A stretch of DNA of 52,647 nucleotides. Source: Solirubrobacteraceae bacterium. Its GTDB lineage: Bacteria > Actinomycetota > Thermoleophilia > Solirubrobacterales > Solirubrobacteraceae. Below, piece after piece: positions 1 through 52,647 of the stretch. The stretch spans positions 1 to 52,647 of the forward strand of contig DASVPU010000052.1 in NCBI GenBank assembly GCA_036389475.1, read 5' to 3'. The first letter of the stretch is position 1. The number at the start of each line of letters is the position of its first letter. The notes beneath the pieces are model-generated. The model was not told the origin of the DNA. It did no database searches and was given only the letters and a program-made list of their open reading frames with translations. The translations under genes were made by a program, and so were the position numbers.

Positions 1-1309
1 GGGGACCGCGATCGCCTTCGTCTGCGCGCTGACGGCGGGCACCGCGGCGCTCGTGCTGGGCGAGCGGGCCGCGCCACCCGCCGCGCTGGGCTGGGTCGCT
101 GAGCATGTCACGCTGCGCACCGTCAAAGGCCCCGCGCGCGCGGCCCGCGGGCGCGCGCTGCGCGCCGGCCGCGCTGCCCTGGCGCTCGCCACCCGCCATC
201 CAGCCCGGATCCTCGCAATTGGGCTCGCCCTCGCCGCCGTCGGCTGGGGCCTTGACACGCAGACGCACGTCGAGTCCGACATCCAGAAGCTCGTCCCGCA
301 GGATCTCCCCGCGCTGCGCGACCTCGACATGCTGCAACGCTCCAGCGGCGTCAGCGGCGAGGTCGACGTCGTCATCGAGGGCTCCGACCTCACGCGCCCG
401 CGGGTGCTCGCGTGGATGATCGACTTCCAGTCCGCAGTGCTCAAGCACCACGGCTACTCGCCCAAGCGTGGCTGTGGCGAGGCGGACATCTGCCCCGCCT
501 TCTCGCTGCCCGACCTCTTCACGACGCAGAGCTCGCGCAAGCACGCCGCCGGCATCGAGGCGCTGCTGGATGCGATCCCGCCCTACTTCTCGCAGTCGGT
601 GATCACGGCCGACCGCAACACCGCCACGCTCGCCTTCGGCCTGCGGTTGATGTCGCTCGAGCGCCAGAAACGGGTCATCGACGATCTGCGCGCGCGCCTG
701 CACCGCGGCCGCCCTCGGAGAGTTCGGGCGGCGCTCGCGGGGCTGCCCGTGCTGGCGGCCGACGCGAACGCCGAGGTCGCCTCGAACGGGCGACGCGTGC
801 TGACGCTGCTCGCCGGCCTGCTCGCGGTCGCGATCGTGCTGCTCGTCGCGCTGCGGGGGATCGCGCGCGCGCTGCTGCCGCTCGTGCCGATCGCGCTGGC
901 GACCGGATGGTCGGCGTTCGTCCTCTTCGCCCTGCGCGTGCCGCTGAACCCGATGTCGGTGACGCTCGGCGCGCTGGTCATCGCGATCTCGACGGAGTTC
1001 AGCGTGCTGCTCTGCGAGCGCTATCGCCAGGAGCGGCGGCTCGGCCACGACCCGCACGAGGCGCTCGCGCGCACCTACCGGTCGACCGGCGCAGCCGTGA
1101 TGGCCTCGGGAACGACCGCGATCGCTGGCTTCGCCGTGCTCGTCGTGTCAGACATCCGGATGCTGCGCGACTTCGGGTTTGTCACGGTCGTCGACCTGAC
1201 GGTCTCGCTGCTCGGCGTGCTCGTCGTATTGCCGGCGGTGCTGCTGCTCGCCGAGCGCCGCGCCTCGACGCGGGGGTGTACGCCGCCGGCCGCCAAGGTC
1301 GCCGCGTGA
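1..1309 (+). CDS. MMPL/RND-superfamily membrane transporter, C-terminal part (5' end lies outside the window)
   Basis: The frame is open from the window edge, with no stop before nt 53. A soluble loop is followed by a bundle of hydrophobic helices including 'SVTLGALVIAISTEFSVLLCERYRQERR'. This is the pattern of the second half of MmpL-type exporters. Confidence 0.75.
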   Translation, partial: GTAIAFVCALTAGTAALVLGERAAPPAALGWVAEHVTLRTVKGPARAARGRALRAGRAALALATRHPARILAIGLALAAVGWGLDTQTHVESDIQKLVPQDLPALRDLDMLQRSSGVSGEVDVVIEGSDLTRPRVLAWMIDFQSAVLKHHGYSPKRGCGEADICPAFSLPDLFTTQSSRKHAAGIEALLDAIPPYFSQSVITADRNTATLAFGLRLMSLERQKRVIDDLRARLHRGRPRRVRAALAGLPVLAADANAEVASNGRRVLTLLAGLLAVAIVLLVALRGIARALLPLVPIALATGWSAFVLFALRVPLNPMSVTLGALVIAISTEFSVLLCERYRQERRLGHDPHEALARTYRSTGAAVMASGTTAIAGFAVLVVSDIRMLRDFGFVTVVDLTVSLLGVLVVLPAVLLLAERRASTRGCTPPAAKVAA

Positions 1310-1379
1310 TTCGCCGGGCCGTTGATGGCCTGCCGACGCGCCGGGCATCCGTGCCCGCGCGTGCAGGCTCAGCCCTGGA

Positions 1380-1691
1380 TCAGATCATCGTCGCCAGCAC
1401 GTCACGCTGGCGCGCGGTCATCGAGCCGACGGTCTTCGTCTCCGGCACTCCGATATCGGCAAGGAACTTGCTGCAGCGCGTTGCGCCCCAATGGCGCTGG
1501 CTGACGAGGAGCTCCGCGACCGTCATGCTCGCGGCCTCCCATGGACAGATCAGGATGACGTCGCTGACTGGTACAGCCCCTTCGGCCACCTTGCGCTTGA
1601 GTGCAGCGCGAGCCAACCTGACCTCGTTGGCCCGCCGAAGGGCCTGCATATGCTGCGGCGCAGGGACGATCGTCGCTGTCGCGTCGGACAT
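1380..1691 (-). CDS. integration host factor-like small DNA-binding protein (actinobacterial mIHF type)
   Basis: 103-aa ORF. The layout 'RRANEVRLARAALKRKV ... MTVAELLVSQ ... IGVPETKTVGSMTARQRDVL' parallels mIHF. GGGAGG lies just upstream of the ATG at 1691, and a long (~290 nt) untranslated region lies upstream. Confidence 0.5.
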   Translation of the reverse strand: MSDATATIVPAPQHMQALRRANEVRLARAALKRKVAEGAVPVSDVILICPWEAASMTVAELLVSQRHWGATRCSKFLADIGVPETKTVGSMTARQRDVLATMI

Positions 1692-1979
1692 AGGTCCTCC
1701 CAGGCTGCCCAGCCGTGCACGGGCAGCTTTCGATGATTGTCTGGTGTGCTTGGCGCCTGCGCGACGGGATCACTCAGGGCAGCCGAACGCGCACCTCCGA
1801 GACACTCCCCTTGGCCTACGGGTTCCGTTGCTTCCCGTCACGCCTCTCTGACGCCCGGCGACCGTAGTAAAGGCGCACCGGCACAGTCAACGCGCTCAAA
1901 CGCAAAGCCATGCTCTCAGCGGTGTTTTTCTTGTGGGAACTGCTTGTGAAGGAATGGACAAGCGAACGGCCCGGTTCGA

Positions 1980-3224
1980 TCAAGCGGGCAGCGGACCGTG
2001 CTCGGCCTCGAAGGCCACCTTGACCATCGAGAACGCGTCCAGCGCGCGGTCGAGCGTCGCGCGATCGTGCGTCGCCATGACGCTCGTGCGCAGCAGCGCT
2101 CCGCCCGGCGGGACGGCCGGATGGATCGCGACGTTGACGAAGACGCCGGCGTCGTACAGCGCGCGCCACAGCAGGACGGCCTTCCAGTCGTCGCCGACGA
2201 TCACGGGGACGATCGGCGTCATGTGATCGCCGTCGTGCTCGACGACCTTGAAGCCGCGCTCCTTCAGGCCGGCGTGCAGGTAGGCCGCGTTGTCGAGCAC
2301 GCGCTGCAGCAGCGGCGGGCCCTCGTCGGAGCGCACGATCCGCAGCGCCGCGAGCGCGGCGCCGACGGCGGCCGGCACGCCCGCGGCGGTAAACAGGAAC
2401 GCGCGGCTCTGCACGCGCAGGTAGTCGATGACCTCGTGGCTGCCGGCCAGGAAGCCGCCGCAGCTCGCGAGGCTCTTGGAGAACGTCCCCATCCGCAGGT
2501 CGACGCGATCCTCGACGCCGAGCAGCTCGGCGCTGCCGGCGCCGCGCGCACCCAGGACGCCGGCGGCGTGAGCCTCGTCGACCATCAGCCGCGCGCCGTA
2601 GCGCCCGCACAGCTCGCTGATCTCGCCGAGCGGCGCAACGTCGCCCTCCATCGAGAAGACGCCGTCGACGACGACGAGGATCCCGCCCTCGTCGTTGCGC
2701 GCCTTGTGCAGCGTGCGCTCGAGCTTGTCCATGCGGTTGTGCCTGAAGACGCGCAGCTTCGCGCGGCTGAGCAGGCAGCCGTCGAGGATCGAGGCGTGGT
2801 CGCCGGAGTCGGCGATGACCGTGTCGCCGGGTCCGAGCAGCGTGCCGAGCGCCGAGAGGTTGGCCTGGTGGCCGGTCGCCGTGACGATCGCCTCCTCGGT
2901 CCCCATCCACTCGGCGATCTCCTGCTCGAGCTCGAGGTGCAGCGCGATCGTGCCGTTGAGCAGGCGCGATCCGGTCAGGCCCGTTCCGTACGTGTGCAGC
3001 GCCGCCTGCGCGCCTTGGATGACGCGCTCGTCGCCGGTCAGTCCGAGGTAGTTGTTGGAGCCGAGCATGATCCGCTCGGCGCCCTCCATCTCGACGACCG
3101 GGCCCGCGGGGCCCTCCAGCGTGCGGAAGTAGGGCAGCAGGTCGGCCTCACGGGCGGCGCGCAACTGCTCGGAGCGCTCATGGCCGCGGACCTTTGCGAA
3201 GACATCGTGTGTCAAGGAGGACAT
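1980..3224 (-). CDS. PLP-dependent alpha-oxoamine synthase family enzyme (8-amino-7-oxononanoate synthase / 2-amino-3-ketobutyrate CoA ligase-like)
   Basis: Motifs 'NNYLGL', 'TATGHQANLSALGTL', 'VVVDGVFSMEGD', 'MVDEAHAAGVLG' and the PLP-lysine motif 'GTFSKSLASCGGF'. Confidence 0.85.
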   Translation of the reverse strand: MSSLTHDVFAKVRGHERSEQLRAAREADLLPYFRTLEGPAGPVVEMEGAERIMLGSNNYLGLTGDERVIQGAQAALHTYGTGLTGSRLLNGTIALHLELEQEIAEWMGTEEAIVTATGHQANLSALGTLLGPGDTVIADSGDHASILDGCLLSRAKLRVFRHNRMDKLERTLHKARNDEGGILVVVDGVFSMEGDVAPLGEISELCGRYGARLMVDEAHAAGVLGARGAGSAELLGVEDRVDLRMGTFSKSLASCGGFLAGSHEVIDYLRVQSRAFLFTAAGVPAAVGAALAALRIVRSDEGPPLLQRVLDNAAYLHAGLKERGFKVVEHDGDHMTPIVPVIVGDDWKAVLLWRALYDAGVFVNVAIHPAVPPGGALLRTSVMATHDRATLDRALDAFSMVKVAFEAEHGPLPA

Positions 3225-3229
3225 GTAGC

Positions 3230-4363
3230 GTGCGCGCCGTGTCCGTCGAAATAAAGCCCGTGACGTCGCGGCGAGATTGGCGGGAGTTCATCGAGCTCCC
3301 GTTCCGGCTGCACTCTACCTCGCCGTGGTGGGTGCCCCCGCTGCGCATGGAACGGCGCCTATTTCACAGCAGGCGGATGAACGCGTACTTCAAGCACGCC
3401 GGGGCGCAGGAGTTCCTCGCCCGCCGCGGCGATCGCGTCGTCGGCCGCGTCAGTGCCCAGTGCGACGCCAACTACGACGCCCAGCATGGCCCGGGTACCG
3501 GGATGTTCGGCTTCCTCGAGCTCGAGGACGATCCGGAGGTCGCGGCCGCGCTGCTGAGCGCCGCGCGCGGCTGGCTGGCCGAGCGCGGGCGCACGCGGAT
3601 GATCGGCCCGATGGACTACACGATGAACGACGAATGCGGGGTCCTCGTCGAGGGCTTCGAGCGCGAGCCGATGATCAAGCAGCCCTGGCACCCGCCGTAC
3701 TACCAGCGCCTATGCGAGGGCGCGGGCCTGGAAAAGGCGGTCGACCTCTACATGTGGGAGCTCGACATCTCCGACCGAGAGAAGATCCTGCCCATCATCT
3801 TCGAGCTCGCCCAGCAGGCTCAGACCAAGCACGGGATCGAGCTGCGGCGCATGCGCCGGCGCGGCCTGTCCAAGGACATCAAGGTCTTCGGCGAGGTCTA
3901 CAACGCGGCCTGGAAGGACAACTGGGGCTTCGTCCCCTACGACGACGAGGACCTCAAGCACTACGGTGAGGAGCTGCAGCTCGTCTTCGACAGGAACTGG
4001 TTCATGGTCGCCGAGAAGGACGGCAAGACCGTCGGCGTTGCGATCACGGTCCCAGACGTCAACCAGGTGCTCAAGCTCATGAACGGGCGCCTGCTGCCGC
4101 TCGGCTGGTGGCGCTGGCTGCGCAAGGGCAAGATCGTCACCCGTGTCCGCGTCGGGTTCCTCGGCGTCAAGCCCGAGTACCAGCACACCGGGACCGCGGC
4201 GATGTTCTACGTCGAGCACTTCGAGACGGCGAGCAGGACCCCGCAGAAATGGGGCGAGATGGGCTGGATCCTCGAGACGAACCGCGCGATGAACCGCGGC
4301 ATGGAGGCCATGGGCGGACGGATCGCCAAGCGCTATCGCGTCTACGAGTCGAGCTGCTCGTAA
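3230..4363 (+). CDS. GNAT-superfamily acyltransferase-like protein (~378 aa)
   Basis: AAGGAGGA (3214-3221) lies 8 nt upstream of GTG 3230. The C-terminal 'VGFLGVKPEYQHTGTAAMFYVEHF' fits GNAT motif A. The longest ORF starts at ATG 3194 but would overlap the divergent gene by 31 nt. Confidence 0.55.
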   Translation: MRAVSVEIKPVTSRRDWREFIELPFRLHSTSPWWVPPLRMERRLFHSRRMNAYFKHAGAQEFLARRGDRVVGRVSAQCDANYDAQHGPGTGMFGFLELEDDPEVAAALLSAARGWLAERGRTRMIGPMDYTMNDECGVLVEGFEREPMIKQPWHPPYYQRLCEGAGLEKAVDLYMWELDISDREKILPIIFELAQQAQTKHGIELRRMRRRGLSKDIKVFGEVYNAAWKDNWGFVPYDDEDLKHYGEELQLVFDRNWFMVAEKDGKTVGVAITVPDVNQVLKLMNGRLLPLGWWRWLRKGKIVTRVRVGFLGVKPEYQHTGTAAMFYVEHFETASRTPQKWGEMGWILETNRAMNRGMEAMGGRIAKRYRVYESSCS

Positions 4364-4515
4364 GCAACGGGAGCGCAACGTCTGACGGTCTGGTCAATAT
4401 GCAGCGCGGTGCGATCGACGACGACTGCGGCACGGCGATGATCCCGGTCCTGTCCGGCCGTGTCGCCGGGCGCAATCAAGGGAAGGATCGTGCTCGTGAC
4501 TCAGGAGGGGACGCT

Positions 4516-4827
4516 GTGAGCGAAGAGCCTGCCGGCGTGTTCGATCAGGACCGGCATGCGCCCGAGGTCCTCGACGGGGTACCTGTGCTCGCCAAGGGGC
4601 CGCGCGCCCTCGAGCGCCCGCGCGCAGCGGGCGCGCTGGCCCCGGCGGCGGCGGTGCAGACGGTGGCGGTGGTCGGCGTGAGCGTCGTCGCCGGCGCGGC
4701 GGCGGCGACGCTGGTACGGCGGCGCCGGCTGCGGCGGCTGGAACGACGGCGTGGGCGCGTGCTGGCGCCGGTCCTCGCGAGCCGTTCGTTCCTGGTGGAC
4801 GTGCATGTGCTTGGGGAGCGCAAGTAG
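4516..4827 (+). CDS. hypothetical small protein with one hydrophobic segment
   Basis: GGAGGGG precedes GTG 4516. Contains 'AAAVQTVAVVGVSVVAGAAAATLV' followed by an Arg-rich stretch. No family recognised. Confidence 0.3.
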   Translation: MSEEPAGVFDQDRHAPEVLDGVPVLAKGPRALERPRAAGALAPAAAVQTVAVVGVSVVAGAAAATLVRRRRLRRLERRRGRVLAPVLASRSFLVDVHVLGERK

Positions 4828-4895
4828 AGCGCTAGTCGACAGGGTTACGCCGCAACGTCCGCGATCGCCAGGCGCAGCCGTCTTGCGCCCCGCGT

Positions 4896-5885
4896 ATGTT
4901 GGCCGCAATCGTGGTCGAGGTTCGCGTCGAGGTCATCCCGCGCTGGTCCTTCCGGCTGCCGCGCGTGGGTGGACGCGACGGCGTGCTGCGCTGCCGCGGC
5001 GGCGTCATCGAGCGTCTGCTGCACCTCCACGGCGGTCGCGCCGTCGTCCGCGTCGCGCAGACCGCCGAGCGGCGCGTGCTGTTCGGCGCCTGGGCGCACG
5101 ACGGCGAGGTCGCGCAGGCGGCGATCGCGCGGATGCGCTTCGCGCTCGCGATCGACGACGATCTGCGGCCGTTCTGGGAGCGCTACCGCGAGGACCCGCT
5201 GATCGGCCCGTCGCTGCGACGCAGGCCCTGGCTGCGAATCGGGCGCCGGCCGATAGCGTTCGAGGCACTCGCGTGGGCGGTCTGCGAGCAGCTCATCGAG
5301 TCCGGACGCGCAGCTGCGATCGAGGCCCGGATCGTGCGTGCGTTTGGCCCCCGATGCCCCGAGACGGGACTGCGCGACGTGCCGAGCGCCGCCGCTCTCG
5401 CGGCGTGCGCGCCCGCGCGCCTGGAGGCGTTCGATCTCGCCGGCCGCCGCGCCGTGGCGCTTGTGCGCGTCGCACGCGATGTCGCGCGCGGACGGATCGA
5501 CCTCGAAGGACCCGATCACGCGGCCGCGTGGCGGCTGCTGCTGGCGATCCCGACGGTCGGACGCTGGACCGTCGAGATGCTCGCCCAGCGCGGTCAGGGT
5601 CGCTACGACGTCCTTCCGGCGGGCGACCTGGGCTACCTCAAGCTGCTTGGAAGCTGGTGCTCGGGCGGCAATCCCGCCGCGCGAGCCGAGGAGGCCGAGG
5701 TGCGGGCGCTGTTCGAGCGCTTCGGGGAGTGGCGGGGCCTGGCCGCGGCGCATGCGCTGCGCGGCCCTGCCCCGGCGCCATCGGCGCGCCGCTCGGTCGG
5801 CATCACGCGCCCGCCGCGCGCGACGAGTAGCCGTGGGATGAAGACAGCCGGTCCAGGTGCCCGAGCGGGTGGTAGACGAGCGTGA
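4896..5885 (+). CDS. HhH-GPD DNA glycosylase, AlkA-type (DNA-3-methyladenine glycosylase II)
   Basis: Helix-hairpin-helix plus catalytic Asp region 'LLAIPTVGRWTVEMLAQRGQGRYDVLPAGDLGYLK'. AlkA-like N-terminal domain. The last ~40 aa are low-complexity, so the true stop or tail is uncertain. Confidence 0.7.
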   Translation: MLAAIVVEVRVEVIPRWSFRLPRVGGRDGVLRCRGGVIERLLHLHGGRAVVRVAQTAERRVLFGAWAHDGEVAQAAIARMRFALAIDDDLRPFWERYREDPLIGPSLRRRPWLRIGRRPIAFEALAWAVCEQLIESGRAAAIEARIVRAFGPRCPETGLRDVPSAAALAACAPARLEAFDLAGRRAVALVRVARDVARGRIDLEGPDHAAAWRLLLAIPTVGRWTVEMLAQRGQGRYDVLPAGDLGYLKLLGSWCSGGNPAARAEEAEVRALFERFGEWRGLAAAHALRGPAPAPSARRSVGITRPPRATSSRGMKTAGPGARAGGRRA

Positions 5886-5978
5886 TGATGTGGTCCTTGC
5901 CGTAGCGGTCGAGCAGCGAGCCCGACCGCTCCTCGAACTGCCTGCAGAACGGGCACAGAAAAGTCGATGCGCTCAAGC

Positions 5979-7301
5979 TCAGGCTTCCCGCGCGACGGCC
6001 ACCCCGCGTGCGCCCCGCCATCCCGCCAGCCGCTGCAGCGCACCCGCGACCGCGCGGTCCAGCGCGGGCGTGCGGCGCACCTGCAGCTCGCGGTACAGCG
6101 CGTGGACGCGCAGCAGCCCGGCGTCGCGATCCAGTGCCGCGTCGGCGCGAGCCACCAAGCGATCGCGGTGCAGGATCGGCAGGACGTAATAGCCCCAGCG
6201 GCGCTTCGCCGGCGGGACGTAGATCTCCAGGCGATGGTCAAAGCCGAACAGCTCCGCCGTGCGGGCGCGATCGCAGAGCAGGTTGTCGAAGGGCGACAGC
6301 ACGGTGGTGCGAGCGGCGGGCGCCAGCTCGGACAGCCGCTCGAGGTCCTCTGTCGCCGCGTACCAGACGCCGTCGCGCAGGCCGCGCAGCCGCACCTCCT
6401 CGAGGCGTCCACCGGCGACGAGCGCCGCGAGCGTCGAGGGCAGCTGTCGGTAGCGCCGCCGCAGGAAATGCGCCCGCACGTGCGCCGGGCGCGCGACGCC
6501 GAGCATCCGAACCGCGCGCAGCACGGCGTCGCGCTCGGCGTCGTCGTCGCCGGCGAGTGGTTGCGCGGCCGCCAGCGCGTGCTCGGGCACGCAGCGCTCG
6601 AAGACGTCCCACACGCGCTCCATTCCCATGCGCCGCGAAACCCCGATCCGCCCGCTGAGCCAGAGCATGTGCAGCAGCCGCGCGATCGTCTGGCGCCCCG
6701 AGACCTCGTCGGTCCACCAGCCGTGGCGCCACGGCTCCGCCGAGCGGTCCTCGAGATCGCGCGCGCGCAGCGGACCGCGCTCCCGAAGCTCGGCGACGAG
6801 CTCGTCGCAAAACGCCGCGTTGGCCGTCAGGAACTCCCGCGCTCTGACGGCTCGCGCGTCGTGTCCGTCGAGCACCGTGCGCGTCGCCCAGCGGTGCAGC
6901 GCCAGGTCCGCGGTCGCGACGAGCGACGCCTCGTGCGCCCAGGCGTCAAACAGGGCGCGCTGCACGTACGCCGCGCGCTCCAGCGCCTCGTCGCGCACCG
7001 GACCCAGGCGAGCGAAGAGCACGAGCAGCGGACTGCGCGCCACGGCGCTGACGGGATCGAGCTGCAGGCATCCGATCCGCTTGACGACCGCTGCCACCGC
7101 CTCGGGCCCGCGGCCGCCGGCCGGTGGCGCGTCGGCGAGCCCCTGAGCGTGGAGGGCCAGGCGCCGTGCCTCGCGAAGCGAGAGGGTCCGCGGCGTCAGA
7201 CGCCCTCGCCCGGCAGGAACTCGTTGGTGAACGCGCGCTGGGCGACGTTCGCGCTCGGGATCAGCTGCCTGTCGGCCATCCACTGCGCGTAGCGCCTCCA
7301 C
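5979..7301 (-). CDS. winged-helix DNA glycosylase of the YcaQ/AlkZ (HTH_42) family
   Basis: 'LSLREARRLALHAQGL', 'VVKRIGCLQLDPVSAV' (a Q-x-D catalytic-type motif) and 'YVLPILHRDRLVARAD'. The annotated start overlaps the upstream gene by ~100 nt, so the real start is probably further in. Confidence 0.65.
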   Translation of the reverse strand: MEALRAVDGRQAADPERERRPARVHQRVPAGRGRLTPRTLSLREARRLALHAQGLADAPPAGGRGPEAVAAVVKRIGCLQLDPVSAVARSPLLVLFARLGPVRDEALERAAYVQRALFDAWAHEASLVATADLALHRWATRTVLDGHDARAVRAREFLTANAAFCDELVAELRERGPLRARDLEDRSAEPWRHGWWTDEVSGRQTIARLLHMLWLSGRIGVSRRMGMERVWDVFERCVPEHALAAAQPLAGDDDAERDAVLRAVRMLGVARPAHVRAHFLRRRYRQLPSTLAALVAGGRLEEVRLRGLRDGVWYAATEDLERLSELAPAARTTVLSPFDNLLCDRARTAELFGFDHRLEIYVPPAKRRWGYYVLPILHRDRLVARADAALDRDAGLLRVHALYRELQVRRTPALDRAVAGALQRLAGWRGARGVAVAREA

Positions 7302-8215
7302 TCGTTCGGGTCCTGGAAGCCGAACGGTCGCTTGCCCCCCAACGGAAAGAAGACCGGCAGCGTCGCCTCGACCTGCGCGCGCTGGACGGCGGGGTCGAGA
7401 TCCGGCGCGGCCTTGACGAGCGGATTCACACCAGCACCGATGTTGCCCCGCAGGATCGCGTGACCCCGTCCGAGAGCGCGCATGAAGCGCCGCAGCACTT
7501 GTCCGCGCGAGCGCACGTCCTGCTCGCGAGCGACGATGATGAGCTCGTTGTAGGTCGGCACGCCGAGGGAGTCCACGCGCAGGATCTCGGGCTTGCGGTG
7601 CTGGCGGGCGAGCTGCACGCCCTCGACGTTCCAGAACATGCCCAAAACCGCATCGACGCGCTTGGAGAGGAGCGTCGGCACGAGAGTGAAGCCGACGTTG
7701 ATCGCCTTGACCTTGCCGGCATCGACGCCGGCGCCCGCGAGGATCGTCTTGAGGTACGCGTCCTGGTAGGGGATCCCGGCGGTGCCGACCGTCTTGCCGG
7801 CCAGCTCGGACGGCTGCTTGATCGCCTTGTGGCCGAGCGAGACGATCGAGGTCAGCGGCTTTTGCACCAGCGCGCCGATCGAGACGAGCTTCGCTCCCTT
7901 GGCTCGGGCGAGCAGCAACTCGGGCTCGTAGGAGATCGCGAGGTCTGCCTTGCCCGCTGCCAGCAGCTTGAGCGGCAGCGATGGATCCGACGGCGTTCGC
8001 ACGCGCACGTCGAGCGCCGCGGTCTTGAACTCGCCGCTGCCGATCGCTGCGTAGATGCCCGCGTGGTCGGCGTTGGGAAGGTAATCCAGCAGCAGGTTGA
8101 GGCGCTCGTTCGGCCCGGTGGCGGCGCCGGAGCCCGGCTCGTCCTTCTCACCGCACGCGACGAGGCCGCAGGCGAGCATCACCGTGAGCAGGGCCGACAG
8201 GACTCGGCGGGTCAT
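7196..8215 (-). CDS. thiY: ABC transporter substrate-binding lipoprotein, NMT1/THI5-like (probable thiamine-pyrimidine precursor binding)
   Basis: Lipobox 'MLACGLVAC'. NitT/TauT-type SBP pattern 'LDYLPNADHAGIYAA'. ATGA start/stop overlap with the permease at 8212-8215. The symbol is inferred from the TPP riboswitch at the head of the operon. Confidence 0.75.
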   Translation of the reverse strand: MTRRVLSALLTVMLACGLVACGEKDEPGSGAATGPNERLNLLLDYLPNADHAGIYAAIGSGEFKTAALDVRVRTPSDPSLPLKLLAAGKADLAISYEPELLLARAKGAKLVSIGALVQKPLTSIVSLGHKAIKQPSELAGKTVGTAGIPYQDAYLKTILAGAGVDAGKVKAINVGFTLVPTLLSKRVDAVLGMFWNVEGVQLARQHRKPEILRVDSLGVPTYNELIIVAREQDVRSRGQVLRRFMRALGRGHAILRGNIGAGVNPLVKAAPDLDPAVQRAQVEATLPVFFPLGGKRPFGFQDPNEWRRYAQWMADRQLIPSANVAQRAFTNEFLPGEGV

Positions 8216-8979
8216 CGCAGTGGGGTTCCTCTCAGCAGTCGGGACGCGGGCACGGGGCGCGCCCACGGCAACAGGCGCCGCTCAGCGAGCGCCAGCAGGC
8301 CGAAGAGCGCGACGGCGAAGGCAGCCAGGATCAGGACGGCAGCGTACGCGCGCGCGGTCTCGAGGTTCGGCAGCGCCTGCTGGAAGAGGTGACCGAGCCC
8401 GTCCTCGGACCCCGACCACTCGGCCAGGACGGCGGCGATCGTCGCGACCGCGACGCTGAGCTTCGCGCCGGTGAACAGGCCCGGCAGCGCGAACGGAGCC
8501 TCGACGATTCGGAACGTCTGCCAGCGCGATGCGCCGAAGGTCCGCATGAGCTTGCGCTGGTCGGCGTCCACCCGCTCGAGCGCGTCCATGGTCGGCACGA
8601 CGATCGGAAAGAAGCAGACGAGCGCGATGATCGCGAGCTTCGGCGCGAGGCCGAAGCCAAACCAGACGACGAGCAGCGGCGCGACGATCGGGATCGGCAG
8701 CGTCTGCGAGCCGACGAGCAGCGGGTACAGCGTTCGGCGCAGCCTGGGGGAGAAGTGCAGCACGACGGCGGATCCAAGTCCGACCGCGAGCGCCAACGCG
8801 ATGCCGAGCCCGATCTCGCTCGCGGTCACGGCGAAGTTGCTCCACAGCAGGCCGCGGTCGTCGTAGAGCGCGGCCGCGACCTGGCTCGGAGCGGGCAGCA
8901 GGAACTCGTCGATCCCGCTGATCTGCACGTACGCCTCCCAGCCGCCGACGAGCACGAGCACGAGCAGCACGGCGATCAT
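8212..8979 (-). CDS. thiX: ABC transporter permease (NitT/TauT family)
   Basis: Six-helix permease with the EAA-type loop region 'DADQRKLMRTFGASRWQTFRIVEAPFALP'. Overlaps both neighbours by 4 nt. Confidence 0.8.
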   Translation of the reverse strand: MIAVLLVLVLVGGWEAYVQISGIDEFLLPAPSQVAAALYDDRGLLWSNFAVTASEIGLGIALALAVGLGSAVVLHFSPRLRRTLYPLLVGSQTLPIPIVAPLLVVWFGFGLAPKLAIIALVCFFPIVVPTMDALERVDADQRKLMRTFGASRWQTFRIVEAPFALPGLFTGAKLSVAVATIAAVLAEWSGSEDGLGHLFQQALPNLETARAYAAVLILAAFAVALFGLLALAERRLLPWARPVPASRLLRGTPLR

Positions 8980-9773
8980 GGCCCGAGCGCCTCCAGGGCT
9001 CGTGCGCGCAGCGCGACGATCTCAGGGTCTGTGCGCCGGCGCGGGCGCGGCAGGGTGACCGTCAGCGTCGCGACGACGCGGCCGGGCCGAGCCGAGAGGA
9101 CGAGCACGCGGTCGGCGAGCACCAGCGCCTCCTCGACGTCGTGCGTGACGAGCACGACCGTGCGCGGATCCAGCGTGAGGGCCGCGGCAAGCCAGCCCTG
9201 CATCTCCATCCGCGTGATCGCATCAAGCGCTCCGAACGGCTCGTCGAGGCAGAGCAGCGGCCGGCCGGCGAGCAGGCTCCGCGCGAAGGCCACGCGCTGG
9301 CGCATGCCACCCGACAGCTGGTGCGGCCGCGCCCGCTCGAACCCGGCGAGGCCGAAGTCGCGCAGGAGCGCCGCGGCGCGCTCGCGCGCCTCGTCGCGAG
9401 TGAGTCCGGCGACGCGCAGCGCGACGGCCGCGTTGTCGACGGCACTCGCCCAGGGCAGCAGCAGGTCGCGCTGGGCCATGAGCGCCGCCGGGACGGAGTC
9501 GACGCTGCCGGCATCGGGCTCGATGAGCCCGCAGACGAGCTCGAGCAGCGTCGTCTTGCCGCAGCCGGAAGGTCCGACGACGGCGACTATCTCGCCGCTC
9601 GCGACGTGGAGGCTGAGCCCGTCCAGCGCGGTGACGGCGAGCCCACCGCGGCGCGCGGGCGCGAACGTCTTGCTGACGCCGTCAAGGCTCACAGCGCCGC
9701 TTCCGGTCACCTTCACCGGCGGCGCCGTCTCGGGCGCCCGTATCCGCGTCAGCATCGCTCCCTCCGCGGGCAT
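8976..9773 (-). CDS. thiZ: ABC transporter ATP-binding protein
   Basis: Walker A 'GPSGCGKTTLLELV', signature 'LSGGMRQRVAFARSL' and Walker B 'LLCLDEPFGALD'. Confidence 0.9.
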   Translation of the reverse strand: MPAEGAMLTRIRAPETAPPVKVTGSGAVSLDGVSKTFAPARRGGLAVTALDGLSLHVASGEIVAVVGPSGCGKTTLLELVCGLIEPDAGSVDSVPAALMAQRDLLLPWASAVDNAAVALRVAGLTRDEARERAAALLRDFGLAGFERARPHQLSGGMRQRVAFARSLLAGRPLLCLDEPFGALDAITRMEMQGWLAAALTLDPRTVVLVTHDVEEALVLADRVLVLSARPGRVVATLTVTLPRPRRRTDPEIVALRARALEALGP

Positions 9774-9856
9774 TACCCCACAGGTTCGAAGGGTCAGCGT
9801 CGCACGGTGGGCGCTATCTCAGCCGGCCTGCCGCCAGCCCCCCTGGTTATCAGCCG
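9774..9856 (-). promoter_or_regulatory. TPP (thiamine pyrophosphate) riboswitch
   Basis: The minus strand reads GGGGGGCUGG...GGCUGAGAUAGCG(variable stem)CGCUGACCCUUCGAACCUGUGGGGUAAUGCCCGCGGAGGGAGCG-AUG. The CUGAGA, ACCCUU-GAACCUG and GGGUAAUGCCC-GCG-GAGGGA blocks match the THI-element consensus. The 3' arm contains the SD of the ATG at 9773. Confidence 0.75.
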
Positions 9857-10108
9857 ATCCACCGTAGCAGAGCCAAATTCAGCCCCGAAACCAGGCGTCC
9901 GCCCGGTTCGTGCGTAGGAGCGATCGTTGACTGCTGGATCCGATTCGCGGTACGTTTGGATCGAGCTGCGAGGAGGCAGGTTGCTCCAGGGTCGATACGT
10001 ACGGCTATGAGGACGTAGCAGGCGTTCTGCCTTACACCCTGTCCAGGCCGCTGTCTCCGCCGCCCTCCCGTCAGGCGGCTGGTTCTCGAGCGCATGGCCT
10101 GGCTGCGC

Positions 10109-10453
10109 TTATTTCTTCTTGCGGGCGACGGCGCGCTTGAGCTCGTCCTTGTTCATCTTCGAGCGTCCGTCGATGCCGAGCTGGCGGGCCTCGTTGTAGA
10201 GCTGGTCGCGCGTAGGCCCCTTCTCGCGGTCCGTGCCGGAGCGAAGCCCGCCGCGGCGGCCGGAGGAGATGTCCTCGACCGACGTGCGTGAGCGCGTGCG
10301 AGACTCGCCGGCCCGCGCGCGCTCCTTGTTGACCGTCCTGGCCGCGATCTCCTCCGCCTCGTCCTCGGAACGACCCTGATCTCGCAGGCCGTCCTTGATG
10401 TGCTCGTACTGACGGGCGCGCTTGGTGCCCTTCTTCACGCCGGCAGGTGGCAT
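10109..10453 (-). CDS. small basic protein with a C-terminal Rho-N/SAP-like domain
   Basis: Start at 'MPPAGVKKGTKRARQYEHIK' with AGGGAG upstream. C-terminal 'TRDQLYNEARQLGIDGRSKMNKDELKRAVARKKK'. Confidence 0.5.
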   Translation of the reverse strand: MPPAGVKKGTKRARQYEHIKDGLRDQGRSEDEAEEIAARTVNKERARAGESRTRSRTSVEDISSGRRGGLRSGTDREKGPTRDQLYNEARQLGIDGRSKMNKDELKRAVARKKK

Positions 10454-10578
10454 GGGCAAACTCCCTTTGATCGCATCTCCGAGGGTTCCTCTACCCGGTA
10501 GGCGTCGCCCGCAGGCGCCGCGGACGGGCACCGCAGGCCGGTGAGTGACGCACGCATCAGCGGGTACCGTGCGACGAC

Positions 10579-11748
10579 GTGCGCAACCTCATGATCCCCC
10601 GCGAGCCGACCAACGATCCCGCCGCGCTGCCGCTCGATCGGGCGTGGCTGCGGGCGACGTTCGACATCGAGCGTCCCTGCACGATCGGCCTCGAGGAGGA
10701 GCTCATGCTGCTCGATCCGGCCACGCTGGACCTCGCGCCGTGCGCGAGCGAGACGATAGCCGCGATGGGCGGGGACAAGCGCTTCAAGCTCGAGCTGGTC
10801 GCAGCCCAGATCGAGAGCGTCACCGTGCCGGTGCAGACCGTCTCCCGGGCGGCGGCCGCCCTGAGCGCCGCGCGGCGCGATCTGCAAGCGGCACTTGAGG
10901 ACACTACGCTCGTCGCGGGAGCGGGCATGCATCCGTTCGCCGACCCCCTTGGGGAGCTCAACGACGGCCTGCGATACGAGGCGCTGAGCGAGGAGTTCGC
11001 GAGCGTCGCGCGGCGTCAGCTCGTGTTCGGGCTGCACGTCCACGTCGCGGTCAGCGGTGCCGCGCGGGCGATCGCCGTGCATGACGCGCTGCGCTCCTAC
11101 CTGCCCGAGATCGCTGCGCTCGGCGCCAACGCGCCGTTTTACGACGGGCGCGACAGCGGCCTCGCCTCGGTGCGGCCGACGATCGTGACGGCCCTGCCGC
11201 GCCAGGGCATTCCGCCGGCGCTGCGCAGCTGGGACGCGTTTCTCGCCGCGCTGAGCTGGGCCGCAAACGCCGGTGCCCTGCCCGACCCGCGACGCTGGTG
11301 GTGGGATCTGCGGCTGCACCCGATTCACGGCACGATCGAGGTGCGCGTCCTCGACACGCAGACGACGGTGAGCGAGACGGCTGCCATCGCGGCGCTCGTG
11401 CACGCGCTGGTCGCGACGCTCGCGGAGCGCTTCGACGCCGGCGCGTGCCTGCCGGTGGCGCCGACCTGGCGGATCGCCGAGAACCGCTGGTGGGCGACCC
11501 GCGACGGGCTCGACGCGCGGCTCGCCGACCTGCTGACCGGCGAGCGCACTGCGGTGCGCGAGCGCCTGCATGCGCTGCTGGACGAAGTCGCCCCGGCTGC
11601 GCAGCGACTAGGTTGCGCCGCCGAGCTGGACGATGCGCGCGCGCTCGTGGACGGGCGCGGCGGGGCGGGACATCAGCGCGAGGTTGCCCAGAGCGATGGC
11701 CTCGGCGGCCTCGTCGCGTGGCTTGCCGATCAATTGCTGTTCGGGTAG
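10579..11748 (+). CDS. carboxylate-amine ligase, glutamate-cysteine ligase family 2 (YbdK-type)
   Basis: 'IGLEEELMLLDP', 'ELVAAQIESVT', 'FGLHVHVAV', 'LGANAPFYDGRDSGLAS', 'WWDLRLHPIHGTIEVRVLD'. Confidence 0.85.
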   Translation: MRNLMIPREPTNDPAALPLDRAWLRATFDIERPCTIGLEEELMLLDPATLDLAPCASETIAAMGGDKRFKLELVAAQIESVTVPVQTVSRAAAALSAARRDLQAALEDTTLVAGAGMHPFADPLGELNDGLRYEALSEEFASVARRQLVFGLHVHVAVSGAARAIAVHDALRSYLPEIAALGANAPFYDGRDSGLASVRPTIVTALPRQGIPPALRSWDAFLAALSWAANAGALPDPRRWWWDLRLHPIHGTIEVRVLDTQTTVSETAAIAALVHALVATLAERFDAGACLPVAPTWRIAENRWWATRDGLDARLADLLTGERTAVRERLHALLDEVAPAAQRLGCAAELDDARALVDGRGGAGHQREVAQSDGLGGLVAWLADQLLFG

Positions 11749-11758
11749 AGCCCGTCAG

Positions 11759-12904
11759 GTGAGCCGTGTCGCGCGGGCGCACGCTCACGCAGTCCAGACT
11801 CCGCGAGGCGCCGTGGATCCGGCTGATGAAGACGAATCGGCGCCGTTACCCAGGCGTTCCGGGCTGCCTGCCGCTGGGTACGTCGCAGTCGTGCTTGCAC
11901 TCCCAGAATCGCGTGGCGAGATCTCGGAGCTCCTGCTCGGCGCGCTTGCGCGCCCCGTTCACCCAGTCGCCGCACCGCCCGTCGCCACCCCGGCGGACCC
12001 GCTCGCCGACGAGGATTTGCAGCTCGCGCTCTATCTCTGTTATGAGCTGCATTACCGCGGCCTGCCCAGCGTGCCCGACGAGTGGGAGTGGGAGCCGACC
12101 CTGCTGGCCCTGCGCCGCGCGCTCGAAGCCTGCTTCGAGACCGCGCTGCACGCCGCCGTGCCCGCGCCGCCTATGCCGCCGCCCGAGCCAGAGGAGATGG
12201 ACCTCGCCCTACGCGCCGTGGCCGAATCCGACGACGGGCCGTCGCTGTCGCGCTTCCTCGAACGCCGTGCGTCGTGGGAGCAGGTCCTGGAGTTCGTCGC
12301 GCACCGCTCCGCCTACCAGCTCAAGGAGGCTGACCCGCACTCGTGGGCACTGCCGCGCCTGCACGGCCCGCCGAAGGCCGCGCTCGTGCAGATCCAGGCA
12401 GACGAGTACGGAAACGGGCGCGCCGAGTGCATCCACGCCGAGCTGTTCGCGGACGCGATGGACGAGCTTGGCCTCGACGCCCGCTACGGCGCCTACATCG
12501 ATCACCTGCCCGGCGTCACGCTGGCGACCGTCAACCTCATGTCGCTCTTCGGTCTGCACCGCCGCTGGCGCGGCGCGATCGTCGGACACCTGGCGCTGTT
12601 CGAGATGGAGTCCTCGATTCCCAACCGCCGCTACGCGACGGGCCTGCGCCGGCTTGGCTGCGCAGAGCGTGCGACGGCGTTCTTCGACGAGCACGTGCAG
12701 GCCGATGCGATTCACGAGCAGATCGCCGCAGTCGATCTTGCCGGCGGCCTGGCCCGCCAGCAGCCGCAGTTGACCGGCGACATCCTCTGGGGAGCGGCGA
12801 CGCTCGTCGAGCTGGACGCGCGCCTGGCACGTCACATCCTCGGCGCCTGGGAGAACGAGGCCAGCTCGCTGCGCACGCCGCTGGCGGCGCCACTGGAGGC
12901 GTAA
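11759..12904 (+). CDS. heme-oxygenase-like iron-containing redox enzyme family protein
   Basis: Helical protein with paired carboxylate/His motifs 'QIQADEYGNGRAECIHAELF', 'LALFEMES' and 'FFDEHVQADAIHEQ'. GTG 11759 lies 10 nt after the upstream stop. The start is uncertain. Confidence 0.6.
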   Translation: MSRVARAHAHAVQTPRGAVDPADEDESAPLPRRSGLPAAGYVAVVLALPESRGEISELLLGALARPVHPVAAPPVATPADPLADEDLQLALYLCYELHYRGLPSVPDEWEWEPTLLALRRALEACFETALHAAVPAPPMPPPEPEEMDLALRAVAESDDGPSLSRFLERRASWEQVLEFVAHRSAYQLKEADPHSWALPRLHGPPKAALVQIQADEYGNGRAECIHAELFADAMDELGLDARYGAYIDHLPGVTLATVNLMSLFGLHRRWRGAIVGHLALFEMESSIPNRRYATGLRRLGCAERATAFFDEHVQADAIHEQIAAVDLAGGLARQQPQLTGDILWGAATLVELDARLARHILGAWENEASSLRTPLAAPLEA

Positions 12905-12907
12905 GCG

Positions 12908-13144
12908 CTACCCGGTCTCGCGCCCGGACTCGACCCCGCTCGGCGCGCGGAAGCGCACGAGCTTGTGGGTGCCGTCGCAGAACGGGCGCGTGCGCGACTT
13001 GCCGCAGCGACACAGCGCGATGGCGGCGCGCTTGGCATCGATCGGGTTGCCGTCCTGATCTTCGAGCACGAACGGCCCGCGCACGAGCAGCGGCCCGTCG
13101 CGGTAGCTCGTGATACGGGCAGGGTCCATGGCGGGCGCTGTCAT
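12908..13144 (-). CDS. CDGSH iron-sulfur domain-containing protein
   Basis: 'GPLLVRGPFVLEDQDG' and the cluster-binding motif 'CRCGKSRTRPFCDGTH'. An alternative ATG lies at 13129. Confidence 0.8.
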   Translation of the reverse strand: MTAPAMDPARITSYRDGPLLVRGPFVLEDQDGNPIDAKRAAIALCRCGKSRTRPFCDGTHKLVRFRAPSGVESGRETG

Positions 13145-13176
13145 GCCCGGCGGCGCGCCGGTGCATGCGCTTCTGG

Positions 13177-14541
13177 TCAGACCGTGTGCACCGGGCGCGC
13201 CAGCGCCTTGACGAAATCCTCCAGCTGGCCGGTCGTCCAGCACTCAAAGGCCTGGCAGTGGCGCTCGTACGTCGCGATGACCGAGTCGCCGTAATTCCAA
13301 TACAGTCGCGGCTCGGGGTTCAGCCAGAATGTGCGCCCGGCGACAGCCGCGACCTCGGCGAAGATGTCCGCGCGCGGATCGCGGCCGTTGGTGCGGGCGT
13401 CGCCGAGCACGATGACGGTCGCGCGCGGATGCAGGTCGTCTTCGACGAGCGTGCGGAACTCCGACCAGACGCGCCCGTAGTCGGTGTAGCCGCTTACGTC
13501 GGCAACCCCTGCGTCGCGGCCGATTGCCTCCGAAACGGCGCGAAAGTCGCGCTCGCGCCCGAAGACGTCGGTCACCTCGCTGATGCGCTCGATGAAGACG
13601 AAGGAGCGCATCTTTCGAAACGAGTCATGCAGGGCGTGCAGCACGGACAGAAAGAACACCGAAGCGCTCGTGACGCTCGTCGAGACATCGCACAGCACGT
13701 AGATCTCCGGTCGCCGCGGGCGCACGGGCTTGAAGCGCAGCTGCGCCGGTACCCCGCCGGTCTGCAGCGAGGCGCGCATCGTGCGCCGCACGTCGACGTG
13801 AGCATGGCGGCTGTGGCCGCGGTGCTCCTGGCCCTGCGTCTTCAGCCGCCGCTTGAGCTGTGCGACGACGCGGTGTACCGCCGCGAGATCCTGCAGCGGC
13901 CCGGACGGAAGCGCCCGGTCAAGCTCGTTCAGCGGCCGCGACGGCGGCAGCTTCTCGGTGCGCTCGATCTGGCCGCGCTCGAGCTCGCGGCGCAGGAGCG
14001 CCTCGAAGCGCCGCAGCGCGTCGCGCGGGATGCCGGCGCGGCGGGGATCGTCCTCGGGCAGGTCGCGCTGCGGCTCCGAGCGCAGGCCCAACGCGCGCCG
14101 GATGCGCTGCACGTCCACGCCGATGACACCCGAACCCTGGCCCTGGCGGCCGAACGCCGCGATCGCCAGCCGTGCCAGGTCGCGCAGCGTGCCCTCCGCG
14201 CCCTCGCGCATGGCCGCGGCAATCCGGCGGCGTAGCTCGTCGAGGTCGATCTGTTCGCAGAGCTCCGCGAGGTCCCCGCTTGTCTGGTTGCCCTCGCGCA
14301 CGCTCTCGCGGATCGCGGCGGCCTCTGCGGCGCGAAAGAAGTAGCGCTCGAAGACGAGCTCGAAGATGCGGCGGTCCTCCTGTGACTTCGCGAGCGTCGC
14401 GGCAAGCGCCTCCCGGAAGTCCTGCGGCTCGGTCCAGGTGATCTGCGCGAGGACCGCGAACGCGTCGAGCAGCTCGGCGGTTCCGCTGCCGACGCCCTCG
14501 CTGCGCAGCTGCTCGCAAAACTCGACCAGCCGGGCCGACAT
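13177..14541 (-). CDS. VWA domain-containing CoxE-like protein
   Basis: MIDAS 'IYVLCDVSTSVTS'. CoxE-like N-terminus 'LVEFCEQLRSEGVGSGTAELLDAF'. Lies 20 nt downstream of the MoxR gene. Confidence 0.75.
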   Translation of the reverse strand: MSARLVEFCEQLRSEGVGSGTAELLDAFAVLAQITWTEPQDFREALAATLAKSQEDRRIFELVFERYFFRAAEAAAIRESVREGNQTSGDLAELCEQIDLDELRRRIAAAMREGAEGTLRDLARLAIAAFGRQGQGSGVIGVDVQRIRRALGLRSEPQRDLPEDDPRRAGIPRDALRRFEALLRRELERGQIERTEKLPPSRPLNELDRALPSGPLQDLAAVHRVVAQLKRRLKTQGQEHRGHSRHAHVDVRRTMRASLQTGGVPAQLRFKPVRPRRPEIYVLCDVSTSVTSASVFFLSVLHALHDSFRKMRSFVFIERISEVTDVFGRERDFRAVSEAIGRDAGVADVSGYTDYGRVWSEFRTLVEDDLHPRATVIVLGDARTNGRDPRADIFAEVAAVAGRTFWLNPEPRLYWNYGDSVIATYERHCQAFECWTTGQLEDFVKALARPVHTV

Positions 14542-14560
14542 GCCCGGTGGACCGGAGCCC

Positions 14561-15463
14561 TCAGGTGCGCGAATGGGCCGCAAGGCCGGCCGCCGGATCG
14601 AGCTTCACCCCGACGCGCTCGGCCACGACGTCGAGGTCGGTGCGGTGCTTGACGATCACCGACAGGGTCTCGCGGAAGACGGTGGCGTCGATGTCCTGCG
14701 CCCCGAGCAGCAGCAGCGCGCGCGCCCAGTCGATCGACTCGGCGATCGAGGGCGGCTTCTTGAGGTCGAGGTCGCGCACCATCCCGATGATCTCGACGAG
14801 CTTGCGCGTGACGGTCTCCTGCAGCTCAGGGACGTGCAGGCGGACGATCGCGAGCTCGTGCTCGAGCTGTGGATAGTCCAGCCAGAGATATAGGCAGCGA
14901 CGCTTGAGCGCCTCGGTCAGCTCGCGTGAGTTGTTGGAGGTCAGCAGCACGACGGGGTGCGTCCGGGCCTCGACGCGCCCCAGCTCCGGGATCGAGATCT
15001 GGAAGTCCGACAGCAGCTCGAGCAGCATCGCCTCGAACTCCTGATCGGTCTTGTCGATCTCGTCGATGAGCAGCACGATCGGCTGCTCGGACGTGATTGC
15101 GTCCATGAGCGGCCTGGAGAGCAGGAACTCCTCGCCGAAGATGTCGTCCTGCACCTCGTCCCAGCCGGTGCCCCGGCCTTCGGCCTGGATGCGCAGCAGT
15201 TGCTTGCGGTAGTTCCATTCGTACAGGGCCTTGGCCTCGTCGAGGCCCTCGTAGCACTGCAGCCTGACGAGCCGGCGGGCGAGGACCTTCGACAGCGCCT
15301 TGGCGAGCTCGGTCTTGCCGACGCCCGCCGGACCCTCGACGAGGATCGGCTTGCCCAGCTTGCAGGCCAGAAACGAGACGAGTGCGGTCGCCTGCGCCGG
15401 CAGGTATCCGACCTCCCGCAAACCCTCGGCGACGGCTTGCACGGACTCGGGAGCGGCTGCCAT
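14561..15463 (-). CDS. MoxR/CoxD-like AAA+ ATPase
   Basis: Walker A 'VEGPAGVGKTELAKAL', Walker B 'VLLIDEIDK' and 'LEAMLLELLSDFQISIPELG'. Confidence 0.85.
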   Translation of the reverse strand: MAAAPESVQAVAEGLREVGYLPAQATALVSFLACKLGKPILVEGPAGVGKTELAKALSKVLARRLVRLQCYEGLDEAKALYEWNYRKQLLRIQAEGRGTGWDEVQDDIFGEEFLLSRPLMDAITSEQPIVLLIDEIDKTDQEFEAMLLELLSDFQISIPELGRVEARTHPVVLLTSNNSRELTEALKRRCLYLWLDYPQLEHELAIVRLHVPELQETVTRKLVEIIGMVRDLDLKKPPSIAESIDWARALLLLGAQDIDATVFRETLSVIVKHRTDLDVVAERVGVKLDPAAGLAAHSRT

Positions 15464-15489
15464 GTTGTGTGGATGATAGGAACTCTCGC

Positions 15490-15723
15490 GTGGCCGCTTT
15501 CATCCTCGGCGTCTCTGATCCATCGGCGGCGCCGGTAGCGGCACTGATCGCGTTCGGCGCGATCGTCGGGATCGCCGGTCACCTCGCCGGCTCACGGAAG
15601 ACCGTCGTCGTCGGGATCGCGATCCTCTTCGTTGCGACGGCCCTGATGATCGTCGGTGCGTACGTGTCCTACCAGGGCGGAGCCGAGGATCCGCGGCCCT
15701 GCCATGCGCCGGGAGGCTGCTGA
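15490..15723 (+). CDS. hypothetical small membrane protein
   Basis: GTG 15490. Two hydrophobic helices ('AALIAFGAIVGIAGHL', 'VVVGIAILFVATALMIVGAYV'). No family recognised. Confidence 0.3.
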   Translation: MAAFILGVSDPSAAPVAALIAFGAIVGIAGHLAGSRKTVVVGIAILFVATALMIVGAYVSYQGGAEDPRPCHAPGGC

Positions 15724-15746
15724 GCGCTGAGGGGAACCTGTCGCGG

Positions 15747-16673
15747 TCAGCGCTGCCCACCCGAGGCAGCCAATTGCTCGCGGAGGAACGGAATGACGAG
15801 CGAGGCTACGCGTTCGGGATCCTCGAGAAACAGCCAATGTCCGTGCCCGTCCAATACCTCGACGCGGGCCGATGGGAAGGCTTGGCGTTGGCGCTCGGCC
15901 TGCTCGTCCGGGAGGTAGGCGTCGTGCGTTCCCCATAACACCAGCGCCGGGCGGTCCAGTGCGCGCAGCGCTTCTGATCGAGCGCCGAGCGAGGTGGCGG
16001 GCGTTGCGCGGTACAGCTTCAGGACCGCGCGCTTGGTAGCCCACGTGCGCGCCTGATCATAGATGCGGTCTATCTCGTCGCGGGACAGCCGCGGGTTGCC
16101 TCTGCCGACGAGCAGTCGGAAACCCGTTCGCGTGGTCGTGGCTTGAAAGATCTCGCCGACGATGGGCGTACGCCAGATCTTGGCGAAGGAATGCCACTTG
16201 TAGTCAATCAAGACGCCGGTATTGATGAGCGTCGCGCTCGCGAATGCAGCTGGATGGCGCACCGCCCACTCCAGGGCCCAAGGTCCGCCGAAATCGTGCG
16301 CCACGAGGTGAGCGCGCTTGACACCGAGCTGGTCAAGGAGGCCCGCCAAGTGATTGGCGTAGCCAACGATCGTGTAGTCAAAATCACGGGGTTTGTCGGC
16401 GCCACCGTAGCCGGGCATGTCCGGAGCGATGGCGCGCGCAACGCTACCGACGCGTTCGAGCAGATTGATCCAGTCATCACCGGGTCCGGGGTTGCCGTGA
16501 ACGAAGACGACCGCTTCGGTGGCGTCTGCCGGACCCGCGTGCAGTACAGGGCAGCGCACGCCCCCGACCGTGATCTGGGTGCTTGAGACCGTCACGCGCG
16601 CGGTCTCGTGCGCAGAGGGATTTCGGCCGTGTGCCACGGCAGCATCGACGACCTCGGGCGCAACGTCGCCCAC
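15747..16673 (-). CDS. alpha/beta hydrolase (haloalkane dehalogenase / epoxide hydrolase type)
   Basis: 'VVFVHGNPGPGDDW', Asp-nucleophile elbow 'LVAHDFGGPWALEWA' and C-terminal 'GHWLFLEDPERV'. Confidence 0.8.
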   Translation of the reverse strand: MGDVAPEVVDAAVAHGRNPSAHETARVTVSSTQITVGGVRCPVLHAGPADATEAVVFVHGNPGPGDDWINLLERVGSVARAIAPDMPGYGGADKPRDFDYTIVGYANHLAGLLDQLGVKRAHLVAHDFGGPWALEWAVRHPAAFASATLINTGVLIDYKWHSFAKIWRTPIVGEIFQATTTRTGFRLLVGRGNPRLSRDEIDRIYDQARTWATKRAVLKLYRATPATSLGARSEALRALDRPALVLWGTHDAYLPDEQAERQRQAFPSARVEVLDGHGHWLFLEDPERVASLVIPFLREQLAASGGQR

Positions 16674-16872
16674 GGAGAACCGGCGCGGCCCGCTCCGACC
16701 ACGATTACGCCCAGCCGGTCAGACACTGTTCTCCCATCTCGTTGTCGTCGACCGTGACCGCACCGCCTGTACGCGCCATGACGAGCCACGCGGCGGCCAC
16801 CTGACGGGCGCGGGCGAGCGGGTCACGTGGGCGCCCGAGCGGTCACCGGCGCGCGCGAGCGAGTCACGAATT

Positions 16873-17583
16873 TCAGTTGCCCTCGCGAGCCCGTGGGATC
16901 TCTGCGGGGCGCACCGGCGGCTCGCGGGGTGGGTCGTCGAACGTCAACTCCTTGGCGTCGTCACGCGTGACTTCGCGGCTGCGCCGTTGCTCGCGGCGGA
17001 CCACTTGCGTCGGTCGCTTGGACAACGTCACGACTTCGGTCCCGTCCTCGCCAGGCGCGGCGGGCGATGGCGACGGCGACGGCGACGGAGGGGCATCGCG
17101 CGGGCGCGACTCGGGCTCGGGCCGGTGGGCCGCCTGGATGCGCCGGCCGGCGTAGGCAAGCGCGCCGGCTGCGACGAACGCCACGAAGAATCCCCACTGA
17201 ATGCCAACGGTACCGGCGTCGCCGCTGACGTTCGGGCGGTCGAAGACGCGATAGAAGATCAGCGCGGCCGCCCACAGGCCGGCGCCGAAGATGACCGCCC
17301 CGTCGCCGCCGGGCAGATGGAACGACTTGCGGTCGGCGCGTGCGAGCACAAGCGTGAGCACTCCCGCGGCGACGAGGAAGATCGCGGCTTCGACGAACGA
17401 CACCGCGCCGAACGCGTTGATCGTCTCGTGCGCGAAGGTCGTGCTGCCCATGACGACGACCGACTTCTCATACCAAGGCAGGAACATCGCGAACAGCAGC
17501 CCCAGCGCCGCCGCGGCAGCGAATCGCTGATCGGGATCGAGCGCCTGGACGGCGTCGCGCAGGCGCTGCGCGGCGCTGCTCAC
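16873..17583 (-). CDS. hypothetical integral membrane protein with a Pro/Ser-rich cytoplasmic tail
   Basis: GTGA start/stop overlap with the EVE gene at 17580-17583. Four or five hydrophobic helices, then 'PPSPSPSPSPAAPGEDG'. Confidence 0.5.
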   Translation of the reverse strand: MSSAAQRLRDAVQALDPDQRFAAAAALGLLFAMFLPWYEKSVVVMGSTTFAHETINAFGAVSFVEAAIFLVAAGVLTLVLARADRKSFHLPGGDGAVIFGAGLWAAALIFYRVFDRPNVSGDAGTVGIQWGFFVAFVAAGALAYAGRRIQAAHRPEPESRPRDAPPSPSPSPSPAAPGEDGTEVVTLSKRPTQVVRREQRRSREVTRDDAKELTFDDPPREPPVRPAEIPRAREGN

Positions 17584-18047
17584 GCCGAGACGCCGGCGGC
17601 CGCCTGCATGCGGTCCATGAGCAGCGCGGCGTCGGCATCGGAGACCGTGCGCAGCTGACCTTGGAAGGCGAGCTTCCAATGCTCCGCCGGCCATTTGCGG
17701 ATGTGCTCGAGGCCGTCCTTGAGCGACTCGGCGCTGACCCAGTCGTGTTCCTCGAGCACGAGTTCGGGCTCGGTCTCCAATCGCCACGGGTATAGGTCCG
17801 CCTTACCGGGCTTGCCCGGCCAGATCCTCGTGCGATCCTCGTACAGCTCGCCGGTGATGCGGACTGCCGCAGCGAAGCGCATGACGCGGGTGAGGTACAG
17901 CACGATCCGGTCGCCGGGCGCCATCTGCAGCGCCTGGTTGCGGCGCCGCTCCTTGCAGCCGATGACCGAGAAGCCGTGCGCGGCCGTCGCCGCGTAGTTC
18001 TCGGGCGAGCCGGTGAGGATCCACGTGCGGGCGTCGTCCGCGGTCAT
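17580..18047 (-). CDS. EVE (PUA-like) domain-containing protein
   Basis: 'WILTGSPENY', 'MAPGDRIVLYLT', 'FAAAVRITGELYEDRTRIWPG ... YPWRLETEP'. Confidence 0.65.
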   Translation of the reverse strand: MTADDARTWILTGSPENYAATAAHGFSVIGCKERRRNQALQMAPGDRIVLYLTRVMRFAAAVRITGELYEDRTRIWPGKPGKADLYPWRLETEPELVLEEHDWVSAESLKDGLEHIRKWPAEHWKLAFQGQLRTVSDADAALLMDRMQAAAGVSA

Positions 18048-18156
18048 CTATTCGGATTGTACGCGCGGGGCCGGTGGTCGTTTGACACCTATAGGGTCGC
18101 GAGCCGTTGGCCGCTTGAACCGGCGATCGTCGCTGCGGTCGCGGGCGTGGGCGTGG

Positions 18157-18237
18157 GATTCATGTCATGTACTTCGCGTGCTTCGCCCCGCTCGCCGGCG
18201 TCTGGGCCAGTGATTCATGCGTGTCATGTACTTCGCG
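18157..18237. repeat. direct repeat GATTCA(+/-TGCG)TGTCATGTACTTCGCG, two copies
   Basis: An exact 16-mer TGTCATGTACTTCGCG occurs at 18163-18178 and 18222-18237, each preceded by GATTCA. The second copy has a 4-nt insertion. Both lie in the intergenic region upstream of the EVE operon. Confidence 0.7.
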
Positions 18238-18246
18238 CCGAGGACC

Positions 18247-19890
18247 TCACTCGCCCTTGCGGGCCTTGAGCACTCGCAGCCTCCCGCCGGCCGAGCCGTT
18301 CGTTCCCGCCAGGTCTGTCGCCCTCAGGACGACCGAGTAGACGCCAGCCGCACGCGGGCCTACCCAGCGCAGCGCGCGCACCCCGCTGGCGAAGCGGCCG
18401 CTCATGCTCGCCACCGCACGGCCGCGGCGCTTGACGGTGAGCGTCACGAACGCCGGCTTGGACAGCGTCAGCTTCAGCGACGCGGGCCTTCCGGCGCGCG
18501 CCACACGCGAGACGAGCTTCAGGACCGGCGGCCTTGAGAGATAGCTTGTGAAGCGCCGGGCGGATTCGCAGTACGGAGCCGGGTCGGCGACCGGTGCGGG
18601 TGCCCCGGGCGCCACGACCGGGGGCGTCCCGCCGGTGGTCTCTGGCGAGGCGGGCGCTATCGCGCCCCCCGCCGGCGCGCCTGGTGGCGGTGGCAGCGAG
18701 ACCTGCGCGGCGGTGGCCGCCAGCCGGTCGCGATCCTCGGTCAGCCGCGCGCAGAGGTTGCGCAGGAAGTCGCGCGCGAGCCTGTGGTAGCTCAGGTCCG
18801 CCTCGCGCTTGGTCGAGTAGCGCGACCACGCGCCTGTGTCGTACTGCGGCAGCTCGGCGCGTAGCTGTCGCTCGCCGGCCTCGAACAGCGCGCGCCCCTC
18901 CGCATCGTTGGCGAGCAGGGCGAAGTCGTGCAGGCCGTTCAACGCCTGCGTGAACCCGTTGAGCACGCGCACGCTCGGCGCGAACGAGTAGATGAGGTAG
19001 TGCGCGCCCAGCGGGGTGTCGATGCGCACTCCGTCCGGCGGCCCCTCGCGGAAGATTCCGAGCCCGGAGCGCGCGGCGTCGAAGAAGCGCGACTCGTTCA
19101 GGCGGATCGCCGCGCGCGAAAGAGTCTGGATCGCGGTCCCCTGCGCCAGGCCGCTCACCCACGGCGGCCGGCCGCCGTCAAAGCGAAAGAGGTACTCGAA
19201 GGCGATCCCGCCGGCACGCTGGGACGCTATGGCGAGCGACTCGTCGAGCAGCGCGCGCAGATCGTCGTCGTGGATCCCCGACTCCCACAGCGCGTTGGCC
19301 TTGCCGAACGTCCCGAGCCACTGGATCTGCAGGCCCTGGCCCGTGTAGTACTGCCACACCAGGCGGCTGCCTTGGAAGCTGACCCGCGTGCCGTAGCGCA
19401 GCAGCGGTCCGCTGGCCCACCACTGCCGGTTGCGCGCGAGTGTCTGAAACAGCGCCGGCAGGCGCGAGGCGTTCAGCCCGCCCTGCGCCGCAACGTCCTC
19501 GAGATTGCCGAGCGTTGCGCCGAGCGCCGCACGCCGTGCCCCGCGCAGCTTGCTGCGCGTCTTGAGCACGTCCGCGTAGACGCGCCCGTACGCGCCCGCG
19601 GCCACGTCGCCGATCGCGCCCTCCGCGAGCAAGCGCGCGAGCTCGCTGCGCACGGTGGGCAGTGGAGCGCCATCCGGCGAAGCGGAGGCGGCGGCCGCTC
19701 GCACCGGCCGCGGAGCGGACTCCGCGGCCGGTCCGGGTCCGGTCGCGAAATCCGGCAGGTAGCGATCCTCGCGAACGAACGCGCTGCTGTCCTCCCGGAG
19801 CGTCAGCAGCGGCGCCGCAGCGGCGGTGCAGGCAGGCGTCAGCGCCAGGACGAGCGCCAGCGCAAGCGGCCCAATTGGGGTGCGGCGCAC
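18247..19890 (-). CDS. exported D-glucuronyl C5-epimerase-like protein with a C-terminal Ig-like domain
   Basis: GTG 19890 gives the signal peptide 'VRRTPIGPLALALVLALTPACTAAAAP'. Core motifs 'WQYYTGQGLQIQWLGTFGKANALW', 'PPWVSGLAQGTAIQTLSRA' and 'VLNGFTQALNGLHDF'. Confidence 0.55.
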   Translation of the reverse strand: MRRTPIGPLALALVLALTPACTAAAAPLLTLREDSSAFVREDRYLPDFATGPGPAAESAPRPVRAAAASASPDGAPLPTVRSELARLLAEGAIGDVAAGAYGRVYADVLKTRSKLRGARRAALGATLGNLEDVAAQGGLNASRLPALFQTLARNRQWWASGPLLRYGTRVSFQGSRLVWQYYTGQGLQIQWLGTFGKANALWESGIHDDDLRALLDESLAIASQRAGGIAFEYLFRFDGGRPPWVSGLAQGTAIQTLSRAAIRLNESRFFDAARSGLGIFREGPPDGVRIDTPLGAHYLIYSFAPSVRVLNGFTQALNGLHDFALLANDAEGRALFEAGERQLRAELPQYDTGAWSRYSTKREADLSYHRLARDFLRNLCARLTEDRDRLAATAAQVSLPPPPGAPAGGAIAPASPETTGGTPPVVAPGAPAPVADPAPYCESARRFTSYLSRPPVLKLVSRVARAGRPASLKLTLSKPAFVTLTVKRRGRAVASMSGRFASGVRALRWVGPRAAGVYSVVLRATDLAGTNGSAGGRLRVLKARKGE

Positions 19891-19951
19891 CGCGACGATG
19901 CTAAGTTGAACCCGCCCCGGCAGATGCAGTTGCCGTTGCAGGGAAGCCACT

Positions 19952-20974
19952 GTGAGCAGATCCAGCCTCCGACCCGCCGTCCTTGTCGTCTGCGGCGTGC
20001 TGTGCGCCGCCGCGCTGGCCGCATGCGGCGCAGACCAGGGCGACAGCACCGCAACGAAGGCGATCTCGCAGACCTTCGGCCCGAGCGCCACGTCGATCGA
20101 GCGCGGGAAGGTCGACGCGCGCCTGCAGCTCGAACCGGAGGGTCTGCTGGCGATCGGCGGGCCGATCGGCCTGAAGGTGGCAGGTCCGTTCTCCGTGACC
20201 GGCAGCGCACCGCCGCGCTTCGACCTCGCGTTTGCGGCAACGCTTGCCGGCGAGCACTACCAGGGCGCGATCATCTCGACCGGCAAGAAGGGCTTCGTCA
20301 AGCTCGACAACCGCGCGTACTCGATCGACGACGCCTTCGTCTCGATGCTCCGCGGCAAGACGCACAAGGTCAAGAAGTCCGGGCTGAAGGACAGCCTTGG
20401 CATCGACCCGAGCAGCTGGATCTCCAACCCGCAGATGAAGGGCAACGAGCAGGTCAGCGGCGTCGAGACCCAGCGCATCGGCGGCGACGTCAACGTCTCC
20501 AGGCTGCTCGCAGACATCGCCAAGCTGCTCGACAAGGTCGGCGGCTCCTCCTCGAAGGAGAGCTTCCTGACGCCTGCGCTGCGCAAGCAGATCACCGCTG
20601 CGGTGAAGTCGGCGAAGGTCGACGTCTGGACCGGCGCCGAGGACAAGATCCTGCGCCAGATTGCCGTCGCGATCCAGTTTGCGTTCCCGACCGACGTCAA
20701 GCCGCCGATCGCCGGCCTCGAGGCGGGCAAGATCAACCTTCGGCTGCGCCTCGACGACGTCAACGGGACACCGGTGACGATCACAGAGCCGCGGAACGCG
20801 CGGCCGCTGTCCGAGCTCACCGGTGGTGGGTTGCAGGCGTTTTTCTCGGGTCTCGGCGCGAGCCTCACGGGCTCCGGCAAGAGCGCCGGGGGCACCGCGT
20901 TCTTGGGATGCGTCACGAGCGCCCACGGCAGGAGCGTTGCGATCGTTCGCTGCGCCTCGAAGCTCGCGCCGTAG
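19952..20974 (+). CDS. hypothetical lipoprotein
   Basis: Signal peptide with lipobox 'VLCAAALAACGADQ'. Coherent coding frame. No family recognised. Confidence 0.55.
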   Translation: MSRSSLRPAVLVVCGVLCAAALAACGADQGDSTATKAISQTFGPSATSIERGKVDARLQLEPEGLLAIGGPIGLKVAGPFSVTGSAPPRFDLAFAATLAGEHYQGAIISTGKKGFVKLDNRAYSIDDAFVSMLRGKTHKVKKSGLKDSLGIDPSSWISNPQMKGNEQVSGVETQRIGGDVNVSRLLADIAKLLDKVGGSSSKESFLTPALRKQITAAVKSAKVDVWTGAEDKILRQIAVAIQFAFPTDVKPPIAGLEAGKINLRLRLDDVNGTPVTITEPRNARPLSELTGGGLQAFFSGLGASLTGSGKSAGGTAFLGCVTSAHGRSVAIVRCASKLAP

Positions 20975-21007
20975 TGTCTCTTCGCCCAGCCCCTTAATCT
21001 GTCGGCC

Positions 21008-22159
21008 ATGCGCGAGCCCTCGCATACCGCCATCGGCACCTGGAGCGGAGGCCGCTACCTGCATTTCGGCGAGCCGATCGGCGAAGCGCGGCTGCAGGCG
21101 CTGCTGCGGCCCGGCGACGGTCTCGACACGCTGCTGAGCGCCGACGCCTACGGCGCGGGGGAGGCCGACCTCCTGCTGGGCGACGCGCTGAAGGGCGTGA
21201 AGCGCAGCGACTACTGCGTCGTCGGCGCCATCGGGCACGACTTCTATGCCGGCGAGCGCGACGGCGCGAAGGGGTTTCCGCGGTTCACCGATCCGCGCCT
21301 GCGCCCGCCCGAGGCATACGCCGACTACGTCAGGATGGCGACTGAGCGCAGCCTCGAGCGCCTCGGCATCGACGCCTTCGACGTCCTGCTGCTCCACAAC
21401 CCCGACCGCACGGGCTACACGAGCCCGGCCGTGTGGAACGCGCTGCGGGCCGTGCGCGACGAGAACCTGACCGGCTCGCTCGGAGTCGCGCCCGGTCCGG
21501 CGAACGGCTTCACGCTCGACGTCATCGACTGCCTCGAGCGCTTCGGCGAGCTGATCGAATGGGCCATGGTCATCCTCAACCCGCTCGAGCCCTGGCCCGG
21601 CGAGCTGTGCCTCGCGGCCGCGCGCAGGTACGACGTCAAGCTCATCACGCGGGTGGTCGACTACGGCGGGCTGTTTTGGGACGACGTGCGCCCTGGCCAC
21701 GCGTTCGCGCCGCGCGATCACCGCACGTTCCGTCCGCGGGGCTGGGTCGAGGCCGGAGCCGAGAAGCTCGACGTGCTGCGTCCGATCGCCGAGCGCCACG
21801 GTCTGACGATGCTGCAGCTTGCCGCGCAGTGGTGCCTGGCTCACGAGCCGGTCGCGTGCGTCGTGCCGACGTTGATCCAGGAACCCGCGCCGGCGCGACC
21901 GATCGAGGAGAAGCGCGCCGAGCTGCTCGCCACGCCGTCGACGGTGCTGCTCAGCGACGACGACCTCGCGACGATCCGGGCGATCGGCGACAACACGGGC
22001 AGCATGGCACTCAAGGGCGCCGGGCCCGACCACGAGGGCGAGCCGCGTCCGGACCGCTGGGCGATCAGCCCCGAGCTCGACGCGCTCGCCCGCCGCTGGG
22101 GCATCGAGCCGGATCGCGACCTGCGCCAGCTCACCAGCTCAGCCCCGGCACGCGACTGA
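21008..22159 (+). CDS. aldo/keto reductase
   Basis: 'DTLLSADAYGAGEADLLLGDAL', 'ERSLERLGIDAFDVLLLHNPD', 'LTMLQLAAQWCLAHEPVACVVPT'. Confidence 0.85.
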   Translation: MREPSHTAIGTWSGGRYLHFGEPIGEARLQALLRPGDGLDTLLSADAYGAGEADLLLGDALKGVKRSDYCVVGAIGHDFYAGERDGAKGFPRFTDPRLRPPEAYADYVRMATERSLERLGIDAFDVLLLHNPDRTGYTSPAVWNALRAVRDENLTGSLGVAPGPANGFTLDVIDCLERFGELIEWAMVILNPLEPWPGELCLAAARRYDVKLITRVVDYGGLFWDDVRPGHAFAPRDHRTFRPRGWVEAGAEKLDVLRPIAERHGLTMLQLAAQWCLAHEPVACVVPTLIQEPAPARPIEEKRAELLATPSTVLLSDDDLATIRAIGDNTGSMALKGAGPDHEGEPRPDRWAISPELDALARRWGIEPDRDLRQLTSSAPARD

Positions 22160-22169
22160 GCCACGAGCC

Positions 22170-23285
22170 GTGGCAAAGGCCAGTCGCTTCCTTCTGTCGG
22201 GGTCCGGGTGGCCGTACCTGCTCGTCCCCTTCATCCCGATCGCGATCGCGCTCGAGCTCGCCCACGCCGAGGCGACGCTGATCTTCGCCGCCGCGGCCGC
22301 GGGCGTGATCCCGACTGCTGCGCTCATGGGGCGTGCAACCGAGGAGCTCTCGCACCGGGCCGGGCCCGGGATCGGCGGATTCCTGAACGTCACGTTCGGC
22401 AACGCGCCTGAGCTGATCATCGCGTTCTTCGCGCTCAAGGAAGGGCTGCAGGAGGTCGTCAAGGCGTCGCTGATCGGCTCGATCCTCGGCAACATCCTGC
22501 TCGTCATGGGCGCGGCGATGCTCGTCGGCGGCCTCAGGCGCGAACGGCAGACCTTCAATCCCACCGCCGCGAGCGTGCAGTCCTCGATGCTGCTGCTCGC
22601 CGCTGTCGCGCTCGTGATGCCGACGATCTTCCAGCTCGTGCACGGCGGCGGCCTGCCGCGCGTCGGAGAGGAGATCGTCGACTTCGGCGCGGACGTCGAA
22701 CAGATGTCGCTCATCGTCGCGATCGTCCTGCTGTGCTCATACGCTGCGGGCCTCGTCTTCTCGCTGAGGTCGCACCGCGCGCTGTTCAACCCCAGCCACG
22801 GGGAGGAGGAGCACATGGACGAGCCGTGGTCGGTCCGGACTGCGGTCATCACGCTTGCGATCGCCGGCGTTGCGGTCGGCGTGATGTCCGAGATCCTCGT
22901 CGGCTCGATCTCCGAGGCCTCGCAGTCGATCGGGCTGAGCGAGTTCTTCGTCGGCCTGATCGTCGTCGCGATCGTCGGCAACGCGGCCGAGCACTGGGTC
23001 GCGATCTACTTCGCCGCCAGGGACAAGATGGACCTCTCGGTGAACATCGCGATCGGGTCGAGCGCTCAGATCGCGCTGTTCGCGGCGCCTGTGCTCGTCC
23101 TCGTCTCCTTCCTGATTGGCCCCAACCCGATGGCGCTCGTCTTCAACGGCTTCGAGCTCGGCGCGATCCTGCTTGCGATCCTGATCGCCAATCACGTCAC
23201 GCACGACGGCGAGTCGACCTGGTATGAGGGTCTGCAGCTGCTCGCGGTCTACGCGGTGCTGGGCGTCGTCTTCTTCTACGCGTAG
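22170..23285 (+). CDS. Ca2+/H+ antiporter (CaCA family)
   Basis: Two alpha-repeat motifs, 'GNAPELIIAFFALKEG' and 'GNAAEHWVAIYFAARDKMDLSVNIAIGSS', with about 11 TM helices. Confidence 0.9.
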   Translation: MAKASRFLLSGSGWPYLLVPFIPIAIALELAHAEATLIFAAAAAGVIPTAALMGRATEELSHRAGPGIGGFLNVTFGNAPELIIAFFALKEGLQEVVKASLIGSILGNILLVMGAAMLVGGLRRERQTFNPTAASVQSSMLLLAAVALVMPTIFQLVHGGGLPRVGEEIVDFGADVEQMSLIVAIVLLCSYAAGLVFSLRSHRALFNPSHGEEEHMDEPWSVRTAVITLAIAGVAVGVMSEILVGSISEASQSIGLSEFFVGLIVVAIVGNAAEHWVAIYFAARDKMDLSVNIAIGSSAQIALFAAPVLVLVSFLIGPNPMALVFNGFELGAILLAILIANHVTHDGESTWYEGLQLLAVYAVLGVVFFYA

Positions 23286-23571
23286 CCCTGGGGCTGGGTT
23301 CTTCGCTGGGCGCGGGCGAGACGACAGCGGCGCGGTCGGAAGCAGGCCAGACGCATGGCGCGGGCGCCGCCGCCGGACGGGTCAATCGCCGCAGCGAGTC
23401 GCGCGAGCCGCTTCTCACCGAGGTAGCAGCCGGTAAACAGCGACGCCAGCAGGACGATCGCGGGAGACAGGAACAGCACGCCGACATCGAGCCGGGGCAC
23501 GACGAGCACGACAGCGAACGCCGCCGTCGCAACGACGAGCGGGAAGATGTGGGCCCAGCGGGCGCGCGCCA
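23276..23571 (-). CDS. hypothetical small membrane protein (paralog of 23651-23995)
   Basis: 'MARARWAHIFPLVVATAAFAVVLVV', then 'DVGV ... LFTGCYLGEKRLARLAAAID', which is shared with the divergent neighbour. Confidence 0.35.
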
Positions 23572-23650
23572 TGAAGGGCGGCAGGTCTAGCAGTCCCTCC
23601 GGCGTGTCGTCAGACGGCGCGCGCAACCGGTTGCATACGCGACGCCGCTC

Positions 23651-23995
23651 GTGCAGCATGATGTGCTGGTGACGCGTCGCGATCGTCAGCTGCTGTTTGC
23701 GCTTGCCGGGCTTACGCTCGCGCTGGCGTCGCTGACCGACGTCGGCGTTCACAGCGACGTGCTGCTGGCCGCGCCGGTGCTCATGTTCGCGCTGCCGCTG
23801 TTCGCCGGCCGCTACGTCGGCGAGGAGCAGCTTGCTCGTCTGGCCGCCGCGTTTGACGTCAGACGCCGCCGCCCGGCGGTCGCGCTCGAACCGAATGCGC
23901 GCCGGGCGCCGCAGAGCCTGGCCCGCGGCGGCTGCCTGATCGCGGTCTCGCTTGCCGTGCGCCCGCCGCCGGCACACCTTCCTCTGACCGCGTAG
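23651..23995 (+). CDS. hypothetical small membrane protein (paralog of 23276-23571)
   Basis: 'DVGV ... LFAGRYVGEEQLARLAAAFD', followed by an Arg-rich tail ending 'SLAVRPPPA'. The start is uncertain. Confidence 0.35.
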   Translation: MQHDVLVTRRDRQLLFALAGLTLALASLTDVGVHSDVLLAAPVLMFALPLFAGRYVGEEQLARLAAAFDVRRRRPAVALEPNARRAPQSLARGGCLIAVSLAVRPPPAHLPLTA

Positions 23996-24053
23996 AGCGC
24001 TTCGGCCGCACGGGTCGAAGCGGAGCTTCGATCCACGAGAAGGAGGGCCGCCG

Positions 24054-24731
24054 ATGGTCCGTCGTACCGTCCTCGCCGGCGCGCTGTGCGTGCTGCTGGC
24101 GGGGCTCATCGCCACACCCGCGTCCGGCCACGCCGGCAATCTCAACTACGAGTCCGTTGTGCGCGCCGTCACCCCGAGCATCCCAGGCTTCAGCGTCGAG
24201 GTCCTCAACGGCGACGACCGCCTCGAGCTCGTCAACACAAGCAAGAAGAGCGTCACCGTCTATGGCTACAACAAGGAGCCCTACCTGCGCCTGGGTCCCG
24301 ACGGGGCGGTGTCCGTGAACCTGCGCTCGCCCGCCTACTACCTCAACCAGGACCGCTTCACCGGCGGGAAGGTGCCCGACACGGCCGATCCGAAGGCCGC
24401 GCCGCAATGGAGCGTCGTCGACCGCGGCGGGCGCTATCAGTTCCACGACCACCGCATGCACTGGATGGCAAAGACCGTCCCGCCGCAGGTTAAGGACAAG
24501 TCCAAGCGCACGAAGATCTTCGACTGGGCGGTCCCGCTGCGCGTCGAGCAGGCATCGGCGACGATCAGCGGTCAGCTGTTCTGGAGAGGATCGGCAGGCG
24601 GGCCCCCCGCGGGTGCCTACATCGCTCTCGTCGCGCTGGGGGCGCTCGCCGTCGCGGCCGTCGTGGGCGTGCGCCGCCGCCGTGCGGCCGGCGCTCCCGG
24701 TCCGGCCTCCTTCAGCGGGGAAGCCTGGTGA
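24054..24731 (+). CDS. exported, C-terminally membrane-anchored protein of unknown family (predicted mature N-terminus His)
   Basis: Signal peptide 'MVRRTVLAGALCVLLAGLIATPASG|HAGNL'. C-terminal TM 'AYIALVALGALAVAAVVGV' followed by RRRR. GTGA overlap with the CopC/CopD gene at 24728-24731. Confidence 0.55.
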   Translation: MVRRTVLAGALCVLLAGLIATPASGHAGNLNYESVVRAVTPSIPGFSVEVLNGDDRLELVNTSKKSVTVYGYNKEPYLRLGPDGAVSVNLRSPAYYLNQDRFTGGKVPDTADPKAAPQWSVVDRGGRYQFHDHRMHWMAKTVPPQVKDKSKRTKIFDWAVPLRVEQASATISGQLFWRGSAGGPPAGAYIALVALGALAVAAVVGVRRRRAAGAPGPASFSGEAW

Positions 24732-26530
24732 CGCAGCGCGCGCTCGCCCTCGCGGGCGCGCTGCTGGCGGCGTCGCTGCTGGCGCCCACGGGCGCAGCGG
24801 CGCACGCGCTGCTCGTCGACACCGTTCCGCAGCGCGGCGCGACCCTGCGGCACGAGCCGCGCCAGGTCGTGCTGCACTTCAGCGAGACTGTCGAGGGCAA
24901 CTTCGGCGCCGTGCGGGTCTTCGACGCCGCGGCCAATCGCGTCGACGACGGGCGCACCATCCACCCGCAGGACAGCGGATCGCGGCTTGCCGTCGGCCTG
25001 AAGCCCGGGCTGCCCGACGGCACGTACGTCGCGACGTACCGCGTCATCTCCGCCGACAGCCACCCGCTCTCCGGCGGCCTCGTGTTCTCCGTCGGCAAGA
25101 CCGGCGCGACAGCCACGCCGATGGTCTCCCAGCTCATCGGCGACAGCACGGCGGGGCCCGTGACGCAAGGCGTCTTCGGGCTCGCTCGTGGGTTGACCTA
25201 CCTCGCGACTGCGCTCGTGCTCGGCGGCTTGGCGTTCCTGCTCGTCGTCTGGCTGCCGGCGCTGCGCGTGGCGGCCGGCGCGGCGGACGAGTGGCAAGAG
25301 GCGTCGCAGGCGTTCGGGCGGCGAGCGCGACGGCTGCTGGTGGGCGGGGCGGGGCTGGGGATCGCCAGCGGCCTCGCGGGCATCGTCCTGCAGGGCGCGA
25401 CCGCGGGCGCGACGAGCGGCTGGGCGGCGCTGAAGCCGTCGGTGCTGGGTGCCGTCCTGGGCACGCGCTTCGGCGAGGTCTGGAGTCTGCGCGTGCTGGC
25501 GTTCGCAGCGCTCGGGTGTGCGCTCGCGCTCGCGCTGCGCGGCCTGCGTCAGCCCGGCGGTGCGGCTGCGCTGCAGCGCGTCGCGCTCGGAGCCGACGGC
25601 CTGGCGGCGCCGGGACTGCCGCGCGGAGAGCTGGCGCTGGCCGCATTGCCGGCGACGCTCATCGCGCTTGCCCCGGCGCTCGCCGGACATGCGAGCGTGC
25701 AGTCGCCGGTGGCGCTGCTGTTCCCGCTCGACGTCATGCACGTGCTCGCGATGAGCGCCTGGATCGGCGGCCTGCTGCTGGCGCTGTTGGCGCTCCCGGC
25801 CGCGACGCGCCGGCTGCAGGGGCCCGACCGCACGCGCCTGCTCGCCGCCGTACTGCTGCGCTTCTCGCCGCTGGCGCTGGGCTGCGTGGTCGTGCTGCTC
25901 GTCACCGGCACGATCCAGGCGATCGAGCACGTCGGCTCGTGGGACGCGCTGCTGCACACCGGCTTCGGGCGGGCGATCCTCGCGAAGATCGTGCTGATCG
26001 CCGTGCTGATCGCGGTCGGTGCCGTCAACCGCCGACGCGTCGTGCCGCGGCTGCGCGCGCTCGCACAGCAGGCCGCGGCGCCCGGCGCGACGGGGCGGTT
26101 GCTGCGCCGAACGCTGCGCGCCGAGGTCGCGCTCGTGCTCGTCGTGCTCGGCGTGACGTCCGCGCTCGTCAGCTATCCGCCGCCTGATTCGCTCGCCGGC
26201 GGACCGTTCAGCGCCAGCACGACGCTCGGCCCGCTGCGCATGGAGACGACCGTCGATCCGGCGCGGGTCGGCCCCAACGAGATACACCTGTACCTGCTCG
26301 ACGCGAAGAACGGGACGCCGTCCAGCGCCACGAAGGAGCTGACGGTCACGCTCGCGCTGCCGGCGAGGAAGATCGGGCCGCTGCCGGCCAAGGCGCGCGA
26401 GGCGGGGCCAGGTCATTACGTGATCGACACCGTCCAGCTCGTCCCGGCCGGCGAGTGGCGCCTGGACGTGACGAGCCGCGTGTCGGAGTTCGACCAGTAC
26501 GAGGGATCGCTCAAGGTCCCGGTGCGATGA
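24728..26530 (+). CDS. copper resistance protein CopC/CopD fusion with a C-terminal soluble domain
   Basis: CopC domain 'AAA|HALLVDTVPQRGATL ... YRVISADSHPLSGGLVFSVG'. A multi-helix CopD domain follows, then a beta-rich tail. Confidence 0.85.
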   Translation: MTQRALALAGALLAASLLAPTGAAAHALLVDTVPQRGATLRHEPRQVVLHFSETVEGNFGAVRVFDAAANRVDDGRTIHPQDSGSRLAVGLKPGLPDGTYVATYRVISADSHPLSGGLVFSVGKTGATATPMVSQLIGDSTAGPVTQGVFGLARGLTYLATALVLGGLAFLLVVWLPALRVAAGAADEWQEASQAFGRRARRLLVGGAGLGIASGLAGIVLQGATAGATSGWAALKPSVLGAVLGTRFGEVWSLRVLAFAALGCALALALRGLRQPGGAAALQRVALGADGLAAPGLPRGELALAALPATLIALAPALAGHASVQSPVALLFPLDVMHVLAMSAWIGGLLLALLALPAATRRLQGPDRTRLLAAVLLRFSPLALGCVVVLLVTGTIQAIEHVGSWDALLHTGFGRAILAKIVLIAVLIAVGAVNRRRVVPRLRALAQQAAAPGATGRLLRRTLRAEVALVLVVLGVTSALVSYPPPDSLAGGPFSASTTLGPLRMETTVDPARVGPNEIHLYLLDAKNGTPSSATKELTVTLALPARKIGPLPAKAREAGPGHYVIDTVQLVPAGEWRLDVTSRVSEFDQYEGSLKVPVR

Positions 26531-27241
26531 ATGAGAGGCATACCAATGAACCGCAGACTCACGATCGCCGCGGCCGCGGCCGCGCTTGTGGCGCCCACCG
26601 CCGCAGCTCAAGCGCACGTAACGCTGCAGCCCGGGCAGGCTCCGGCCGGCGGCTTCGCGCGCCTTGACGTCCGCGTCCCCAACGAGGACCCAGCGAAGGC
26701 GACGACGAAGGTCGTCATCCAGATGCCGCCGGGCTTCGCCGAGGCCGCCTATCAGCCCGTTCCCGGCTGGCGCGTCACGGTTGCCAAGCGCAAGCTCGCG
26801 GTGCCCGTGAAGACCGACAAGGGCGATACGCGGACCGAAGAGGTCTCCAGGCTCACGTTCGCTTCCACCGGAAAGGGGATCGAGCCGGGCCAGTTTCAGG
26901 ACTTCGGCCTGTCGGTCGGCATCCCGGACGAGCCGGTCGGCACGAAGCTCACGTTCAAGGCGCTGCAGACCTACGCGGGCGACAACGTCGTGCGCTGGAT
27001 CGGCGCGCCCGGCAGCGACCATCCGGCGCCGCAGGTCACGCTCGTCGCGGCGCCCGCAACGGCGACGGCGACGGCGACCGCGGCGAAGCCGGCGGCCGGG
27101 GCCACGTCCGAGAAGGAAGACGGTAATGGCAACGGCCTCGCGATCGCGGCGCTGATCGTCGGCGCGCTCGGCCTCCTGACGGGCGGCGCGGCGCTGCTCG
27201 CCGGACGACGTCGAGCGGGCGCGGCCCCCACGGGTGCGTGA
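26531..27241 (+). CDS. YcnI-family (DUF1775) copper-binding protein, membrane anchored
   Basis: 'AQA|HVTLQPGQAPAGGFARLDVRVPNE', 'QTYAGDNVVRWIG' and a C-terminal TM. An alternative ATG lies at 26546. Confidence 0.85.
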   Translation: MRGIPMNRRLTIAAAAAALVAPTAAAQAHVTLQPGQAPAGGFARLDVRVPNEDPAKATTKVVIQMPPGFAEAAYQPVPGWRVTVAKRKLAVPVKTDKGDTRTEEVSRLTFASTGKGIEPGQFQDFGLSVGIPDEPVGTKLTFKALQTYAGDNVVRWIGAPGSDHPAPQVTLVAAPATATATATAAKPAAGATSEKEDGNGNGLAIAALIVGALGLLTGGAALLAGRRRAGAAPTGA

Positions 27242-27920
27242 CCGCGAGCACTCGCGGATGCGCCGGCCACACCGAACGCAGCTGGGGGTGGGGCTGTTTC
27301 CGTTGGGCGCATTCGCGGTGCACCAGTTGCGCTATCAGCTGGCGTTCGGAGCCGACGCGTCGGGCGAGCTCGCTCGCCAGGGCCACGCCTATCTGCACGA
27401 ACTGACCCCGTGGATCGTGTTGTCGGTGGCGGGCGGGCTTGGGGGGCTGATCGTGCGCCTCGCCCGGGCCTGGAGCCGGGCTGAGTCCGACGCCGGGAAG
27501 GGCCGCCGCCTGGCCGCGTTGTGGGCCGTGGCGTCGGCAGGGCTGTTCTCGATCTACGTCGGGCAGGAGCTTCTCGAGGGCCTGTTTGCGACCGGTCATC
27601 CACAGGGGTTGCCGGGGATCCTCGGCGATGGCGGTCTATGGGCGCTGCCGGCGTCAGTGCTCGTCGGCGGCCTGCTGGCGCTGGTGGTACGTGGTGGCCG
27701 CGTGCTCGTCGGGCGCGTTGCGCGCCTGCGCCGCCGGCGGCCGCAGATAGCGATTGCGCGGGCGCCGGCGCTCGTTGCTCGGCGCGATCGCGTGGCGCTC
27801 GCGCGCCGCGCGCCGCTGGCGACGGCGTCTGCCGGTCGCGCGCCGCCCGCCGGGGCGGCCTGGGCCCCACCCGGCACCGGCGGAGAACGGGCTGACCGAT
27901 GCGCGTGCCGCCGCCGCTGA
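27234..27920 (+). CDS. hypothetical membrane protein
   Basis: GTG 27234 overlaps the YcnI stop; an alternative ATG lies at 27258. Four hydrophobic helices, then an Arg-rich tail 'RLRRRRP ... ASAGRAPPA' resembling the tail of 23651-23995. Confidence 0.4.
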   Translation: MRDREHSRMRRPHRTQLGVGLFPLGAFAVHQLRYQLAFGADASGELARQGHAYLHELTPWIVLSVAGGLGGLIVRLARAWSRAESDAGKGRRLAALWAVASAGLFSIYVGQELLEGLFATGHPQGLPGILGDGGLWALPASVLVGGLLALVVRGGRVLVGRVARLRRRRPQIAIARAPALVARRDRVALARRAPLATASAGRAPPAGAAWAPPGTGGERADRCACRRR

Positions 27921-28155
27921 GCCCTCAGCGCCGTTAACGGCCTAGCGCGCCCGGAACGGCCGCGCACGGCCGCCGGGGTGGCGCTCGCTTGAACGACCTT
28001 CTAGCCCTCCGGCGTCGGCTGACCTCGTCAACGCCCGCGCAGTCCATGCGCGGGAGCGGACGTGGCGGCAGTGCTCGGGCTGCCCAGATCCGCGATCGGC
28101 CGGAAACGCGCTGCCCGATCGCGGCGAAGCTAAGCCGAAGCATTGGAGAACTCTC

Positions 28156-29700
28156 ATGACCCAGAACGTCGTGTCTGAACCAGAAACCGTTGCAGTACCC
28201 GATGAACCCGCCGCTGACCCGGCGCAGACGGCCCGCGGCGCCGAGCTGCGGGCGCAGCCCCGGCCGCGATTGTTTCGCGCGGTCTGGCGCTGGCATTTCT
28301 ACGCCGGCCTGCTCGTCATCCCGATCATCGTGATCCTGTCGTTGTCGGGGATCGTCTACCTGTTCAAGCCGCAGATCGACAGCGTCTTCTACGGGCACGT
28401 CCGCGACGTCGACGGTCGCGGCCCGGTGCTCAGCTACGCCAGTCAGCTTGCGGCGGTCAAGGCCGCGCTTCCAGGGGCGAGCGTCACGGGCGTCGCGCCG
28501 GCGCCCAACGCCAAGCGCTCGACGCAGTTCGGCGTCACGACCAAGGAGGGTCGTGACTGGACGGTGTTCGTCGATCCGTACACCGCCAAGGTGCTCGGAC
28601 ATCGCGACAACCAGCATTACCTGCCGGCGATCGCACTGGACGTCCACGGCTCGCTGCTGACCTCACGCTTCATGGACGAGAAGGGCAAGTGGGGCGACCG
28701 CCTGATCGAGCTCGCCACCTCGTGGGCCGTCGTGCTCGTCGTCACCGGCATGTACCTGTGGTGGCCGCGCGGGCGCCGCCGGTCGCTACGTCAGGCGCTG
28801 ACGCCGCGATTGCGGGCGCGTTCCCTACGCGTGCGCTGGCGTGACGTGCACGCCATCACGGGCGTCGCGTTCTCGTTCGTGTTCTTGTTCTTTCTTGTCA
28901 CCGGGCTGGCGTGGAGCGGGGTCTGGGGCCAGAACTACAAGAACATCGCGACGAAGGTCGGCTTGAGCTACCCGCCGGGCACCTTTGACGGGGTGCCATC
29001 AAAGACGGTCGAGGACGTTGTCAAGGGTGGAAAGGCGGCGTGGGCGGCCGGCAGCCTGCCGGTGGCGCAGTCGGTCGGGAGCGGGCGTCCCGGACACACC
29101 GGCCACAACGACCACGCGAGGGTCAAGACGATCCGCTGGAACCCCAAGGACGGCGCTCCGCTGGATGCCGTCGTCGCGCGCGCCAAGCAGATGGGCATGG
29201 CACCCGGAACGACCATCGCGTTCCCGGCTGGCAACACCTCGAGCTACGCCGTCGGCCTCTATCCCGACAACGACGTGGAGCCCAACCAGAGCGCGCTGAA
29301 CGAGCGCTTTGCGTTCGTCGATCAGTACACGGCCAAGCCCGTGGGCGACTTTCGCTACAGCCAGTTCGGCGTGATGGCGCAGGCGACGGACCTGGGAATC
29401 GCGTTGCACGAAGGCCGCCAGTTCGGGCTCGTGAACCAGATCGGGGCGCTGTTGGCGACGCTCGCGCTGCTGCTGTCGTGCGCCAGCGCGATCGTCATGT
29501 GGCGCAAGCGCCGCCCGAAGGGCATCGGCGCGCCACGGCGGGCACCCAACCGCAAGCTCGGTGCCGGGGTCGTCGCGATCACGCTGGGCCTCGGTCTGCT
29601 GTTTCCGTTGCTGGGCATCTCGATCCTGGTGCTGCTGGTCTTCGACTTCGTGATCGTCAAGCACGTGGCGCCGCTCCGGCGAGCACTCGGAGCTGTGTGA
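28156..29700 (+). CDS. PepSY-associated TM helix domain protein (PiuB-like)
   Basis: 'WRWHFYAGLLVIPIIVILSLSGIVYLFKPQID', a periplasmic PepSY-like region, and C-terminal helices 'GLVNQIGALLATLALLLSCASAIVMW'. Confidence 0.8.
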   Translation: MTQNVVSEPETVAVPDEPAADPAQTARGAELRAQPRPRLFRAVWRWHFYAGLLVIPIIVILSLSGIVYLFKPQIDSVFYGHVRDVDGRGPVLSYASQLAAVKAALPGASVTGVAPAPNAKRSTQFGVTTKEGRDWTVFVDPYTAKVLGHRDNQHYLPAIALDVHGSLLTSRFMDEKGKWGDRLIELATSWAVVLVVTGMYLWWPRGRRRSLRQALTPRLRARSLRVRWRDVHAITGVAFSFVFLFFLVTGLAWSGVWGQNYKNIATKVGLSYPPGTFDGVPSKTVEDVVKGGKAAWAAGSLPVAQSVGSGRPGHTGHNDHARVKTIRWNPKDGAPLDAVVARAKQMGMAPGTTIAFPAGNTSSYAVGLYPDNDVEPNQSALNERFAFVDQYTAKPVGDFRYSQFGVMAQATDLGIALHEGRQFGLVNQIGALLATLALLLSCASAIVMWRKRRPKGIGAPRRAPNRKLGAGVVAITLGLGLLFPLLGISILVLLVFDFVIVKHVAPLRRALGAV

Positions 29701-29712
29701 GCTGACGGGGCG

Positions 29713-29742
29713 CCTGCCGCTCGCCGGTCGTCGAGCGGCAGG
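29713..29742. terminator. GC-rich hairpin between convergent genes (probable terminator, no U-tract)
   Basis: CCTGCCGCTCG (29713-29723) pairs perfectly with CGAGCGGCAGG (29732-29742), with an 8-nt loop. It starts 13 nt after the PepSY stop. Confidence 0.45.
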
Positions 29743-29819
29743 CCGTCACTCGGGGGCGGCCCGGCGGCTCGGGGGCGCCCGCCGACCTGCAGGTCGAAGC
29801 CGGACGAACTCGCCCGACG

Positions 29820-30242
29820 TCAAGCCGCGCAGCGGCCCGAGCGGGGCCAGCGGTCCGAGCGGCGGGCCACCATCGCCTGCATCAGCGGGTCCTTGTCAAG
29901 CGTCGCGAACAGCGCGCCGGACAACGCAGATGAGCCATCGAGCTTGACCGAGATCCCGGCGCTGCCCGGCGCGAGGACGTGAAAGCGGTCCACCGCGCGC
30001 CACGACCCGTCGATCGCGATCGAGAAGAGCTTCTTGCGCCGTTCGGTGCCGAGCACGAACAGCGCCTGGTCGCCGTCGAGCGTCAGTGCCGTCCCGCCGG
30101 GCCGCGTGACGCCGACCGCCGGCGTCGCAGACCCAGCCAGGTTCCACAGCGCGCGCACCGGCTGAGCCCCGCGGCGAAACCGCGGGCTCGCAACAGCGAG
30201 CGTCACCGTGAGCACCGCAAACGGCGCCATCGCTGGCCTCAT
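29820..30242 (-). CDS. hypothetical exported protein
   Basis: 'MRPAMAPFAVLTVTLAVASP' is signal-like. No family recognised. Confidence 0.35.
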   Translation of the reverse strand: MRPAMAPFAVLTVTLAVASPRFRRGAQPVRALWNLAGSATPAVGVTRPGGTALTLDGDQALFVLGTERRKKLFSIAIDGSWRAVDRFHVLAPGSAGISVKLDGSSALSGALFATLDKDPLMQAMVARRSDRWPRSGRCAA

Positions 30243-30287
30243 ACGATGCTGCCCGCGCGCCAGAAACGGCGCGGCCACGGTTCCTGA

Positions 30288-30614
30288 CTACTCGTCGTCC
30301 TTGAACTCGTCGGCCTCGGGCTCCGCGTTCTCGTCCTCGTCGACGATGTCGTCGCCGCCGCCGACGAGCGCGCCGAGCGTCGCGCCGTGGCGAACCTGGA
30401 AGGCCTGCATGAGCTCGTCGCGCACGTTCTCGTCGATCGGCGACTCGTCCGAGATCAAGACCCAGTCGGCGCCCTCGAACTCCTCCATGTTGAAGATCTC
30501 CGTATCGACGTCGGGGGAGTCGTCGACGACGATGAGCACCTCTGTCTGCGGGTTGAAGTACGTACCCGGTCTGTTGACGATGTCTTCGAGGTCGAACTGT
30601 CGCGGATTGGCCAT
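30288..30614 (-). CDS. hypothetical highly acidic protein
   Basis: 108 aa with clean codon usage, 'MANPRQFDLEDIVNRPGTYFNPQTEVLIVVDD' and an Asp/Glu-rich tail. Confidence 0.5.
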   Translation of the reverse strand: MANPRQFDLEDIVNRPGTYFNPQTEVLIVVDDSPDVDTEIFNMEEFEGADWVLISDESPIDENVRDELMQAFQVRHGATLGALVGGGDDIVDEDENAEPEADEFKDDE

Positions 30615-30737
30615 AGGGGCTATCTCTATCAGGTCAGCTCACGGAGTTGGCGTTCGATCTCGGCCTCGACATCGAGCGGTTTGTCGCCCGCCCGTACCCG
30701 CCGCGCGTTGCGCGCAACCACGTGTTCGCGAATCTCA

Positions 30738-31058
30738 TCACGCAGCGCGTCGTCGACTATCGCGGCGGCCGCGTTGGGCGCAAGCGCATGCACTGCGCCT
30801 CGACGTCCAGCGGGCCTCGCCGCGGCGCTCGCGCCGCGCGTTCCTCGCCTCGAGCATCTGGCGGATCTCCTCGTCGCGCTCGGCCGCAACTGCGGGCGAA
30901 CCGTCCTCGTCCCCGGTCGCCGGTCCGGCGCCGCCGATCGCGCGGTAGCTGCGGCCGGTAGCGGCGAGCGTGAAGATCGCGATGACCGCGGCAACGGCCG
31001 CCACGACCCAGATGAGGGTGCCCAAGGCGTCCTCCACGGGCCCGGATGATGCCACCAC
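30738..31058 (-). CDS. hypothetical single-pass membrane protein, possibly frame-disrupted (see finding)
   Basis: 'LGTLIWVVAAVAAVIAIFTLAA', then 'ERDEEIRQMLEARNARRERRGEA'. The downstream sequence continues the same repeat in other frames. Confidence 0.35.
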   Translation of the reverse strand: MVASSGPVEDALGTLIWVVAAVAAVIAIFTLAATGRSYRAIGGAGPATGDEDGSPAVAAERDEEIRQMLEARNARRERRGEARWTSRRSACACAQRGRRDSRRRAA

Positions 31059-31103
31059 GAACCGGGCGCCTCGAAGTATTGCGCCGGCTCCGCTACCCTG
31101 ATG

Positions 31104-31119
31104 TTGACTGACCAGTCAA
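31104..31119. promoter_or_regulatory. palindromic operator candidate TTGACTG-AC-CAGTCAA
   Basis: Perfect 7-bp inverted arms with a 2-bp spacer, 35 nt upstream of the acyl-CoA dehydrogenase ATG. The left arm doubles as a -35-like TTGACT. Confidence 0.4.
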
Positions 31120-31153
31120 TCTAACGAATTAGAACCCCCTCAGGAGCCCACCT

Positions 31154-32326
31154 ATGGTTGATTTCACGCTCACCGACGAGCAGAAGAACCTCCGCGAGCT
31201 CGCTCATGATTTCGCCGAAAAGGAGATCCGCCCGGTAGCCTGGGAGCTCGACAAGGACGGCGGCTGGCCGCAGGCGATCATCGACAAGGCCCACGAGATC
31301 GGGCTGATGAACACCCACCTGCCCGAGGAGTACGGCGGCGCTGGCCTGTCCTATCTCGACGGCTGCATCATCGAGGAAGAACTCTCGTGGGGCTGCTCGG
31401 GCGTCCAGACGTCGCTCGGCGCCAACGGTCTCGCCGCTGCCCCCGTCATCCTCGGTGGATCAGAGGACGTCAAGCGTCAGTTCTGCGAGGAGCTCTGCGC
31501 GGAGCCGAAGCTCGCCTCGTTCTGCCTGACCGAGCCCGACGCCGGCTCCGACGTCTCGGGCATGCGCACGCGCGCGGTTCGCAAGGGCGACAAGTACGTG
31601 CTCAACGGCTCGAAGTGCTTCATCACCAACGGCAGCTACGCCGACTTCTTCGTCGTCTACGCGAAGACCGATCCGGAGGCCGGACACCGCGGCATCTCCG
31701 CGTTTCTCGTCCGCAAGGACGAGACGGTCATCGTGGACAAGAAGGAGGACAAGATGGGGCAGCGCGCCTCCAACACGGCCACGATCACGTTCAACGAGAC
31801 CGAGGTCGACGCGCGCTACCTGCTCGGCGAGGAGAACAAGGGCTTCAAGCTCGCGATGATGGTGCTCGACCGCACGCGCCCGGGCGTCGCGGCGATGGCG
31901 ACCGGCATCGCTCGCGCGGCATTCGAGATGGCCACGACGTACTCCAAGGAGCGCGTCCAGTTCGGCGTTCCGATCGCGATGCACCAGGCGATCCAGTTCA
32001 TGATCGCCGACATGGCGACGAAGGTGCACCTCTCGCGTCTGGCGACCTGGAACAGCGCCGTGCTGCTGGACAACGGCAAGCGCAACACGCTCGAGTCCTC
32101 GCACGCCAAGCGCTTCGCGGCCGACAGCGCGATGGAGATCACGACCGACGCCGTCCAGATCTATGGCGGCTACGGCTTCATCAAGGAGTACAAGGTCGAG
32201 AAGCTCATGCGCGACGCCAAGATCATGCAGCTCTACGAAGGCACGTCGCAGATTCAGCGCCTCGTCATCGCCCGCGAGACGCTGCTGCCGCGCCGCATCG
32301 AGGAGCCCGCGACGGCGACGGCCTAG
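31154..32326 (+). CDS. acyl-CoA dehydrogenase
   Basis: 'CLTEPDAGSDVSGMRTRA', 'FITNGSYADFFVVYAKT', 'IYGGYGFIKEYKVEKLMRDAKIMQLYEGTSQIQRLVIAR'. Confidence 0.9.
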   Translation: MVDFTLTDEQKNLRELAHDFAEKEIRPVAWELDKDGGWPQAIIDKAHEIGLMNTHLPEEYGGAGLSYLDGCIIEEELSWGCSGVQTSLGANGLAAAPVILGGSEDVKRQFCEELCAEPKLASFCLTEPDAGSDVSGMRTRAVRKGDKYVLNGSKCFITNGSYADFFVVYAKTDPEAGHRGISAFLVRKDETVIVDKKEDKMGQRASNTATITFNETEVDARYLLGEENKGFKLAMMVLDRTRPGVAAMATGIARAAFEMATTYSKERVQFGVPIAMHQAIQFMIADMATKVHLSRLATWNSAVLLDNGKRNTLESSHAKRFAADSAMEITTDAVQIYGGYGFIKEYKVEKLMRDAKIMQLYEGTSQIQRLVIARETLLPRRIEEPATATA

Positions 32327-32395
32327 CGCGGGAACGGCGGGCCGACGCCGAGGTGCCCGCCGCCGCCGCTGCGCGCGGCGGGCATACTCCCGGCG

Positions 32396-32851
32396 ATGGC
32401 GTCCCGGCGATCCTCGACCGAGGCGGCCGTCGCTGAGACGGTGGCCCGCAGCGACGTCCACGCGGCGGCGGGGGCGCCGGCGCGCAGTGGGCCCGGCTCG
32501 TCGGACCCGCTCGTCGCGGGGCTGCGCAAGGCCGGCCTGCTGCGGCTGCTCGTGCTGCGCCTGCTCGGTCAGGGCCCTTCCTACGGCAACCAGCTCATGG
32601 AACGCGTCGGCGAGCTGACCGGCGGCATCGTCGCCGTCAACCCGAACACGATGTACCCACTCCTGCGGGCGTTGGAGGCCGACGGCCTGGTCGCAGGGGA
32701 GTGGGAGCACCCCGAGCGCCGCTCGCGCCGCTTCTACCGCCTGACGCAAGCGGGCGCGGAGGAGCGCGACCGGCTGGCCTCGGAGATCGTCCCGCACCTC
32801 GACGAGCTCGCCGCGGCGGTCGATCTCCTGCGGCGCGAGCTCGCGGGCTGA
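32396..32851 (+). CDS. PadR family transcriptional regulator
   Basis: 'LLRLLVLRLLGQGPSYGNQLMERV ... NPNTMYPLLRALEADGLVAGEWE ... RRFYRLTQAG'. The N-terminal ~40 aa are low-complexity, so the start is uncertain. Confidence 0.8.
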   Translation: MASRRSSTEAAVAETVARSDVHAAAGAPARSGPGSSDPLVAGLRKAGLLRLLVLRLLGQGPSYGNQLMERVGELTGGIVAVNPNTMYPLLRALEADGLVAGEWEHPERRSRRFYRLTQAGAEERDRLASEIVPHLDELAAAVDLLRRELAG

Positions 32852-32963
32852 TCGTGGTGCGTACGCTCGGGCAGGTCCCGGCGCCCGCTCTCCGAGCCGA
32901 GCGCAAGCCTGCTTCATAGACTTTCCGGCCTGCCATGGCCGCTTCCCAGAAGAAACCAAAGGA

Positions 32964-34967
32964 GTGCTGAAACGCGTGTTCGTGTTCAAGGCCGCGGTCG
33001 TCGGAGCAGGAACGATGGGAGGCGAGATCGCCCAGGTCATCGCCTCCGCCGGCATCCCGGTCGTCCTCAAGGACGTCAAGCAGGAGTTCGTCGATCTCGG
33101 CCTGAAGAAGGCCGACGAGGTCACGCGCGGGCAGCTCGCCGGTCTCGTCTCCAAGGGCAAGATCACCGAGCAGCAGGCCGATGCGCAGGCAACCGACATC
33201 CTCGGCCGCATCACCGGCACGACCGCGTACGCAGGCTTCGGCGACGTCGACTTCGTCATCGAGGCGGTGCCCGAGCGGATGGCGATCAAGCAGGCCGTCC
33301 TGGCCGAGCTCGACAGCGTCACACCCGGTCACGCGATCCTCGCGTCGAACACGTCGTCGCTGCCGATCGGCGAGATGGCCGAGGCGACCCGCCGGCCCGA
33401 CAAGGTCGTCGGCTTTCACTTCTTCTATCCCGCGTCGTTCATGCGCCTCGTCGAAATCGTCGAGGGCATCGACACGTCGCCTGAGACGGTGCAGACGGCG
33501 ACGACGTTCGCCCAGAGCATCCGCAAGCTCCCGATCGTCTGCGGCGACGAGCCGGGCTTCGTCGTCAACCGCATCCTGATGTCGTCGATCAGCGAGATCT
33601 GGCGCTTTCAGGAGGAGAACGAGCTGTCGATCAAGGCGATCGACGACGCGGTCACCGGCGCGCGCGTCGCACCGATGGGTCCGTACTTCCTCAGCGACCT
33701 GCTCGGCCTCGACACGGTGTTCCACGTCGCACAGCACCTGCAGGAGTCCTACGGGGATGACAGCTTCTACGTGCACTCCGGGCTGCGAGCGCTCGTCGAG
33801 GCCGGCGAGCTCGGCGCGAAGACCGGCAAGGGCTTCTACGCGACCGGCGAGCCGCGCTCGACCGGCGAGAGCGAGTTCGACGCCGACGAGCTCACGCAGC
33901 GCTATGTGCTCAAGGCGTTCGTCGAAGCCTGCCTGCTGCTCGAGGAGGGCATGGCATCGATGAAGGACATCGATCTCGGGATGATGGCCGGCGCCGGGAT
34001 GCTGCCGCCGCCGTTCGCGCGCGCGGACCAGAGCGGTCTGGATGACGTGCTCGACGCTCTGGAGCGCGCCGCGGCGCAGTGGGGCGACCGCTACGCGCCA
34101 CCACAGATACTGCGCCGGCTCGTCGCGCAGGGGCGCCTCGGCGTCAAGAGCGGCCAAGGGTTCTTTGCCTACAAGCGCCCGGATGACACCTTCGAGCAAG
34201 GCGACGCCGTGCAGCTCGAGACCCGCGGCGCGACCGCGATCGCGTGGCTCGACCGTCCGCCGGCGAACTCGCTCTCGCCGCAGGTCATCGCCGAGCTCGG
34301 GCGGGTCTGGGAGCACGTCGACGGCGACGACTCGATCCGCGCGCTCGTTCTCGCCTCGGCGAACCCGATGCTGTTCTGCGCCGGCGCCGACATCAAGGCG
34401 TTCACGCAGATGGACGAGCAGACCGGCGCCGCGCTGATGCACGAGACGCATGCGCTGCTGCGCTCGATGGAGCGCTCTTCGACGGCCACGATCGCCGCTG
34501 TCAACGCCGTCGCCTTCGGCGGCGGCTGCGAGCTGGCGATGGCCTGCGACGTGCGGATCGCGGCGCAGTCGGCAAGCTTCGGCCAGCCGGAGATCAACCT
34601 CGGGATCATTCCCGGCTTCGGCGGTACCCAGCGGCTGCCGCGGCTCGTGGGGACGTCGCGAGCGCTTGAGATGAACCTCACGGGCGATCCGATCTCCGCC
34701 GAGGACGCCTATGAGATCGGGCTGGTCAATCGCGTCGTGCCCGACCACGAGCTGTTCGACGCCGCGCTCGCGTGGGCGCGCAAGCTCGGCGGTCAGGCGC
34801 CTCTCGCGGTCGCGGCGATCAAGCGCACGACGGCCGGCGACGCCGACCTCGACGAGGGCATCGAGACCGAGAAGGCCGCCTTCGGCAAGATCTTCGGCAC
34901 CGCCGACGCGCGCGAGGGCATCAGCGCGTTCCTCGGCAAGCGCTCGGCGCAGTGGAAAGGCGAATAG
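32964..34967 (+). CDS. bifunctional 3-hydroxyacyl-CoA dehydrogenase / enoyl-CoA hydratase (FadB-like, dehydrogenase domain first)
   Basis: AAAGGAG precedes GTG 32964. NAD fold '[18 protein letters not shown]'. Crotonase motifs '[10 protein letters not shown]' and '[15 protein letters not shown]'. Confidence 0.9.
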
Positions 34968-35710
34968 CCGGCGCCGGCGTCCAGAAGCTGGCGGAGCTCG
35001 TCCGCTCCGCTGCATCGACCGTTGCGCTGACCGGCGCCGGGATCTCGGTCCCGTCCGGGATCCCCGACTTCCGCTCTCCCGCAACCGGGATCTGGGAGAA
35101 CGTCGACCCGATGCAGGTCGCGCACATCGACGCTTGGCGCCGTGACCCCCAGCGCTTCTGGAGCTTCTATGGCCAGCGCTTCCAGATGCTCGGGGACAAG
35201 CTCCCCAACGCTGCCCATGAGGCTCTGGTCGAGCTTGAGAGCCGGCGGCTGCTCGACGCGGTCATCACGCAGAACATCGACATGCTGCACCGCAAGGCGG
35301 GCACGAAGGATCTGATCGAGGTTCACGGATCGATCGCTACGAGCTCATGCTCCAGCTGCGAAGCGAGCTTCGGGCTCGACGAGGTGCTGGCGCGCTGCCG
35401 CGACGGAGGAGGAGTGCCGCCGTGCGATTGCGGGCGCCCGCTGAAGCCCGACGTCGTGCTGTTCGGCGAGCTCCTCCCGCAAGCGGCGCTCCGGCGAGCG
35501 AGCGCGCTGGCGGAGAATGCCGAGCTGTTGCTCTGCGTCGGCTCCTCGCTGGAGGTCTTTCCGGTGGCTGCGCTGCCGCAGTCGACGTTGCGCGGCGGCG
35601 GGCAGGTCGCGATCGTCACCCAGGGCCAAACGCCTTGGGACAAGCAGGCAGCCGTCAAGCTCAGCGGCGACGTCGCGGACGAGCTGACGTGTCTTGTTGC
35701 CGCGTTGTAA
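34952..35710 (+). CDS. cobB: NAD-dependent protein deacylase, Sir2 family
   Basis: 'ALTGAGISVPSGIPDFRS', 'ITQNIDMLHRKAG', 'EVHGS' and the zinc ribbon 'CSSC ... CDCG'. There is no ATG. GTG 34952 overlaps the FadB-like 3' end by 16 nt. The start is uncertain. Confidence 0.75.
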   Translation: MERRIAGAGVQKLAELVRSAASTVALTGAGISVPSGIPDFRSPATGIWENVDPMQVAHIDAWRRDPQRFWSFYGQRFQMLGDKLPNAAHEALVELESRRLLDAVITQNIDMLHRKAGTKDLIEVHGSIATSSCSSCEASFGLDEVLARCRDGGGVPPCDCGRPLKPDVVLFGELLPQAALRRASALAENAELLLCVGSSLEVFPVAALPQSTLRGGGQVAIVTQGQTPWDKQAAVKLSGDVADELTCLVAAL

Positions 35711-35918
35711 ACCACGGAGAGCTGTCCCCCGAGCACGTCCGCCGGCAGCCGCATAAACAGGATCAAAATAAGCAGCGCGGGCCTCCTGTCTATACGTGAG
35801 CATGGATCCGCGGCGCTTAGATCTAGGTCGATCGAACGTCTTGACGTTTAGATCTGATCAGGGCACCCTGAATACTCAAGAAGGGCTGCGCAATGAAGAC
35901 GAGGCGGGGGTAATCACA

Positions 35919-36584
35919 GTGGATGTAAAGCCAGTGCGTACTGTCGTGATCGGCGAGATCCGGGTGTACCGCGAAGGCCTGGCACAGGTTCTCGGCCGCC
36001 AACCAAGCATCGACGTCGTCGGCACCGGATGCACGACCGAGGACGCGTTGGCCTGCGTCGCCGAGCAGCGGCCGGACGTCGTGCTCGTCGATGACGGCCT
36101 GCCGAGTGCCCGGACGCTGATCGGACGGATCAGCGGCGGCGATCACCGCGTGAGCGTGCTCGCGATCAGCGTACCGGAGGAGGAGCGTGCCGTCCTCGCC
36201 TGCGTCGAGGCCGGCGCTGCCGGGTTCCTCCCGCCCCAGGCGTCGCTGGCGGAGGTCATCGCGGCCGTCACGGCGCTTGCGCAGGGCGAGTTTCACTTTC
36301 CGTCGCGGATGACCGCGATGCTCCTCCGGCGCGTCACGCGCCTGTCGTCCCCGAAGGAGCTCGGTGCCGACGGGATGCTGACGCGCCGAGAGCACGAGGT
36401 CGTCGACCTCATCGAGGGAGGACTGTCCAACAAGGAGATCGCGCGGCGCCTGAGCATCAGCATCGCCACCGTGAAGAACCATGTTCACAACATCCTGCAC
36501 AAGCTCGACGTGGGATCTCGTAAAGAAGCTGTGGCGCGCATCCGGGCGCTGCGTACTCCCAGCTACGGGTCCAGCCATTCCTGA
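35919..36584 (+). CDS. LuxR/NarL-family regulator with an atypical receiver domain (no cognate kinase adjacent)
   Basis: C-terminal HTH 'LTRREHEVVDLIEGGLSNKEIARRLSISIATVKNHVHNILHKL'. The receiver has 'VVIGEIR' in place of the acidic DD pair and 'GFLPPQ' in place of the conserved Lys. The longest ORF starts at 35796. Confidence 0.75.
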   Translation: MDVKPVRTVVIGEIRVYREGLAQVLGRQPSIDVVGTGCTTEDALACVAEQRPDVVLVDDGLPSARTLIGRISGGDHRVSVLAISVPEEERAVLACVEAGAAGFLPPQASLAEVIAAVTALAQGEFHFPSRMTAMLLRRVTRLSSPKELGADGMLTRREHEVVDLIEGGLSNKEIARRLSISIATVKNHVHNILHKLDVGSRKEAVARIRALRTPSYGSSHS

Positions 36585-36744
36585 GACTGATATCTACTCG
36601 AGCTGGTCCACCTGCGTGACTGATATAGATCACCGCGATCCACGTCTACCCGCCGATCCAAGATAGATCCTCGATCCATTTTCACCGCAACGCGGTGGAG
36701 TGATACTGCGTTGGTCCTGACACTCCAACACGAGGAGACGAGCG
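36585..36744 (+). promoter_or_regulatory. repeat-rich, comparatively AT-rich promoter/operator region of the peptide operon
   Basis: GACTGATAT occurs at 36585 and 36618. GATCCA occurs at 36637, 36655 and 36673, an 18-nt period. Palindrome CACCGC-AAC-GCGGTG at 36683-36697. A possible -35 TTTTCA (36679) and -10 GATACT (36701). GAGGAG RBS at 36732. Confidence 0.4.
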
Positions 36745-37035
36745 ATGGCAAACGGAGATCTCGAGCAGCGGGTCGCGGCGCTGGAAGCCCAAGGCGGCCA
36801 GAGCGGCGGAGGCGCAGGCGGAGGCGGCGACGCAGGCCAGGTCCAAGCGTTCCTACAGGGCGCGCTGGCGGCGTATGCCGCGTCCCAGCAGCCTCAGGCC
36901 CAGGGGCTGCAGGCGGGCGGCGGGGCCGGCGGCGAACAAGGCCTCTTCGGGTGGAACCCGACGAAGTACGACTCGATCTTCTGGTGCAAGAGTCGATTCA
37001 TGTGCAACCCGCAGTCGGTTTCCTGCCTCTGCTAG
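36745..37035 (+). CDS. candidate RiPP (lanthipeptide-type) precursor peptide
   Basis: 96 aa, with GAGGAG 7 nt upstream. Gly/Gln/Ala-rich leader. The last ~30 aa, 'LFGWNPTKYDSIFWCKSRFMCNPQSVSCLC', hold all 4 Cys and 5 of the 7 Ser/Thr. It sits directly upstream of the kinase/LanC genes. Confidence 0.7.
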   Translation: MANGDLEQRVAALEAQGGQSGGGAGGGGDAGQVQAFLQGALAAYAASQQPQAQGLQAGGGAGGEQGLFGWNPTKYDSIFWCKSRFMCNPQSVSCLC

Positions 37036-37048
37036 CACGGCGACTGAC

Positions 37049-37137
37049 GACGACGGCCCATCAGGCACACGCAAGGCCAGCCTGTTCCGGCGGGAGGCGC
37101 CCCGTGGGGCGCCACCAGCCGGACGGGGGCCGTCGTC
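37049..37137 (+). promoter_or_regulatory. nested stem-loop between the precursor and biosynthetic genes (possible attenuator / processing site)
   Basis: Outer stem GACGACGGCCC (37049-37059) pairs with GGGCCGTCGTC (37127-37137). Inner hairpin GGCGCCCC (37096-37103) pairs with GGGGCGCC (37106-37113). No U-tract. Confidence 0.4.
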
Positions 37138-37152
37138 GCCGCCACAGACCAG

Positions 37153-38289
37153 ATGCAACAGATCGCACACCGCAAGCGTGCGGCTCTCATGAGCGAGAGC
37201 GATGTCGTCGACTATCTTCTCGAACGCAACCTGATCGACGCGGCTGCGATCGTCGACGGCGATCTGCGGCTCATCGATGCCTCGCGACGCAACACGAACT
37301 TCCGCGTGGTGCGTGAGCGGGCCTCCTCATACCTGCTCAAGCAGGGCGCAGGTCGTGACCCGTTCGTATCGACTGCGCGCGAGGCGTTCGTCTACGCGCT
37401 GCTCGCCGACGCCGGTGGGAAGGCGATTGCGCGGCTCCTGCCCCGGGTCTACGACTTCGACGCCGATCGCGAGCTGCTCATCATCGAGCTCTTCGAAGGT
37501 GCCGACGACCTGCGCGCCTACCACCACCGCCGGGGGCGCTTCCCGACATCGGTCGCGGCGCAGCTCGGCAAAGCACTCGCGCAGCTGCACGCGCTACCCG
37601 CTCGCGCCGGCGCAACGATGGGCGGACATGCGCTCGACGCTCCCGAGCCGGCCGGGTTGTTCCTGCACCGCCCGGGCCTTCCGGTCCTGCACGACCTCAG
37701 CGGCGCCGGCACGGACATCGTGCGCCTGATCCAGCGCTCGGACGGCGTCTTCGACGTGCTCGAGAGCATGCGCCGGCAGTGGCGGCGAGACCGCTTCATC
37801 CACCACGACATGCGCTGGGACAACGTCCTTGTCACTCGAACTGCGAGCGGTAAGCCGGCGTTGAAGCTCATCGACTGGGAAGCCGCGGGCCTGGGGGATC
37901 CGGGTTGGGACCTCGGTGGGATCCTCGGCGACTACCTCGCCTGCTGGATCACCTCCATCCCGCTCACCGGCCACGACACGCCCGACCGTTATCTGGGTCT
38001 GGCTCGCTACCCGCTGAAAGCGATTCAACCGGCGCTGGGCGCGTTGTGGAACGCCTACGTAGCCCAGGCGGGGCTGACGGCGAGCGAGTGCCGCGAGCTG
38101 CTGATCGCGACGGCGAGATACACGGGGCTGAAGCTCATGGAGATGGCACTTGAACACGTCCAGCATCAGCCAGAGTGCAACATGACGGCGGTTACGCTCG
38201 TCCAGGTCGGAGTCAACATCGTGACCAGTCCCGAGCATGCAGCTCGCGTGCTGCTATCGCTCGCCGCGCCGTCTGAGGCTTTGCAGTGA
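37153..38289 (+). CDS. protein-kinase-like phosphotransferase (APH/MtnK-type), putative peptide Ser/Thr kinase
   Basis: 'FIHHDMRWDNVLV' (HxDxxxxN catalytic loop) and 'LKLIDWEAAGLGDPGWDL' (metal-binding Asp). N-lobe 'RNTNFRVVRERASSYLLKQG'. An alternative ATG lies at 37189. Confidence 0.75.
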   Translation: MQQIAHRKRAALMSESDVVDYLLERNLIDAAAIVDGDLRLIDASRRNTNFRVVRERASSYLLKQGAGRDPFVSTAREAFVYALLADAGGKAIARLLPRVYDFDADRELLIIELFEGADDLRAYHHRRGRFPTSVAAQLGKALAQLHALPARAGATMGGHALDAPEPAGLFLHRPGLPVLHDLSGAGTDIVRLIQRSDGVFDVLESMRRQWRRDRFIHHDMRWDNVLVTRTASGKPALKLIDWEAAGLGDPGWDLGGILGDYLACWITSIPLTGHDTPDRYLGLARYPLKAIQPALGALWNAYVAQAGLTASECRELLIATARYTGLKLMEMALEHVQHQPECNMTAVTLVQVGVNIVTSPEHAARVLLSLAAPSEALQ

Positions 38290-40709
38290 GTGAACATCTT
38301 CGTCAGGTACAGCAGGTCGTGGGGGCCGTCGAGATCACCTCACCCACGTCGTTCACCTGGTTTGGTGCGCCGTCGGGGCAGCTGCCGGCGCGAGTCAGGC
38401 GCGAGATCGATGCGGCAGTTGCGCGATCTCACCTGTTGTTCACCCTTCGCAATCACCTCTACAAGGACTTCTACTGTGTCGGGTTCGCTTCACGCATGGC
38501 GCCGGAGGTGGGCGAGGCGTCGGTTTCATGCCAGGAGACCCAGCTGACGCGCGAGCTGGCGCGCGCAAACCGTGGCTGCGGCTACTGGCAGCCGGGGTGG
38601 GTCGTGACGGGCCGCCACGACGAGATGGTGGTCGTACGCCGCGACGGGCTGGAGCTCTGGATCGCGACCGAGGACTGCAGGCCCTGCGCGGGCGGATCGA
38701 TCGCACCTGCGTCCGACGTCGCGCTACGGCTGCCAAACGGCTCGTGCGAGCTCTCGCCCGGCTACTACTCGGCGATGAGCGACGAAGCACTGGACCCAGA
38801 GGGGAGGGGGGGCACGCTCGTTCGCCTGTACTGGAACGTCGCGCCGGCGTCGGCCGCATGCCTCATGATCGCGATCACCTCCCACCTGAATGCTGCGCGC
38901 CTGCCGTTCAGGCTGAAGATCCTCAGCGACGCGCTCTCCTACGGGCGTTGTGACACCGCCGTGCTGTACATGCTCAAGGACGATCTCAAGGCAGGTGCTC
39001 GCGAGCTGGCGCGGGCGTATGCCGAGGCGCTTGACGGCCTGCGGCCGGGGACCCCCGCATTCACGAAGGAGATCGCGCATGGAGTGAGCCTGGCGGAGGA
39101 TGCCGGCGACGGTGAGAGCTTCGGGCAGCACCGCTGCGAGCTGCTCGCCGAGGGACTGATCCGCGCGTCCGAGCACGGTCACCGCAAGCTCGAGCAGCGC
39201 ATGGCGAGCGTGGAGGGGACGTTCGCGCAGGCGGGCGTGGACTTTGAGCTCCCCTATCTGCGGCACGGCTCGGCGGATGACTACGACCTCGTGCTTGCGC
39301 CACAGCCGGCGGTGCGACGCGCGCGAGGAGCGACTGATCGCTCGCCCGACGCCGCCGCGTTCCTCGCGATCGCCACTCAGATCGGGGAGCGGCTCGTCGC
39401 CGAAGCGGTATGGGACGAGGATCGCTGCAACTGGCTGGCGCTGCTTCCCCACGCGATCACGACGCGGCAGATCGGCCTCTCCTATGGAGCCCTGAACCAC
39501 GAGCTCTACGACGGCACGAGCGGGATCGCGCTGTACCTCGCCCAGCTGCACTGCCTCACCGGCGACGAAGCACTGCGCCGGACGGCGCTCGGAGCCGCGC
39601 GGCAGGCGCTACGCGTCGCCGCGCAGGACAGGTTAACGATCGGCTTGTACACCGGGACGCTCGGCATCGCCTTCGCCTCGGCCTGCGTCGGGATGCTGCT
39701 GTCAGAGGACTCGCTCGCGCCGCTCGCGGCCCGCCTCGTGCGGCGAATCTCCGACGGCGAAGGCGAGATCGCTGGCTTCGACTTCCTCTCCGGGCGCGCC
39801 GGCGCGATCAGCGGCCTGCTGATCCTGCACGAGGCGCTCGGGGATCGGCTGTTCCTCGCGCTTGCCAGACAGCTCGGCGACGACCTGGTTGCCAGCGCCG
39901 AGCGGACGCCGCGGGGCTGGTCATGGGTCTCTGACATGGAAGGTGGCAACCACCCCAACCTCACGGGTCTGTCGCACGGTGCCGCCGGTGCCGGACACGC
40001 CCTGCTCGAGCTCTTCGACGCAACCGGTGACACGCTGTATCGTGCGGGCGCCGAAGGGGCCTACCGCTACGAGCGCTCCTGGTTCTACGACGACGAGCGC
40101 AACTGGCCCGACCTGCGCGAGCAGCCGCGCCGCAGCACGCAGCCTCGTCCTGGCACCTGCCGGGTCCAGTGGTGCCACGGCGCGCCGGGGATTGCGCTGG
40201 CGAGGATCCACGCCTATGAGGTCCTCGGCGACCCCGTCTACCGCGACGAAGCGCTGACGGCGCTGGCGACGACCGAGTCACAGACCGAGATGGCGCTGCG
40301 CCGCTCGACGTTGAGCTACTGCCTGTGCCACGGCCTCGGAGGCAACGCCGATGTCCTCCTGGAGGGTCGGCGACTACGTTCGCCAAACGCGGCCAACCGC
40401 GCCAACGGCGCCAACGTTGGCGGCTCGTTGCCGGTGCGGATCGGCGCCGCCGGCATCGGCGCGCACGCCGAGAGCGGGATGCCGTGGCCGTGCGGGATCC
40501 CGGTACCTGGGCGGGAGACGCCGGGGCTGATGCTCGGACTGGCTGGCATCGGCCACTTCTACATGCGCCTGGCGTTCCCCGAGGCGATCCCGTCGATGCT
40601 GCTGCCGCGCCGCGCGGACGTCGCCCGTTTCGCGGCGCTGGCAGGACCGCGCGACCGCATCGCAGTCGCCGATCACGATCCCCGGCTGGAAGAGAGGAGC
40701 CCGTCATGA
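38286..40709 (+). CDS. fusion protein: N-terminal HopA1-like (putative phospho-Ser/Thr lyase) domain + C-terminal LanC-type zinc cyclase
   Basis: GTGA overlap with the kinase stop. LanC motifs 'GLSHGAAGAGHAL', 'VQWCHGAPGIALA' and 'YCLCHGLGGNAD'. The N-domain carries 'LVRLYWNV', 'LPFRLKIL', 'YGRCDTAVLYM' and 'ESFGQHRCE'. Confidence 0.75.
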   Translation: MSEHLRQVQQVVGAVEITSPTSFTWFGAPSGQLPARVRREIDAAVARSHLLFTLRNHLYKDFYCVGFASRMAPEVGEASVSCQETQLTRELARANRGCGYWQPGWVVTGRHDEMVVVRRDGLELWIATEDCRPCAGGSIAPASDVALRLPNGSCELSPGYYSAMSDEALDPEGRGGTLVRLYWNVAPASAACLMIAITSHLNAARLPFRLKILSDALSYGRCDTAVLYMLKDDLKAGARELARAYAEALDGLRPGTPAFTKEIAHGVSLAEDAGDGESFGQHRCELLAEGLIRASEHGHRKLEQRMASVEGTFAQAGVDFELPYLRHGSADDYDLVLAPQPAVRRARGATDRSPDAAAFLAIATQIGERLVAEAVWDEDRCNWLALLPHAITTRQIGLSYGALNHELYDGTSGIALYLAQLHCLTGDEALRRTALGAARQALRVAAQDRLTIGLYTGTLGIAFASACVGMLLSEDSLAPLAARLVRRISDGEGEIAGFDFLSGRAGAISGLLILHEALGDRLFLALARQLGDDLVASAERTPRGWSWVSDMEGGNHPNLTGLSHGAAGAGHALLELFDATGDTLYRAGAEGAYRYERSWFYDDERNWPDLREQPRRSTQPRPGTCRVQWCHGAPGIALARIHAYEVLGDPVYRDEALTALATTESQTEMALRRSTLSYCLCHGLGGNADVLLEGRRLRSPNAANRANGANVGGSLPVRIGAAGIGAHAESGMPWPCGIPVPGRETPGLMLGLAGIGHFYMRLAFPEAIPSMLLPRRADVARFAALAGPRDRIAVADHDPRLEERSPS

Positions 40710-41809
40710 CAGATCGGTGTCGAAGCTGCGGGCGTCACGCACCACCCGTCGTCTGCTCGATCATCCCGTCCCACGTGCTCGCCGAGCTCAGCACTGGCGG
40801 AGGCGACGGCGGGCAGGACGCTGCAATCAAGACGCTCGCCGCCTCGTCCAGCGTCCGCGGGCAGCGCACGGTCACGGCGAGGCTGCTGCGCCAGCTCGAC
40901 ACCGGGATCGCCGGCCTGCTCCCTGCCGCCGCAGGAAACCACGAGCGCCAGACGATCTATGACGCGCAAGGCGAGACGCGCCTGCCTGGAGCCAAGGTCC
41001 GCGGCGAATCAGACGATCCGGCCCGCGATGCGATTGCGAACGAGGCCTTCGACGGCGCCGAGCGTAGCTACAGCTTCTTCAAGGACGTCTTCGGCCGCAA
41101 CAGCATCGACGGCCAGGGCGTGAAGCTCATCTCCTCCGTGCACTACGGCCAAGCCTTCGACAACGCGCTGTGGAACGGCACGCAGATGATCTACGGCGAC
41201 GGGAGCGGAGCGATCATCGCGCAGGGCCAGCTCACGAAGGCGATCGACGTCATCGGCCACGAGCTCACCCACGGCATCACCCAGACGACCGCCGGACTGG
41301 AGTACCGCAAGCAGTCCGGAGCGCTGAACGAGTCGTTCTCGGACGTCTTCGGCTCGCTCGTCAAGCAGCGTGTCCGGGGGGAGACGGCGGAGCAGGCCGA
41401 TTGGCTTATCGGCGAGCGGCTGCTGGGGAGCGCTCTGAAGGGAAAGGCACTCCGGTCATTGAAGGACCCGGGCCATGCGTTTGACTTCGATCGCCAGCCG
41501 GCACACGTGAACGACTACGTCGACCTGCCCGACGACAACGACCCCCGCAACGACAACGGCGGGGTGCACATCAACTCCGGCATCCCCAACCACGCCTTCT
41601 ACCTCGTGGCGACGACCCTCGGCGGGAACGCCTGGGAGAAGCCGGGGCAGATCTGGTTTAAGACGCTGACCGAGCGACTGCGACCGAAATCGGACTTCCT
41701 CGAGGCTGCCAACGCGACCGTTGACGTCGCGGGCAAGCTGTTCGGCGACGGCGGCTTGGAGCAGCGCGCGGTGCGCGCCGCATGGAGGGTCGTGGGCGTC
41801 TTGCGATGA
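40706..41809 (+). CDS. M4 (thermolysin-family) metallopeptidase of the signal-less protealysin-like type
   Basis: ATGA overlap with the LanC gene. 'VIGHELTHGITQ' (HExxH), 'GALNESFSDVFG' and 'GGVHINSGIPNHAFYL'. N-terminal 'VVCSIIPSHVLAEL' resembles the propeptide motif. No signal peptide. Confidence 0.9.
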   Translation: MTDRCRSCGRHAPPVVCSIIPSHVLAELSTGGGDGGQDAAIKTLAASSSVRGQRTVTARLLRQLDTGIAGLLPAAAGNHERQTIYDAQGETRLPGAKVRGESDDPARDAIANEAFDGAERSYSFFKDVFGRNSIDGQGVKLISSVHYGQAFDNALWNGTQMIYGDGSGAIIAQGQLTKAIDVIGHELTHGITQTTAGLEYRKQSGALNESFSDVFGSLVKQRVRGETAEQADWLIGERLLGSALKGKALRSLKDPGHAFDFDRQPAHVNDYVDLPDDNDPRNDNGGVHINSGIPNHAFYLVATTLGGNAWEKPGQIWFKTLTERLRPKSDFLEAANATVDVAGKLFGDGGLEQRAVRAAWRVVGVLR

Positions 41810-42129
41810 GGCTGACGGTGGTCCAGGGCGGCGGCATCGCCGGGCTCCTGCGGACGGTGTCGGCCGATTCGGCGTCGCTGGAGCCGGCGCAGGCCGATGC
41901 CCTCGAGGCCATGATCGAGGATGCCGGCCTGTTCGACCTGCCCGAGCGGCTGGGACCCGCCTCCTCGCACCCCGACGCGTTCGACTATGAGCTGACCGTC
42001 GAGGACGGCGAGCGGCGCAAGACGATCCGCGCCAGCCAGGACGCGCTGCCCGAGCAGGTGCGCGCGCTGATCCAGTGGCTGCAGTCGGTGCCGGGCCACG
42101 AGGAGCGAGTCCATGCGCCGGGCACCTAG
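41806..42129 (+). CDS. emfourin-like small protein (putative proteinaceous inhibitor of the adjacent M4 peptidase)
   Basis: ATGA overlap with the peptidase stop. 107 aa with 'MRLTVVQGGGIAGLLRTV ... PDAFDYELTVEDGERRKTIRA ... LPEQVRALIQWL'. Confidence 0.55.
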   Translation: MRLTVVQGGGIAGLLRTVSADSASLEPAQADALEAMIEDAGLFDLPERLGPASSHPDAFDYELTVEDGERRKTIRASQDALPEQVRALIQWLQSVPGHEERVHAPGT

Positions 42130-42154
42130 CGCTCAGTCCTTGCGGGGCGGACCG

Positions 42155-44110
42155 CTAGGATCGCTCCTGACGACCGCCGAGGTGCTCGGCGAGGAACTGC
42201 TCGGCAGCAGCGATGAAGCGCAGCTGGCTGTGCTCACCGACAAGGCTGTGGCCCTCGTCATCGAAGCGCAGGTACGTGTGCGGCACGCCGCTCTGCGTCA
42301 TCGCCTCCACCAGCGCCTCGGACTCCGCAACGCTCACGCGCGGGTCGTGGGCGCCATGCGCGAGGAGCACGGGGATTCGGATGTCGGCGGCATGAGCGAG
42401 CGGCGAGCGTGCCCAGAGGAGTTCCGCGTCGTGGCGCGGGTCGCCGATGCGGCGGCGTAGCTGCGGCGCGAGGCCCGCCCAGTACGGCGGCGTGCGCTCG
42501 ATCAGCGTCACGAGGTTCGTCGGGCCGGCGAGGGAGATCGCGCAGCGGAACACGTCTGGAGTGAACGCGGCGGCGGCGAGGGCCGCGTACCCGCCGTAGG
42601 ATGCGCCCGAGATCCCGATCCGAGCTCCGTCGGCGTGGCCCTCGTCGATGGCCCAGGCGACCGCGTCCACGAGATCGTCCTGCATCTTGGCACCCCATTC
42701 GCGGTCGCCGGCGGCCAGAAACCGCCTCCCGTAGCCGGTGGAGCCGCGGAAGTTGACCTGGATGCAGAGGTAGCCGCGGTTGGCGAGCCACTGCACCTCC
42801 GGATCGAACCCCCAACGATCACGGCCATAGGGACCGCCGTGGACGCTGACCACCGCCGGCCACCGTGCCCGTCCGAACGTGGGAAACGTCACGTAGCCGT
42901 GGACGAGCAAGCCGTCACGCGCGCGAAAGCTGAAGGGCTCCATCCGCGCCAGGCGGTAGCGGCTCAGCGCGGGGCGTGTCTGGAAGAGCAGCTCTGGCTT
43001 GCGCGAGCGCCGGTCGTAGAGGTGGTAGACCGGGGGACGGTCGTCGGCGTTCAGCCGCACGATCCAGCGCTGATCGGCATCGTCGCGGCTCGTCAGGTGC
43101 GGATCGCCTCGGCCGAGCTCGCCATGGGCCGCGAGATCCGGCTCGAGCGCGCGGTCGACGACGAGGTAGCGCAGCCGCTCGCCGTCGACCGTGGCCAGCT
43201 GCGGCTCGTGCGTATGCGGATCGATCCGCACGCCGGAGATGTCGAACGACGGATGCCCCGCGATCTCGCGCGCGCTGCCGTCGTTCAGATTGAGGCGGTG
43301 CAGGCGCGCCGTGTCTTCGCCGAAGGTGCAGACGGCGAACAGCTCGCGGCCGTCATCGCTGAAGCCGAAGGCAGAGGTGGCGAACGCATCGTCGGCGTCC
43401 GCGACGAGGATCGTGCGCCACGTGCCCGGGCCGGCGTCGCGCACCCAGATCTCAAGGCCGCCGTCCGCCCGCGGGTGGATCCCCCCGCGCGGGCGCAGCT
43501 GATGATCGACCACCCACGAGGGAAACCAGGAGAACCCCGGGTTCTTCTCGGCCAGCTCGATCTCACCGGTCGCGATCCGGATCCTGTAGGCGTCGTGCAG
43601 CTCGGGGTCGTCGCGATTGAGGCCCACGAGCGCCTCCCCGGGCACGGCCGGCTCGAGCCCCAGCAAGCGCGCCTGGACACCATCGAAGGGCGTCAGGTCG
43701 CGATCCTCGCCCGTCTGCACGTCGACGGCGTGCAGATGCCAGTTCTCGTCGCCGTCGCGGTCCTGGACGTACAGCAGATGGCGGCCGTCGTGTGCCCACG
43801 CGTGGCCCATGATGCTGCGCCGGGACTCGCGCGTCAGCGGTCGCGCTCGCGTCGAGTCCAGATCGCCAACCCAGATGTTGGAGATTCCGCCGCTGGGCGC
43901 GAGGTACGCGATGCGTCGACCGTCGGGCGACAGCGCCGGCGCTTCTCGCTGGGGATTGTCGAAGAGCACGCTGCGCGCAATCAACCCGGCCTCCGCTTTC
44001 GCTGGCGCACCACGTTTCGACGGGCCGGCGTCAGCCATCGTCCCGCTGCCGTTCACGGCCCCGGTCAGCGCGGGCTCGCGGGCATGTCCGGCGCACCCTG
44101 TACAGAACAT
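42155..44110 (-). CDS. S9 family serine peptidase (prolyl oligopeptidase / dipeptidyl peptidase type)
   Basis: N-terminal beta-propeller repeats ('LSPDGRRIAYL', 'WAHDGRHLLY'). Catalytic 'GISGASYGGYAALAAAAF'. C-terminal 'HGAHDPRV' and 'DEGHS'. The start may be ATG 44038. Confidence 0.85.
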   Translation of the reverse strand: MFCTGCAGHAREPALTGAVNGSGTMADAGPSKRGAPAKAEAGLIARSVLFDNPQREAPALSPDGRRIAYLAPSGGISNIWVGDLDSTRARPLTRESRRSIMGHAWAHDGRHLLYVQDRDGDENWHLHAVDVQTGEDRDLTPFDGVQARLLGLEPAVPGEALVGLNRDDPELHDAYRIRIATGEIELAEKNPGFSWFPSWVVDHQLRPRGGIHPRADGGLEIWVRDAGPGTWRTILVADADDAFATSAFGFSDDGRELFAVCTFGEDTARLHRLNLNDGSAREIAGHPSFDISGVRIDPHTHEPQLATVDGERLRYLVVDRALEPDLAAHGELGRGDPHLTSRDDADQRWIVRLNADDRPPVYHLYDRRSRKPELLFQTRPALSRYRLARMEPFSFRARDGLLVHGYVTFPTFGRARWPAVVSVHGGPYGRDRWGFDPEVQWLANRGYLCIQVNFRGSTGYGRRFLAAGDREWGAKMQDDLVDAVAWAIDEGHADGARIGISGASYGGYAALAAAAFTPDVFRCAISLAGPTNLVTLIERTPPYWAGLAPQLRRRIGDPRHDAELLWARSPLAHAADIRIPVLLAHGAHDPRVSVAESEALVEAMTQSGVPHTYLRFDDEGHSLVGEHSQLRFIAAAEQFLAEHLGGRQERS

Positions 44111-44154
44111 CCGACACGACTCTCATTGCACCTCGGAGTGGTAGCTCGATACCT

Positions 44155-44472
44155 GTGGCCTCCATGACCCTGACGACAGCACGCGGCGACGACGCATTGG
44201 TTCTGCTCGGCAAGGCCGTCGGTCACCCGCTCCGCGTCCAGATCCTGCGATCGTGCGCGATGCAGGATCGGCGCTCGCCCTCGCAGATCGCCAGCGAGCT
44301 GAGATCTCCGCTCGGCAGGATCAGCTACCACGTCAGCCTACTCTCGCAGTGGGGCTTTCTCGATCTCGTGGAGACGATTCCGCGACGGGGAGCGGTGGAG
44401 CATCGCTACCGTCTCGCAACGCTCGCGCGCGAGCGTCTCGAGGCGATGGCGCCCGCAATCCTCCAGCGGTAG
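44155..44472 (+). CDS. ArsR-like winged-helix transcriptional regulator
   Basis: 'LLGKAVGHPLRVQILRSC ... SPSQIASELRSPLGRISYHVSLLSQWGFL'. Confidence 0.7.
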   Translation: MASMTLTTARGDDALVLLGKAVGHPLRVQILRSCAMQDRRSPSQIASELRSPLGRISYHVSLLSQWGFLDLVETIPRRGAVEHRYRLATLARERLEAMAPAILQR

Positions 44473-44567
44473 GTCCTGCGCGACCGGATCGGATCTCGCC
44501 GCCGACGTCGCTGCGGGCGGCGGCGCTGACGAAGATGCGCCGCCGGTGCGTCTGATGTCGAATCGAT

Positions 44568-45419
44568 CTACAGCTCGGCGGCCGTCCGCGCCCGCAACGC
44601 CGCCTCGACGCCCCGGAGCACGCGCTCGACGGTCTCGATGTGCTCGACGTCCAAGCCGCCGCGCAGCGCGGCGTCGGCGGCCGCGTCGACCTCGCCGCGG
44701 CGCTCCCGCAACTCCTCCAACCGCCGTGCCAACCTCGCCTGGTCGCGCCAGGGCTCGAGCTCCGCCAGCGCCGCCTCGAACGCCGCCCGCAGCTGCAGCG
44801 CAGCCTCGCGTATTCGTCCGGCATCCAGATCGGCGCGGGCGCGCAGCGCGAGCTCTTCGCACGCGAGCACCGCGTCGCGGCCTGCGAGCAGCGCCGCGAG
44901 CCGCTCCTGCGGGCGCAGCGGGTGCGCGCCACCGCGCCGCATGATCGCGCTCGGGGCGCCACGCGACGCGGGCGCAAGCTCGCGCGCGCCGTCCCAGCCC
45001 CCGTCGGCGACTCGCTCGCCGTCGCCGTACCCGACCCGCACGACAAGCGCCTGCGAGCGCGCGACCGGCAGCACCGTCGGATCCGCTGTCGCCGCGCGAT
45101 GGGCGTGCAGCACGCGGTTCAGTCGCGCCAAGCCGTCGGCGGCGAGCGCTTCGAGGTCGGCGTCGCGCAGCCAGCGGTCCGCGGCTGCGCTGCCGTCCAG
45201 GGCTGCCGTGTCGATGAGCGTCGCGCGGACGGTCAGGACCGGCTGGGGAGGAGGATCGGGTGGGGCTTTGCGAGCCCGCCGCCGCGCCGGGAGAAGCCGG
45301 CGCTCCGCGGCCCCGAGCGTTTGCAGCACGAGGATGTGCGCCGGCGCCTCGCCGAGGTGCTCGCGGATCGGGTAGCGCCCCGGTTGAGGTCCCAGCGCCC
45401 ACGGGAACTCGAACTGCAC
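44568..45419 (-). CDS. hypothetical protein (Ala/Arg/Leu-rich helical C-terminal half)
   Basis: Coherent frame 'FEFPWALGPQPGRYPIREHLGEAPAHILVLQTLG'. I place the start at GTG 45419 because the longest-ORF start (45449) lies inside a terminator hairpin. Confidence 0.4.
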   Translation of the reverse strand: MQFEFPWALGPQPGRYPIREHLGEAPAHILVLQTLGAAERRLLPARRRARKAPPDPPPQPVLTVRATLIDTAALDGSAAADRWLRDADLEALAADGLARLNRVLHAHRAATADPTVLPVARSQALVVRVGYGDGERVADGGWDGARELAPASRGAPSAIMRRGGAHPLRPQERLAALLAGRDAVLACEELALRARADLDAGRIREAALQLRAAFEAALAELEPWRDQARLARRLEELRERRGEVDAAADAALRGGLDVEHIETVERVLRGVEAALRARTAAEL

Positions 45420-45425
45420 GAAACG

Positions 45426-45457
45426 AAACCGCCGTGACTCTTCAGCCACGGCGGTTT
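45426..45457 (-). terminator. intrinsic terminator of the cell-wall hydrolase gene
   Basis: AAACCGCCGTG (45426-45436) pairs perfectly with CACGGCGGTTT (45447-45457). On the minus-strand RNA the stem is followed by UUUCGUUUC. It lies 29 nt after the stop at 45486. Confidence 0.6.
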
Positions 45458-45485
45458 GAAATCAATCGAGGATGTCCGAGTGGAT

Positions 45486-47981
45486 CTACTCGGCCTTGTG
45501 CGCCTGACTGGCCCGCCCCAGCTGCGGGACCTTGATCGCGTACTTGGACGGCGCCAGCTGGACCGTGGGATTGTCGATGTGACCCAGGCGGTCGATCAGC
45601 TTGATCCACTGCGACGGCTTGAGCACCGATGAGGCGATCTGCCCGGCCTTCGAGTTCAGGCTGAACTGCGGCCGGAAGCCGACGTGGATGTGGTCGGCGT
45701 GGTCGGCCATCGCGAGTGTGTTGTCAGCGCCCTCGTAGGTCATCAGGGTGATGATCTGCGCGGGCTTCATCGTCCCCTGCAGCGTCAGCAACCTGCGAAC
45801 CGCGATGTCCGTGATCGAGCCCGCACCCTGGTTGCCCAGGATCGGGATCCCGTTGATCTTGGCGATGTCCACCGCGTTACCCGACGAGTGCGCCGAGACG
45901 TTGCCCGACGAGGTGTAGTAGCCGTGGCCACACTGCAGCGACGTGACGGTCGGCTTCAGACCCGAGGACGCGAGGAACTCGAGCGTCGCGAGCACGCGGC
46001 GGTCGACGATCCCCGACTCGATGTCACGACGTCCGCAAGAGTAGGTCTCGATCCGAGGGTTAGCCAGGACGCGCTGGATCAGGTTGTCCTTGCTCTCGAG
46101 CAGGATCTGCCCGATCGTCGCGGTCTGGGCGTTCTCGCCGAGCAACGGGTTCTTGCCCTGCGCCCGGTAGATCGCGGTCGACTCGAGCAGCTTCCAGCCG
46201 TCGAGGATCGGCTTCGGATCGATCCGCGGAGCTCCGCGCCCGGCGGGCCGGATCTCGAACAGCATGTGCGGAGCGAGCGTCGGCGACGTCTTGCCGATCC
46301 GTCCGAGGATCGTGCCCGCGATGACGCGGCGACCGGGGACCAGACGCTTGAGCACGACGTCGTGGCGGTTGAGGCCGTAGACCCCGGTGAAGTACGACTT
46401 GACGTTGCCCGTCAGCGCCGACTCGGATTCGAGGATCTGCTTGCGCCCGCCGCTGTCCAGCGCCCTCGGGCGCGACGGGTTGGCGAACAGCCGCTCCTTG
46501 GCGACGGCCGTCGTCTCCTGCACCGCCTGAGCGGGCGCCTGGACGGCCTGCTTGACGGCCTTGACCGGGTCCTTGACCACCTTCTTGACTGCCGTGCTGG
46601 AGGACGAGCTGGCCGGCGCCGTGGGCGCCGGGTCGGCCTTCGGGAGCGCGAGCTCCTTGGCGATCGACTCCTTCGTCTGCGTCTTGCTCTTGGGCACCGG
46701 CACCTGCTTGGCGACGGTCTTCAGACCGGCGTAGGTGTAGGTGTTGCCGTAGGCGTCGCGCAGCATCACGAAGTTGCCAAGGCGCGTGTTGCGCCCGACC
46801 TTGACGATCTTGCCGTCCTGGACGGCCACGACCGCAGACTTCGCGTTGGCGAAGATGTTGATGCCGCGCCGAGCGCTCTTGCCCTCGACCGGCATCGCCG
46901 CGTTCTGGCCGCGAGCGAAGCGACGTGTCGCGTCGCGCTCGGAGATGTCGTCGGCGTACTTCGACGTCGCGTGGACCGGGAAGATGCCCTGCGTCAGCCC
47001 GCTGATCGAGCCGATGAGATCCGCTGGCATGCCGCCGATGAACCGTGCGCGCATGAGCACCGAGTCGACGTACCAATCGGCGTGGTTGTAGGCGTAGATC
47101 GCCTTGCGCAGATCCTGATCGGCGCCCGCCGCCTTGAGATAGCGCGCCGCGGCGAAGATTGCGTCGACCGGGTTGTAGGGATCCTTCTTGCCATCGGAAT
47201 TGGCGTCCACCGCCCACGTCTTCCAGCTCGACGGGATGAACTGCATCCAGCCCATCGCCCCGGCGGAGCTGACGTTGAGGTTGCGGCCATAGTCGGTCTC
47301 GATCTCGTTGATCGCCGCCAGGACCTCCCAGCGGATGCCGTACTGGATGCCCGCCGCCTGATAGATCGACAGCAAGAAGGCCGGGATCCGGAACTTGTTG
47401 ATGAAGAAGTTCGGAACGCCGACGGGAACCGCGCCGGGGAGAGCCAGGGACATCGTCGGGTTCGACAGCGTCGGGATGCCGTTGGAGTGGCGCAGGTCGG
47501 TGGCCTTCGGCCGGGCGGTCTCGGGCGCCCGCGCGGCGGTGTCCAGAAGGCGTCCGGCCGTATCGACCCCCTTCTCGACGTTGGCCTTGGCCTTCTTCGA
47601 CTTCTTGACGACCGTCTTGTCGACCGGGGCCTGGAGCGGGACGGTTGGCTGCTCTGCGACCGGGGCGGCAGGCGCCGCAGCCGGTACGGTGGGCTTGATC
47701 GACAGCGACGGTCCGTTGCTGGGGGGCGCGTTGACCGGCGTGATCTCCTTGATGCTGAGGATCGGCAGCGCCCCGATGTTGGGCAGCCTGATCTGATCAA
47801 GGGGGAGGTCTGCACCCACATCGATCGTGATGGTCTTCTTGATCTTTCCGAGCAGCTGGAGTTCGAACGTGCGCTTGATAGCGCTCGCGGGGCCAGCAAA
47901 TGTCCCGAATCCGACGGCTATGCCGCCGCTCGCGACCATAGCCATGAGCAGCCTACGCTTGTGGTGCATGTGTTCCTGCAT
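45486..47981 (-). CDS. secreted multidomain peptidoglycan hydrolase (lytic transglycosylase + M23 peptidase + LAS/M15-like zinc peptidase)
   Basis: Signal peptide 'LLMAMVASGGIAVGFGTFAGPASA'. SLT domain 'AINEIETDYGRN ... GAMGWMQFIPSSW'. M23 domain 'VVAVQDGKIVKVG ... APHMLFEIRPAG'. C-terminal 'SAHSSGNAVDIA ... ADHADHIHVGF'. Confidence 0.8.
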   Translation of the reverse strand: MQEHMHHKRRLLMAMVASGGIAVGFGTFAGPASAIKRTFELQLLGKIKKTITIDVGADLPLDQIRLPNIGALPILSIKEITPVNAPPSNGPSLSIKPTVPAAAPAAPVAEQPTVPLQAPVDKTVVKKSKKAKANVEKGVDTAGRLLDTAARAPETARPKATDLRHSNGIPTLSNPTMSLALPGAVPVGVPNFFINKFRIPAFLLSIYQAAGIQYGIRWEVLAAINEIETDYGRNLNVSSAGAMGWMQFIPSSWKTWAVDANSDGKKDPYNPVDAIFAAARYLKAAGADQDLRKAIYAYNHADWYVDSVLMRARFIGGMPADLIGSISGLTQGIFPVHATSKYADDISERDATRRFARGQNAAMPVEGKSARRGINIFANAKSAVVAVQDGKIVKVGRNTRLGNFVMLRDAYGNTYTYAGLKTVAKQVPVPKSKTQTKESIAKELALPKADPAPTAPASSSSSTAVKKVVKDPVKAVKQAVQAPAQAVQETTAVAKERLFANPSRPRALDSGGRKQILESESALTGNVKSYFTGVYGLNRHDVVLKRLVPGRRVIAGTILGRIGKTSPTLAPHMLFEIRPAGRGAPRIDPKPILDGWKLLESTAIYRAQGKNPLLGENAQTATIGQILLESKDNLIQRVLANPRIETYSCGRRDIESGIVDRRVLATLEFLASSGLKPTVTSLQCGHGYYTSSGNVSAHSSGNAVDIAKINGIPILGNQGAGSITDIAVRRLLTLQGTMKPAQIITLMTYEGADNTLAMADHADHIHVGFRPQFSLNSKAGQIASSVLKPSQWIKLIDRLGHIDNPTVQLAPSKYAIKVPQLGRASQAHKAE

Positions 47982-48224
47982 CTCCCCCCTGGAGCTGTTC
48001 CAAGTACGCGATCCCGATGCGCGTGTCCGCAGACTAGCGAGAATTGGCGCCCCGCGCTAAACACCGTCTAAACGACTAGGTTCGAGCGGGCATTTCAGCG
48101 CGTAACGAGGACGGAACGCCGCGCCCGCCGCCGCAGGTCGTTTTCCGCAGGGTGCTCGCGTCGGGCGCGGCACACTGCGCTAGCCTGCGGGCGCCCCCCA
48201 CGAAGGCTTGAGAAAGGCAGCTGG

Positions 48225-48689
48225 ATGAGCGACGACGCCGAGGTCGAAGGGCTGCGCGGACGGATCGCCAGGCAGGGCGAGGACACGCTCGGCAGGATGG
48301 CCGAGGACCTGCTGGCGAACCCGCTCGTGAGCAGTGCAATCCAGCGTGCATTCGACGCGCGCGAGAAGGCATCGGCGGCGCAGGAGGCGGCGTTCGGCGC
48401 GCTGAACATCCCGACGGCCGGCGACATCGAGCGCCTGACGCGCCGGGTGCGGTCGGTCTCCCAGCGCTTGGAGGGGATCGAGGACGGCATCGATCGCCTG
48501 GACGAGCGGCTGGCAGCGCTGCCCCCGTCGGACGGCGTCAACGCGCGCCTGGAGCGGATCGAGGCGCAGCTCACGGCGCTCACGGTGCGGCTCGACCAGC
48601 TGCGCGAGGAGCTGCCGGCGAACTCGAAGCCCAAGCCGAAGGCGAAGCCGGCCCCCGCACGCCGGCCGCGGGCGAAGGCCGCCGGCTAA
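48225..48689 (+). CDS. coiled-coil protein with a basic KPKPK tail (phasin/PhaF-like)
   Basis: 'AGDIERLTRRVRSVSQRLEGIEDGIDRLDERL' is a heptad-like region. The tail is 'NSKPKPKAKPAPARRPRAKAAG'. Confidence 0.45.
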   Translation: MSDDAEVEGLRGRIARQGEDTLGRMAEDLLANPLVSSAIQRAFDAREKASAAQEAAFGALNIPTAGDIERLTRRVRSVSQRLEGIEDGIDRLDERLAALPPSDGVNARLERIEAQLTALTVRLDQLREELPANSKPKPKAKPAPARRPRAKAAG

Positions 48690-48714
48690 TGGTCAGTCCC
48701 GTAACGACTGACCA

Positions 48715-49410
48715 CTAGCACGACAGCGCGCCTTCGGCGGCTCGTCCCAGGCGCTGCGCTGCCAGGGCGAGGCCTTCGTCGTCGATGCGATCGCGCCCAC
48801 CGCTGGCGTCGAGGATGTCGCTGACCCCAAGCACGCAGGCGGCCGCGATGCCGCGCAGCTCAGCGACCCGAAGGATCGTGGCCGCCTCCATCTCCACGGC
48901 GAGCGCCCCCGCACTTGTCCACGCGCGGGCGCGCGCGACACCGCGGTCGTAGAAGAGGTCCGTCGACGCCACCGTCCCGGTGCGGACGCCGTCGCCCGCC
49001 GCGTCTCGCAGCGCGGCGACGAGGCCGCGGTCGGCGGCGACCAGGCCATCGGCGCCCAGGGCACGGCTCGTGCCGTCGGCGGCGAGCGCTGCGTCTGCGA
49101 TGACGAGATCGCCGAGCGCCAGGCAGCCGTCCAGGGCGCCGCACGTGCCGACTCGGATCGCGCGCTCCAGGCCCAGATCGCACAGCTCCTCGAGCACGAT
49201 CGCGGCGCTTGGCCCGCCCATCCCGGTGCTCTGAATCGTCAGCAGCCGGCCGTCTTGCGCCTCGCCTGTGTAACCCCACAGCCCGCGGTTGTGGTTGAAC
49301 ATCTTCGGCTCGCGGAGCAGCAGCTGGGCGAGCGCGAGCGCCCGCCCGGGGTCTCCGGGCAGCAGCGCGCGGGGGGCCAGCGGGGCCGTTGGGCGGATAT
49401 GGACGGTCAT
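48715..49410 (-). CDS. nucleoside phosphorylase (PNP/UDP family 1)
   Basis: Start 'MTVHIRP'. 'LLPGDPGRA', 'IQSTGMGGPSAAIVLEEL', 'RVGTCGAL' and 'AVEMEAATI'. Confidence 0.8.
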   Translation of the reverse strand: MTVHIRPTAPLAPRALLPGDPGRALALAQLLLREPKMFNHNRGLWGYTGEAQDGRLLTIQSTGMGGPSAAIVLEELCDLGLERAIRVGTCGALDGCLALGDLVIADAALAADGTSRALGADGLVAADRGLVAALRDAAGDGVRTGTVASTDLFYDRGVARARAWTSAGALAVEMEAATILRVAELRGIAAACVLGVSDILDASGGRDRIDDEGLALAAQRLGRAAEGALSC

Positions 49411-49434
49411 CCGGGCTGCGCATATGATCGACGG

Positions 49435-49791
49435 ATGGTCAAGAAGAAGAGCGCCTCGCGCACCGACGCGGTTCGCGAGGCCGTCGACCAGGCGTTCAAG
49501 TCGCAGTTCCCGCGCGAGCGGATCTCCGACCTGCTCGACGAGCTGGGCAGCACCGCCGGCCGGCTGCGCGGGGCGGTCGACGAGCTGCGGCCCGCGTCGG
49601 AGGCGGAGCACAAGGCGCTGCGGATCGAGGTGCGCGATCTCACGTCGGCAGTCAAAGCGCTGTCCAAGCGCGTCGACGCGCTCGAGGCCAAGCCAAAGCC
49701 CAAGCCTGCTGCTCGCCGGACGACAAAGGCCGGCGCCGCGTCGCGGGCGCGCAAGCCGTCGGCCACCGAGCCGCCGGCCTCCGGGTCGTAG
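49435..49791 (+). CDS. coiled-coil protein with a basic KPKPK tail (paralog-like to 48225-48689)
   Basis: ATG 49435 'MVKKKSASRTDAVREAVDQAF'. Contains 'RIEVRDLTSAVKALSKRVDALEAKPKPKPAARR'. Confidence 0.45.
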   Translation: MVKKKSASRTDAVREAVDQAFKSQFPRERISDLLDELGSTAGRLRGAVDELRPASEAEHKALRIEVRDLTSAVKALSKRVDALEAKPKPKPAARRTTKAGAASRARKPSATEPPASGS

Positions 49792-49877
49792 GCTGGCTGC
49801 AGACGTAGTCTCAGATCCAGCCGCGGCCGCGGCCGCGAAACCTCAGTTCGCAACCGATAGGGAGGTTCCACGTCACC

Positions 49878-50303
49878 ATGGGAGCCGAGTTCAGCGGCCC
49901 GAAGGAGTTCCGCAGCGTCATGGACCGCATCTTCACGCTGATGAGCGATGACCCGGACATGGGGCCGAAGCTGCGCGATGCCGATGTGCCCCAGCGCTTC
50001 GAGTTCGACGACGTCGACCTCGTCGTCAACATCCGCGCCGCCCGCGAGGGCGAGGACGGCTGCCTGTACTGGGAGTGGAACGACGACGTCGACTGGAAGC
50101 CCAAGGTCAAGATGAAGATGTCCTCCAACGTCGCCAACCGGTACTTCCAGGGCAAGGAGAACGTTCCGATCGCGATCGCGCGGCGACGCATCAAGACGAG
50201 CGGCGACGTCAAGGCGGCGCTCGCGCTGATCCCGATCACGAAGCCTGTGTACGCCCAGTACCGCGACGTCGTCGAGGCCGAGTACCCGCATCTGAAGGTC
50301 TGA
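49878..50303 (+). CDS. SCP2 sterol-binding domain-containing protein
   Basis: 141 aa with 'FEFDDVDLVVNIRAA', 'NRYFQGKENVPIAIARRRIKTSGDVKAALALIPI'. Confidence 0.65.
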   Translation: MGAEFSGPKEFRSVMDRIFTLMSDDPDMGPKLRDADVPQRFEFDDVDLVVNIRAAREGEDGCLYWEWNDDVDWKPKVKMKMSSNVANRYFQGKENVPIAIARRRIKTSGDVKAALALIPITKPVYAQYRDVVEAEYPHLKV

Positions 50304-50459
50304 CGCGCATTAAGAGGCGTTGACAGCGCGCCCCAGGAGGCGTATGCATCCCCTACCAGGTCGAACAGTGGGTGGCTCGCCACCCGCGAGGCGCCGCCGG
50401 TACGAAGACGAGCGCCGTCGGCCAAGGCAGCGGGCCGTATCGCCCGCAGACGGCGGGGC

Positions 50460-50846
50460 TCAGGTCCCGCCGTCGTCGTGAGATCGATTCGCGCGGGAGC
50501 AGCGGGGCCTACGACGCCGCACCCGGCTCCGGCGCTGCGTGGCAGACCGCCTAGAGACGTTGTCTGCATCCGGATCCAGCACGAAGGCCCCGTTATTAGC
50601 CGGGGTGGTACTGCGCCGTGGACCGCAAGGCCCGTTGTCGACGCCGCCGGCCGCCATCGCCGCCTCGTAGAACGCGTCGACGGCCGCTCGATCCTCGGCA
50701 CGGAAGGCGACGTGGGCGGTCGTCGGGGTGCCGTCCTGGGAAAGCCAGCCAACAAGGGCGGCAACGTTTGGCCGCCTACCGACCACGGGTAGCGGAGCCT
50801 CAATGTCAGATTCCGATCTCACAGACCGCCCCGTCAGCGAACTCAT
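50460..50846 (-). pseudogene. probable remnant of a VOC/glyoxalase-family gene
   Basis: Only the second half of a VOC fold is recognisable ('HVAFRAEDRAAVDAFYEAAMAAGGVDNG ... GAFVLDPDADNV'). The N-terminal module is missing, the tail is Arg-rich, and the 5' end overlaps the holin-like gene. Confidence 0.3.
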
Positions 50847-51207
50847 TCAGCGCGCCTCGCAGCAGACCGCGACGCTCGTGCGCGACGAGATCCGGCTCGC
50901 CAAGCTCGAGCTTCAGGAGAAGGGCAAGCGCCTTGGCATGGGTGCCGGGATGCTCGGAGGCGCCGGCCTCGTCGCCGTCTTCGGCGTCGGCGCCCTGGTC
51001 GCAGCGCTCATCCTTGCGCTGGCGACGGTGCTCGAGGCCTGGATCGCCGCTCTGCTCGTCGCCGTCGGCCTGCTTGCGCTCGCCGGCATCCTCGCTCTGA
51101 GCGGTAAGAGCAAGCTCGAGGAGGCGACGCCGCCGGTGCCAGAGGAGGCAATCGAGAGCACCAAGCACGATGTCGAGACGATCAAGGAGCACGTGCACCA
51201 GCGATGA
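50803..51207 (+). CDS. phage holin family protein (actinobacterial holin-X type membrane protein)
   Basis: 'LVRDEIRLAKLELQEKGKRLGMGAGMLGGAGLVAVFGVGALV', with two TM helices. Confidence 0.7.
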   Translation: MSDSDLTDRPVSELIQRASQQTATLVRDEIRLAKLELQEKGKRLGMGAGMLGGAGLVAVFGVGALVAALILALATVLEAWIAALLVAVGLLALAGILALSGKSKLEEATPPVPEEAIESTKHDVETIKEHVHQR

Positions 51208-51488
51208 GCGCTTCCGATCAAATCCACGACGATGCACCCACCGAGCGCGACGCGCTGCTGCACGAGATCGAGTCGACGCGCGAGGAGCTCGGCGCGACCG
51301 TCGAGGCGCTCGCGCACAAGGCGGACGTCAAGGCTCAGGTTCAAGAGAAGGTCGAGGAGACCAAGGAGCACCTGCGCGAGACGAAGGTCACGTTGCGCGA
51401 GCGGCTGAACAAGCGAGAGGTGCCGGCCGCCGTCGCCGCGGCAAGCGCCCTGCTGCTGCTGGTCTCGCTGCTGCGGTCGCGCCGCTAG
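51204..51488 (+). CDS. DUF3618-like protein with a C-terminal membrane anchor
   Basis: ATGA overlap with the upstream gene. 'LLHEIESTREELGATVEALAHKADVK' and a C-terminal TM. Confidence 0.6.
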   Translation: MSASDQIHDDAPTERDALLHEIESTREELGATVEALAHKADVKAQVQEKVEETKEHLRETKVTLRERLNKREVPAAVAAASALLLLVSLLRSRR

Positions 51489-51502
51489 CCATCGGATTGC
51501 AG

Positions 51503-52156
51503 CTAGCCGAGCATCCGCCGCTCCACCGCCCAGCGCGACAGCTCATGGCGGCTGGAGAGCTGGAGCTTGCGCAGCACGGCTGACACGTGCGCCTCGACGG
51601 TCTTGGCTGAGATTCCAAGCCGCTGGGCGATCTCCTTGTACATATAGCCGCGGGCTATGTGCTGCAGCACCTCGCGCTCGCGGGGCGTGAGCTGGTCAAG
51701 CTCGGCGTCACGGGTACCGGATGCCGGCGGCGGCGGGGGCGCGCCGGCGAACGCATCGAGCACGAAGCCGGCCAGCCGCGGAGAGAAGACGGCGTCGCCT
51801 CCGCGTACGCGGCGCACGGCATCGGCGAGCTCGGCGGCCGAGATCGTCTTCGTGACGTAGCCGCGCGCGCCCGCGCGAATGACGGCGATGACGTCCTCGG
51901 CGGCGTCGGAGACCGACAGCGCGAGGAAGCGCGCCGCCGGCGCGTCGCCTCCGACGCGTCGGATCACCTCGAGGCCACCGCCATCGGGCATGTGGACGTC
52001 GAGCAGCACAACGTCGGGTTGCTCGGCCCGGATCAGCGCGACCGCCGCGTCCACCGTCGCCGCGTCGCCGACGATGTCGACCAACCCCTCGAGCTCCGCG
52101 CGCACGCCCGCGCGAAACAGCTCGTGATCGTCGACGAGGACGACGCGCGTGCTCAT
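51503..52156 (-). CDS. NarL/LuxR-family response regulator (canonical receiver)
   Basis: 'RVVLVDDHELFRAGV', 'DVVLLDVHMPDGGG', 'GARGYVTK' and HTH 'LTPREREVLQHIARGYMYKEIAQRLGISAKTVEAHV'. Confidence 0.9.
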   Translation of the reverse strand: MSTRVVLVDDHELFRAGVRAELEGLVDIVGDAATVDAAVALIRAEQPDVVLLDVHMPDGGGLEVIRRVGGDAPAARFLALSVSDAAEDVIAVIRAGARGYVTKTISAAELADAVRRVRGGDAVFSPRLAGFVLDAFAGAPPPPPASGTRDAELDQLTPREREVLQHIARGYMYKEIAQRLGISAKTVEAHVSAVLRKLQLSSRHELSRWAVERRMLG

Positions 52157-52647
52157 CCGCCGTCACCGCCGCCGCCGCGCTCCAGCACAAGCTCGACCTC
52201 GATGCCGCCGCCCGGCGATGCCTGGATCGTCGCGCGACCGCCGTGGCGCTCCATCCGCCCGACGATCGACTCGCGGACGCCGCGGCGGTCGGCCGGCACG
52301 GCGTCGACGTCGAAGCCCGGTCCGCGGTCGCGGACGAACACCTGCAGGCGCTCGTCACCCCCCTCCGCGTAGACCGCCACCGGCGCCGAGTCGCCGGCGA
52401 ACTTCGCCGCGTTGAGCATCGCCTCGCGCGCCGCGGCGACGAGCGCCTCGCCGTCGCGGTCCAAGCGCGCGTCGCCGACGGCGACGACGTCGACCGCCAC
52501 GCCGTGCTCGCGCTCGATCTCCTCCGCCGCCGTCTGGAGCGCCGCCGCCAGCCAGCGCTCGCCCTCGCCGTGCGCCGGTGCCCCACCCAACCAGGTGCGC
52601 AGCTCGCGCTCCTGCCGGCGCGCGAGCGCCGCCACCGCGCGCGGGTC
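52153..52647 (-). CDS. sensor histidine kinase, C-terminal HATPase domain (5' end outside the window)
   Basis: The frame is open to the window edge. 'EAMLNAAKFA', 'VFVRDRGPGFD' and 'GRMERHGGRATIQASPGGGIEVEL'. ATGA overlap with the regulator gene. Confidence 0.8.
   Translation of the reverse strand, partial: DPRAVAALARRQERELRTWLGGAPAHGEGERWLAAALQTAAEEIEREHGVAVDVVAVGDARLDRDGEALVAAAREAMLNAAKFAGDSAPVAVYAEGGDERLQVFVRDRGPGFDVDAVPADRRGVRESIVGRMERHGGRATIQASPGGGIEVELVLERGGGGDGG

Follow-up and report, generated by a model that had tools for sequence, protein, structure and literature searches.

The window analysed here, that is, the whole 52,647-nt stretch of contig DASVPU010000052.1, contains a compact gene cluster in which a short precursor peptide gene is followed by genes for a kinase (LanK), a lyase–cyclase fusion (LanY::LanC), an M4 metalloprotease, and an emfourin-family inhibitor, with a regulator gene on one side and a convergent peptidase gene on the other (Table 1). 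The initial annotation had read five of these genes as a lanthipeptide-type RiPP operon, a reading with which both the domain searches and the conserved Ser/Thr/Cys-bearing precursor agree; its open reading frame coordinates and every motif quoted in it were also recovered at the positions given. The three 4-nt overlaps that it listed (GTGA at 38286–38289, ATGA at 40706–40709, and ATGA at 41806–41809) all read as claimed and join the kinase gene through to the emfourin gene; the peptide gene is not overlap-coupled to the kinase gene, and the gap of 117–153 nt between the two contains a very stable hairpin.

Table 1. Features of the lanthipeptide-type cluster, with positions in the window.
Feature	Position	Strand	Basis
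LuxR-family response regulator, putative pathway regulator	35796..36584	+	Pfam GerE E 3.4e-17, Response_reg E 8e-9
Precursor peptide gene, LanA-type, 96 aa	36745..37035	+	Homologous clusters, conserved core
GC-rich stem-loop directly 3' of the precursor stop codon	37039..37143	+	MFE -69.9 kcal/mol
LanK, APH-family Ser/Thr kinase, 378 aa as annotated ORF	37153..38289	+	Pfam APH PF01636
LanY::LanC fusion ORF, 807 aa	38286..40709	+	Pfam HopA1 PF17914 and LANC_like PF05147
LanY domain, fusion aa 1-339, including N-terminal subdomain	38286..39302	+	HopA1/LxmY-type phospho-Ser/Thr lyase
Inter-domain linker, fusion aa 340-350	39303..39335	+	pLDDT <50 in AF2 model
LanC domain, zinc-dependent lanthionine cyclase, LanM-C-terminal type	39336..40709	+	Pfam LANC_like
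Protealysin-like M4 zinc metalloprotease, proposed leader peptidase, 367 aa	40706..41809	+	Pfam Peptidase_M4 and M4_C
Emfourin-family inhibitor of M4 proteases, 107 aa	41806..42129	+	Pfam Emfourin PF20242
S9-family serine peptidase, PD40 propeller and Peptidase_S9	42155..44110	-	Pfam Peptidase_S9 E 7.6e-47

The conserved syntenic block runs LuxR–A–K–YC–M4–emfourin–S9 and is larger than the five genes first described. LuxR orthologues lie 5' of the precursor gene in two related loci, L081 (46% identity) and L084 (60% identity). An S9 orthologue, 60% identical, holds the same convergent position in L081, beyond which the genes are not syntenic; no S9 peptidase was found after the emfourin gene in L083, and the gene recurs in only two loci. 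Its membership of the cluster as a second processing peptidase is possible and is put forward tentatively. A domain search of the genes in the syntenic block returned no exporter or immunity gene, and an ABC transporter is present only in L085 among the related loci. Scanning for sigma-70 promoters and intrinsic terminators gave nothing useful in this high-GC DNA, and the large antisense open reading frames across the region were rejected as the usual high-GC artefacts. The nearest genome match is a Mycobacteriales MAG at 47% identity.

A GGAG-type ribosome-binding site stands 7 nt 5' of the precursor ATG, and the encoded peptide divides into a leader of residues 1–72 (36745–36960), which bears the motifs DLEQRVAALEAQ and QAFLQGALxAYAASQQ, and a conserved core of residues 73–96 (36961–37032), TKYDSIFWCKSRFMCNPQSVSCLC. 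This near-invariant core of about 24 residues follows the consensus TxYDSxxWCxSRFMCNPQSxSCLC, with four Ser, one Thr, and four Cys. Together with 37 homologous precursor clusters, all unnamed, the peptide forms a family of 38 members that is almost entirely metagenomic; in the 38-sequence alignment T73, Y75, D76, W80, C81, S83, R84, C87, N88, S91, S93, C94, and C96 are invariant, and the core Ser, Thr, and Cys depart from invariance only once, where Ser77 is replaced by Thr, which is still dehydratable. Pairwise codon differences in the core amount to 129 synonymous and 75 non-synonymous changes, the latter confined to 6 positions. The peptide gene is considered real because these homologous clusters exist and because synonymous-codon variation is present at the invariant core residues; judged by the same codons, the core Ser, Thr, and Cys are under purifying selection. 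The precursor family appears to be new, the comparison with Families 11/20 and 22 of Eyles et al. (Chem Sci, PMC8153245) being one of description only. That the 24 core residues vary so little implies a single specific target or function that has been conserved, and the core may represent a new scaffold among lanthipeptides, with overlapping rings at its C-terminal end as in nisin.

The hairpin that follows the precursor gene has a z-score of -3.8, and 0 of 200 shuffled sequences fold as well; L084 (z -4.2), L081 (z -3.8), and L083 (z -3.2) have hairpins at the corresponding position. The element has no U-tract and was not called as a canonical terminator; its putative function would be that of an attenuator or an mRNA-stabilising element that sets the peptide:enzyme ratio.

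The kinase is a free APH-type protein, as had been supposed (Pfam PF01636, E 3e-17), with the motifs FIHHDMRWDN at aa 215–224 and LIDWE at aa 239–243; it thus shows what is expected of a class V kinase, namely a separate APH-family protein with HxD...N and a Mg-binding Asp. The NCBIfam LxmK model aligns with it over nearly its full length (E 4e-30), and PDB LxmK (9dk1_A) is matched in a sequence search at E 1.4e-4; the score of 105 bits is far under the equivalog cut-off of 315, so the kinase is a distant relative. K63, H217, D219, N224, D241, and E243 are invariant among six kinase orthologues. The true start is probably ATG 37189 (M13, giving 366 aa) rather than that of the annotated reading frame, since, of five close homologues, four start at the aligned M(T/R)E(S/A)D.

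The N-terminal domain of the fusion is HopA1-like (PF17914, aa 155–325, E 3.9e-37) and carries the motifs LVRLYWNV (178–185), LPFRLKIL (206–213), YGRCDTAVLYM (219–229), and ESFGQHRCE (277–285). PDB LxmY (9dk1_B) matches this domain by sequence at E 1.4e-12, and the structural comparison proposed in the initial annotation gives the same answer: in an AF2 model of the fusion (pLDDT 87), the N-terminal domain superposes on all of LxmY, with a Foldseek E-value of 2.7e-14 and a TM-score of 0.78 over 329 columns. Residues R180, K211, R221, and Y228 are the counterparts of CaoY Arg187, Lys219, Arg229, and Tyr236 (spacing 31/10/7 vs 32/10/7), which are mutagenised or conserved residues of CaoY (PMC9486802); across 27 fusions the four counterparts vary little or not at all. 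The C-terminal half is the zinc LanC that its motifs had suggested (SHGAAG at 563–568, WCHGAPG at 629–635, and CHGLGG at 681–686), with a LANC_like match (PF05147) over aa 403–773 at E 2.4e-52. The Pfam matches of the cluster genes lie far outside what chance would give. Positions 538–932 of the NCBIfam LanM model match it at E 5e-73; LicM2 (E 3e-19), LanCL1/2, and NisC are found among PDB sequences, and the Foldseek TM-scores against LanCL and NisC are 0.65–0.71. Among the 27 fusions, the zinc ligands C630, C681, and H682 never vary, and H564 hardly does.

The protease-plus-inhibitor pair is the less expected part of the cluster. The M4 protein (Peptidase_M4 E 3e-28, M4_C E 3e-54) has HELTH at aa 185–189, NESFSD, and GGVH, with no obvious signal peptide, and the next gene encodes an emfourin (PF20242, E 2.6e-20); an HExxH M4 protease with a downstream Glu ligand is thus followed by a PF20242 gene, as in a protealysin-like/emfourin pair. 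Serratia emfourin inhibits its cognate protease, protealysin, to whose active site it binds 1:1 (PMC9505478). In L081, L083, and L085 the slot is taken by M4 orthologues of 60–66% identity, and these identities track those of the YC proteins across loci; an emfourin gene follows the M4 gene in 4/4 M4-bearing loci, and the two genes are co-inherited with the cluster. In the sister loci L167, L169, and L171, the M4/emfourin slot is filled by a Peptidase_S8 subtilase and a small protein of about 85 aa, the latter resembling a subtilase prodomain only below threshold (E 0.089); because the sister clade fills the same slot in this way, the M4 protein is argued to be the leader peptidase. At the same time, about 100 other fused loci lack M4 and emfourin, as do L082 and L001, which have the same precursor family, so the pair is not essential to the synthetase.

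It is tentatively proposed, at odds short of even, that in this precursor family the RiPP operon may encode both a cytoplasmic leader peptidase dedicated to it and a protein inhibitor of that peptidase (M4 and emfourin here, the subtilase and the ~85-aa protein in the sister clade), such that leader removal would be inhibitor-gated and no natural substrate would have been assigned to an actinobacterial protealysin-like protease/emfourin pair before the modified precursor; in addition, LanK and LanY::LanC would be the first class V synthetase of two chains, with its zinc cyclase tethered, to be defined biochemically. The pair may instead be an autonomous protealysin-type operon, toxin/immunity-like or housekeeping, that merely adjoins the RiPP genes while other proteases remove the leader; in Serratia, protealysin and emfourin are encoded by a bicistronic operon of their own and are proposed to act as an effector/immunity pair (PMC9505478), L081 carries a second, unlinked M4-emfourin pair, and the pair is lacking from the many LanK/LanY::LanC loci noted above. 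However, the genes overlap by 4 nt at both the YC/M4 and M4/emfourin junctions in the window, the copies in the shared slot of the four loci are 60–66% identical and track YC while the unlinked second copy has 46% identity, and a subtilase with a small protein in exactly that slot is the pattern expected for a dedicated LanP-like function, which makes an autonomous operon rather doubtful. The pair in the window offers a concrete candidate substrate link for protealysin-like proteases, the role of which in physiology is under debate.

The joining of lyase and cyclase is widespread. A search of genomes for other HopA1::LanC fusions near precursor genes, as suggested in the initial annotation, yields about 100 loci, spread over many phyla, with the kinase and fusion pair, the kinase gene adjoining the fusion gene in 96 of 104; for the lyase domain, 837 representative clusters match at E <= 1e-30. 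Among the top 150 LanY relatives, 97 are fused and 38 stand alone, with the two forms interleaved, and in the split relative L086 the separate lanC begins at the position of the window's linker, so that the split coincides with the modelled inter-domain linker; fused and split forms, as these relatives indicate, interconvert. A metagenome scan with the single protein gave no match, and one with an alignment gave only relatives of <=45% identity and no further M4-bearing locus.

Class V has been divided into Va, with LanK, LanY, LanD, and LanX but no LanC, and Vb, with LanK, LanY, and a stand-alone zinc LanC, the latter exemplified by the SmoA system of Pei et al. (JACS 2022), according to PMC11186320 and PMC12291118. 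The window has adjacent kinase and lyase genes beside a short Ser/Thr- and Cys-bearing precursor gene, as in class V, and a zinc-type LanC in the cluster, as in class Vb, although not as a separate protein. No domains of LanD (an HFCD flavoprotein) or LanX (a second kinase-like protein) of class Va occur in the genes from 34.7 to 47.9 kb. The layout of classes III and IV is also missing, in that the LanL/LanKC models match by their cyclase parts only (query aa 366–693, model 476–783) and PF00069 is not found; as for class II, TIGR03897 is matched only at 538–932 and the DUF4135 domain (PF13575) is absent. Class VI (LanKCb of streptococci) was rejected as unrelated. The locus is accordingly assigned, with a probability of roughly 0.8, to a class V-type lanthipeptide cluster of the Vb kind, in which LanY and LanC form one 807-aa polypeptide and LanK is a separate, translationally coupled subunit.

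This assignment revises two statements of the initial annotation. Its view that kinase/HopA1 pathways lack a LanC is outdated, given that class Vb has a dedicated one (PMC11186320, PMC12291118), and the arrangement that it considered unclassifiable in classes I–V consists of the class Vb set of LanK, LanY, and zinc LanC, in a fusion already reported by Eyles et al. (PMC8153245). Whether the exact arrangement belongs to a characterised class receives a divided answer: the split equivalent is characterised, and the fused form is described only, no biochemistry of any fused LanY-LanC enzyme having been found in the literature searched, where Pei et al. 2022 is known second-hand. In that literature, "HopA1-LanC" is named only by Eyles et al., whose 2021 genome mining listed the fusions as a possible "new uncharacterised lanthionine synthetase"; the lanthipeptide census of Walker (2020) does not mention HopA1 or APH. 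A categorically new synthetase class outside I–V, combining class V dehydration with a class IV-like tethered zinc cyclase, is improbable; the literature searched yielded no characterised enzyme of exactly this two-chain form, and LanK and LanY::LanC together comprise the three activities of LanL, but classes are defined by their dehydration and cyclisation enzymes, which here are those of class Vb, the fused and split forms are intermixed close relatives divided at a linker, and the fusion had been reported before. The arrangement is a new example, not a new kind, and the classification of lanthipeptide synthetases is unchanged by these findings. It is very improbable that the LanC domain is inactive or performs a LanCL-like thiol addition (of glutathione or another thiol), leaving a dehydrated and/or disulfide-bonded product, since its resemblance to LanCL1 and LanCL2 among the best structural matches and the ability of class Va rings to form without any cyclase (PMC11186320) are set against the pairing, conserved across 38 precursors, of four Cys with four invariant Ser at i+3 or i+4, a best sequence match to LanM cyclase domains, invariant zinc ligands, and an SxSCxC motif implying overlapping rings, the case in which class Vb needs LanC. 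The HopA1-LanC architecture, flagged by genome mining and widespread, appears never to have been reconstituted, and the locus provides a compact, conserved test case of a peptide, two enzymes, and a protease with its inhibitor.

From the computed domain identities, catalytic residues, synteny, and core selection, we infer the following chemistry, ring topology, cleavage site, and hairpin role. The 96-aa precursor, with the hairpin after its stop codon, would be made in excess over the enzymes. LanK would bind the leader, probably via the conserved QAFLQGAL/AYAASQQ helix, and, by homology to CaoK and LxmK, phosphorylate Thr73, Ser77, Ser83, Ser91, and Ser93 with ATP. The LanY domain, which presumably docks on LanK in the manner of the LxmKY heterodimer, would then eliminate phosphate through its R180, K211, R221, and Y228 set to give Dhb and Dha. 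The LanC domain, with zinc held by C630, C681, and H682 and with H564 as acid/base, would add Cys81, Cys87, Cys94, and Cys96 to the dehydro residues, and the rings predicted by pattern analogy are 77–81, 83–87, and an overlapping 91–94/93–96 pair resembling nisin rings D and E. Finally, the M4 protease, held in check by emfourin, may remove the leader, probably N-terminal to the hydrophobic L/I-F in QG|(L/I)FGWNPT (again by pattern analogy), so that a cut is predicted before L67 or F68, with possible trimming after P72, and the S9 peptidase may trim further.

Among known systems, the class Vb SmoA system shares with the window an APH-type kinase, a HopA1-type lyase, and a LanC, with neither LanD nor LanX. 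In that system LanC is needed for overlapping rings (PMC11186320), and the core in the window ends in SxSCxC. The window differs in having LanY and LanC in one polypeptide and in its M4, emfourin, and S9 genes, which are not described for Smo; the two precursor families are unrelated as far as can be told from description rather than sequence. The clusters of Eyles et al. (PMC8153245; Families 11/20 and 22) likewise have a phosphotransferase beside HopA1::LanC and short Cys-containing peptides upstream, although that report is bioinformatic only and its co-occurrence table does not score M4 or emfourin.

The class Va pairs LxmK-LxmY (PDB 9DK1) and CaoK-CaoY contain a homologous kinase and lyase in which the catalytic Arg/Lys/Arg/Tyr set is kept, and the whole LxmY fold, including its kinase-docking part, is recovered in the N-terminal domain at a TM-score of 0.78. 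Sequence identity is low, about 25% to LxmY; class Va clusters, moreover, have no LanC and use LanD and LanX for AviMeCys, both of which the window lacks. A zinc LanC-type cyclase tethered to dehydration machinery is also found in class IV LanL (CuvL, PDB 8CAV) and class II LanM (LicM2, CylM), and by sequence the cyclase domain of the fusion comes closest to LanM C-terminal domains. Nevertheless, LanL combines an OspF-type lyase with a PF00069 kinase in one chain, and neither of these occurs in the cluster, from which the DUF4135 kinase/lyase domain of LanM is also absent; only the cyclase part of the models matches. Lastly, the literature found on emfourin reports no RiPP link, and the closest parallel is the protealysin-emfourin operon of Serratia proteamaculans (PMC9505478 and its ref. 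13), in which the M4 gene is directly followed by the emfourin gene and the protease similarly lacks an obvious signal peptide and bears an N-terminal motif Cys-x-(I/V)-(I/L/V)-Pro; unlike that operon, the pair in the window lies inside a RiPP operon, to which it is coupled by overlaps, in a high-GC actinobacterium-like genome.

The window has a G+C content of ~69%, and direct reading places a GGAG-type ribosome-binding site 7 nt 5' of the ATG of the precursor peptide ORF. The four genes that follow are coupled by GTGA, ATGA and ATGA start/stop overlaps; the ORF coordinates and overlaps reported in the initial annotation were confirmed at their exact positions by the ORF list and by direct reading, and every motif named there was found at defined residues. 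The true kinase start is probably the second ATG, at 37189 rather than 37153, four of five orthologues beginning at the aligned M(T/R)E(S/A)D. The gap between the precursor and kinase genes forms a hairpin of high stability, a GC-rich stem-loop directly 3' of the precursor stop codon (-69.9 kcal/mol, z = -3.8) at which no U-tract was found; comparable hairpins of different sequence stand 3' of the precursor gene in the related loci L084, L081 and L083. The 5' flank of the cluster carries ordinary genes (Sir2 deacetylase, FadB-like, acyl-CoA dehydrogenase), and the 3' flank an ArsR-type HTH gene and a cell-wall hydrolase gene.

Features of the lanthipeptide cluster, its flanks and the related loci (L-numbers) compared with it
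Feature	Position	Length	Family or remark
5' flank, position noted	34772-35710		Sir2, FadB-like, acyl-CoA dehydrogenase genes
LuxR regulator (+)	35796-36584		
Precursor peptide	36745-37035	96 aa	
Stem-loop	37039-37143		
Kinase (LanK)	37153-38289	378 aa	Pfam APH, E 3e-17
Fusion (LanY::LanC)	38286-40709	807 aa	Pfam HopA1, aa 155-325, E 3.9e-37; LANC_like, aa 403-773, E 2.4e-52
Protease	40706-41809		Pfam Peptidase_M4/M4_C
Inhibitor	41806-42129		Pfam Emfourin
S9 peptidase (-)	42155-44110		
Conserved block	35796-44110		
Cell-wall hydrolase (-)	45486-47981	831 aa	SLT + M23
L081, two M4-emfourin pairs	1625-3014; 9343-10714		
L066, precursor-like ORF	5984-6316		Lacinutrix jangbogonensis
L167, M4 + emfourin slot	12933-14623		Peptidase_S8 + ~85-aa protein
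L169, M4 + emfourin slot	10713-12424		Peptidase_S8 + ~85-aa protein
L171, M4 + emfourin slot	5549-7245		Peptidase_S8 + ~85-aa protein

The enzymes had been annotated as a free kinase beside a HopA1-like lyase fused to a zinc LanC, and this assignment is correct: Pfam, the PDB, a structural model and the catalytic residues agree, the profile searches matching APH, HopA1 and LANC_like alike. The kinase aligns with the NCBIfam class V LxmK model over nearly the full extent of the model (E 4e-30, but 105 bits against a cut-off of 315) and, in the PDB, with LxmK of the lexapeptide dehydratase complex LxmKY (9DK1 chain A, E 1.4e-4). In the fusion protein, aa 139-294 align with the lyase of the same entry (chain B, E 1.4e-12), and the C-terminal half matches LicM2, LanCL1/2 and NisC in the PDB and the cyclase half of the NCBIfam LanM model (E 5e-73); the dehydratase parts of the NCBIfam LanM, LanL and LanKC models found no match in the protein. 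An AlphaFold2 model based on 27 homologues (pLDDT 87.2, pTM 0.82) has an N- and a C-terminal domain with a linker of low confidence between them (aa 340-350); the C-terminal domain superposes on LanCL and NisC with a TM of 0.65-0.71. On this predicted structure the whole N-terminal 340 residues, beyond the Pfam segment alone, are LanY, since LxmY is the top Foldseek match (E 2.7e-14, TM 0.78 over 329 columns). Four CaoY residues with a shown or argued catalytic role, R187, K219, R229 and Y236 (PMC9486802), have counterparts with matching spacing in R180, K211, R221 and Y228, which, like the zinc ligands C630, C681 and H682 together with H564, are fully or nearly invariant across 27 fusion proteins. 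Some fusion proteins (P0044, 1115 aa; P0056, 1063 aa; P0069, 1193 aa) carry 300-400 additional C-terminal residues, for which no Pfam match was obtained in P0044 and P0056, the two scanned.

The precursor peptide has 37 homologous clusters, all unnamed and nearly all metagenomic, with one from a Mycobacteriales MAG. Among 38 aligned sequences the last 24 residues hardly vary, T73, Y75, D76, W80, C81, S83, R84, C87, N88, S91, S93, C94 and C96 being invariant and S77 altered once, to the still dehydratable Thr. The core Ser, Thr and Cys are under selection: in seven loci, pairwise codon differences in the core number 129 synonymous versus 75 non-synonymous, and amino-acid changes are limited to six positions, none of them an invariant Ser, Thr or Cys. 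Each of the four core Ser lies 3 or 4 residues ahead of a Cys, and the terminal SxSCxC is spaced like the overlapping nisin rings D and E, an analogy from which a ring assignment may be inferred. The leader bears the motifs DLEQRVAALEAQ and QAFLQGALxAYAASQQ. A similar motif, (Q)A.FL(Q/K/R)G(G/D/E/T)I....(F/Y)LP, or in short form FL(Q/K)GG(I)..(F/Y)LP, is common to the precursors of L004, L007, L032, L038, L043 and L064, loci from different phyla with distantly related fusion enzymes; its recurrence suggests that the FL(Q/K/R)G-type motif, which resembles QAFLQGAL of the window, is a candidate general recognition sequence for the enzyme family. A different precursor type is seen in L066, where an ORF 5' of the kinase and fusion pair has four tandem ~25-aa repeats that all end in CCW(I/V)V(L/V)ATTGC(S/T)T, and looks like a multi-core lanthipeptide precursor.

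The M4-emfourin pair is co-inherited with the cluster. Among the closest relatives compared (56-64% identity, all metagenomic), the order precursor, kinase, fusion, M4, emfourin is repeated in L081, L083 and L085. In L081 the LuxR regulator again lies upstream, a convergent S9 peptidase with 60% identity lies downstream, and the genes past these two are unrelated to those of the window; the conserved block is therefore bounded by LuxR and S9, where the synteny stops. No exporter or immunity gene was found in this block, and the surroundings of the cluster likewise carry neither a transporter nor an immunity gene. With the M4 protease of the window, the linked proteases share 60-66% identity and the second M4 copy on the L081 contig 46%; for the emfourins the figures are 45-53% (linked) and 27% (other copy). 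On that 47-kb metagenomic contig, one M4-emfourin pair lies inside the lanthipeptide cluster and the other ~6 kb upstream, adjoining LuxC/LuxE-type genes. L082 and L001, which share the precursor family, lack the pair, as do about 100 further fusion loci. The active site of the window M4 is intact (HELTH...NESFSD...GGVH), and direct reading revealed no obvious signal peptide. Protealysin, an intracellular M4 protease, is blocked 1:1 at its active site by an emfourin of the same operon (PMC9505478); no link between emfourin and RiPPs was found in the accessible papers that mention emfourin.

The main argument that the M4 enzyme would be the leader peptidase is its replacement by a non-orthologous subtilase in a sister branch. 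Subtilases are the classical LanP leader peptidases, and in three distinct sister-branch loci (L167, L169, L171) a Peptidase_S8 and an ~85-aa protein occupy exactly the M4 and emfourin slot. The ~85-aa protein, which is conserved but has no Pfam family and only a sub-threshold subtilase prodomain match (E 0.089), may be a cognate inhibitor. The sister-branch precursors (P0233, P0235, P0237-P0241 and P0243-P0245 in the precursor alignment A8; L167, L169, L171) contain an extra conserved AFLSIFGC module ahead of the GGGGW(S/N)PT.YDS core; this module mirrors YDSIFWC and points to a fifth ring and to a leader/core boundary that lies earlier. Just 5' of the precursor gene, the same three loci carry a luciferase-like monooxygenase (Bac_luciferase) gene, whose product could, by analogy with LxmJ, be a Dha/Dhb reductase.

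In the proposed pathway, LanK would bind the leader and phosphorylate core Ser and Thr, the LanY domain, docked on LanK as in LxmKY, would eliminate the phosphate, and the tethered zinc LanC domain would close up to four thioether rings. The leader would then be cut off by M4, probably before the hydrophobic L/I-F of QG(L/I)FGWNPT, with emfourin presumably guarding against cleavage that is too early or off-target; further trimming may fall to the S9 enzyme, and the post-peptide hairpin might tune the peptide:enzyme ratio. What merits follow-up here is the precursor family together with the protease-inhibitor module.

The search for further HopA1::LanC fusions found them widely, mostly with the kinase alongside. 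There are 58 fusion clusters in a 5.8-billion-protein set, and a scan of species-representative genomes gave 80 loci from Actinomycetota, Chloroflexota, Acidobacteriota, Pseudomonadota, Bacteroidota, Planctomycetota and Bacillota, plus one short Nitrososphaeraceae-binned contig; the kinase match ends just 5' of the fusion gene in 75 of these 80. Of all loci fetched, 104 contain both domains, 96 of them with the kinase too. The archaeal-binned 5.1-kb contig (L007) bears the kinase and HopA1::LanC pair with a short peptide carrying a FLKGEIVSRYLP leader motif downstream; its assignment is possibly a mis-binning, since the contig is short. With the lyase domain alone as query, 837 matches were obtained at E <= 1e-30 among 1.84 billion representatives, and the best 150 comprise 97 fused (at least 740 aa) and 38 stand-alone (320-365 aa) proteins, interleaved at equal similarity. 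In L086 a stand-alone lyase gene shares 4 nt with the gene that follows it, and the latter aligns with window-protein residues 357-409, so that the split sits exactly at the modelled linker. Within this one family, fusion and fission thus occur often.

The initial annotation was thus upheld in its domain identities and lanthipeptide-type operon, but not in regarding the arrangement as new and unplaceable in classes I-V. The survey of Eyles et al. (Chem Sci 2021, PMC8153245), in which 96% of 1,340 HopA1 proteins adjoin a phosphotransferase, had already named HopA1-LanC fusions as a possible 'new uncharacterised lanthionine synthetase'. The premise that kinase/HopA1 pathways have no LanC is outdated by the later division of class V. 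As summarised in PMC11186320 and PMC12291118, class Va consists of LanK/LanY/LanD/LanX without LanC, and class Vb of LanK, LanY and a dedicated LanC required for overlapping rings (SmoA, Pei et al. 2022). In the literature searched, which did not include the original class Vb article, no biochemical work on a fused enzyme came to light. In agreement with Eyles et al., class Vb and our own scans, the window carries the class Vb enzyme set in fused form, and the locus belongs to a described fused sub-type of class V (Vb-like) lanthipeptide synthetases rather than to a new class.

Follow-up and report, generated by a model that had tools for sequence, protein, structure and literature searches.

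The open reading frame at 36745..37035 (+) of the window, that is, of the whole 52,647-nucleotide stretch of Solirubrobacteraceae DNA analysed here, is very probably a lanA gene, whose precursor peptide is turned into a lanthipeptide by class V-type enzymes, a LanC cyclase among them (the 'Vb' logic), with docking through a leader element termed here the FLxG box and leader removal by an M4 metalloprotease. The gene encodes 96 aa followed by a stop codon and, like every feature described below unless stated otherwise, lies on the forward strand.

In the proposed pathway, the FLxG box of the 66-residue leader would dock the peptide on a kinase/lyase-cyclase pair. An APH-type kinase, LanK, would phosphorylate Ser/Thr of the 30-residue core, a HopA1/LxmY-type lyase half would remove the phosphate to leave dehydroalanine or dehydrobutyrine, and a zinc-dependent LanC half would add the four Cys thiols. 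The expected outcome is a peptide with two i,i+4 lanthionines (S77-C81 and S83-C87) and two interlocked C-terminal rings (S91-C94 and S93-C96), in which T73 would remain a dehydro residue or unmodified. The co-transcribed M4 protease, restrained by Emfourin, would then cut the leader off at G66|L67, and an S9 peptidase may subsequently trim LFGWNP. We infer box recognition, ring pattern and cleavage site from conservation, residue spacing and covariation at the junction, respectively.

Core peptide and predicted rings

The core (residues 67-96, LFGWNPTKYDSIFWCKSRFMCNPQSVSCLC; 36943..37032) differs sharply in composition from the leader. Gly, Gln and Ala make up 70% of residues 1-66, from which Cys, Trp and Lys are all absent, versus 7% of residues 67-96, which hold all four Cys, both Trp, both Lys, one of the two Arg and five of the seven Ser/Thr. 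This switch had been described in a previous sequence-only reading of the window, whose ORF and residue counts were all correct on recount, the translation being exactly the peptide that it quoted. The elements it had singled out are all there: SIFWC (aa 77-81), SRFMC (aa 83-87), a pair of NP dipeptides, and SVSCLC at the C-terminus. The tandem S-x-F-x-C units emerge as the most conserved hallmark of the family, kept even in its most distant members (P0230 and P0231, which carry DSVLWC-TSRFVC).

Among the 37 precursor homologues recovered, T73, Y75, D76, W80, C81, S83, R84, C87, N88, S91, S93, C94 and C96 are invariant, and S77 is conserved in more than 90%. The peptide is nearly invariant from P72 onwards, with substitutions biased towards third codon positions: in eight independent loci, core-codon differences at positions 1, 2 and 3 are distributed as 89:48:218, and synonymous differences outnumber non-synonymous ones (167 versus 102). 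The core is nearly invariant and, by these codon statistics, under purifying selection.

The spacings S-x-x-x-C, S-x-x-x-C and S-x-S-C-x-C are strictly conserved among homologues and correspond to two i,i+4 units (S77-C81 at 36973-36987 and S83-C87 at 36991-37005) and a C-terminal unit formed by S91, S93, C94 and C96 (37015-37032). Rings of i+3 and i+4 are the commonest lanthionine sizes, as seen in ring A of nisin and in its rings D/E (TATCHC). On spacing, the four-ring topology given above is the most likely one for this core. Calculated average masses are 3562.1 Da for the unmodified 30-residue core, 3490.1 Da after loss of four H2O and 3472.1 Da after loss of five; the corresponding values for a 24-residue form are 2847.3, 2775.3 and 2757.3 Da.

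The conserved spacing also speaks against the main alternative, according to which the kinase and lyase do dehydrate the peptide and the final product nonetheless differs from the proposed four-lanthionine structure, owing to other rings (involving T73 or long-range), rings closed partly without enzyme, residual Dha/Dhb, or tailoring encoded elsewhere. We consider this unlikely, yet substantial enough to be kept in view. Against its four Cys, the core presents five Ser/Thr that are invariant or nearly so, and for mSmoA (PMC12328550, PMC11186320) the cyclase gives overlapping rings unlike those of the spontaneous product, so that spacing alone does not predict topology. Moreover, in the loci referred to as type 2, a luciferase-like oxidoreductase adjoins the precursor gene, recalling the F420H2-dependent reductase which, according to a title cited in PMC12328550, makes the D-amino acids of lexapeptide. 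The window cluster, however, yielded no gene for further tailoring, which together with the invariant spacings favours the four-lanthionine product.

Biosynthetic enzymes

The kinase gene (37153..38289) encodes a stand-alone APH-family Ser/Thr kinase (LanK; Pfam APH, 3e-17), the sole APH-family gene in the window, with the Brenner motif HHDMRWDN at aa 217 and IDWE at aa 240. Its best NCBIfam match is the class V kinase LxmK (4e-30; 105 bits versus a cut-off of 315) and its only PDB sequence match is 9dk1_A, the kinase of LxmKY. By these matches the protein is a homologue of LxmK, not an equivalog. A stand-alone APH kinase (PF01636) adjoining the precursor is a defining feature of class V, and in almost all of the 80 related loci, which are those closest to the window enzyme that were examined, the gene immediately 5' of the lyase/cyclase encodes the kinase.

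The next gene (38286..40709), whose GTG start overlaps the kinase stop codon (GTGA), encodes an 807-aa LanY-LanC fusion (Pfam HopA1, 4e-37; LANC_like, 2e-52) composed of a HopA1/LxmY-type phosphoSer/Thr lyase (residues ~1-340), a disordered linker (~340-350) and a zinc-type LanC cyclase (~355-790). Its AlphaFold2 model (pLDDT 83.6) retrieved LxmY with Foldseek (9dk1-3_B; TM 0.75, 25% identity), followed by LanCL1/2 (0.70), MadC (0.65) and NisC (0.64); LicM2 and CuvL are further structural matches of the cyclase half, and the class III enzymes ThurKC and SalKC also appear in the list. In the lyase, R180, K211, R221 and Y228 correspond by spacing to R187, K219, R229 and Y236 of CaoY, which mutagenesis identified as essential (PMC9486802), and a HopA1-family lyase (PF17914) with this Arg/Lys/Arg/Tyr set is again characteristic of class V. 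The cyclase carries the zinc and catalytic motifs SHG (H564), WCHG (C630) and CLCHG (C681/H682); of these residues all but H564 are invariant, and H564 is nearly so.

PMC11186320, PMC12291118 and PMC12328550 describe class Vb as LanK, LanY and LanC giving only (Me)Lan. The window encodes a zinc-ligand LanC-type cyclase alongside LanK and LanY as this arrangement implies, and departs from it in that the published LanY and LanC stand alone whereas here they form one fused polypeptide. Across the 80 related loci the two are fused in 56 and split in 24; a literature search on the combination of PF17914 and PF05147 returned no papers. In class Va, the LanD flavin decarboxylase and LanX, a second APH-like protein, give a C-terminal AviMeCys. 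A scan for the two found no flavoprotein among the ORFs at 28-50 kb and a single APH ORF in the window; without LanD, LanX or LanJ, no AviMeCys would be formed. Class II was rejected as an assignment because the N-terminal half of the fusion is HopA1-type in place of the LanM dehydratase domain (PF13575), and the LanM model matches only the C-terminal cyclase part (538-932), with 246 bits versus a cut-off of 304.

Leader peptide and the FLxG box

AlphaFold models the precursor with low confidence (pLDDT 57) as helices at residues 4-17 and 29-47, in agreement with the two leader helices expected earlier, and a short one at 76-81. The N-terminal amphipathic helix (aa 4-17, DLEQRVAALEAQ; 36754..36795) is missing in P0021, P0023 and P0035 and is swapped for a domain of ~110 aa in P0227 and P0228. 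Within the family it is variable or dispensable, and the suggestion that its AALEAQ stretch serves as a recognition motif is not borne out by these five members; neither does AALEAQ fit the pattern (I/L)(L/F)(D/E)LQ.

A second element, the FLxG box (aa 34-45, QAFLQGALAAYA; 36844..36879), is proposed as the enzyme-recognition site. Residues A35, F36, L37 and A40 are conserved in more than 90% of the family and G39 is invariant, and the box falls within the highest-pLDDT block of the precursor model. Of 77 related loci spanning many phyla, 39 carry the pattern F[LMI]xGx[ILV] at most 1.2 kb 5' of the kinase gene, where 0.05 per locus were expected, and a relaxed form occurs in roughly 10 further loci; the consensus is QA[DE]FLxG[DEGA]I[AT]xx[FY]L. 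The box persists where all other parts of the leader have been exchanged, and leaders with two unrelated N-termini precede the same invariant core, a pattern suggestive of leaders being exchanged as modules around the box. The conserved leader element is the FLxG box, not AALEAQ. No description of it was found in the literature searched, which did not cover Pei et al. 2022.

These observations also bear on the view of the peptide as a class III/IV precursor, in which the AALEAQ helix would act as a (I/L)(L/F)(D/E)LQ-like element and the rings might be of labionin type. A helix is indeed predicted at aa 4-17, the sequence of kinase, lyase and cyclase chemistry is the same as in LanL and LanKC, the cyclase half gives sub-threshold NCBIfam matches to both, and the Foldseek matches include CuvL (class IV) and ThurKC/SalKC (class III). 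Those NCBIfam matches cover the cyclase part only and fall far below the cut-offs, however, and there is no trifunctional LanKC or LanL enzyme and no PF00069 domain; an APH protein of its own serves as the kinase and the lyase is of HopA1/LxmY type, which is class V machinery. Furthermore, the core is without the labionin motif S-x-x-S-x-x-x-C (S-x-x-S-x(3-5)-C in class III cores generally), and the FLxG box stays in the several members that lack the N-terminal helix or have another segment in its place. The class III/IV assignment, advanced by analogy in the sequence-only reading, is thus highly improbable, and class V-type processing remains the preferred explanation.

Proposed cleavage junction, proteases and inhibitor

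Between the box and the core lies a Gly/Gln/Ala-rich disordered linker (aa 48-66; 36886..36942), which ends at the proposed site G66|L67, is modelled with pLDDT below 50 over residues 50-66, and varies in length and sequence across homologues. The junction reads QG|[LI]FGW in the loci with an M4 protease and Pro-[A/Q]|F in most loci with an S8 protease (P0029, an S8 locus, is without Pro at -2), a comparison of only four M4 with four S8 loci. The 66|67 boundary originally drawn between leader and core matches the onset of conservation and agrees with this covariation, and leader cleavage at G66|L67 would fit both.

The candidate leader peptidase is an M4 (thermolysin/protealysin-like) metalloprotease (40706..41809; Pfam Peptidase_M4_C, 3e-54; Peptidase_M4, 3e-28) with HELTH at aa 185 and no signal peptide seen by eye, whose ATG overlaps the stop codon of the fusion gene (ATGA). 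Its gene occupies the same position in L004, L093 and L094, and in these and the window, that is, in all four type 1 loci, it is followed 3' by a gene for an Emfourin-family protein inhibitor of M4 proteases (41782..42129 in the window; Pfam Emfourin, 3e-20; inhibitor function in PMC9505478). In type 2 loci, an 85-aa gene lies 3' of the S8 protease and gives a sub-threshold match to the subtilase prodomain (E = 0.089).

It is a tentative proposal, to which we give somewhat less than even weight, that the FLxG box is a general leader-recognition element of LanK/LanY-LanC systems in at least seven bacterial phyla, and that the M4-Emfourin pair acts as an inhibitor-gated leader peptidase.

An S9-family serine peptidase (Dpp5/Atxe2-like; Pfam Peptidase_S9, 8e-47) is encoded on the reverse strand at 42155..44110, with NCBIfam matches to Dpp5 and lasso-isopeptidase that are both below the cut-offs. 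It was considered as the primary leader peptidase, cutting at Pro72|Thr73, and dropped for want of covariation with that junction: S/T-P-T is retained in type 2 clusters, which have no S9, and the gene, present in the window and L004, was not seen in L093 and L094 (two of the four type 1 loci). A role as trimming peptidase, only loosely part of the cluster, is possible.

Locus conservation and non-coding elements

The precursor ORF has a coding-like codon-position GC content (0.71/0.55/0.81) and a GAGGAG Shine-Dalgarno sequence at 36732-36737, 7 nt 5' of its ATG. In all eight independent loci examined (peptide identity 48-91%), both enzyme genes lie directly 3' of the precursor gene in the order precursor, kinase, lyase-cyclase, and this arrangement is constant while the flanking genes differ. 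Conservation of the ORF and of its Cys and Ser positions beside homologues of 38286-40709, the check that the sequence-only reading had proposed, is observed, and its description of a ribosomally synthesised precursor with leader and core is supported. A small ORF beside a synthetase, with a leader and a conserved Ser/Thr/Cys core, is also what generally marks a LanA gene. By these features the ORF is a real conserved gene, not a chance one. The nearest homologue of the enzyme in the GTDB species representatives shares only 47% identity, so that no close relative of the source with a sequenced genome came up there, and a literature search on the core strings RFMCNP and YDSIFWC returned no papers.

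That the ORF is spurious, or encodes a small unmodified protein (a coiled coil or a disulfide-rich secreted peptide) next to the enzymes by coincidence, is barely credible: many spurious ORFs arise in high-GC DNA, neither the peptide nor its long-leader relatives match any Pfam or NCBIfam family, and four Cys could form two disulfides, but the core bears the marks of purifying selection, the peptide has 37 homologues, its kinase and lyase-cyclase neighbours are invariant in eight loci with otherwise differing flanks, the leader box is common to Cys/Ser/Thr-rich ORFs 5' of such enzyme pairs across phyla, and the translation has no signal peptide.

Upstream of the lanthipeptide genes, a LuxR/NarL-type response regulator (35796..36584; receiver and HTH, Pfam GerE 3e-17, Response_reg 8e-9; MadR/NarL-like NCBIfam match below the cut-offs) is the likely pathway regulator; its position is taken by a GerE-type regulator in L004 and by a BTAD regulator in type 2 loci. 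In the promoter/5' region of the precursor gene (36585..36744) GC falls to 0.55, and two pairs of direct repeats, GACTGATAT at 36585 and 36618 and CC[G/T]CGATCCA at 36633 and 36669, may be regulatory. A scan of the DNA for a sigma-70 consensus gave no match and is uninformative for a high-GC actinobacterium. Between the precursor and kinase genes, a very stable RNA hairpin (37039..37143) is predicted at -69.9 kcal/mol (z = -4.2; none of 200 shuffles as stable), and long near-perfect GC hairpins of unrelated sequence follow the stop codon in all eight homologous loci. The hairpin is without a T-tract and an intrinsic-terminator scan, likewise uninformative for such a genome, gave no match; on folding energy it is a candidate attenuator or stabiliser. 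The window cluster yielded neither a transporter nor an immunity gene, a point against the proposed pathway.

Significance and comparison with known systems

The locus provides a second, sequence-defined Vb precursor family, with an almost invariant core of 24-30 residues suited to heterologous expression, and extends a young and barely explored lanthipeptide class without overturning current understanding. To our knowledge, no natural products have been characterised from Solirubrobacteraceae-like Thermoleophilia. The lyase-cyclase fusion is the commoner layout among the 80 closest loci examined, the cross-phylum leader motif offers a handle for genome mining, and the locus links the M4 protease/Emfourin pair to RiPP maturation.

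The nearest precedent is mSmoA of the smo pathway of Streptomyces (Pei et al., JACS 2022), which in 2024 was still the one Vb peptide to have been characterised (PMC11186320). As described in the papers citing that study, in mSmoA as in the window an APH-type LanK and a HopA1-type LanY dehydrate and a LanC-type cyclase closes the rings; the peptide has only Lan/MeLan rings, without AviCys, and its pathway, like the window, is without LanD/LanX. It has overlapping rings and, in addition, a C-terminal ring; the S-x-S-C-x-C end of the window core matches this. The likeness, drawn from the published description, is between Streptomyces and an uncultured, Solirubrobacteraceae-like soil actinobacterium; relative to the smo pathway as described there, the window cluster adds the M4 protease and Emfourin.

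The class Va enzymes LxmK/LxmY and CaoK/CaoY share the kinase and lyase folds (PDB 9dk1-3) and the logic of a kinase and a lyase acting on a leader-bearing peptide, whereas the window, compared with lexapeptide and cacaoidin, lacks LanD, LanX and LanJ and has a zinc LanC domain. Class IV LanL (CuvL, PDB 8cav) takes the same three chemical steps and has a zinc-dependent cyclase with Cys/Cys-His ligands. Its lyase is of OspF type, in contrast to the HopA1-type lyase here; in CaoY and its homologues, Arg replaces OspF Lys104 and His106 is missing (PMC9486802). LanL is a single polypeptide with a central protein-kinase-like domain, unlike the separate APH-family kinase of the window.

In nisin, ring A joins S3 and C7, rings D/E are formed within T23-A-T25-C26-H-C28, and class I dehydration proceeds via LanB and glutamyl-tRNA. 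The S-x-x-x-C units match ring A and S-x-S-C-x-C the interlocked D/E rings, a likeness of spacing only; the window has no LanB, and there is no sequence similarity. If it is a recognition element, the FLxG box would be the counterpart of the FNLD box found in class I leaders.

Finally, the protealysin-emfourin operon of Serratia proteamaculans has the same organisation as the pair described here, an M4 protease without evident signal peptide followed by an Emfourin gene. The physiological substrates of the Serratia protease are debated (PMC9505478). Unlike that pair, the M4/Emfourin genes of the window type are translationally coupled to lanthipeptide genes in four loci, which suggests a defined substrate, the precursor leader; if true, that leader would be the first physiological substrate to be defined for the Emfourin/protealysin-like family.

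Precursor gene and its cluster

The gene at 36745-37035 (+) represents a new precursor family of a known but young class of lanthipeptide enzymes. The original observation, made by a sequence-only reading, is confirmed, as re-translation matched the reported peptide exactly and all residue counts were correct on recount; its interpretation is partly supported, the precursor, leader/core boundary and ring units being right and the enzyme class and recognition motif wrong. Gly, Gln and Ala make up 70% of residues 1-66, where Cys, Trp and Lys are absent, and 7% of the last 30 residues, which account for every Cys (four), Trp (two) and Lys (two) and for five of the seven Ser/Thr. This core features SIFWC (aa 77-81), SRFMC (aa 83-87), two NP dipeptides and a terminal SVSCLC. 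Spurious ORFs are abundant in the window (G+C 70%); despite this, the codon-position GC of the precursor ORF (0.71/0.55/0.81) is of coding type, and a ribosome-binding site, GAGGAG, lies 7 nt 5' of the ATG.

The precursor gene is preceded by a LuxR-type response regulator (35796-36584, +) and followed by an APH-family kinase (37153-38289, +), an 807-aa HopA1 + LANC_like protein, here the lyase-cyclase (38286-40709, +), an M4 metalloprotease (40706-41809, +), Emfourin (41782-42129, +) and an S9 peptidase on the opposite strand (42155-44110, -). The overlaps between kinase and lyase-cyclase (GTGA) and between lyase-cyclase and protease (ATGA) indicate a single operon. The window cluster is without a transporter or immunity gene. 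A Sir2-family protein (34772-35710, +) lies directly 5' of the regulator gene and is not conserved at other loci. Unrelated neighbours include a large SLT + M23 cell-wall hydrolase (45486-47981, -) and a GCS2 glutamate-cysteine ligase gene (10579-12904, +), which may be part of an operon of ergothioneine type.

In 8/8 independent loci the genes run precursor, kinase, lyase-cyclase, while flanking genes vary. In type 1 loci (the window and the homologous loci L004, L093 and L094), an M4 protease and then Emfourin are found downstream; type 2 loci (L001, L087, L089, L091) have an S8 protease and a conserved 85-aa protein, usually with a BTAD regulator and, in 3/4, a luciferase-like oxidoreductase. 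Other RiPP-like genes occur less than 10 kb from two homologous clusters, namely an ATP-grasp (MvdD-like), a methyltransferase and an 82-aa ORF at L001 1331-3690 (a Mycobacteriales MAG), and YcaO, ThiF and a 121-aa ORF at L004 1-1394.

Between the precursor and kinase genes, positions 37039-37143 form a very stable hairpin of -69.9 kcal/mol (z = -4.2). At all eight loci the precursor gene is followed, past its stop codon, by a long near-perfect GC hairpin (e.g. L004 10295-10346, L087 9340-9425, L089 7031-7131, L091 1934-2028 and L093 1048-1250); these hairpins are unrelated in sequence and lack a T-tract. Such a placement is the usual way to raise precursor over enzyme transcript, and the hairpin, set between structural and enzyme genes, probably acts as an attenuator or as a transcript stabiliser. 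In the low-GC segment 36585-36678, 5' of the precursor gene and 3' of the regulator gene, the direct repeats GACTGATAT (two copies, spacing 33) and CC[G/T]CGATCCA (two copies, spacing 36) may be regulator-binding sites.

Conservation of the precursor family

A search of 5.8 billion proteins returned 37 precursor homologues, nearly all metagenomic and none with a functional name, "hypothetical protein" being the most that is given. In their alignment T73, Y75, D76, W80, C81, S83, R84, C87, N88, S91, S93, C94 and C96 are invariant, and P72, S77, F85, M86, P89 and L95 are conserved in more than 90%; the Gly/Gln-rich stretches vary freely in length. The sequence-only reading had staked its precursor on conservation beside the enzyme gene, and this holds: in the eight independent loci, homologues of 38286-40709 are accompanied by the ORF with its Cys and Ser positions conserved. 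Across the last 25 codons of these loci, pairwise comparisons, in which pairs are not independent, gave differences of 89:48:218 at codon positions 1:2:3, and 167 synonymous vs 102 non-synonymous differences. This bias is a signature of translation under purifying selection. Since profile searching among 1.84 billion representative proteins matched only 12 clusters, the precursor family is small; the nearest enzyme homologue in 185,579 species-representative genomes is just 47% identical. A housekeeping enzyme encoded nearby shares 80-84% identity with proteins of Solirubrobacteraceae/Thermoleophilia MAGs, which makes an uncultured actinobacterium of this lineage the probable source of the window.

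Kinase and lyase-cyclase

The kinase carries the HxDxxxxN motif as HHDMRWDN (aa 217) and IDWE (aa 240). In NCBIfam it scores highest with LxmK, a class V subunit (E = 4e-30), at 105 bits, far under the 315-bit equivalog cut-off, and its sole PDB sequence match is 9dk1 chain A, from the solved lexapeptide dehydratase complex LxmKY (9dk1-3). The 807-aa protein gives a confident model (pLDDT 83.6, pTM 0.70), in which a disordered linker at ~340-350 connects two domains. The N-terminal half best matches LxmY (9dk1-3 chain B, TM 0.75); the C-terminal half matches LanCL1/2 (TM 0.70), MadC (0.65) and NisC (0.64), and also LicM2 and CuvL (class IV) in their cyclase domains.

Mutagenesis of CaoY, a class V lyase, marked R187, K219 and R229 as important, and its conserved Y236 is equivalent to SpvC Tyr158 (PMC9486802). 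These residues correspond by spacing (32/10/7 in CaoY vs 31/10/7) to R180, K211, R221 and Y228 of the window lyase, which are invariant or nearly so in 16 diverse homologues; H564 of the cyclase SHG and the zinc ligands C630, C681 and H682 (WCHG/CLCHG) are likewise conserved. The window contains no LanB, LanM dehydratase domain or protein-kinase-type LanKC/LanL, no second APH-like LanX and, among the ORFs scanned from 28 to 50 kb, no flavoprotein LanD.

Proposed leader recognition element

AALEAQ in the first leader helix had been likened to the recognition motif of class III/IV leaders. Against this, the machinery is not of those classes, and the helix is dispensable, being missing in the homologous peptides P0021, P0023 and P0035; in P0227 and P0228 the core (…YDSILWCQSRFMCNPQSVSCLC) stands behind a quite different N-terminal domain of ~110 residues. 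The second helix, QAFLQGAL (aa 34-41), never changes across the family and belongs to the part of the peptide model that is predicted best. When the 1.2 kb 5' of the kinase gene was scanned in 77 non-redundant loci, F[LMI]xGx[ILV] was found in 39, where the remainder of this DNA predicts 0.05 occurrences per locus, and the box-bearing ORF nearly always ends in a Cys/Ser/Thr-rich tail, a median of 64 residues past the box. In the aligned consensus, QA[D/E]FLxG[D/E/G/A]I[A/T]xx[F/Y]L, F and G are fixed by the search pattern. Leu follows F in 40/41 sequences, though L, M or I was allowed, and the flanking Q-A-[D/E] and I-[A/T]-x-x-[F/Y]-L emerged without being imposed. Relaxing F to Y or W added ~10 further loci; Bacteroidota-type loci clearly use other precursors. 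From this conservation we propose the FLxG box as the putative recognition element, which, if true, would span phyla.

The ~110-residue domain of P0227 and P0228 has no Pfam match and resembles the long leaders of Acidobacteriota and Chloroflexota precursors (L008 4340-4822, L034 4361-4840, L036 ~3700-4230). Other precursors of kinase and fused-enzyme loci carry many tandem Ser…Cys units behind the box, including GSFLC (eight copies), GG[H/Q]SFAC (six), GSLGRAC (three), GSWARDC (two) and SLF[N/D]xC (three). A Lacinutrix locus has a different repeat, DDCCWIVLATTGCST, in four copies and without the box. Together these repeat-bearing precursors lie at L031 ~1314-1592, L032 ~4546 onward, L034 ~4649-4837, L050 ~4659-4829, L046 ~4672-4866 and L077 3984-4316.

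Proposed leader removal

Conservation starts at QG[L/I]FGWNPT in type 1 peptides; type 2 peptides have [A/S/T]-P-[A/Q] and then F (FLSIFxC… or GFTSYDS). The junction thus covaries with protease type in four loci vs four, one S8 locus lacking the Pro. Thermolysin-like M4 enzymes favour a bulky hydrophobic P1', and subtilisin-type lanthipeptide proteases often cut two residues past a Pro, as in class I leaders. This covariation, in a small sample, supports the boundary G66|L67 drawn in the sequence-only reading. Cleavage at P72|T73 by the S9 peptidase was rejected, as type 2 peptides, whose loci have no S9, retain the Pro, and S9 is absent from two type 1 loci as well; this peptidase may instead trim LFGWNP.

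The M4 protease contains HELTH, and inspection by eye showed no evident signal peptide. Protealysin, an intracellular M4 protease with unsettled physiological substrates, is inhibited by the protein Emfourin (PMC9505478). An attractive reading is that M4 and Emfourin form a candidate gated leader peptidase. The bicistron is embedded in four lanthipeptide clusters (window 40706-42129, L004 13771-15142, L093 5071-6899, L094 6279-7796), with a second L004 copy 4 kb upstream (6053-7442), an arrangement that may indicate what protealysin-like proteases cut under physiological conditions. In type 2 loci the ~85-aa protein always follows the S8 protease (L087 14366-14623, L001 15608-15865, L091 6982-7245, L089 12170-12424), paralleling Emfourin after M4; its only match is a sub-threshold subtilase prodomain (E = 0.089), and that it is an inhibitor is a guess.

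Predicted product

The four Cys and five conserved Ser/Thr would most simply pair as S77-C81 and S83-C87 (both i,i+4, each spanning one helical turn), S91-C94 and S93-C96, which would leave T73 over. The interlocked rings D/E of nisin have S/T-x-S/T-C-x-C spacing, and the S91-C94/S93-C96 pair is spaced in the same way. Another topology, or extra tailoring, is considered rather unlikely and is still given some weight because the cyclase of the class Vb peptide mSmoA imposes a ring pattern different from the spontaneous one (PMC12328550). Type 2 peptides have a third ring unit, FLSIF[G/S/A]C and then a few Gly, ahead of the common core (L087 9001-9339, L089 6695-7030, L091 1529-1933). At these three loci the luciferase-like oxidoreductase adjoins the precursor and, by analogy with lexapeptide, might reduce dehydro residues to D-amino acids.

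Relation to class V lanthipeptides

The lyase-cyclase fusion is common in sequence databases. Around 60 protein clusters carry HopA1 and LANC_like domains together, and at least 545 related loci occur in species-representative genomes. The 80 non-redundant loci retrieved belong mainly to Acidobacteriota, Chloroflexota, Actinomycetota, Bacteroidota, Pseudomonadota, Planctomycetota and Bacillota; lyase and cyclase are fused in 56/80 and encoded by adjacent separate genes in 24/80, with the kinase gene immediately 5' in nearly all. A 5-kb contig labelled as a Nitrososphaeraceae archaeon MAG (L016, CAYTQD010000085.1) holds a kinase and fused-enzyme pair with an FLKG-box peptide downstream, which may reflect mis-binning or horizontal transfer.

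Class V is defined by stand-alone LanK (PF01636) and LanY (PF17914); Va adds LanD and LanX and makes AviMeCys, and Vb uses a LanC cyclase and forms (Me)Lan only (PMC11186320; PMC12291118; PMC12328550). As of the 2024 paper, mSmoA is the only Vb member to have been characterised; this stapled peptide carries a C-terminal ring besides two rings that overlap. The searchable literature yielded no paper on PF17914 and PF05147 together. Because Pei et al. 2022 may already cover fused enzymes, the window system is filed as a new member of class V (Vb-type) and not as a new class. Like Vb, its cluster follows the logic of LanK, LanY and LanC; unlike the Vb of the literature's wording, its LanY and LanC are fused.

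Follow-up and report, generated by a model that had tools for sequence, protein, structure and literature searches.

Protealysin of Serratia proteamaculans, a short-propeptide M4 metallopeptidase without signal peptide (2VQX), is encoded in the pln-m4in operon directly 5' of the Emfourin gene. The two proteins bind each other 1:1, with the contact at the active site of the protease, and loss of emfourin leads to lower FtsZ and viability (PMC9505478). The physiological role of protealysin-like proteases and emfourins is debated, and host invasion, interbacterial antagonism and FtsZ/RecA regulation have been proposed. Small inhibitors encoded beside their protease are also found in staphostatin/staphopain systems, where they are thought to guard the cytoplasm of the producer from premature activity. 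The idea of a co-operonic inhibitor is the same there, but the protein families are different and the genes lie outside peptide natural-product operons.

In lanthipeptide maturation, leader removal is the least predictable step and a practical obstacle for genome-mined peptides. Known lanthipeptide proteases are LanP, LanT, FlaP and AplP; M4 domains appear in the same source only within a list of Pfam domains of predicted clusters (PMC8960859). The locus described here resembles LanP-type subtilisin (S8) systems in that a protease is encoded directly with the modification enzymes. It differs from them by a zinc M4 instead of a serine S8 enzyme and by a separately encoded putative protein inhibitor.

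Organisation of the operon

A 52,647 nt stretch of a Solirubrobacteraceae genome (referred to as the window) was analysed. Positions 35796-42129 contain six genes on the + strand, a LuxR/NarL regulator and a five-gene lanthipeptide set in the order precursor, APH-type kinase, HopA1-lyase/LanC-cyclase fusion, M4 and emfourin. The features, including a convergent neighbour, are:

35796..36584, + strand: LuxR/NarL-type response regulator, probable operon regulator (Pfam GerE and Response_reg)
36745..37035, + strand: lanthipeptide precursor, 96 aa (ORF with Shine-Dalgarno sequence; 37 homologues)
37153..38289, + strand: APH-fold Ser/Thr kinase, LanK-like (Pfam APH; 3' end overlaps the next gene)
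38286..40709, + strand: HopA1-type phospho-Ser/Thr lyase (LanY-like) fused to zinc LanC cyclase (Pfam HopA1, LANC_like)
40706..41809, + strand: protealysin-like M4 zinc metallopeptidase, proposed leader peptidase (Pfam, 2VQX alignment, motifs)
41806..42129, + strand: Emfourin-family protein, 107 aa (Pfam PF20242)
42155..44110, - strand: S9 (prolyl-oligopeptidase family) serine peptidase, convergent, role uncertain (Pfam Peptidase_S9)

By its character, the operon resembles those of soil actinobacteria for ring-containing peptides.

Both junctions of the M4 gene are 4-nt stop/start overlaps of the form ATGA, as an earlier sequence-only reading of this DNA had stated. They were read directly in the DNA as ccgtcATGAcag at 40706-40709 (synthetase/M4) and ttgcgATGAggc at 41806-41809 (M4/emfourin). 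The upstream partner, named LanC in that reading, is an 807-aa fusion of HopA1 and LanC. Unlike the Serratia pair, the M4 and emfourin genes thus form the 3' end of a lanthipeptide operon and overlap the synthetase gene. We infer that the operon is co-transcribed. Pfam annotation of the window gave no other protease gene within the five-gene operon, and an exporter was absent within about 8 kb of it. A LuxR homologue is also located 5' of the precursor in the contigs L084, L087 and L086.

The M4 peptidase and the emfourin

The 367-aa product of 40706-41809 (+) contains HELTH at residues 185-189 (nt 41258-41272) and NESFSD, the motif of the third zinc ligand, at residues 208-213 (nt 41327-41344); the motif of the catalytic His, GGVHINSG, is at residue 285, and these motifs align with 2VQX. 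It scored 99 bits against Peptidase_M4 (PF01447) and 184 bits against Peptidase_M4_C (PF02868), with no Pfam match to an FTP or PepSY propeptide domain. The best match among solved structures was the protealysin precursor 2VQX (E 5e-84), with an alignment that begins at residue 18 and takes in the propeptide (SIIPSHVL versus SVIPPYML). The catalytic domain follows after about 80 residues, an N-terminal layout common to 17 relatives. Direct reading of the N-terminus, MTDRCRSCGRHAPPVVCSIIPSHVLAELSTGGGDGG, revealed no signal-peptide-like hydrophobic run. With M4 domains and motifs and a short propeptide lacking FTP/PepSY and signal peptide, the enzyme is protealysin-like, as had been proposed from the sequence. 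In difference to Serratia protealysin, the Pfam propeptide family PLN_propep was undetected even at E≤1, and the PPL motif reads P-S-H-V-L. This region is CSIIPSHVL in the window enzyme and C.(I/V)(V/I)PP.V(L/I) in its relatives. Sequence identity of both window proteins to Serratia protealysin and emfourin is low. A longer M4 reading frame could start in the same frame from GTG 40325; lengths and N-termini of homologues favour the 40706 start.

The 107-aa ORF had been described as emfourin-like, with a profile search of 41806-42129 proposed as a check. In that search it matched Emfourin (PF20242) with 73 bits against a gathering cut-off of 27 (E 2.6e-20), over profile positions 3-91 of 91. 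Judged by this match, which is far beyond chance, the ORF is a bona fide member of the family. Here, too, a longer reading frame is possible (ATG 41782), and homologue lengths and N-termini favour the start at 41806. A single-sequence AlphaFold2 model (pLDDT 81) had the topology beta-beta-alpha-beta-beta-alpha-beta. Foldseek comparison of this model with the PDB gave no match with E≤0.001, and neither sequence nor profile searches with the window emfourin found a PDB entry.

Conservation of gene order

The five-gene order was also found in the metagenomic lineages L081, L082, L083 and L084/L087, and L142 contains synthetase, M4, emfourin and S9 in order. Emfourin lies directly 3' of M4 in the contigs L081-L084, L087, L142, L143, P0013, P0017 and P0018. 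Identities between lineages were 51-59% for the synthetase, 60-68% for M4 and 35-54% for emfourin. The flanks differ, with an ABC transporter in L081, BTAD and IniB genes in L082, and LuxR and S9 genes in the window and L084. Synthetase and M4 genes overlap by ATGA in L084 and by 17 nt in L083; the spacing between M4 and emfourin is 10-13 nt in L083, L084 and L142. The lanthipeptide-linked M4s were among the very best of 8000 matches to the window enzyme, and all of them fell into one terminal subclade of a neighbour-joining tree of 149 M4 sequences, a tree without bootstrap and with short internal branches. Fortuitous adjacency, which would have undermined the original proposal, is contradicted by the recurrence of the pair in L081, L082, L083, L084/L087 and L142. 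Because the layout recurs in at least six such diverged relatives, the M4 enzyme probably trims the peptide and emfourin probably restrains the enzyme.

Leader/core junction and proposed maturation

The precursor (36745-37035) ends with GGEQG-LFGWNPTKYDSIFWCKSRFMCNPQSVSCLC. We propose a cut before nt 36943. The leader would then comprise 66 aa, rich in Gly and Gln, and the 30 aa of the core, LFGWNPTKYDSIFWCKSRFMCNPQSVSCLC, would include 4 Cys and 5 Ser/Thr. Among 37 homologues, all close ones contain [Q/G]G[I/L]FGW.PT.YDS..WC.SRFMCNPQS.SCLC, and the 15 close precursors that were read all have the junction G|[L/I]F. At P1' and P2', protealysin-like proteases prefer hydrophobic residues, at P1 small or polar ones, and autoprocessing occurs at RS|VI (PMC6778150). 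The invariant junction is consistent with this published specificity, though its conservation could reflect the function of the core and not a cleavage site.

On balance, we lean towards the M4 enzyme being a dedicated leader peptidase with emfourin as its co-translated brake. According to this model, the LuxR-type regulator would turn on the five-gene operon, and the APH-type kinase would phosphorylate Ser/Thr residues in the core of the 96-aa precursor. The HopA1-type lyase domain would remove the phosphate by elimination, and the fused zinc LanC domain would join the four Cys of the core into thioether rings. A protealysin/emfourin module would have been recruited as the last two genes of the operon. 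The M4 enzyme would be synthesised as a cytoplasmic zymogen and serve as dedicated leader peptidase, cleaving ...Q-G|L/I-F-G-W... with a small residue at P1 and hydrophobic ones at P1' and P2'. Translationally coupled emfourin would bind the mature enzyme 1:1 and shield cell proteins from attack. It might also hold back removal of the leader until relief of the complex, for instance in late growth, upon release or by lysis; maturation might then be gated, possibly by export or a signal, as the sequence-only reading suggested. Cleavage site, inhibition by the window emfourin and release signal are all deduced features of this model. A tight inhibitor in equimolar amounts seems hard to reconcile with efficient processing.

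If the M4 enzyme is indeed an operon-encoded leader peptidase, it would represent a protease family beyond the four characterised types (LanP, LanT, FlaP, AplP). Encoding a protein inhibitor within a RiPP operon would be a new means of timing maturation or protecting the producer. The sequence-only reading knew of no precedent for a peptidase accompanied by its own inhibitor in such an operon, and a literature search for a protease with protein inhibitor in a RiPP operon likewise found none. With a defined peptide substrate to which they are linked by conserved gene order, the role of protealysin-like proteases and emfourins becomes directly testable.

Alternative roles of the pair

A less probable but serious explanation is that the pair functions on its own as a protealysin-type protease/immunity unit, co-transcribed with the cassette and not acting on the precursor, whose leader would be removed by other proteases. 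It would have landed 3' of a lanthipeptide cassette in one ancestor, possibly sharing the LuxR regulator, and would have its own cellular or antagonistic role. The Serratia genes provide a model for this, being a stand-alone operon proposed to encode a toxin/immunity-like pair (PMC9505478). Same-subclade M4 and emfourin genes also occur outside lanthipeptide loci, in the order LuxR-M4-emfourin on the P0018 contig. In L088 (same M4 subclade), the 363 nt available 5' of M4 gave no synthetase match. Conversely, the close lanthipeptide cassettes L085 (LytB directly 3' of the synthetase) and L086 (start of an unrelated gene at this position) are without the pair, and their precursors retain the G|[L/I]FGW junction. 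More distant kinase plus HopA1-LanC loci had neither M4 nor emfourin within 10 kb (0/80), and none of 29 loci with M4s of ≤54% identity and ≥1 kb of upstream sequence had lanthipeptide genes beside them. All linked lineages and contigs could be explained by one fusion in an ancestor with vertical descent thereafter.

Against mere co-residence, the five-gene order has survived 40-50% amino-acid divergence of the synthetase though the flanks change, and the junctions overlap or are only few nucleotides apart. L084 carries, 6 kb off, a second M4/emfourin pair that is PLN_propep-positive and only 46% (M4) and 27% (emfourin) identical to the window proteins. Because of this diverged second pair, the operon copy looks like a distinct paralogue, which argues that it is not simply the housekeeping pair of the genome. 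In addition, the precursor family has two more distant members in which a signal-less S8 subtilase and a conserved ~85-aa protein fill the slot after the synthetase. These are a Mycobacteriales MAG (L144/L145) and a Deinococcus plasmid (NZ_CP097150.1, L146), two distant phyla. The S8 enzyme occupies the M4 slot there, reminiscent of LanP, and this slot thus looks like a "protease plus small partner" position for varied protease families. The description of the pair as hard-wired into the operon has to be narrowed. Translational coupling and five further lineages support the link, but the pair is absent from L085, L086 and 80/80 distant loci, and at least two pairs of the same subclade are without lanthipeptide genes, in P0018 and, within the sequence available, in L088.

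A broader version, in which the M4/emfourin subclade is a portable, inhibitor-gated maturation module recruited by different RiPP pathways, appears rather improbable to us. It would comprise the lanthipeptide operon described here and the P0017 contig, where an M4/emfourin pair is translationally coupled to a YcaO enzyme, with the S8 enzyme and its ~85-aa partner as an analogous arrangement in sister operons. If true, protealysin-like proteases would have ring-containing peptide precursors among their natural substrates, and emfourin would be a timing device that keeps the peptide leader-bound and inactive in the producer until release. The S8 and small-protein genes of the sister operons hint at protease-plus-partner pairs as a more general design.

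In class III, lanthipeptide maturation proceeds in steps carried out by general metallo- and prolyl peptidases (AplP, FlaP), which would accord with the M4 enzyme acting on the peptide in another capacity than primary site-specific leader peptidase, with emfourin tuning its activity. Its task might be to break down the Gly/Gln/Ala-rich leader after release, to trim once another enzyme such as the convergent S9 peptidase has made a first cut, or to destroy intracellular active peptide for self-protection. The leader is rich in Ala/Leu bonds that an M4 enzyme could cut, and S9 homologues (60% identical) are conserved at the same position beside the pair in L084/L087, L094 and L142. The specificity of protealysin is also broad (PMC6778150). 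We nevertheless consider such a secondary role very unlikely, since no S9 gene was seen beside the pair in L081-L083, the junction motif is well suited to a single M4 cut and nothing points to self-protection.

Dehydration and cyclisation enzymes

For the modification enzymes, the closest described counterparts are the class V proteins LanK and LanY (CaoK/CaoY of cacaoidin, LxmK/LxmY of lexapeptide; PMC9486802), with which the operon shares the combination of APH-fold kinase and HopA1-type lyase. The kinase scored 105 bits against the NCBIfam LxmK model, far under its equivalog cut-off of 315. Genes for a cysteine decarboxylase for AviCys formation and for a reductase were absent from the window operon. 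Characterised class V pathways are without LanC, whereas the lyase of the window is fused to a canonical zinc LanC (Pfam HopA1 128 bits, LANC_like 178 bits). Its motifs WCHG (629) and CHG (681) are invariant across the synthetase alignment. Because the lyase is thus joined to a full LANC_like domain that has the zinc-ligand motifs, the operon is a hybrid in which dehydration is of class V type and cyclisation of LanC type, and not a standard class V system.

Operon and lanthipeptide class

The genes of the operon and its immediate flanks were assigned as follows.

Features of the operon and its flanks
35796-36584, + strand: LuxR/NarL-type response regulator (Pfam)
36745-37035, + strand: lanthipeptide precursor, 96 aa (open reading frame with ribosome-binding site)
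37153-38289, + strand: APH-fold kinase (Pfam, LxmK model)
38286-40709, + strand: synthetase of 807 aa, a HopA1-type lyase fused to a zinc LanC cyclase (Pfam, motifs)
40706-41809, + strand: M4 peptidase, 367 aa (Pfam, 2VQX match)
41806-42129, + strand: emfourin, 107 aa (Pfam Emfourin, PF20242)
42155-44110, - strand: S9 peptidase (prolyl-oligopeptidase family), convergent, ending 25 nt past the emfourin gene

A GGAG-type ribosome-binding site is located upstream of the precursor gene. The kinase is akin to the class V kinase LxmK, with a score of 105 bits that lies under the equivalog cut-off of 315, and the WCHG and CHG motifs of the HopA1/LanC fusion are conserved. Class V lanthipeptide dehydration chemistry is accomplished by an APH kinase and a HopA1 lyase (PMC9486802). 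Both are present in the window, whereas the window lyase, unlike that of class V systems, carries a fused LanC domain; because this domain is foreign to class V, the system was classified as a hybrid. No exporter gene was found within ~8 kb on either side of the operon. A scan of 36400-42400 returned no promoters or terminators, as expected for 70% GC DNA (window G+C, ~70%).

Homologues of the S9 peptidase (60% identical) adjoin the peptidase/emfourin pair in the related loci L084/L087, L094 and L142. The S9 peptidase also matched, below threshold, the NCBIfam models of Dpp5 and of the lasso-peptide isopeptidase Atxe2 (83 vs 400 bits). An 831-aa cell-wall hydrolase with SLT lytic transglycosylase and M23 peptidase domains (45486-47981, - strand) is encoded 1.4 kb past the S9 gene. 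Elsewhere in the window, genes for a CopC/CopD fusion, a DUF1775 protein and a PepSY_TM protein stand in a row (24728-29700, + strand); this is a copper-handling-type cluster and bears no relation to the protease/inhibitor finding.

Identification of the M4 peptidase and emfourin

The open reading frame at 40706-41809 was matched by Peptidase_M4 (99 bits) and Peptidase_M4_C (184 bits), and contains HELTH (residues 185-189), NESFSD (208-213) and, at 285, the catalytic-histidine motif GGVHINSG. No FTP/PepSY propeptide domain was detected in it with Pfam. Among solved structures, the top match was the protealysin precursor of Serratia proteamaculans (2VQX, E 5e-84); thermolysin and its relatives followed at ~E 1e-49. 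The alignment with 2VQX starts at residue 18, within the propeptide, where SIIPSHVL pairs with SVIPPYML. A Cys-rich start, C.(I/V)(V/I)PP.V(L/I), is common to 17 M4 relatives, and the PLN_propep Pfam model gave no match on the window N-terminus. No signal-peptide-like segment was seen when this N-terminus was read. The sequence-only reading, which had called the enzyme protealysin-like and devoid of a signal peptide, is borne out by the 2VQX match and by this N-terminus. A longer start at GTG 40325 was dropped, as homologues measure 350-376 aa.

The same reading had proposed the downstream frame as emfourin-like. A profile search of 41806-42129 confirmed this, with Emfourin (PF20242) covered over its whole length at 73 bits (gathering score 27). 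The claimed ATGA stop/start overlaps of synthetase with M4 and of M4 with the small frame were both read in the DNA, at 40706-40709 and 41806-41809. The longer emfourin start at ATG 41782 was dropped, since homologues start with M(R/K)(L/V)(T/S)V. Searches of the PDB with the single sequence and with a six-sequence profile returned no solved emfourin relevant to the window protein. Foldseek with a single-sequence AlphaFold2 model of the window emfourin gave no significant match (best, Mago-like, E 0.011, TM 0.43), and the protein had no match in the plasmid collection.

In Serratia, protealysin and emfourin are encoded in a common operon. The enzyme, which is not secreted, is bound at its active site by emfourin in a 1:1 complex, and emfourin deletion lowers FtsZ and viability (PMC9505478). 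A survey of lanthipeptide proteases listed both thermolysin Pfam domains among 120 seen in predicted cluster regions, and named only LanP, LanT, FlaP and AplP as characterised (PMC8960859). The literature search found no description of emfourin, a protealysin-like enzyme or an M4 peptidase paired with lanthipeptides or other RiPPs, in agreement with the earlier statement that no precedent was known for a cytoplasmic leader peptidase with its own inhibitor in a RiPP operon. The single text in which such terms coincided was a spurious match of word beginnings. The window core peptide sequence appeared in no paper found by literature search.

Conservation of the five-gene layout

For distant relatives, a fusion-enzyme profile was run against one genome per GTDB species, and 80 loci from many phyla were inspected. 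The kinase lies directly upstream of the fusion enzyme in nearly all of them. The APH kinase plus HopA1-LanC unit is very widespread: 540 stretches in the one-per-species genomes were confirmed by tblastn (including L001-L080), from Chloroflexota, Acidobacteriota, Bacteroidota, Planctomycetota, Proteobacteria and Cyanobacteria and from one Nitrososphaeraceae archaeal MAG (L001). Close relatives of the window cassette were metagenomic throughout.

Close relatives carrying the peptidase/emfourin pair
L081, L082, L083: precursor, APH kinase, HopA1/LanC, M4, emfourin
L084 (L087 near-identical): same five genes, with LuxR upstream and S9 downstream
L142: contig begins within the synthetase, followed by M4, emfourin, S9

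Between these linked lineages, identity amounts to 51-59% for the synthetase, 60-68% for M4, 35-54% for emfourin and 67-77% for the precursor. The genes flanking the cassette vary (ABC transporter in L081, BTAD and IniB in L082, LuxR and S9 in the window and L084). Synthetase and M4 genes overlap by ATGA in L084 and by 17 nt in L083, and M4-to-emfourin spacing is 10-13 nt in L083, L084 and L142. A mirror-tree test on the five linked lineages was uninformative in its correlations, the pairwise identities being star-like. In L082 (5071-6524), the M4 frame runs ~67 codons beyond the homologous end and a 52-aa frame lies between M4 and emfourin; the overrun may be a frameshift, an assembly error or a real extension.

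Two further close relatives lack the pair. In L085 (synthetase 56% identical) a LytB/IspH homologue, not M4, overlaps the synthetase stop, and in L086 (64% identical) the next gene is a different one, starting 134 nt further on and shortly before the end of the contig. The L085 gene (11976-13007, Pfam 271 bits) is an unusual RiPP-operon partner. The adjacency of M4/emfourin and lanthipeptide genes is real and beyond chance. The same order recurs in L081-L084/L087. The description of the pair as "hard-wired" was too strong in view of L085, L086 and the 80 distant loci, in none of which M4 or emfourin was matched up to 10 kb away.

In the most economical reading, towards which we lean, a lanthipeptide operon has recruited a protealysin/emfourin module at its 3' end; there the M4 enzyme would act as leader peptidase of the precursor and emfourin would restrain it in the cytoplasm. 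The operon would then, on balance, belong with the RiPP operons already known to include a dedicated protease, and be new in its protease family and in the accompanying protein inhibitor.

Relatives of the M4 peptidase

Relatives of the window M4 number in the thousands. Of 55 loci kept from a scan of metagenome contigs with this protein, only L087 contained lanthipeptide genes, and none of the 29 loci with an M4 of <=54% identity and at least 1 kb of upstream sequence did so. Relatives in the plasmid collection were <=51% identical, and no RiPP genes were found beside the two inspected (H11 and H16). In a neighbour-joining tree of 149 sequences, calculated without bootstrap and with short internal branches, all lanthipeptide-linked M4s fell into one terminal subclade of ~20 sequences.

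This subclade is mixed. The contig of P0018 encodes a LuxR-type regulator, M4 and emfourin without lanthipeptide genes; in L088, the 363 nt of contig upstream of the pair run into a reading frame and yielded no match to the synthetase. L143 has a patatin-like gene downstream of the pair and 180 nt of upstream sequence only, and on the P0013 contig a partial upstream gene overlaps the M4 start. The P0017 contig (JGI 3300041967) reads M4, emfourin and YcaO with overlapping junctions; its YcaO-domain gene (451 aa) is a hint that the module may occur with a further RiPP enzyme class. L084 carries a second, PLN_propep-positive pair (4625-6014) ~6 kb upstream of the operon copy, with M4 46% and emfourin 27% identical to the window proteins; its neighbourhood thus holds two diverged protease/inhibitor paralogue pairs. 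Because the subclade is mixed and L084 holds this diverged pair, lanthipeptide cassette and protease/inhibitor pair are separable modules, joined through deep divergence in one clade.

The main rival explanation takes the pair for an autonomous module that merely shares the transcript and perhaps the LuxR regulator. Separability and the P0018 arrangement are compatible with it, and so is the finding that L085 and L086 retain the same precursor junction without an adjacent M4 gene. Set against the shared gene order of the linked lineages, it is possible, and we give it less credit than recruitment of a leader peptidase with its inhibitor.

Slot after the synthetase

The window precursor has 37 detectable relatives. 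In two more distant lineages of the precursor family, a different protease lies downstream of the synthetase.

Relatives with an S8 peptidase
L144/L145 (P0207, Mycobacteriales MAG): BTAD, precursor, APH, HopA1/LanC, S8 subtilase, 85-aa protein, M24 peptidase
L146 (Deinococcus sp. QL22 plasmid NZ_CP097150.1): precursor, phosphotransferase, LanC-family protein, S8 peptidase, 84-aa hypothetical protein

The HopA1/LanC of L144/L145 is 47% identical and its S8 subtilase has no signal peptide; the LanC-family protein of L146 is 48% identical, and its S8 is 46% identical to that of L144. The L146 precursor, an 'FLSIFGC' variant at ~5500-5701, is without RefSeq annotation. The 84-aa and 85-aa proteins are 27% identical (E 2e-10) and have no Pfam hit. 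The stretch of signal-less S8 subtilase plus small protein (L144 14158-15865, also in L145; L146 9414-11144) occurs in two distant phyla, and could be another protease-partner pair; the small protein itself lies at L144 15608-15865 and L146 10890-11144. Profile-profile comparison (hhalign) of the ~85-aa partner with emfourin detected no relation (probability 0.6%).

From these gene neighbourhoods, the post-synthetase slot in the precursor family appears to be filled repeatedly by a cytoplasmic-looking protease and then a small protein, either M4/emfourin or S8/partner. At 30 distant GTDB loci, where frames were called crudely, the first frame downstream of the synthetase was no protease and mostly had no Pfam hit; the slot was therefore attributed to the precursor family only, and not to the enzyme family at large.

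Precursor core and putative cleavage site

With a core start at L67, the core comprises 30 aa, LFGWNPTKYDSIFWCKSRFMCNPQSVSCLC, and cleavage would fall at G66|L67. All but one of 15 close precursors read contain [Q/G]G[I/L]FGW.PT.YDS..WC.SRFMCNPQS.SCLC, with FGF for FGW in one and RAMC for RFMC in one as deviations. At the junction of these 15 precursors, G invariably occupies P1 and F occupies P2', with either I or L at P1'. Protealysin-like proteases favour hydrophobic P1' and P2' and a small or polar P1, cleave themselves at RS|VI, immediately ahead of the PPL motif, and accumulate in an inactive precursor form whose activation follows cell lysis (PMC6778150). The window counterpart of the autoprocessing site is CS|II. 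Judged by consistency, G66|L67 would fit this published specificity well. For a leader peptidase, the precursor would be the M4 substrate and G66|L67 the putative cut site; inhibition by the window emfourin, and any gating signal, are presumed along with it. That M4 acts on the peptide otherwise, in leader degradation, in trimming after S9 or in self-protection, would suit the neighbouring S9 gene in the window, L084 and L142, and is improbable beside the fit of the junction.

The S8-linked precursor P0207, with the sequence ...AAPAGFTSYDS..., does not have the G[I/L]FGW junction. In a precursor sub-family (P0206, P0210, P0212, P0218 and L146), the core is extended, ...AFLSIFGCGGGGGW(S/T)PT.YDS..., and contains a fifth Cys.
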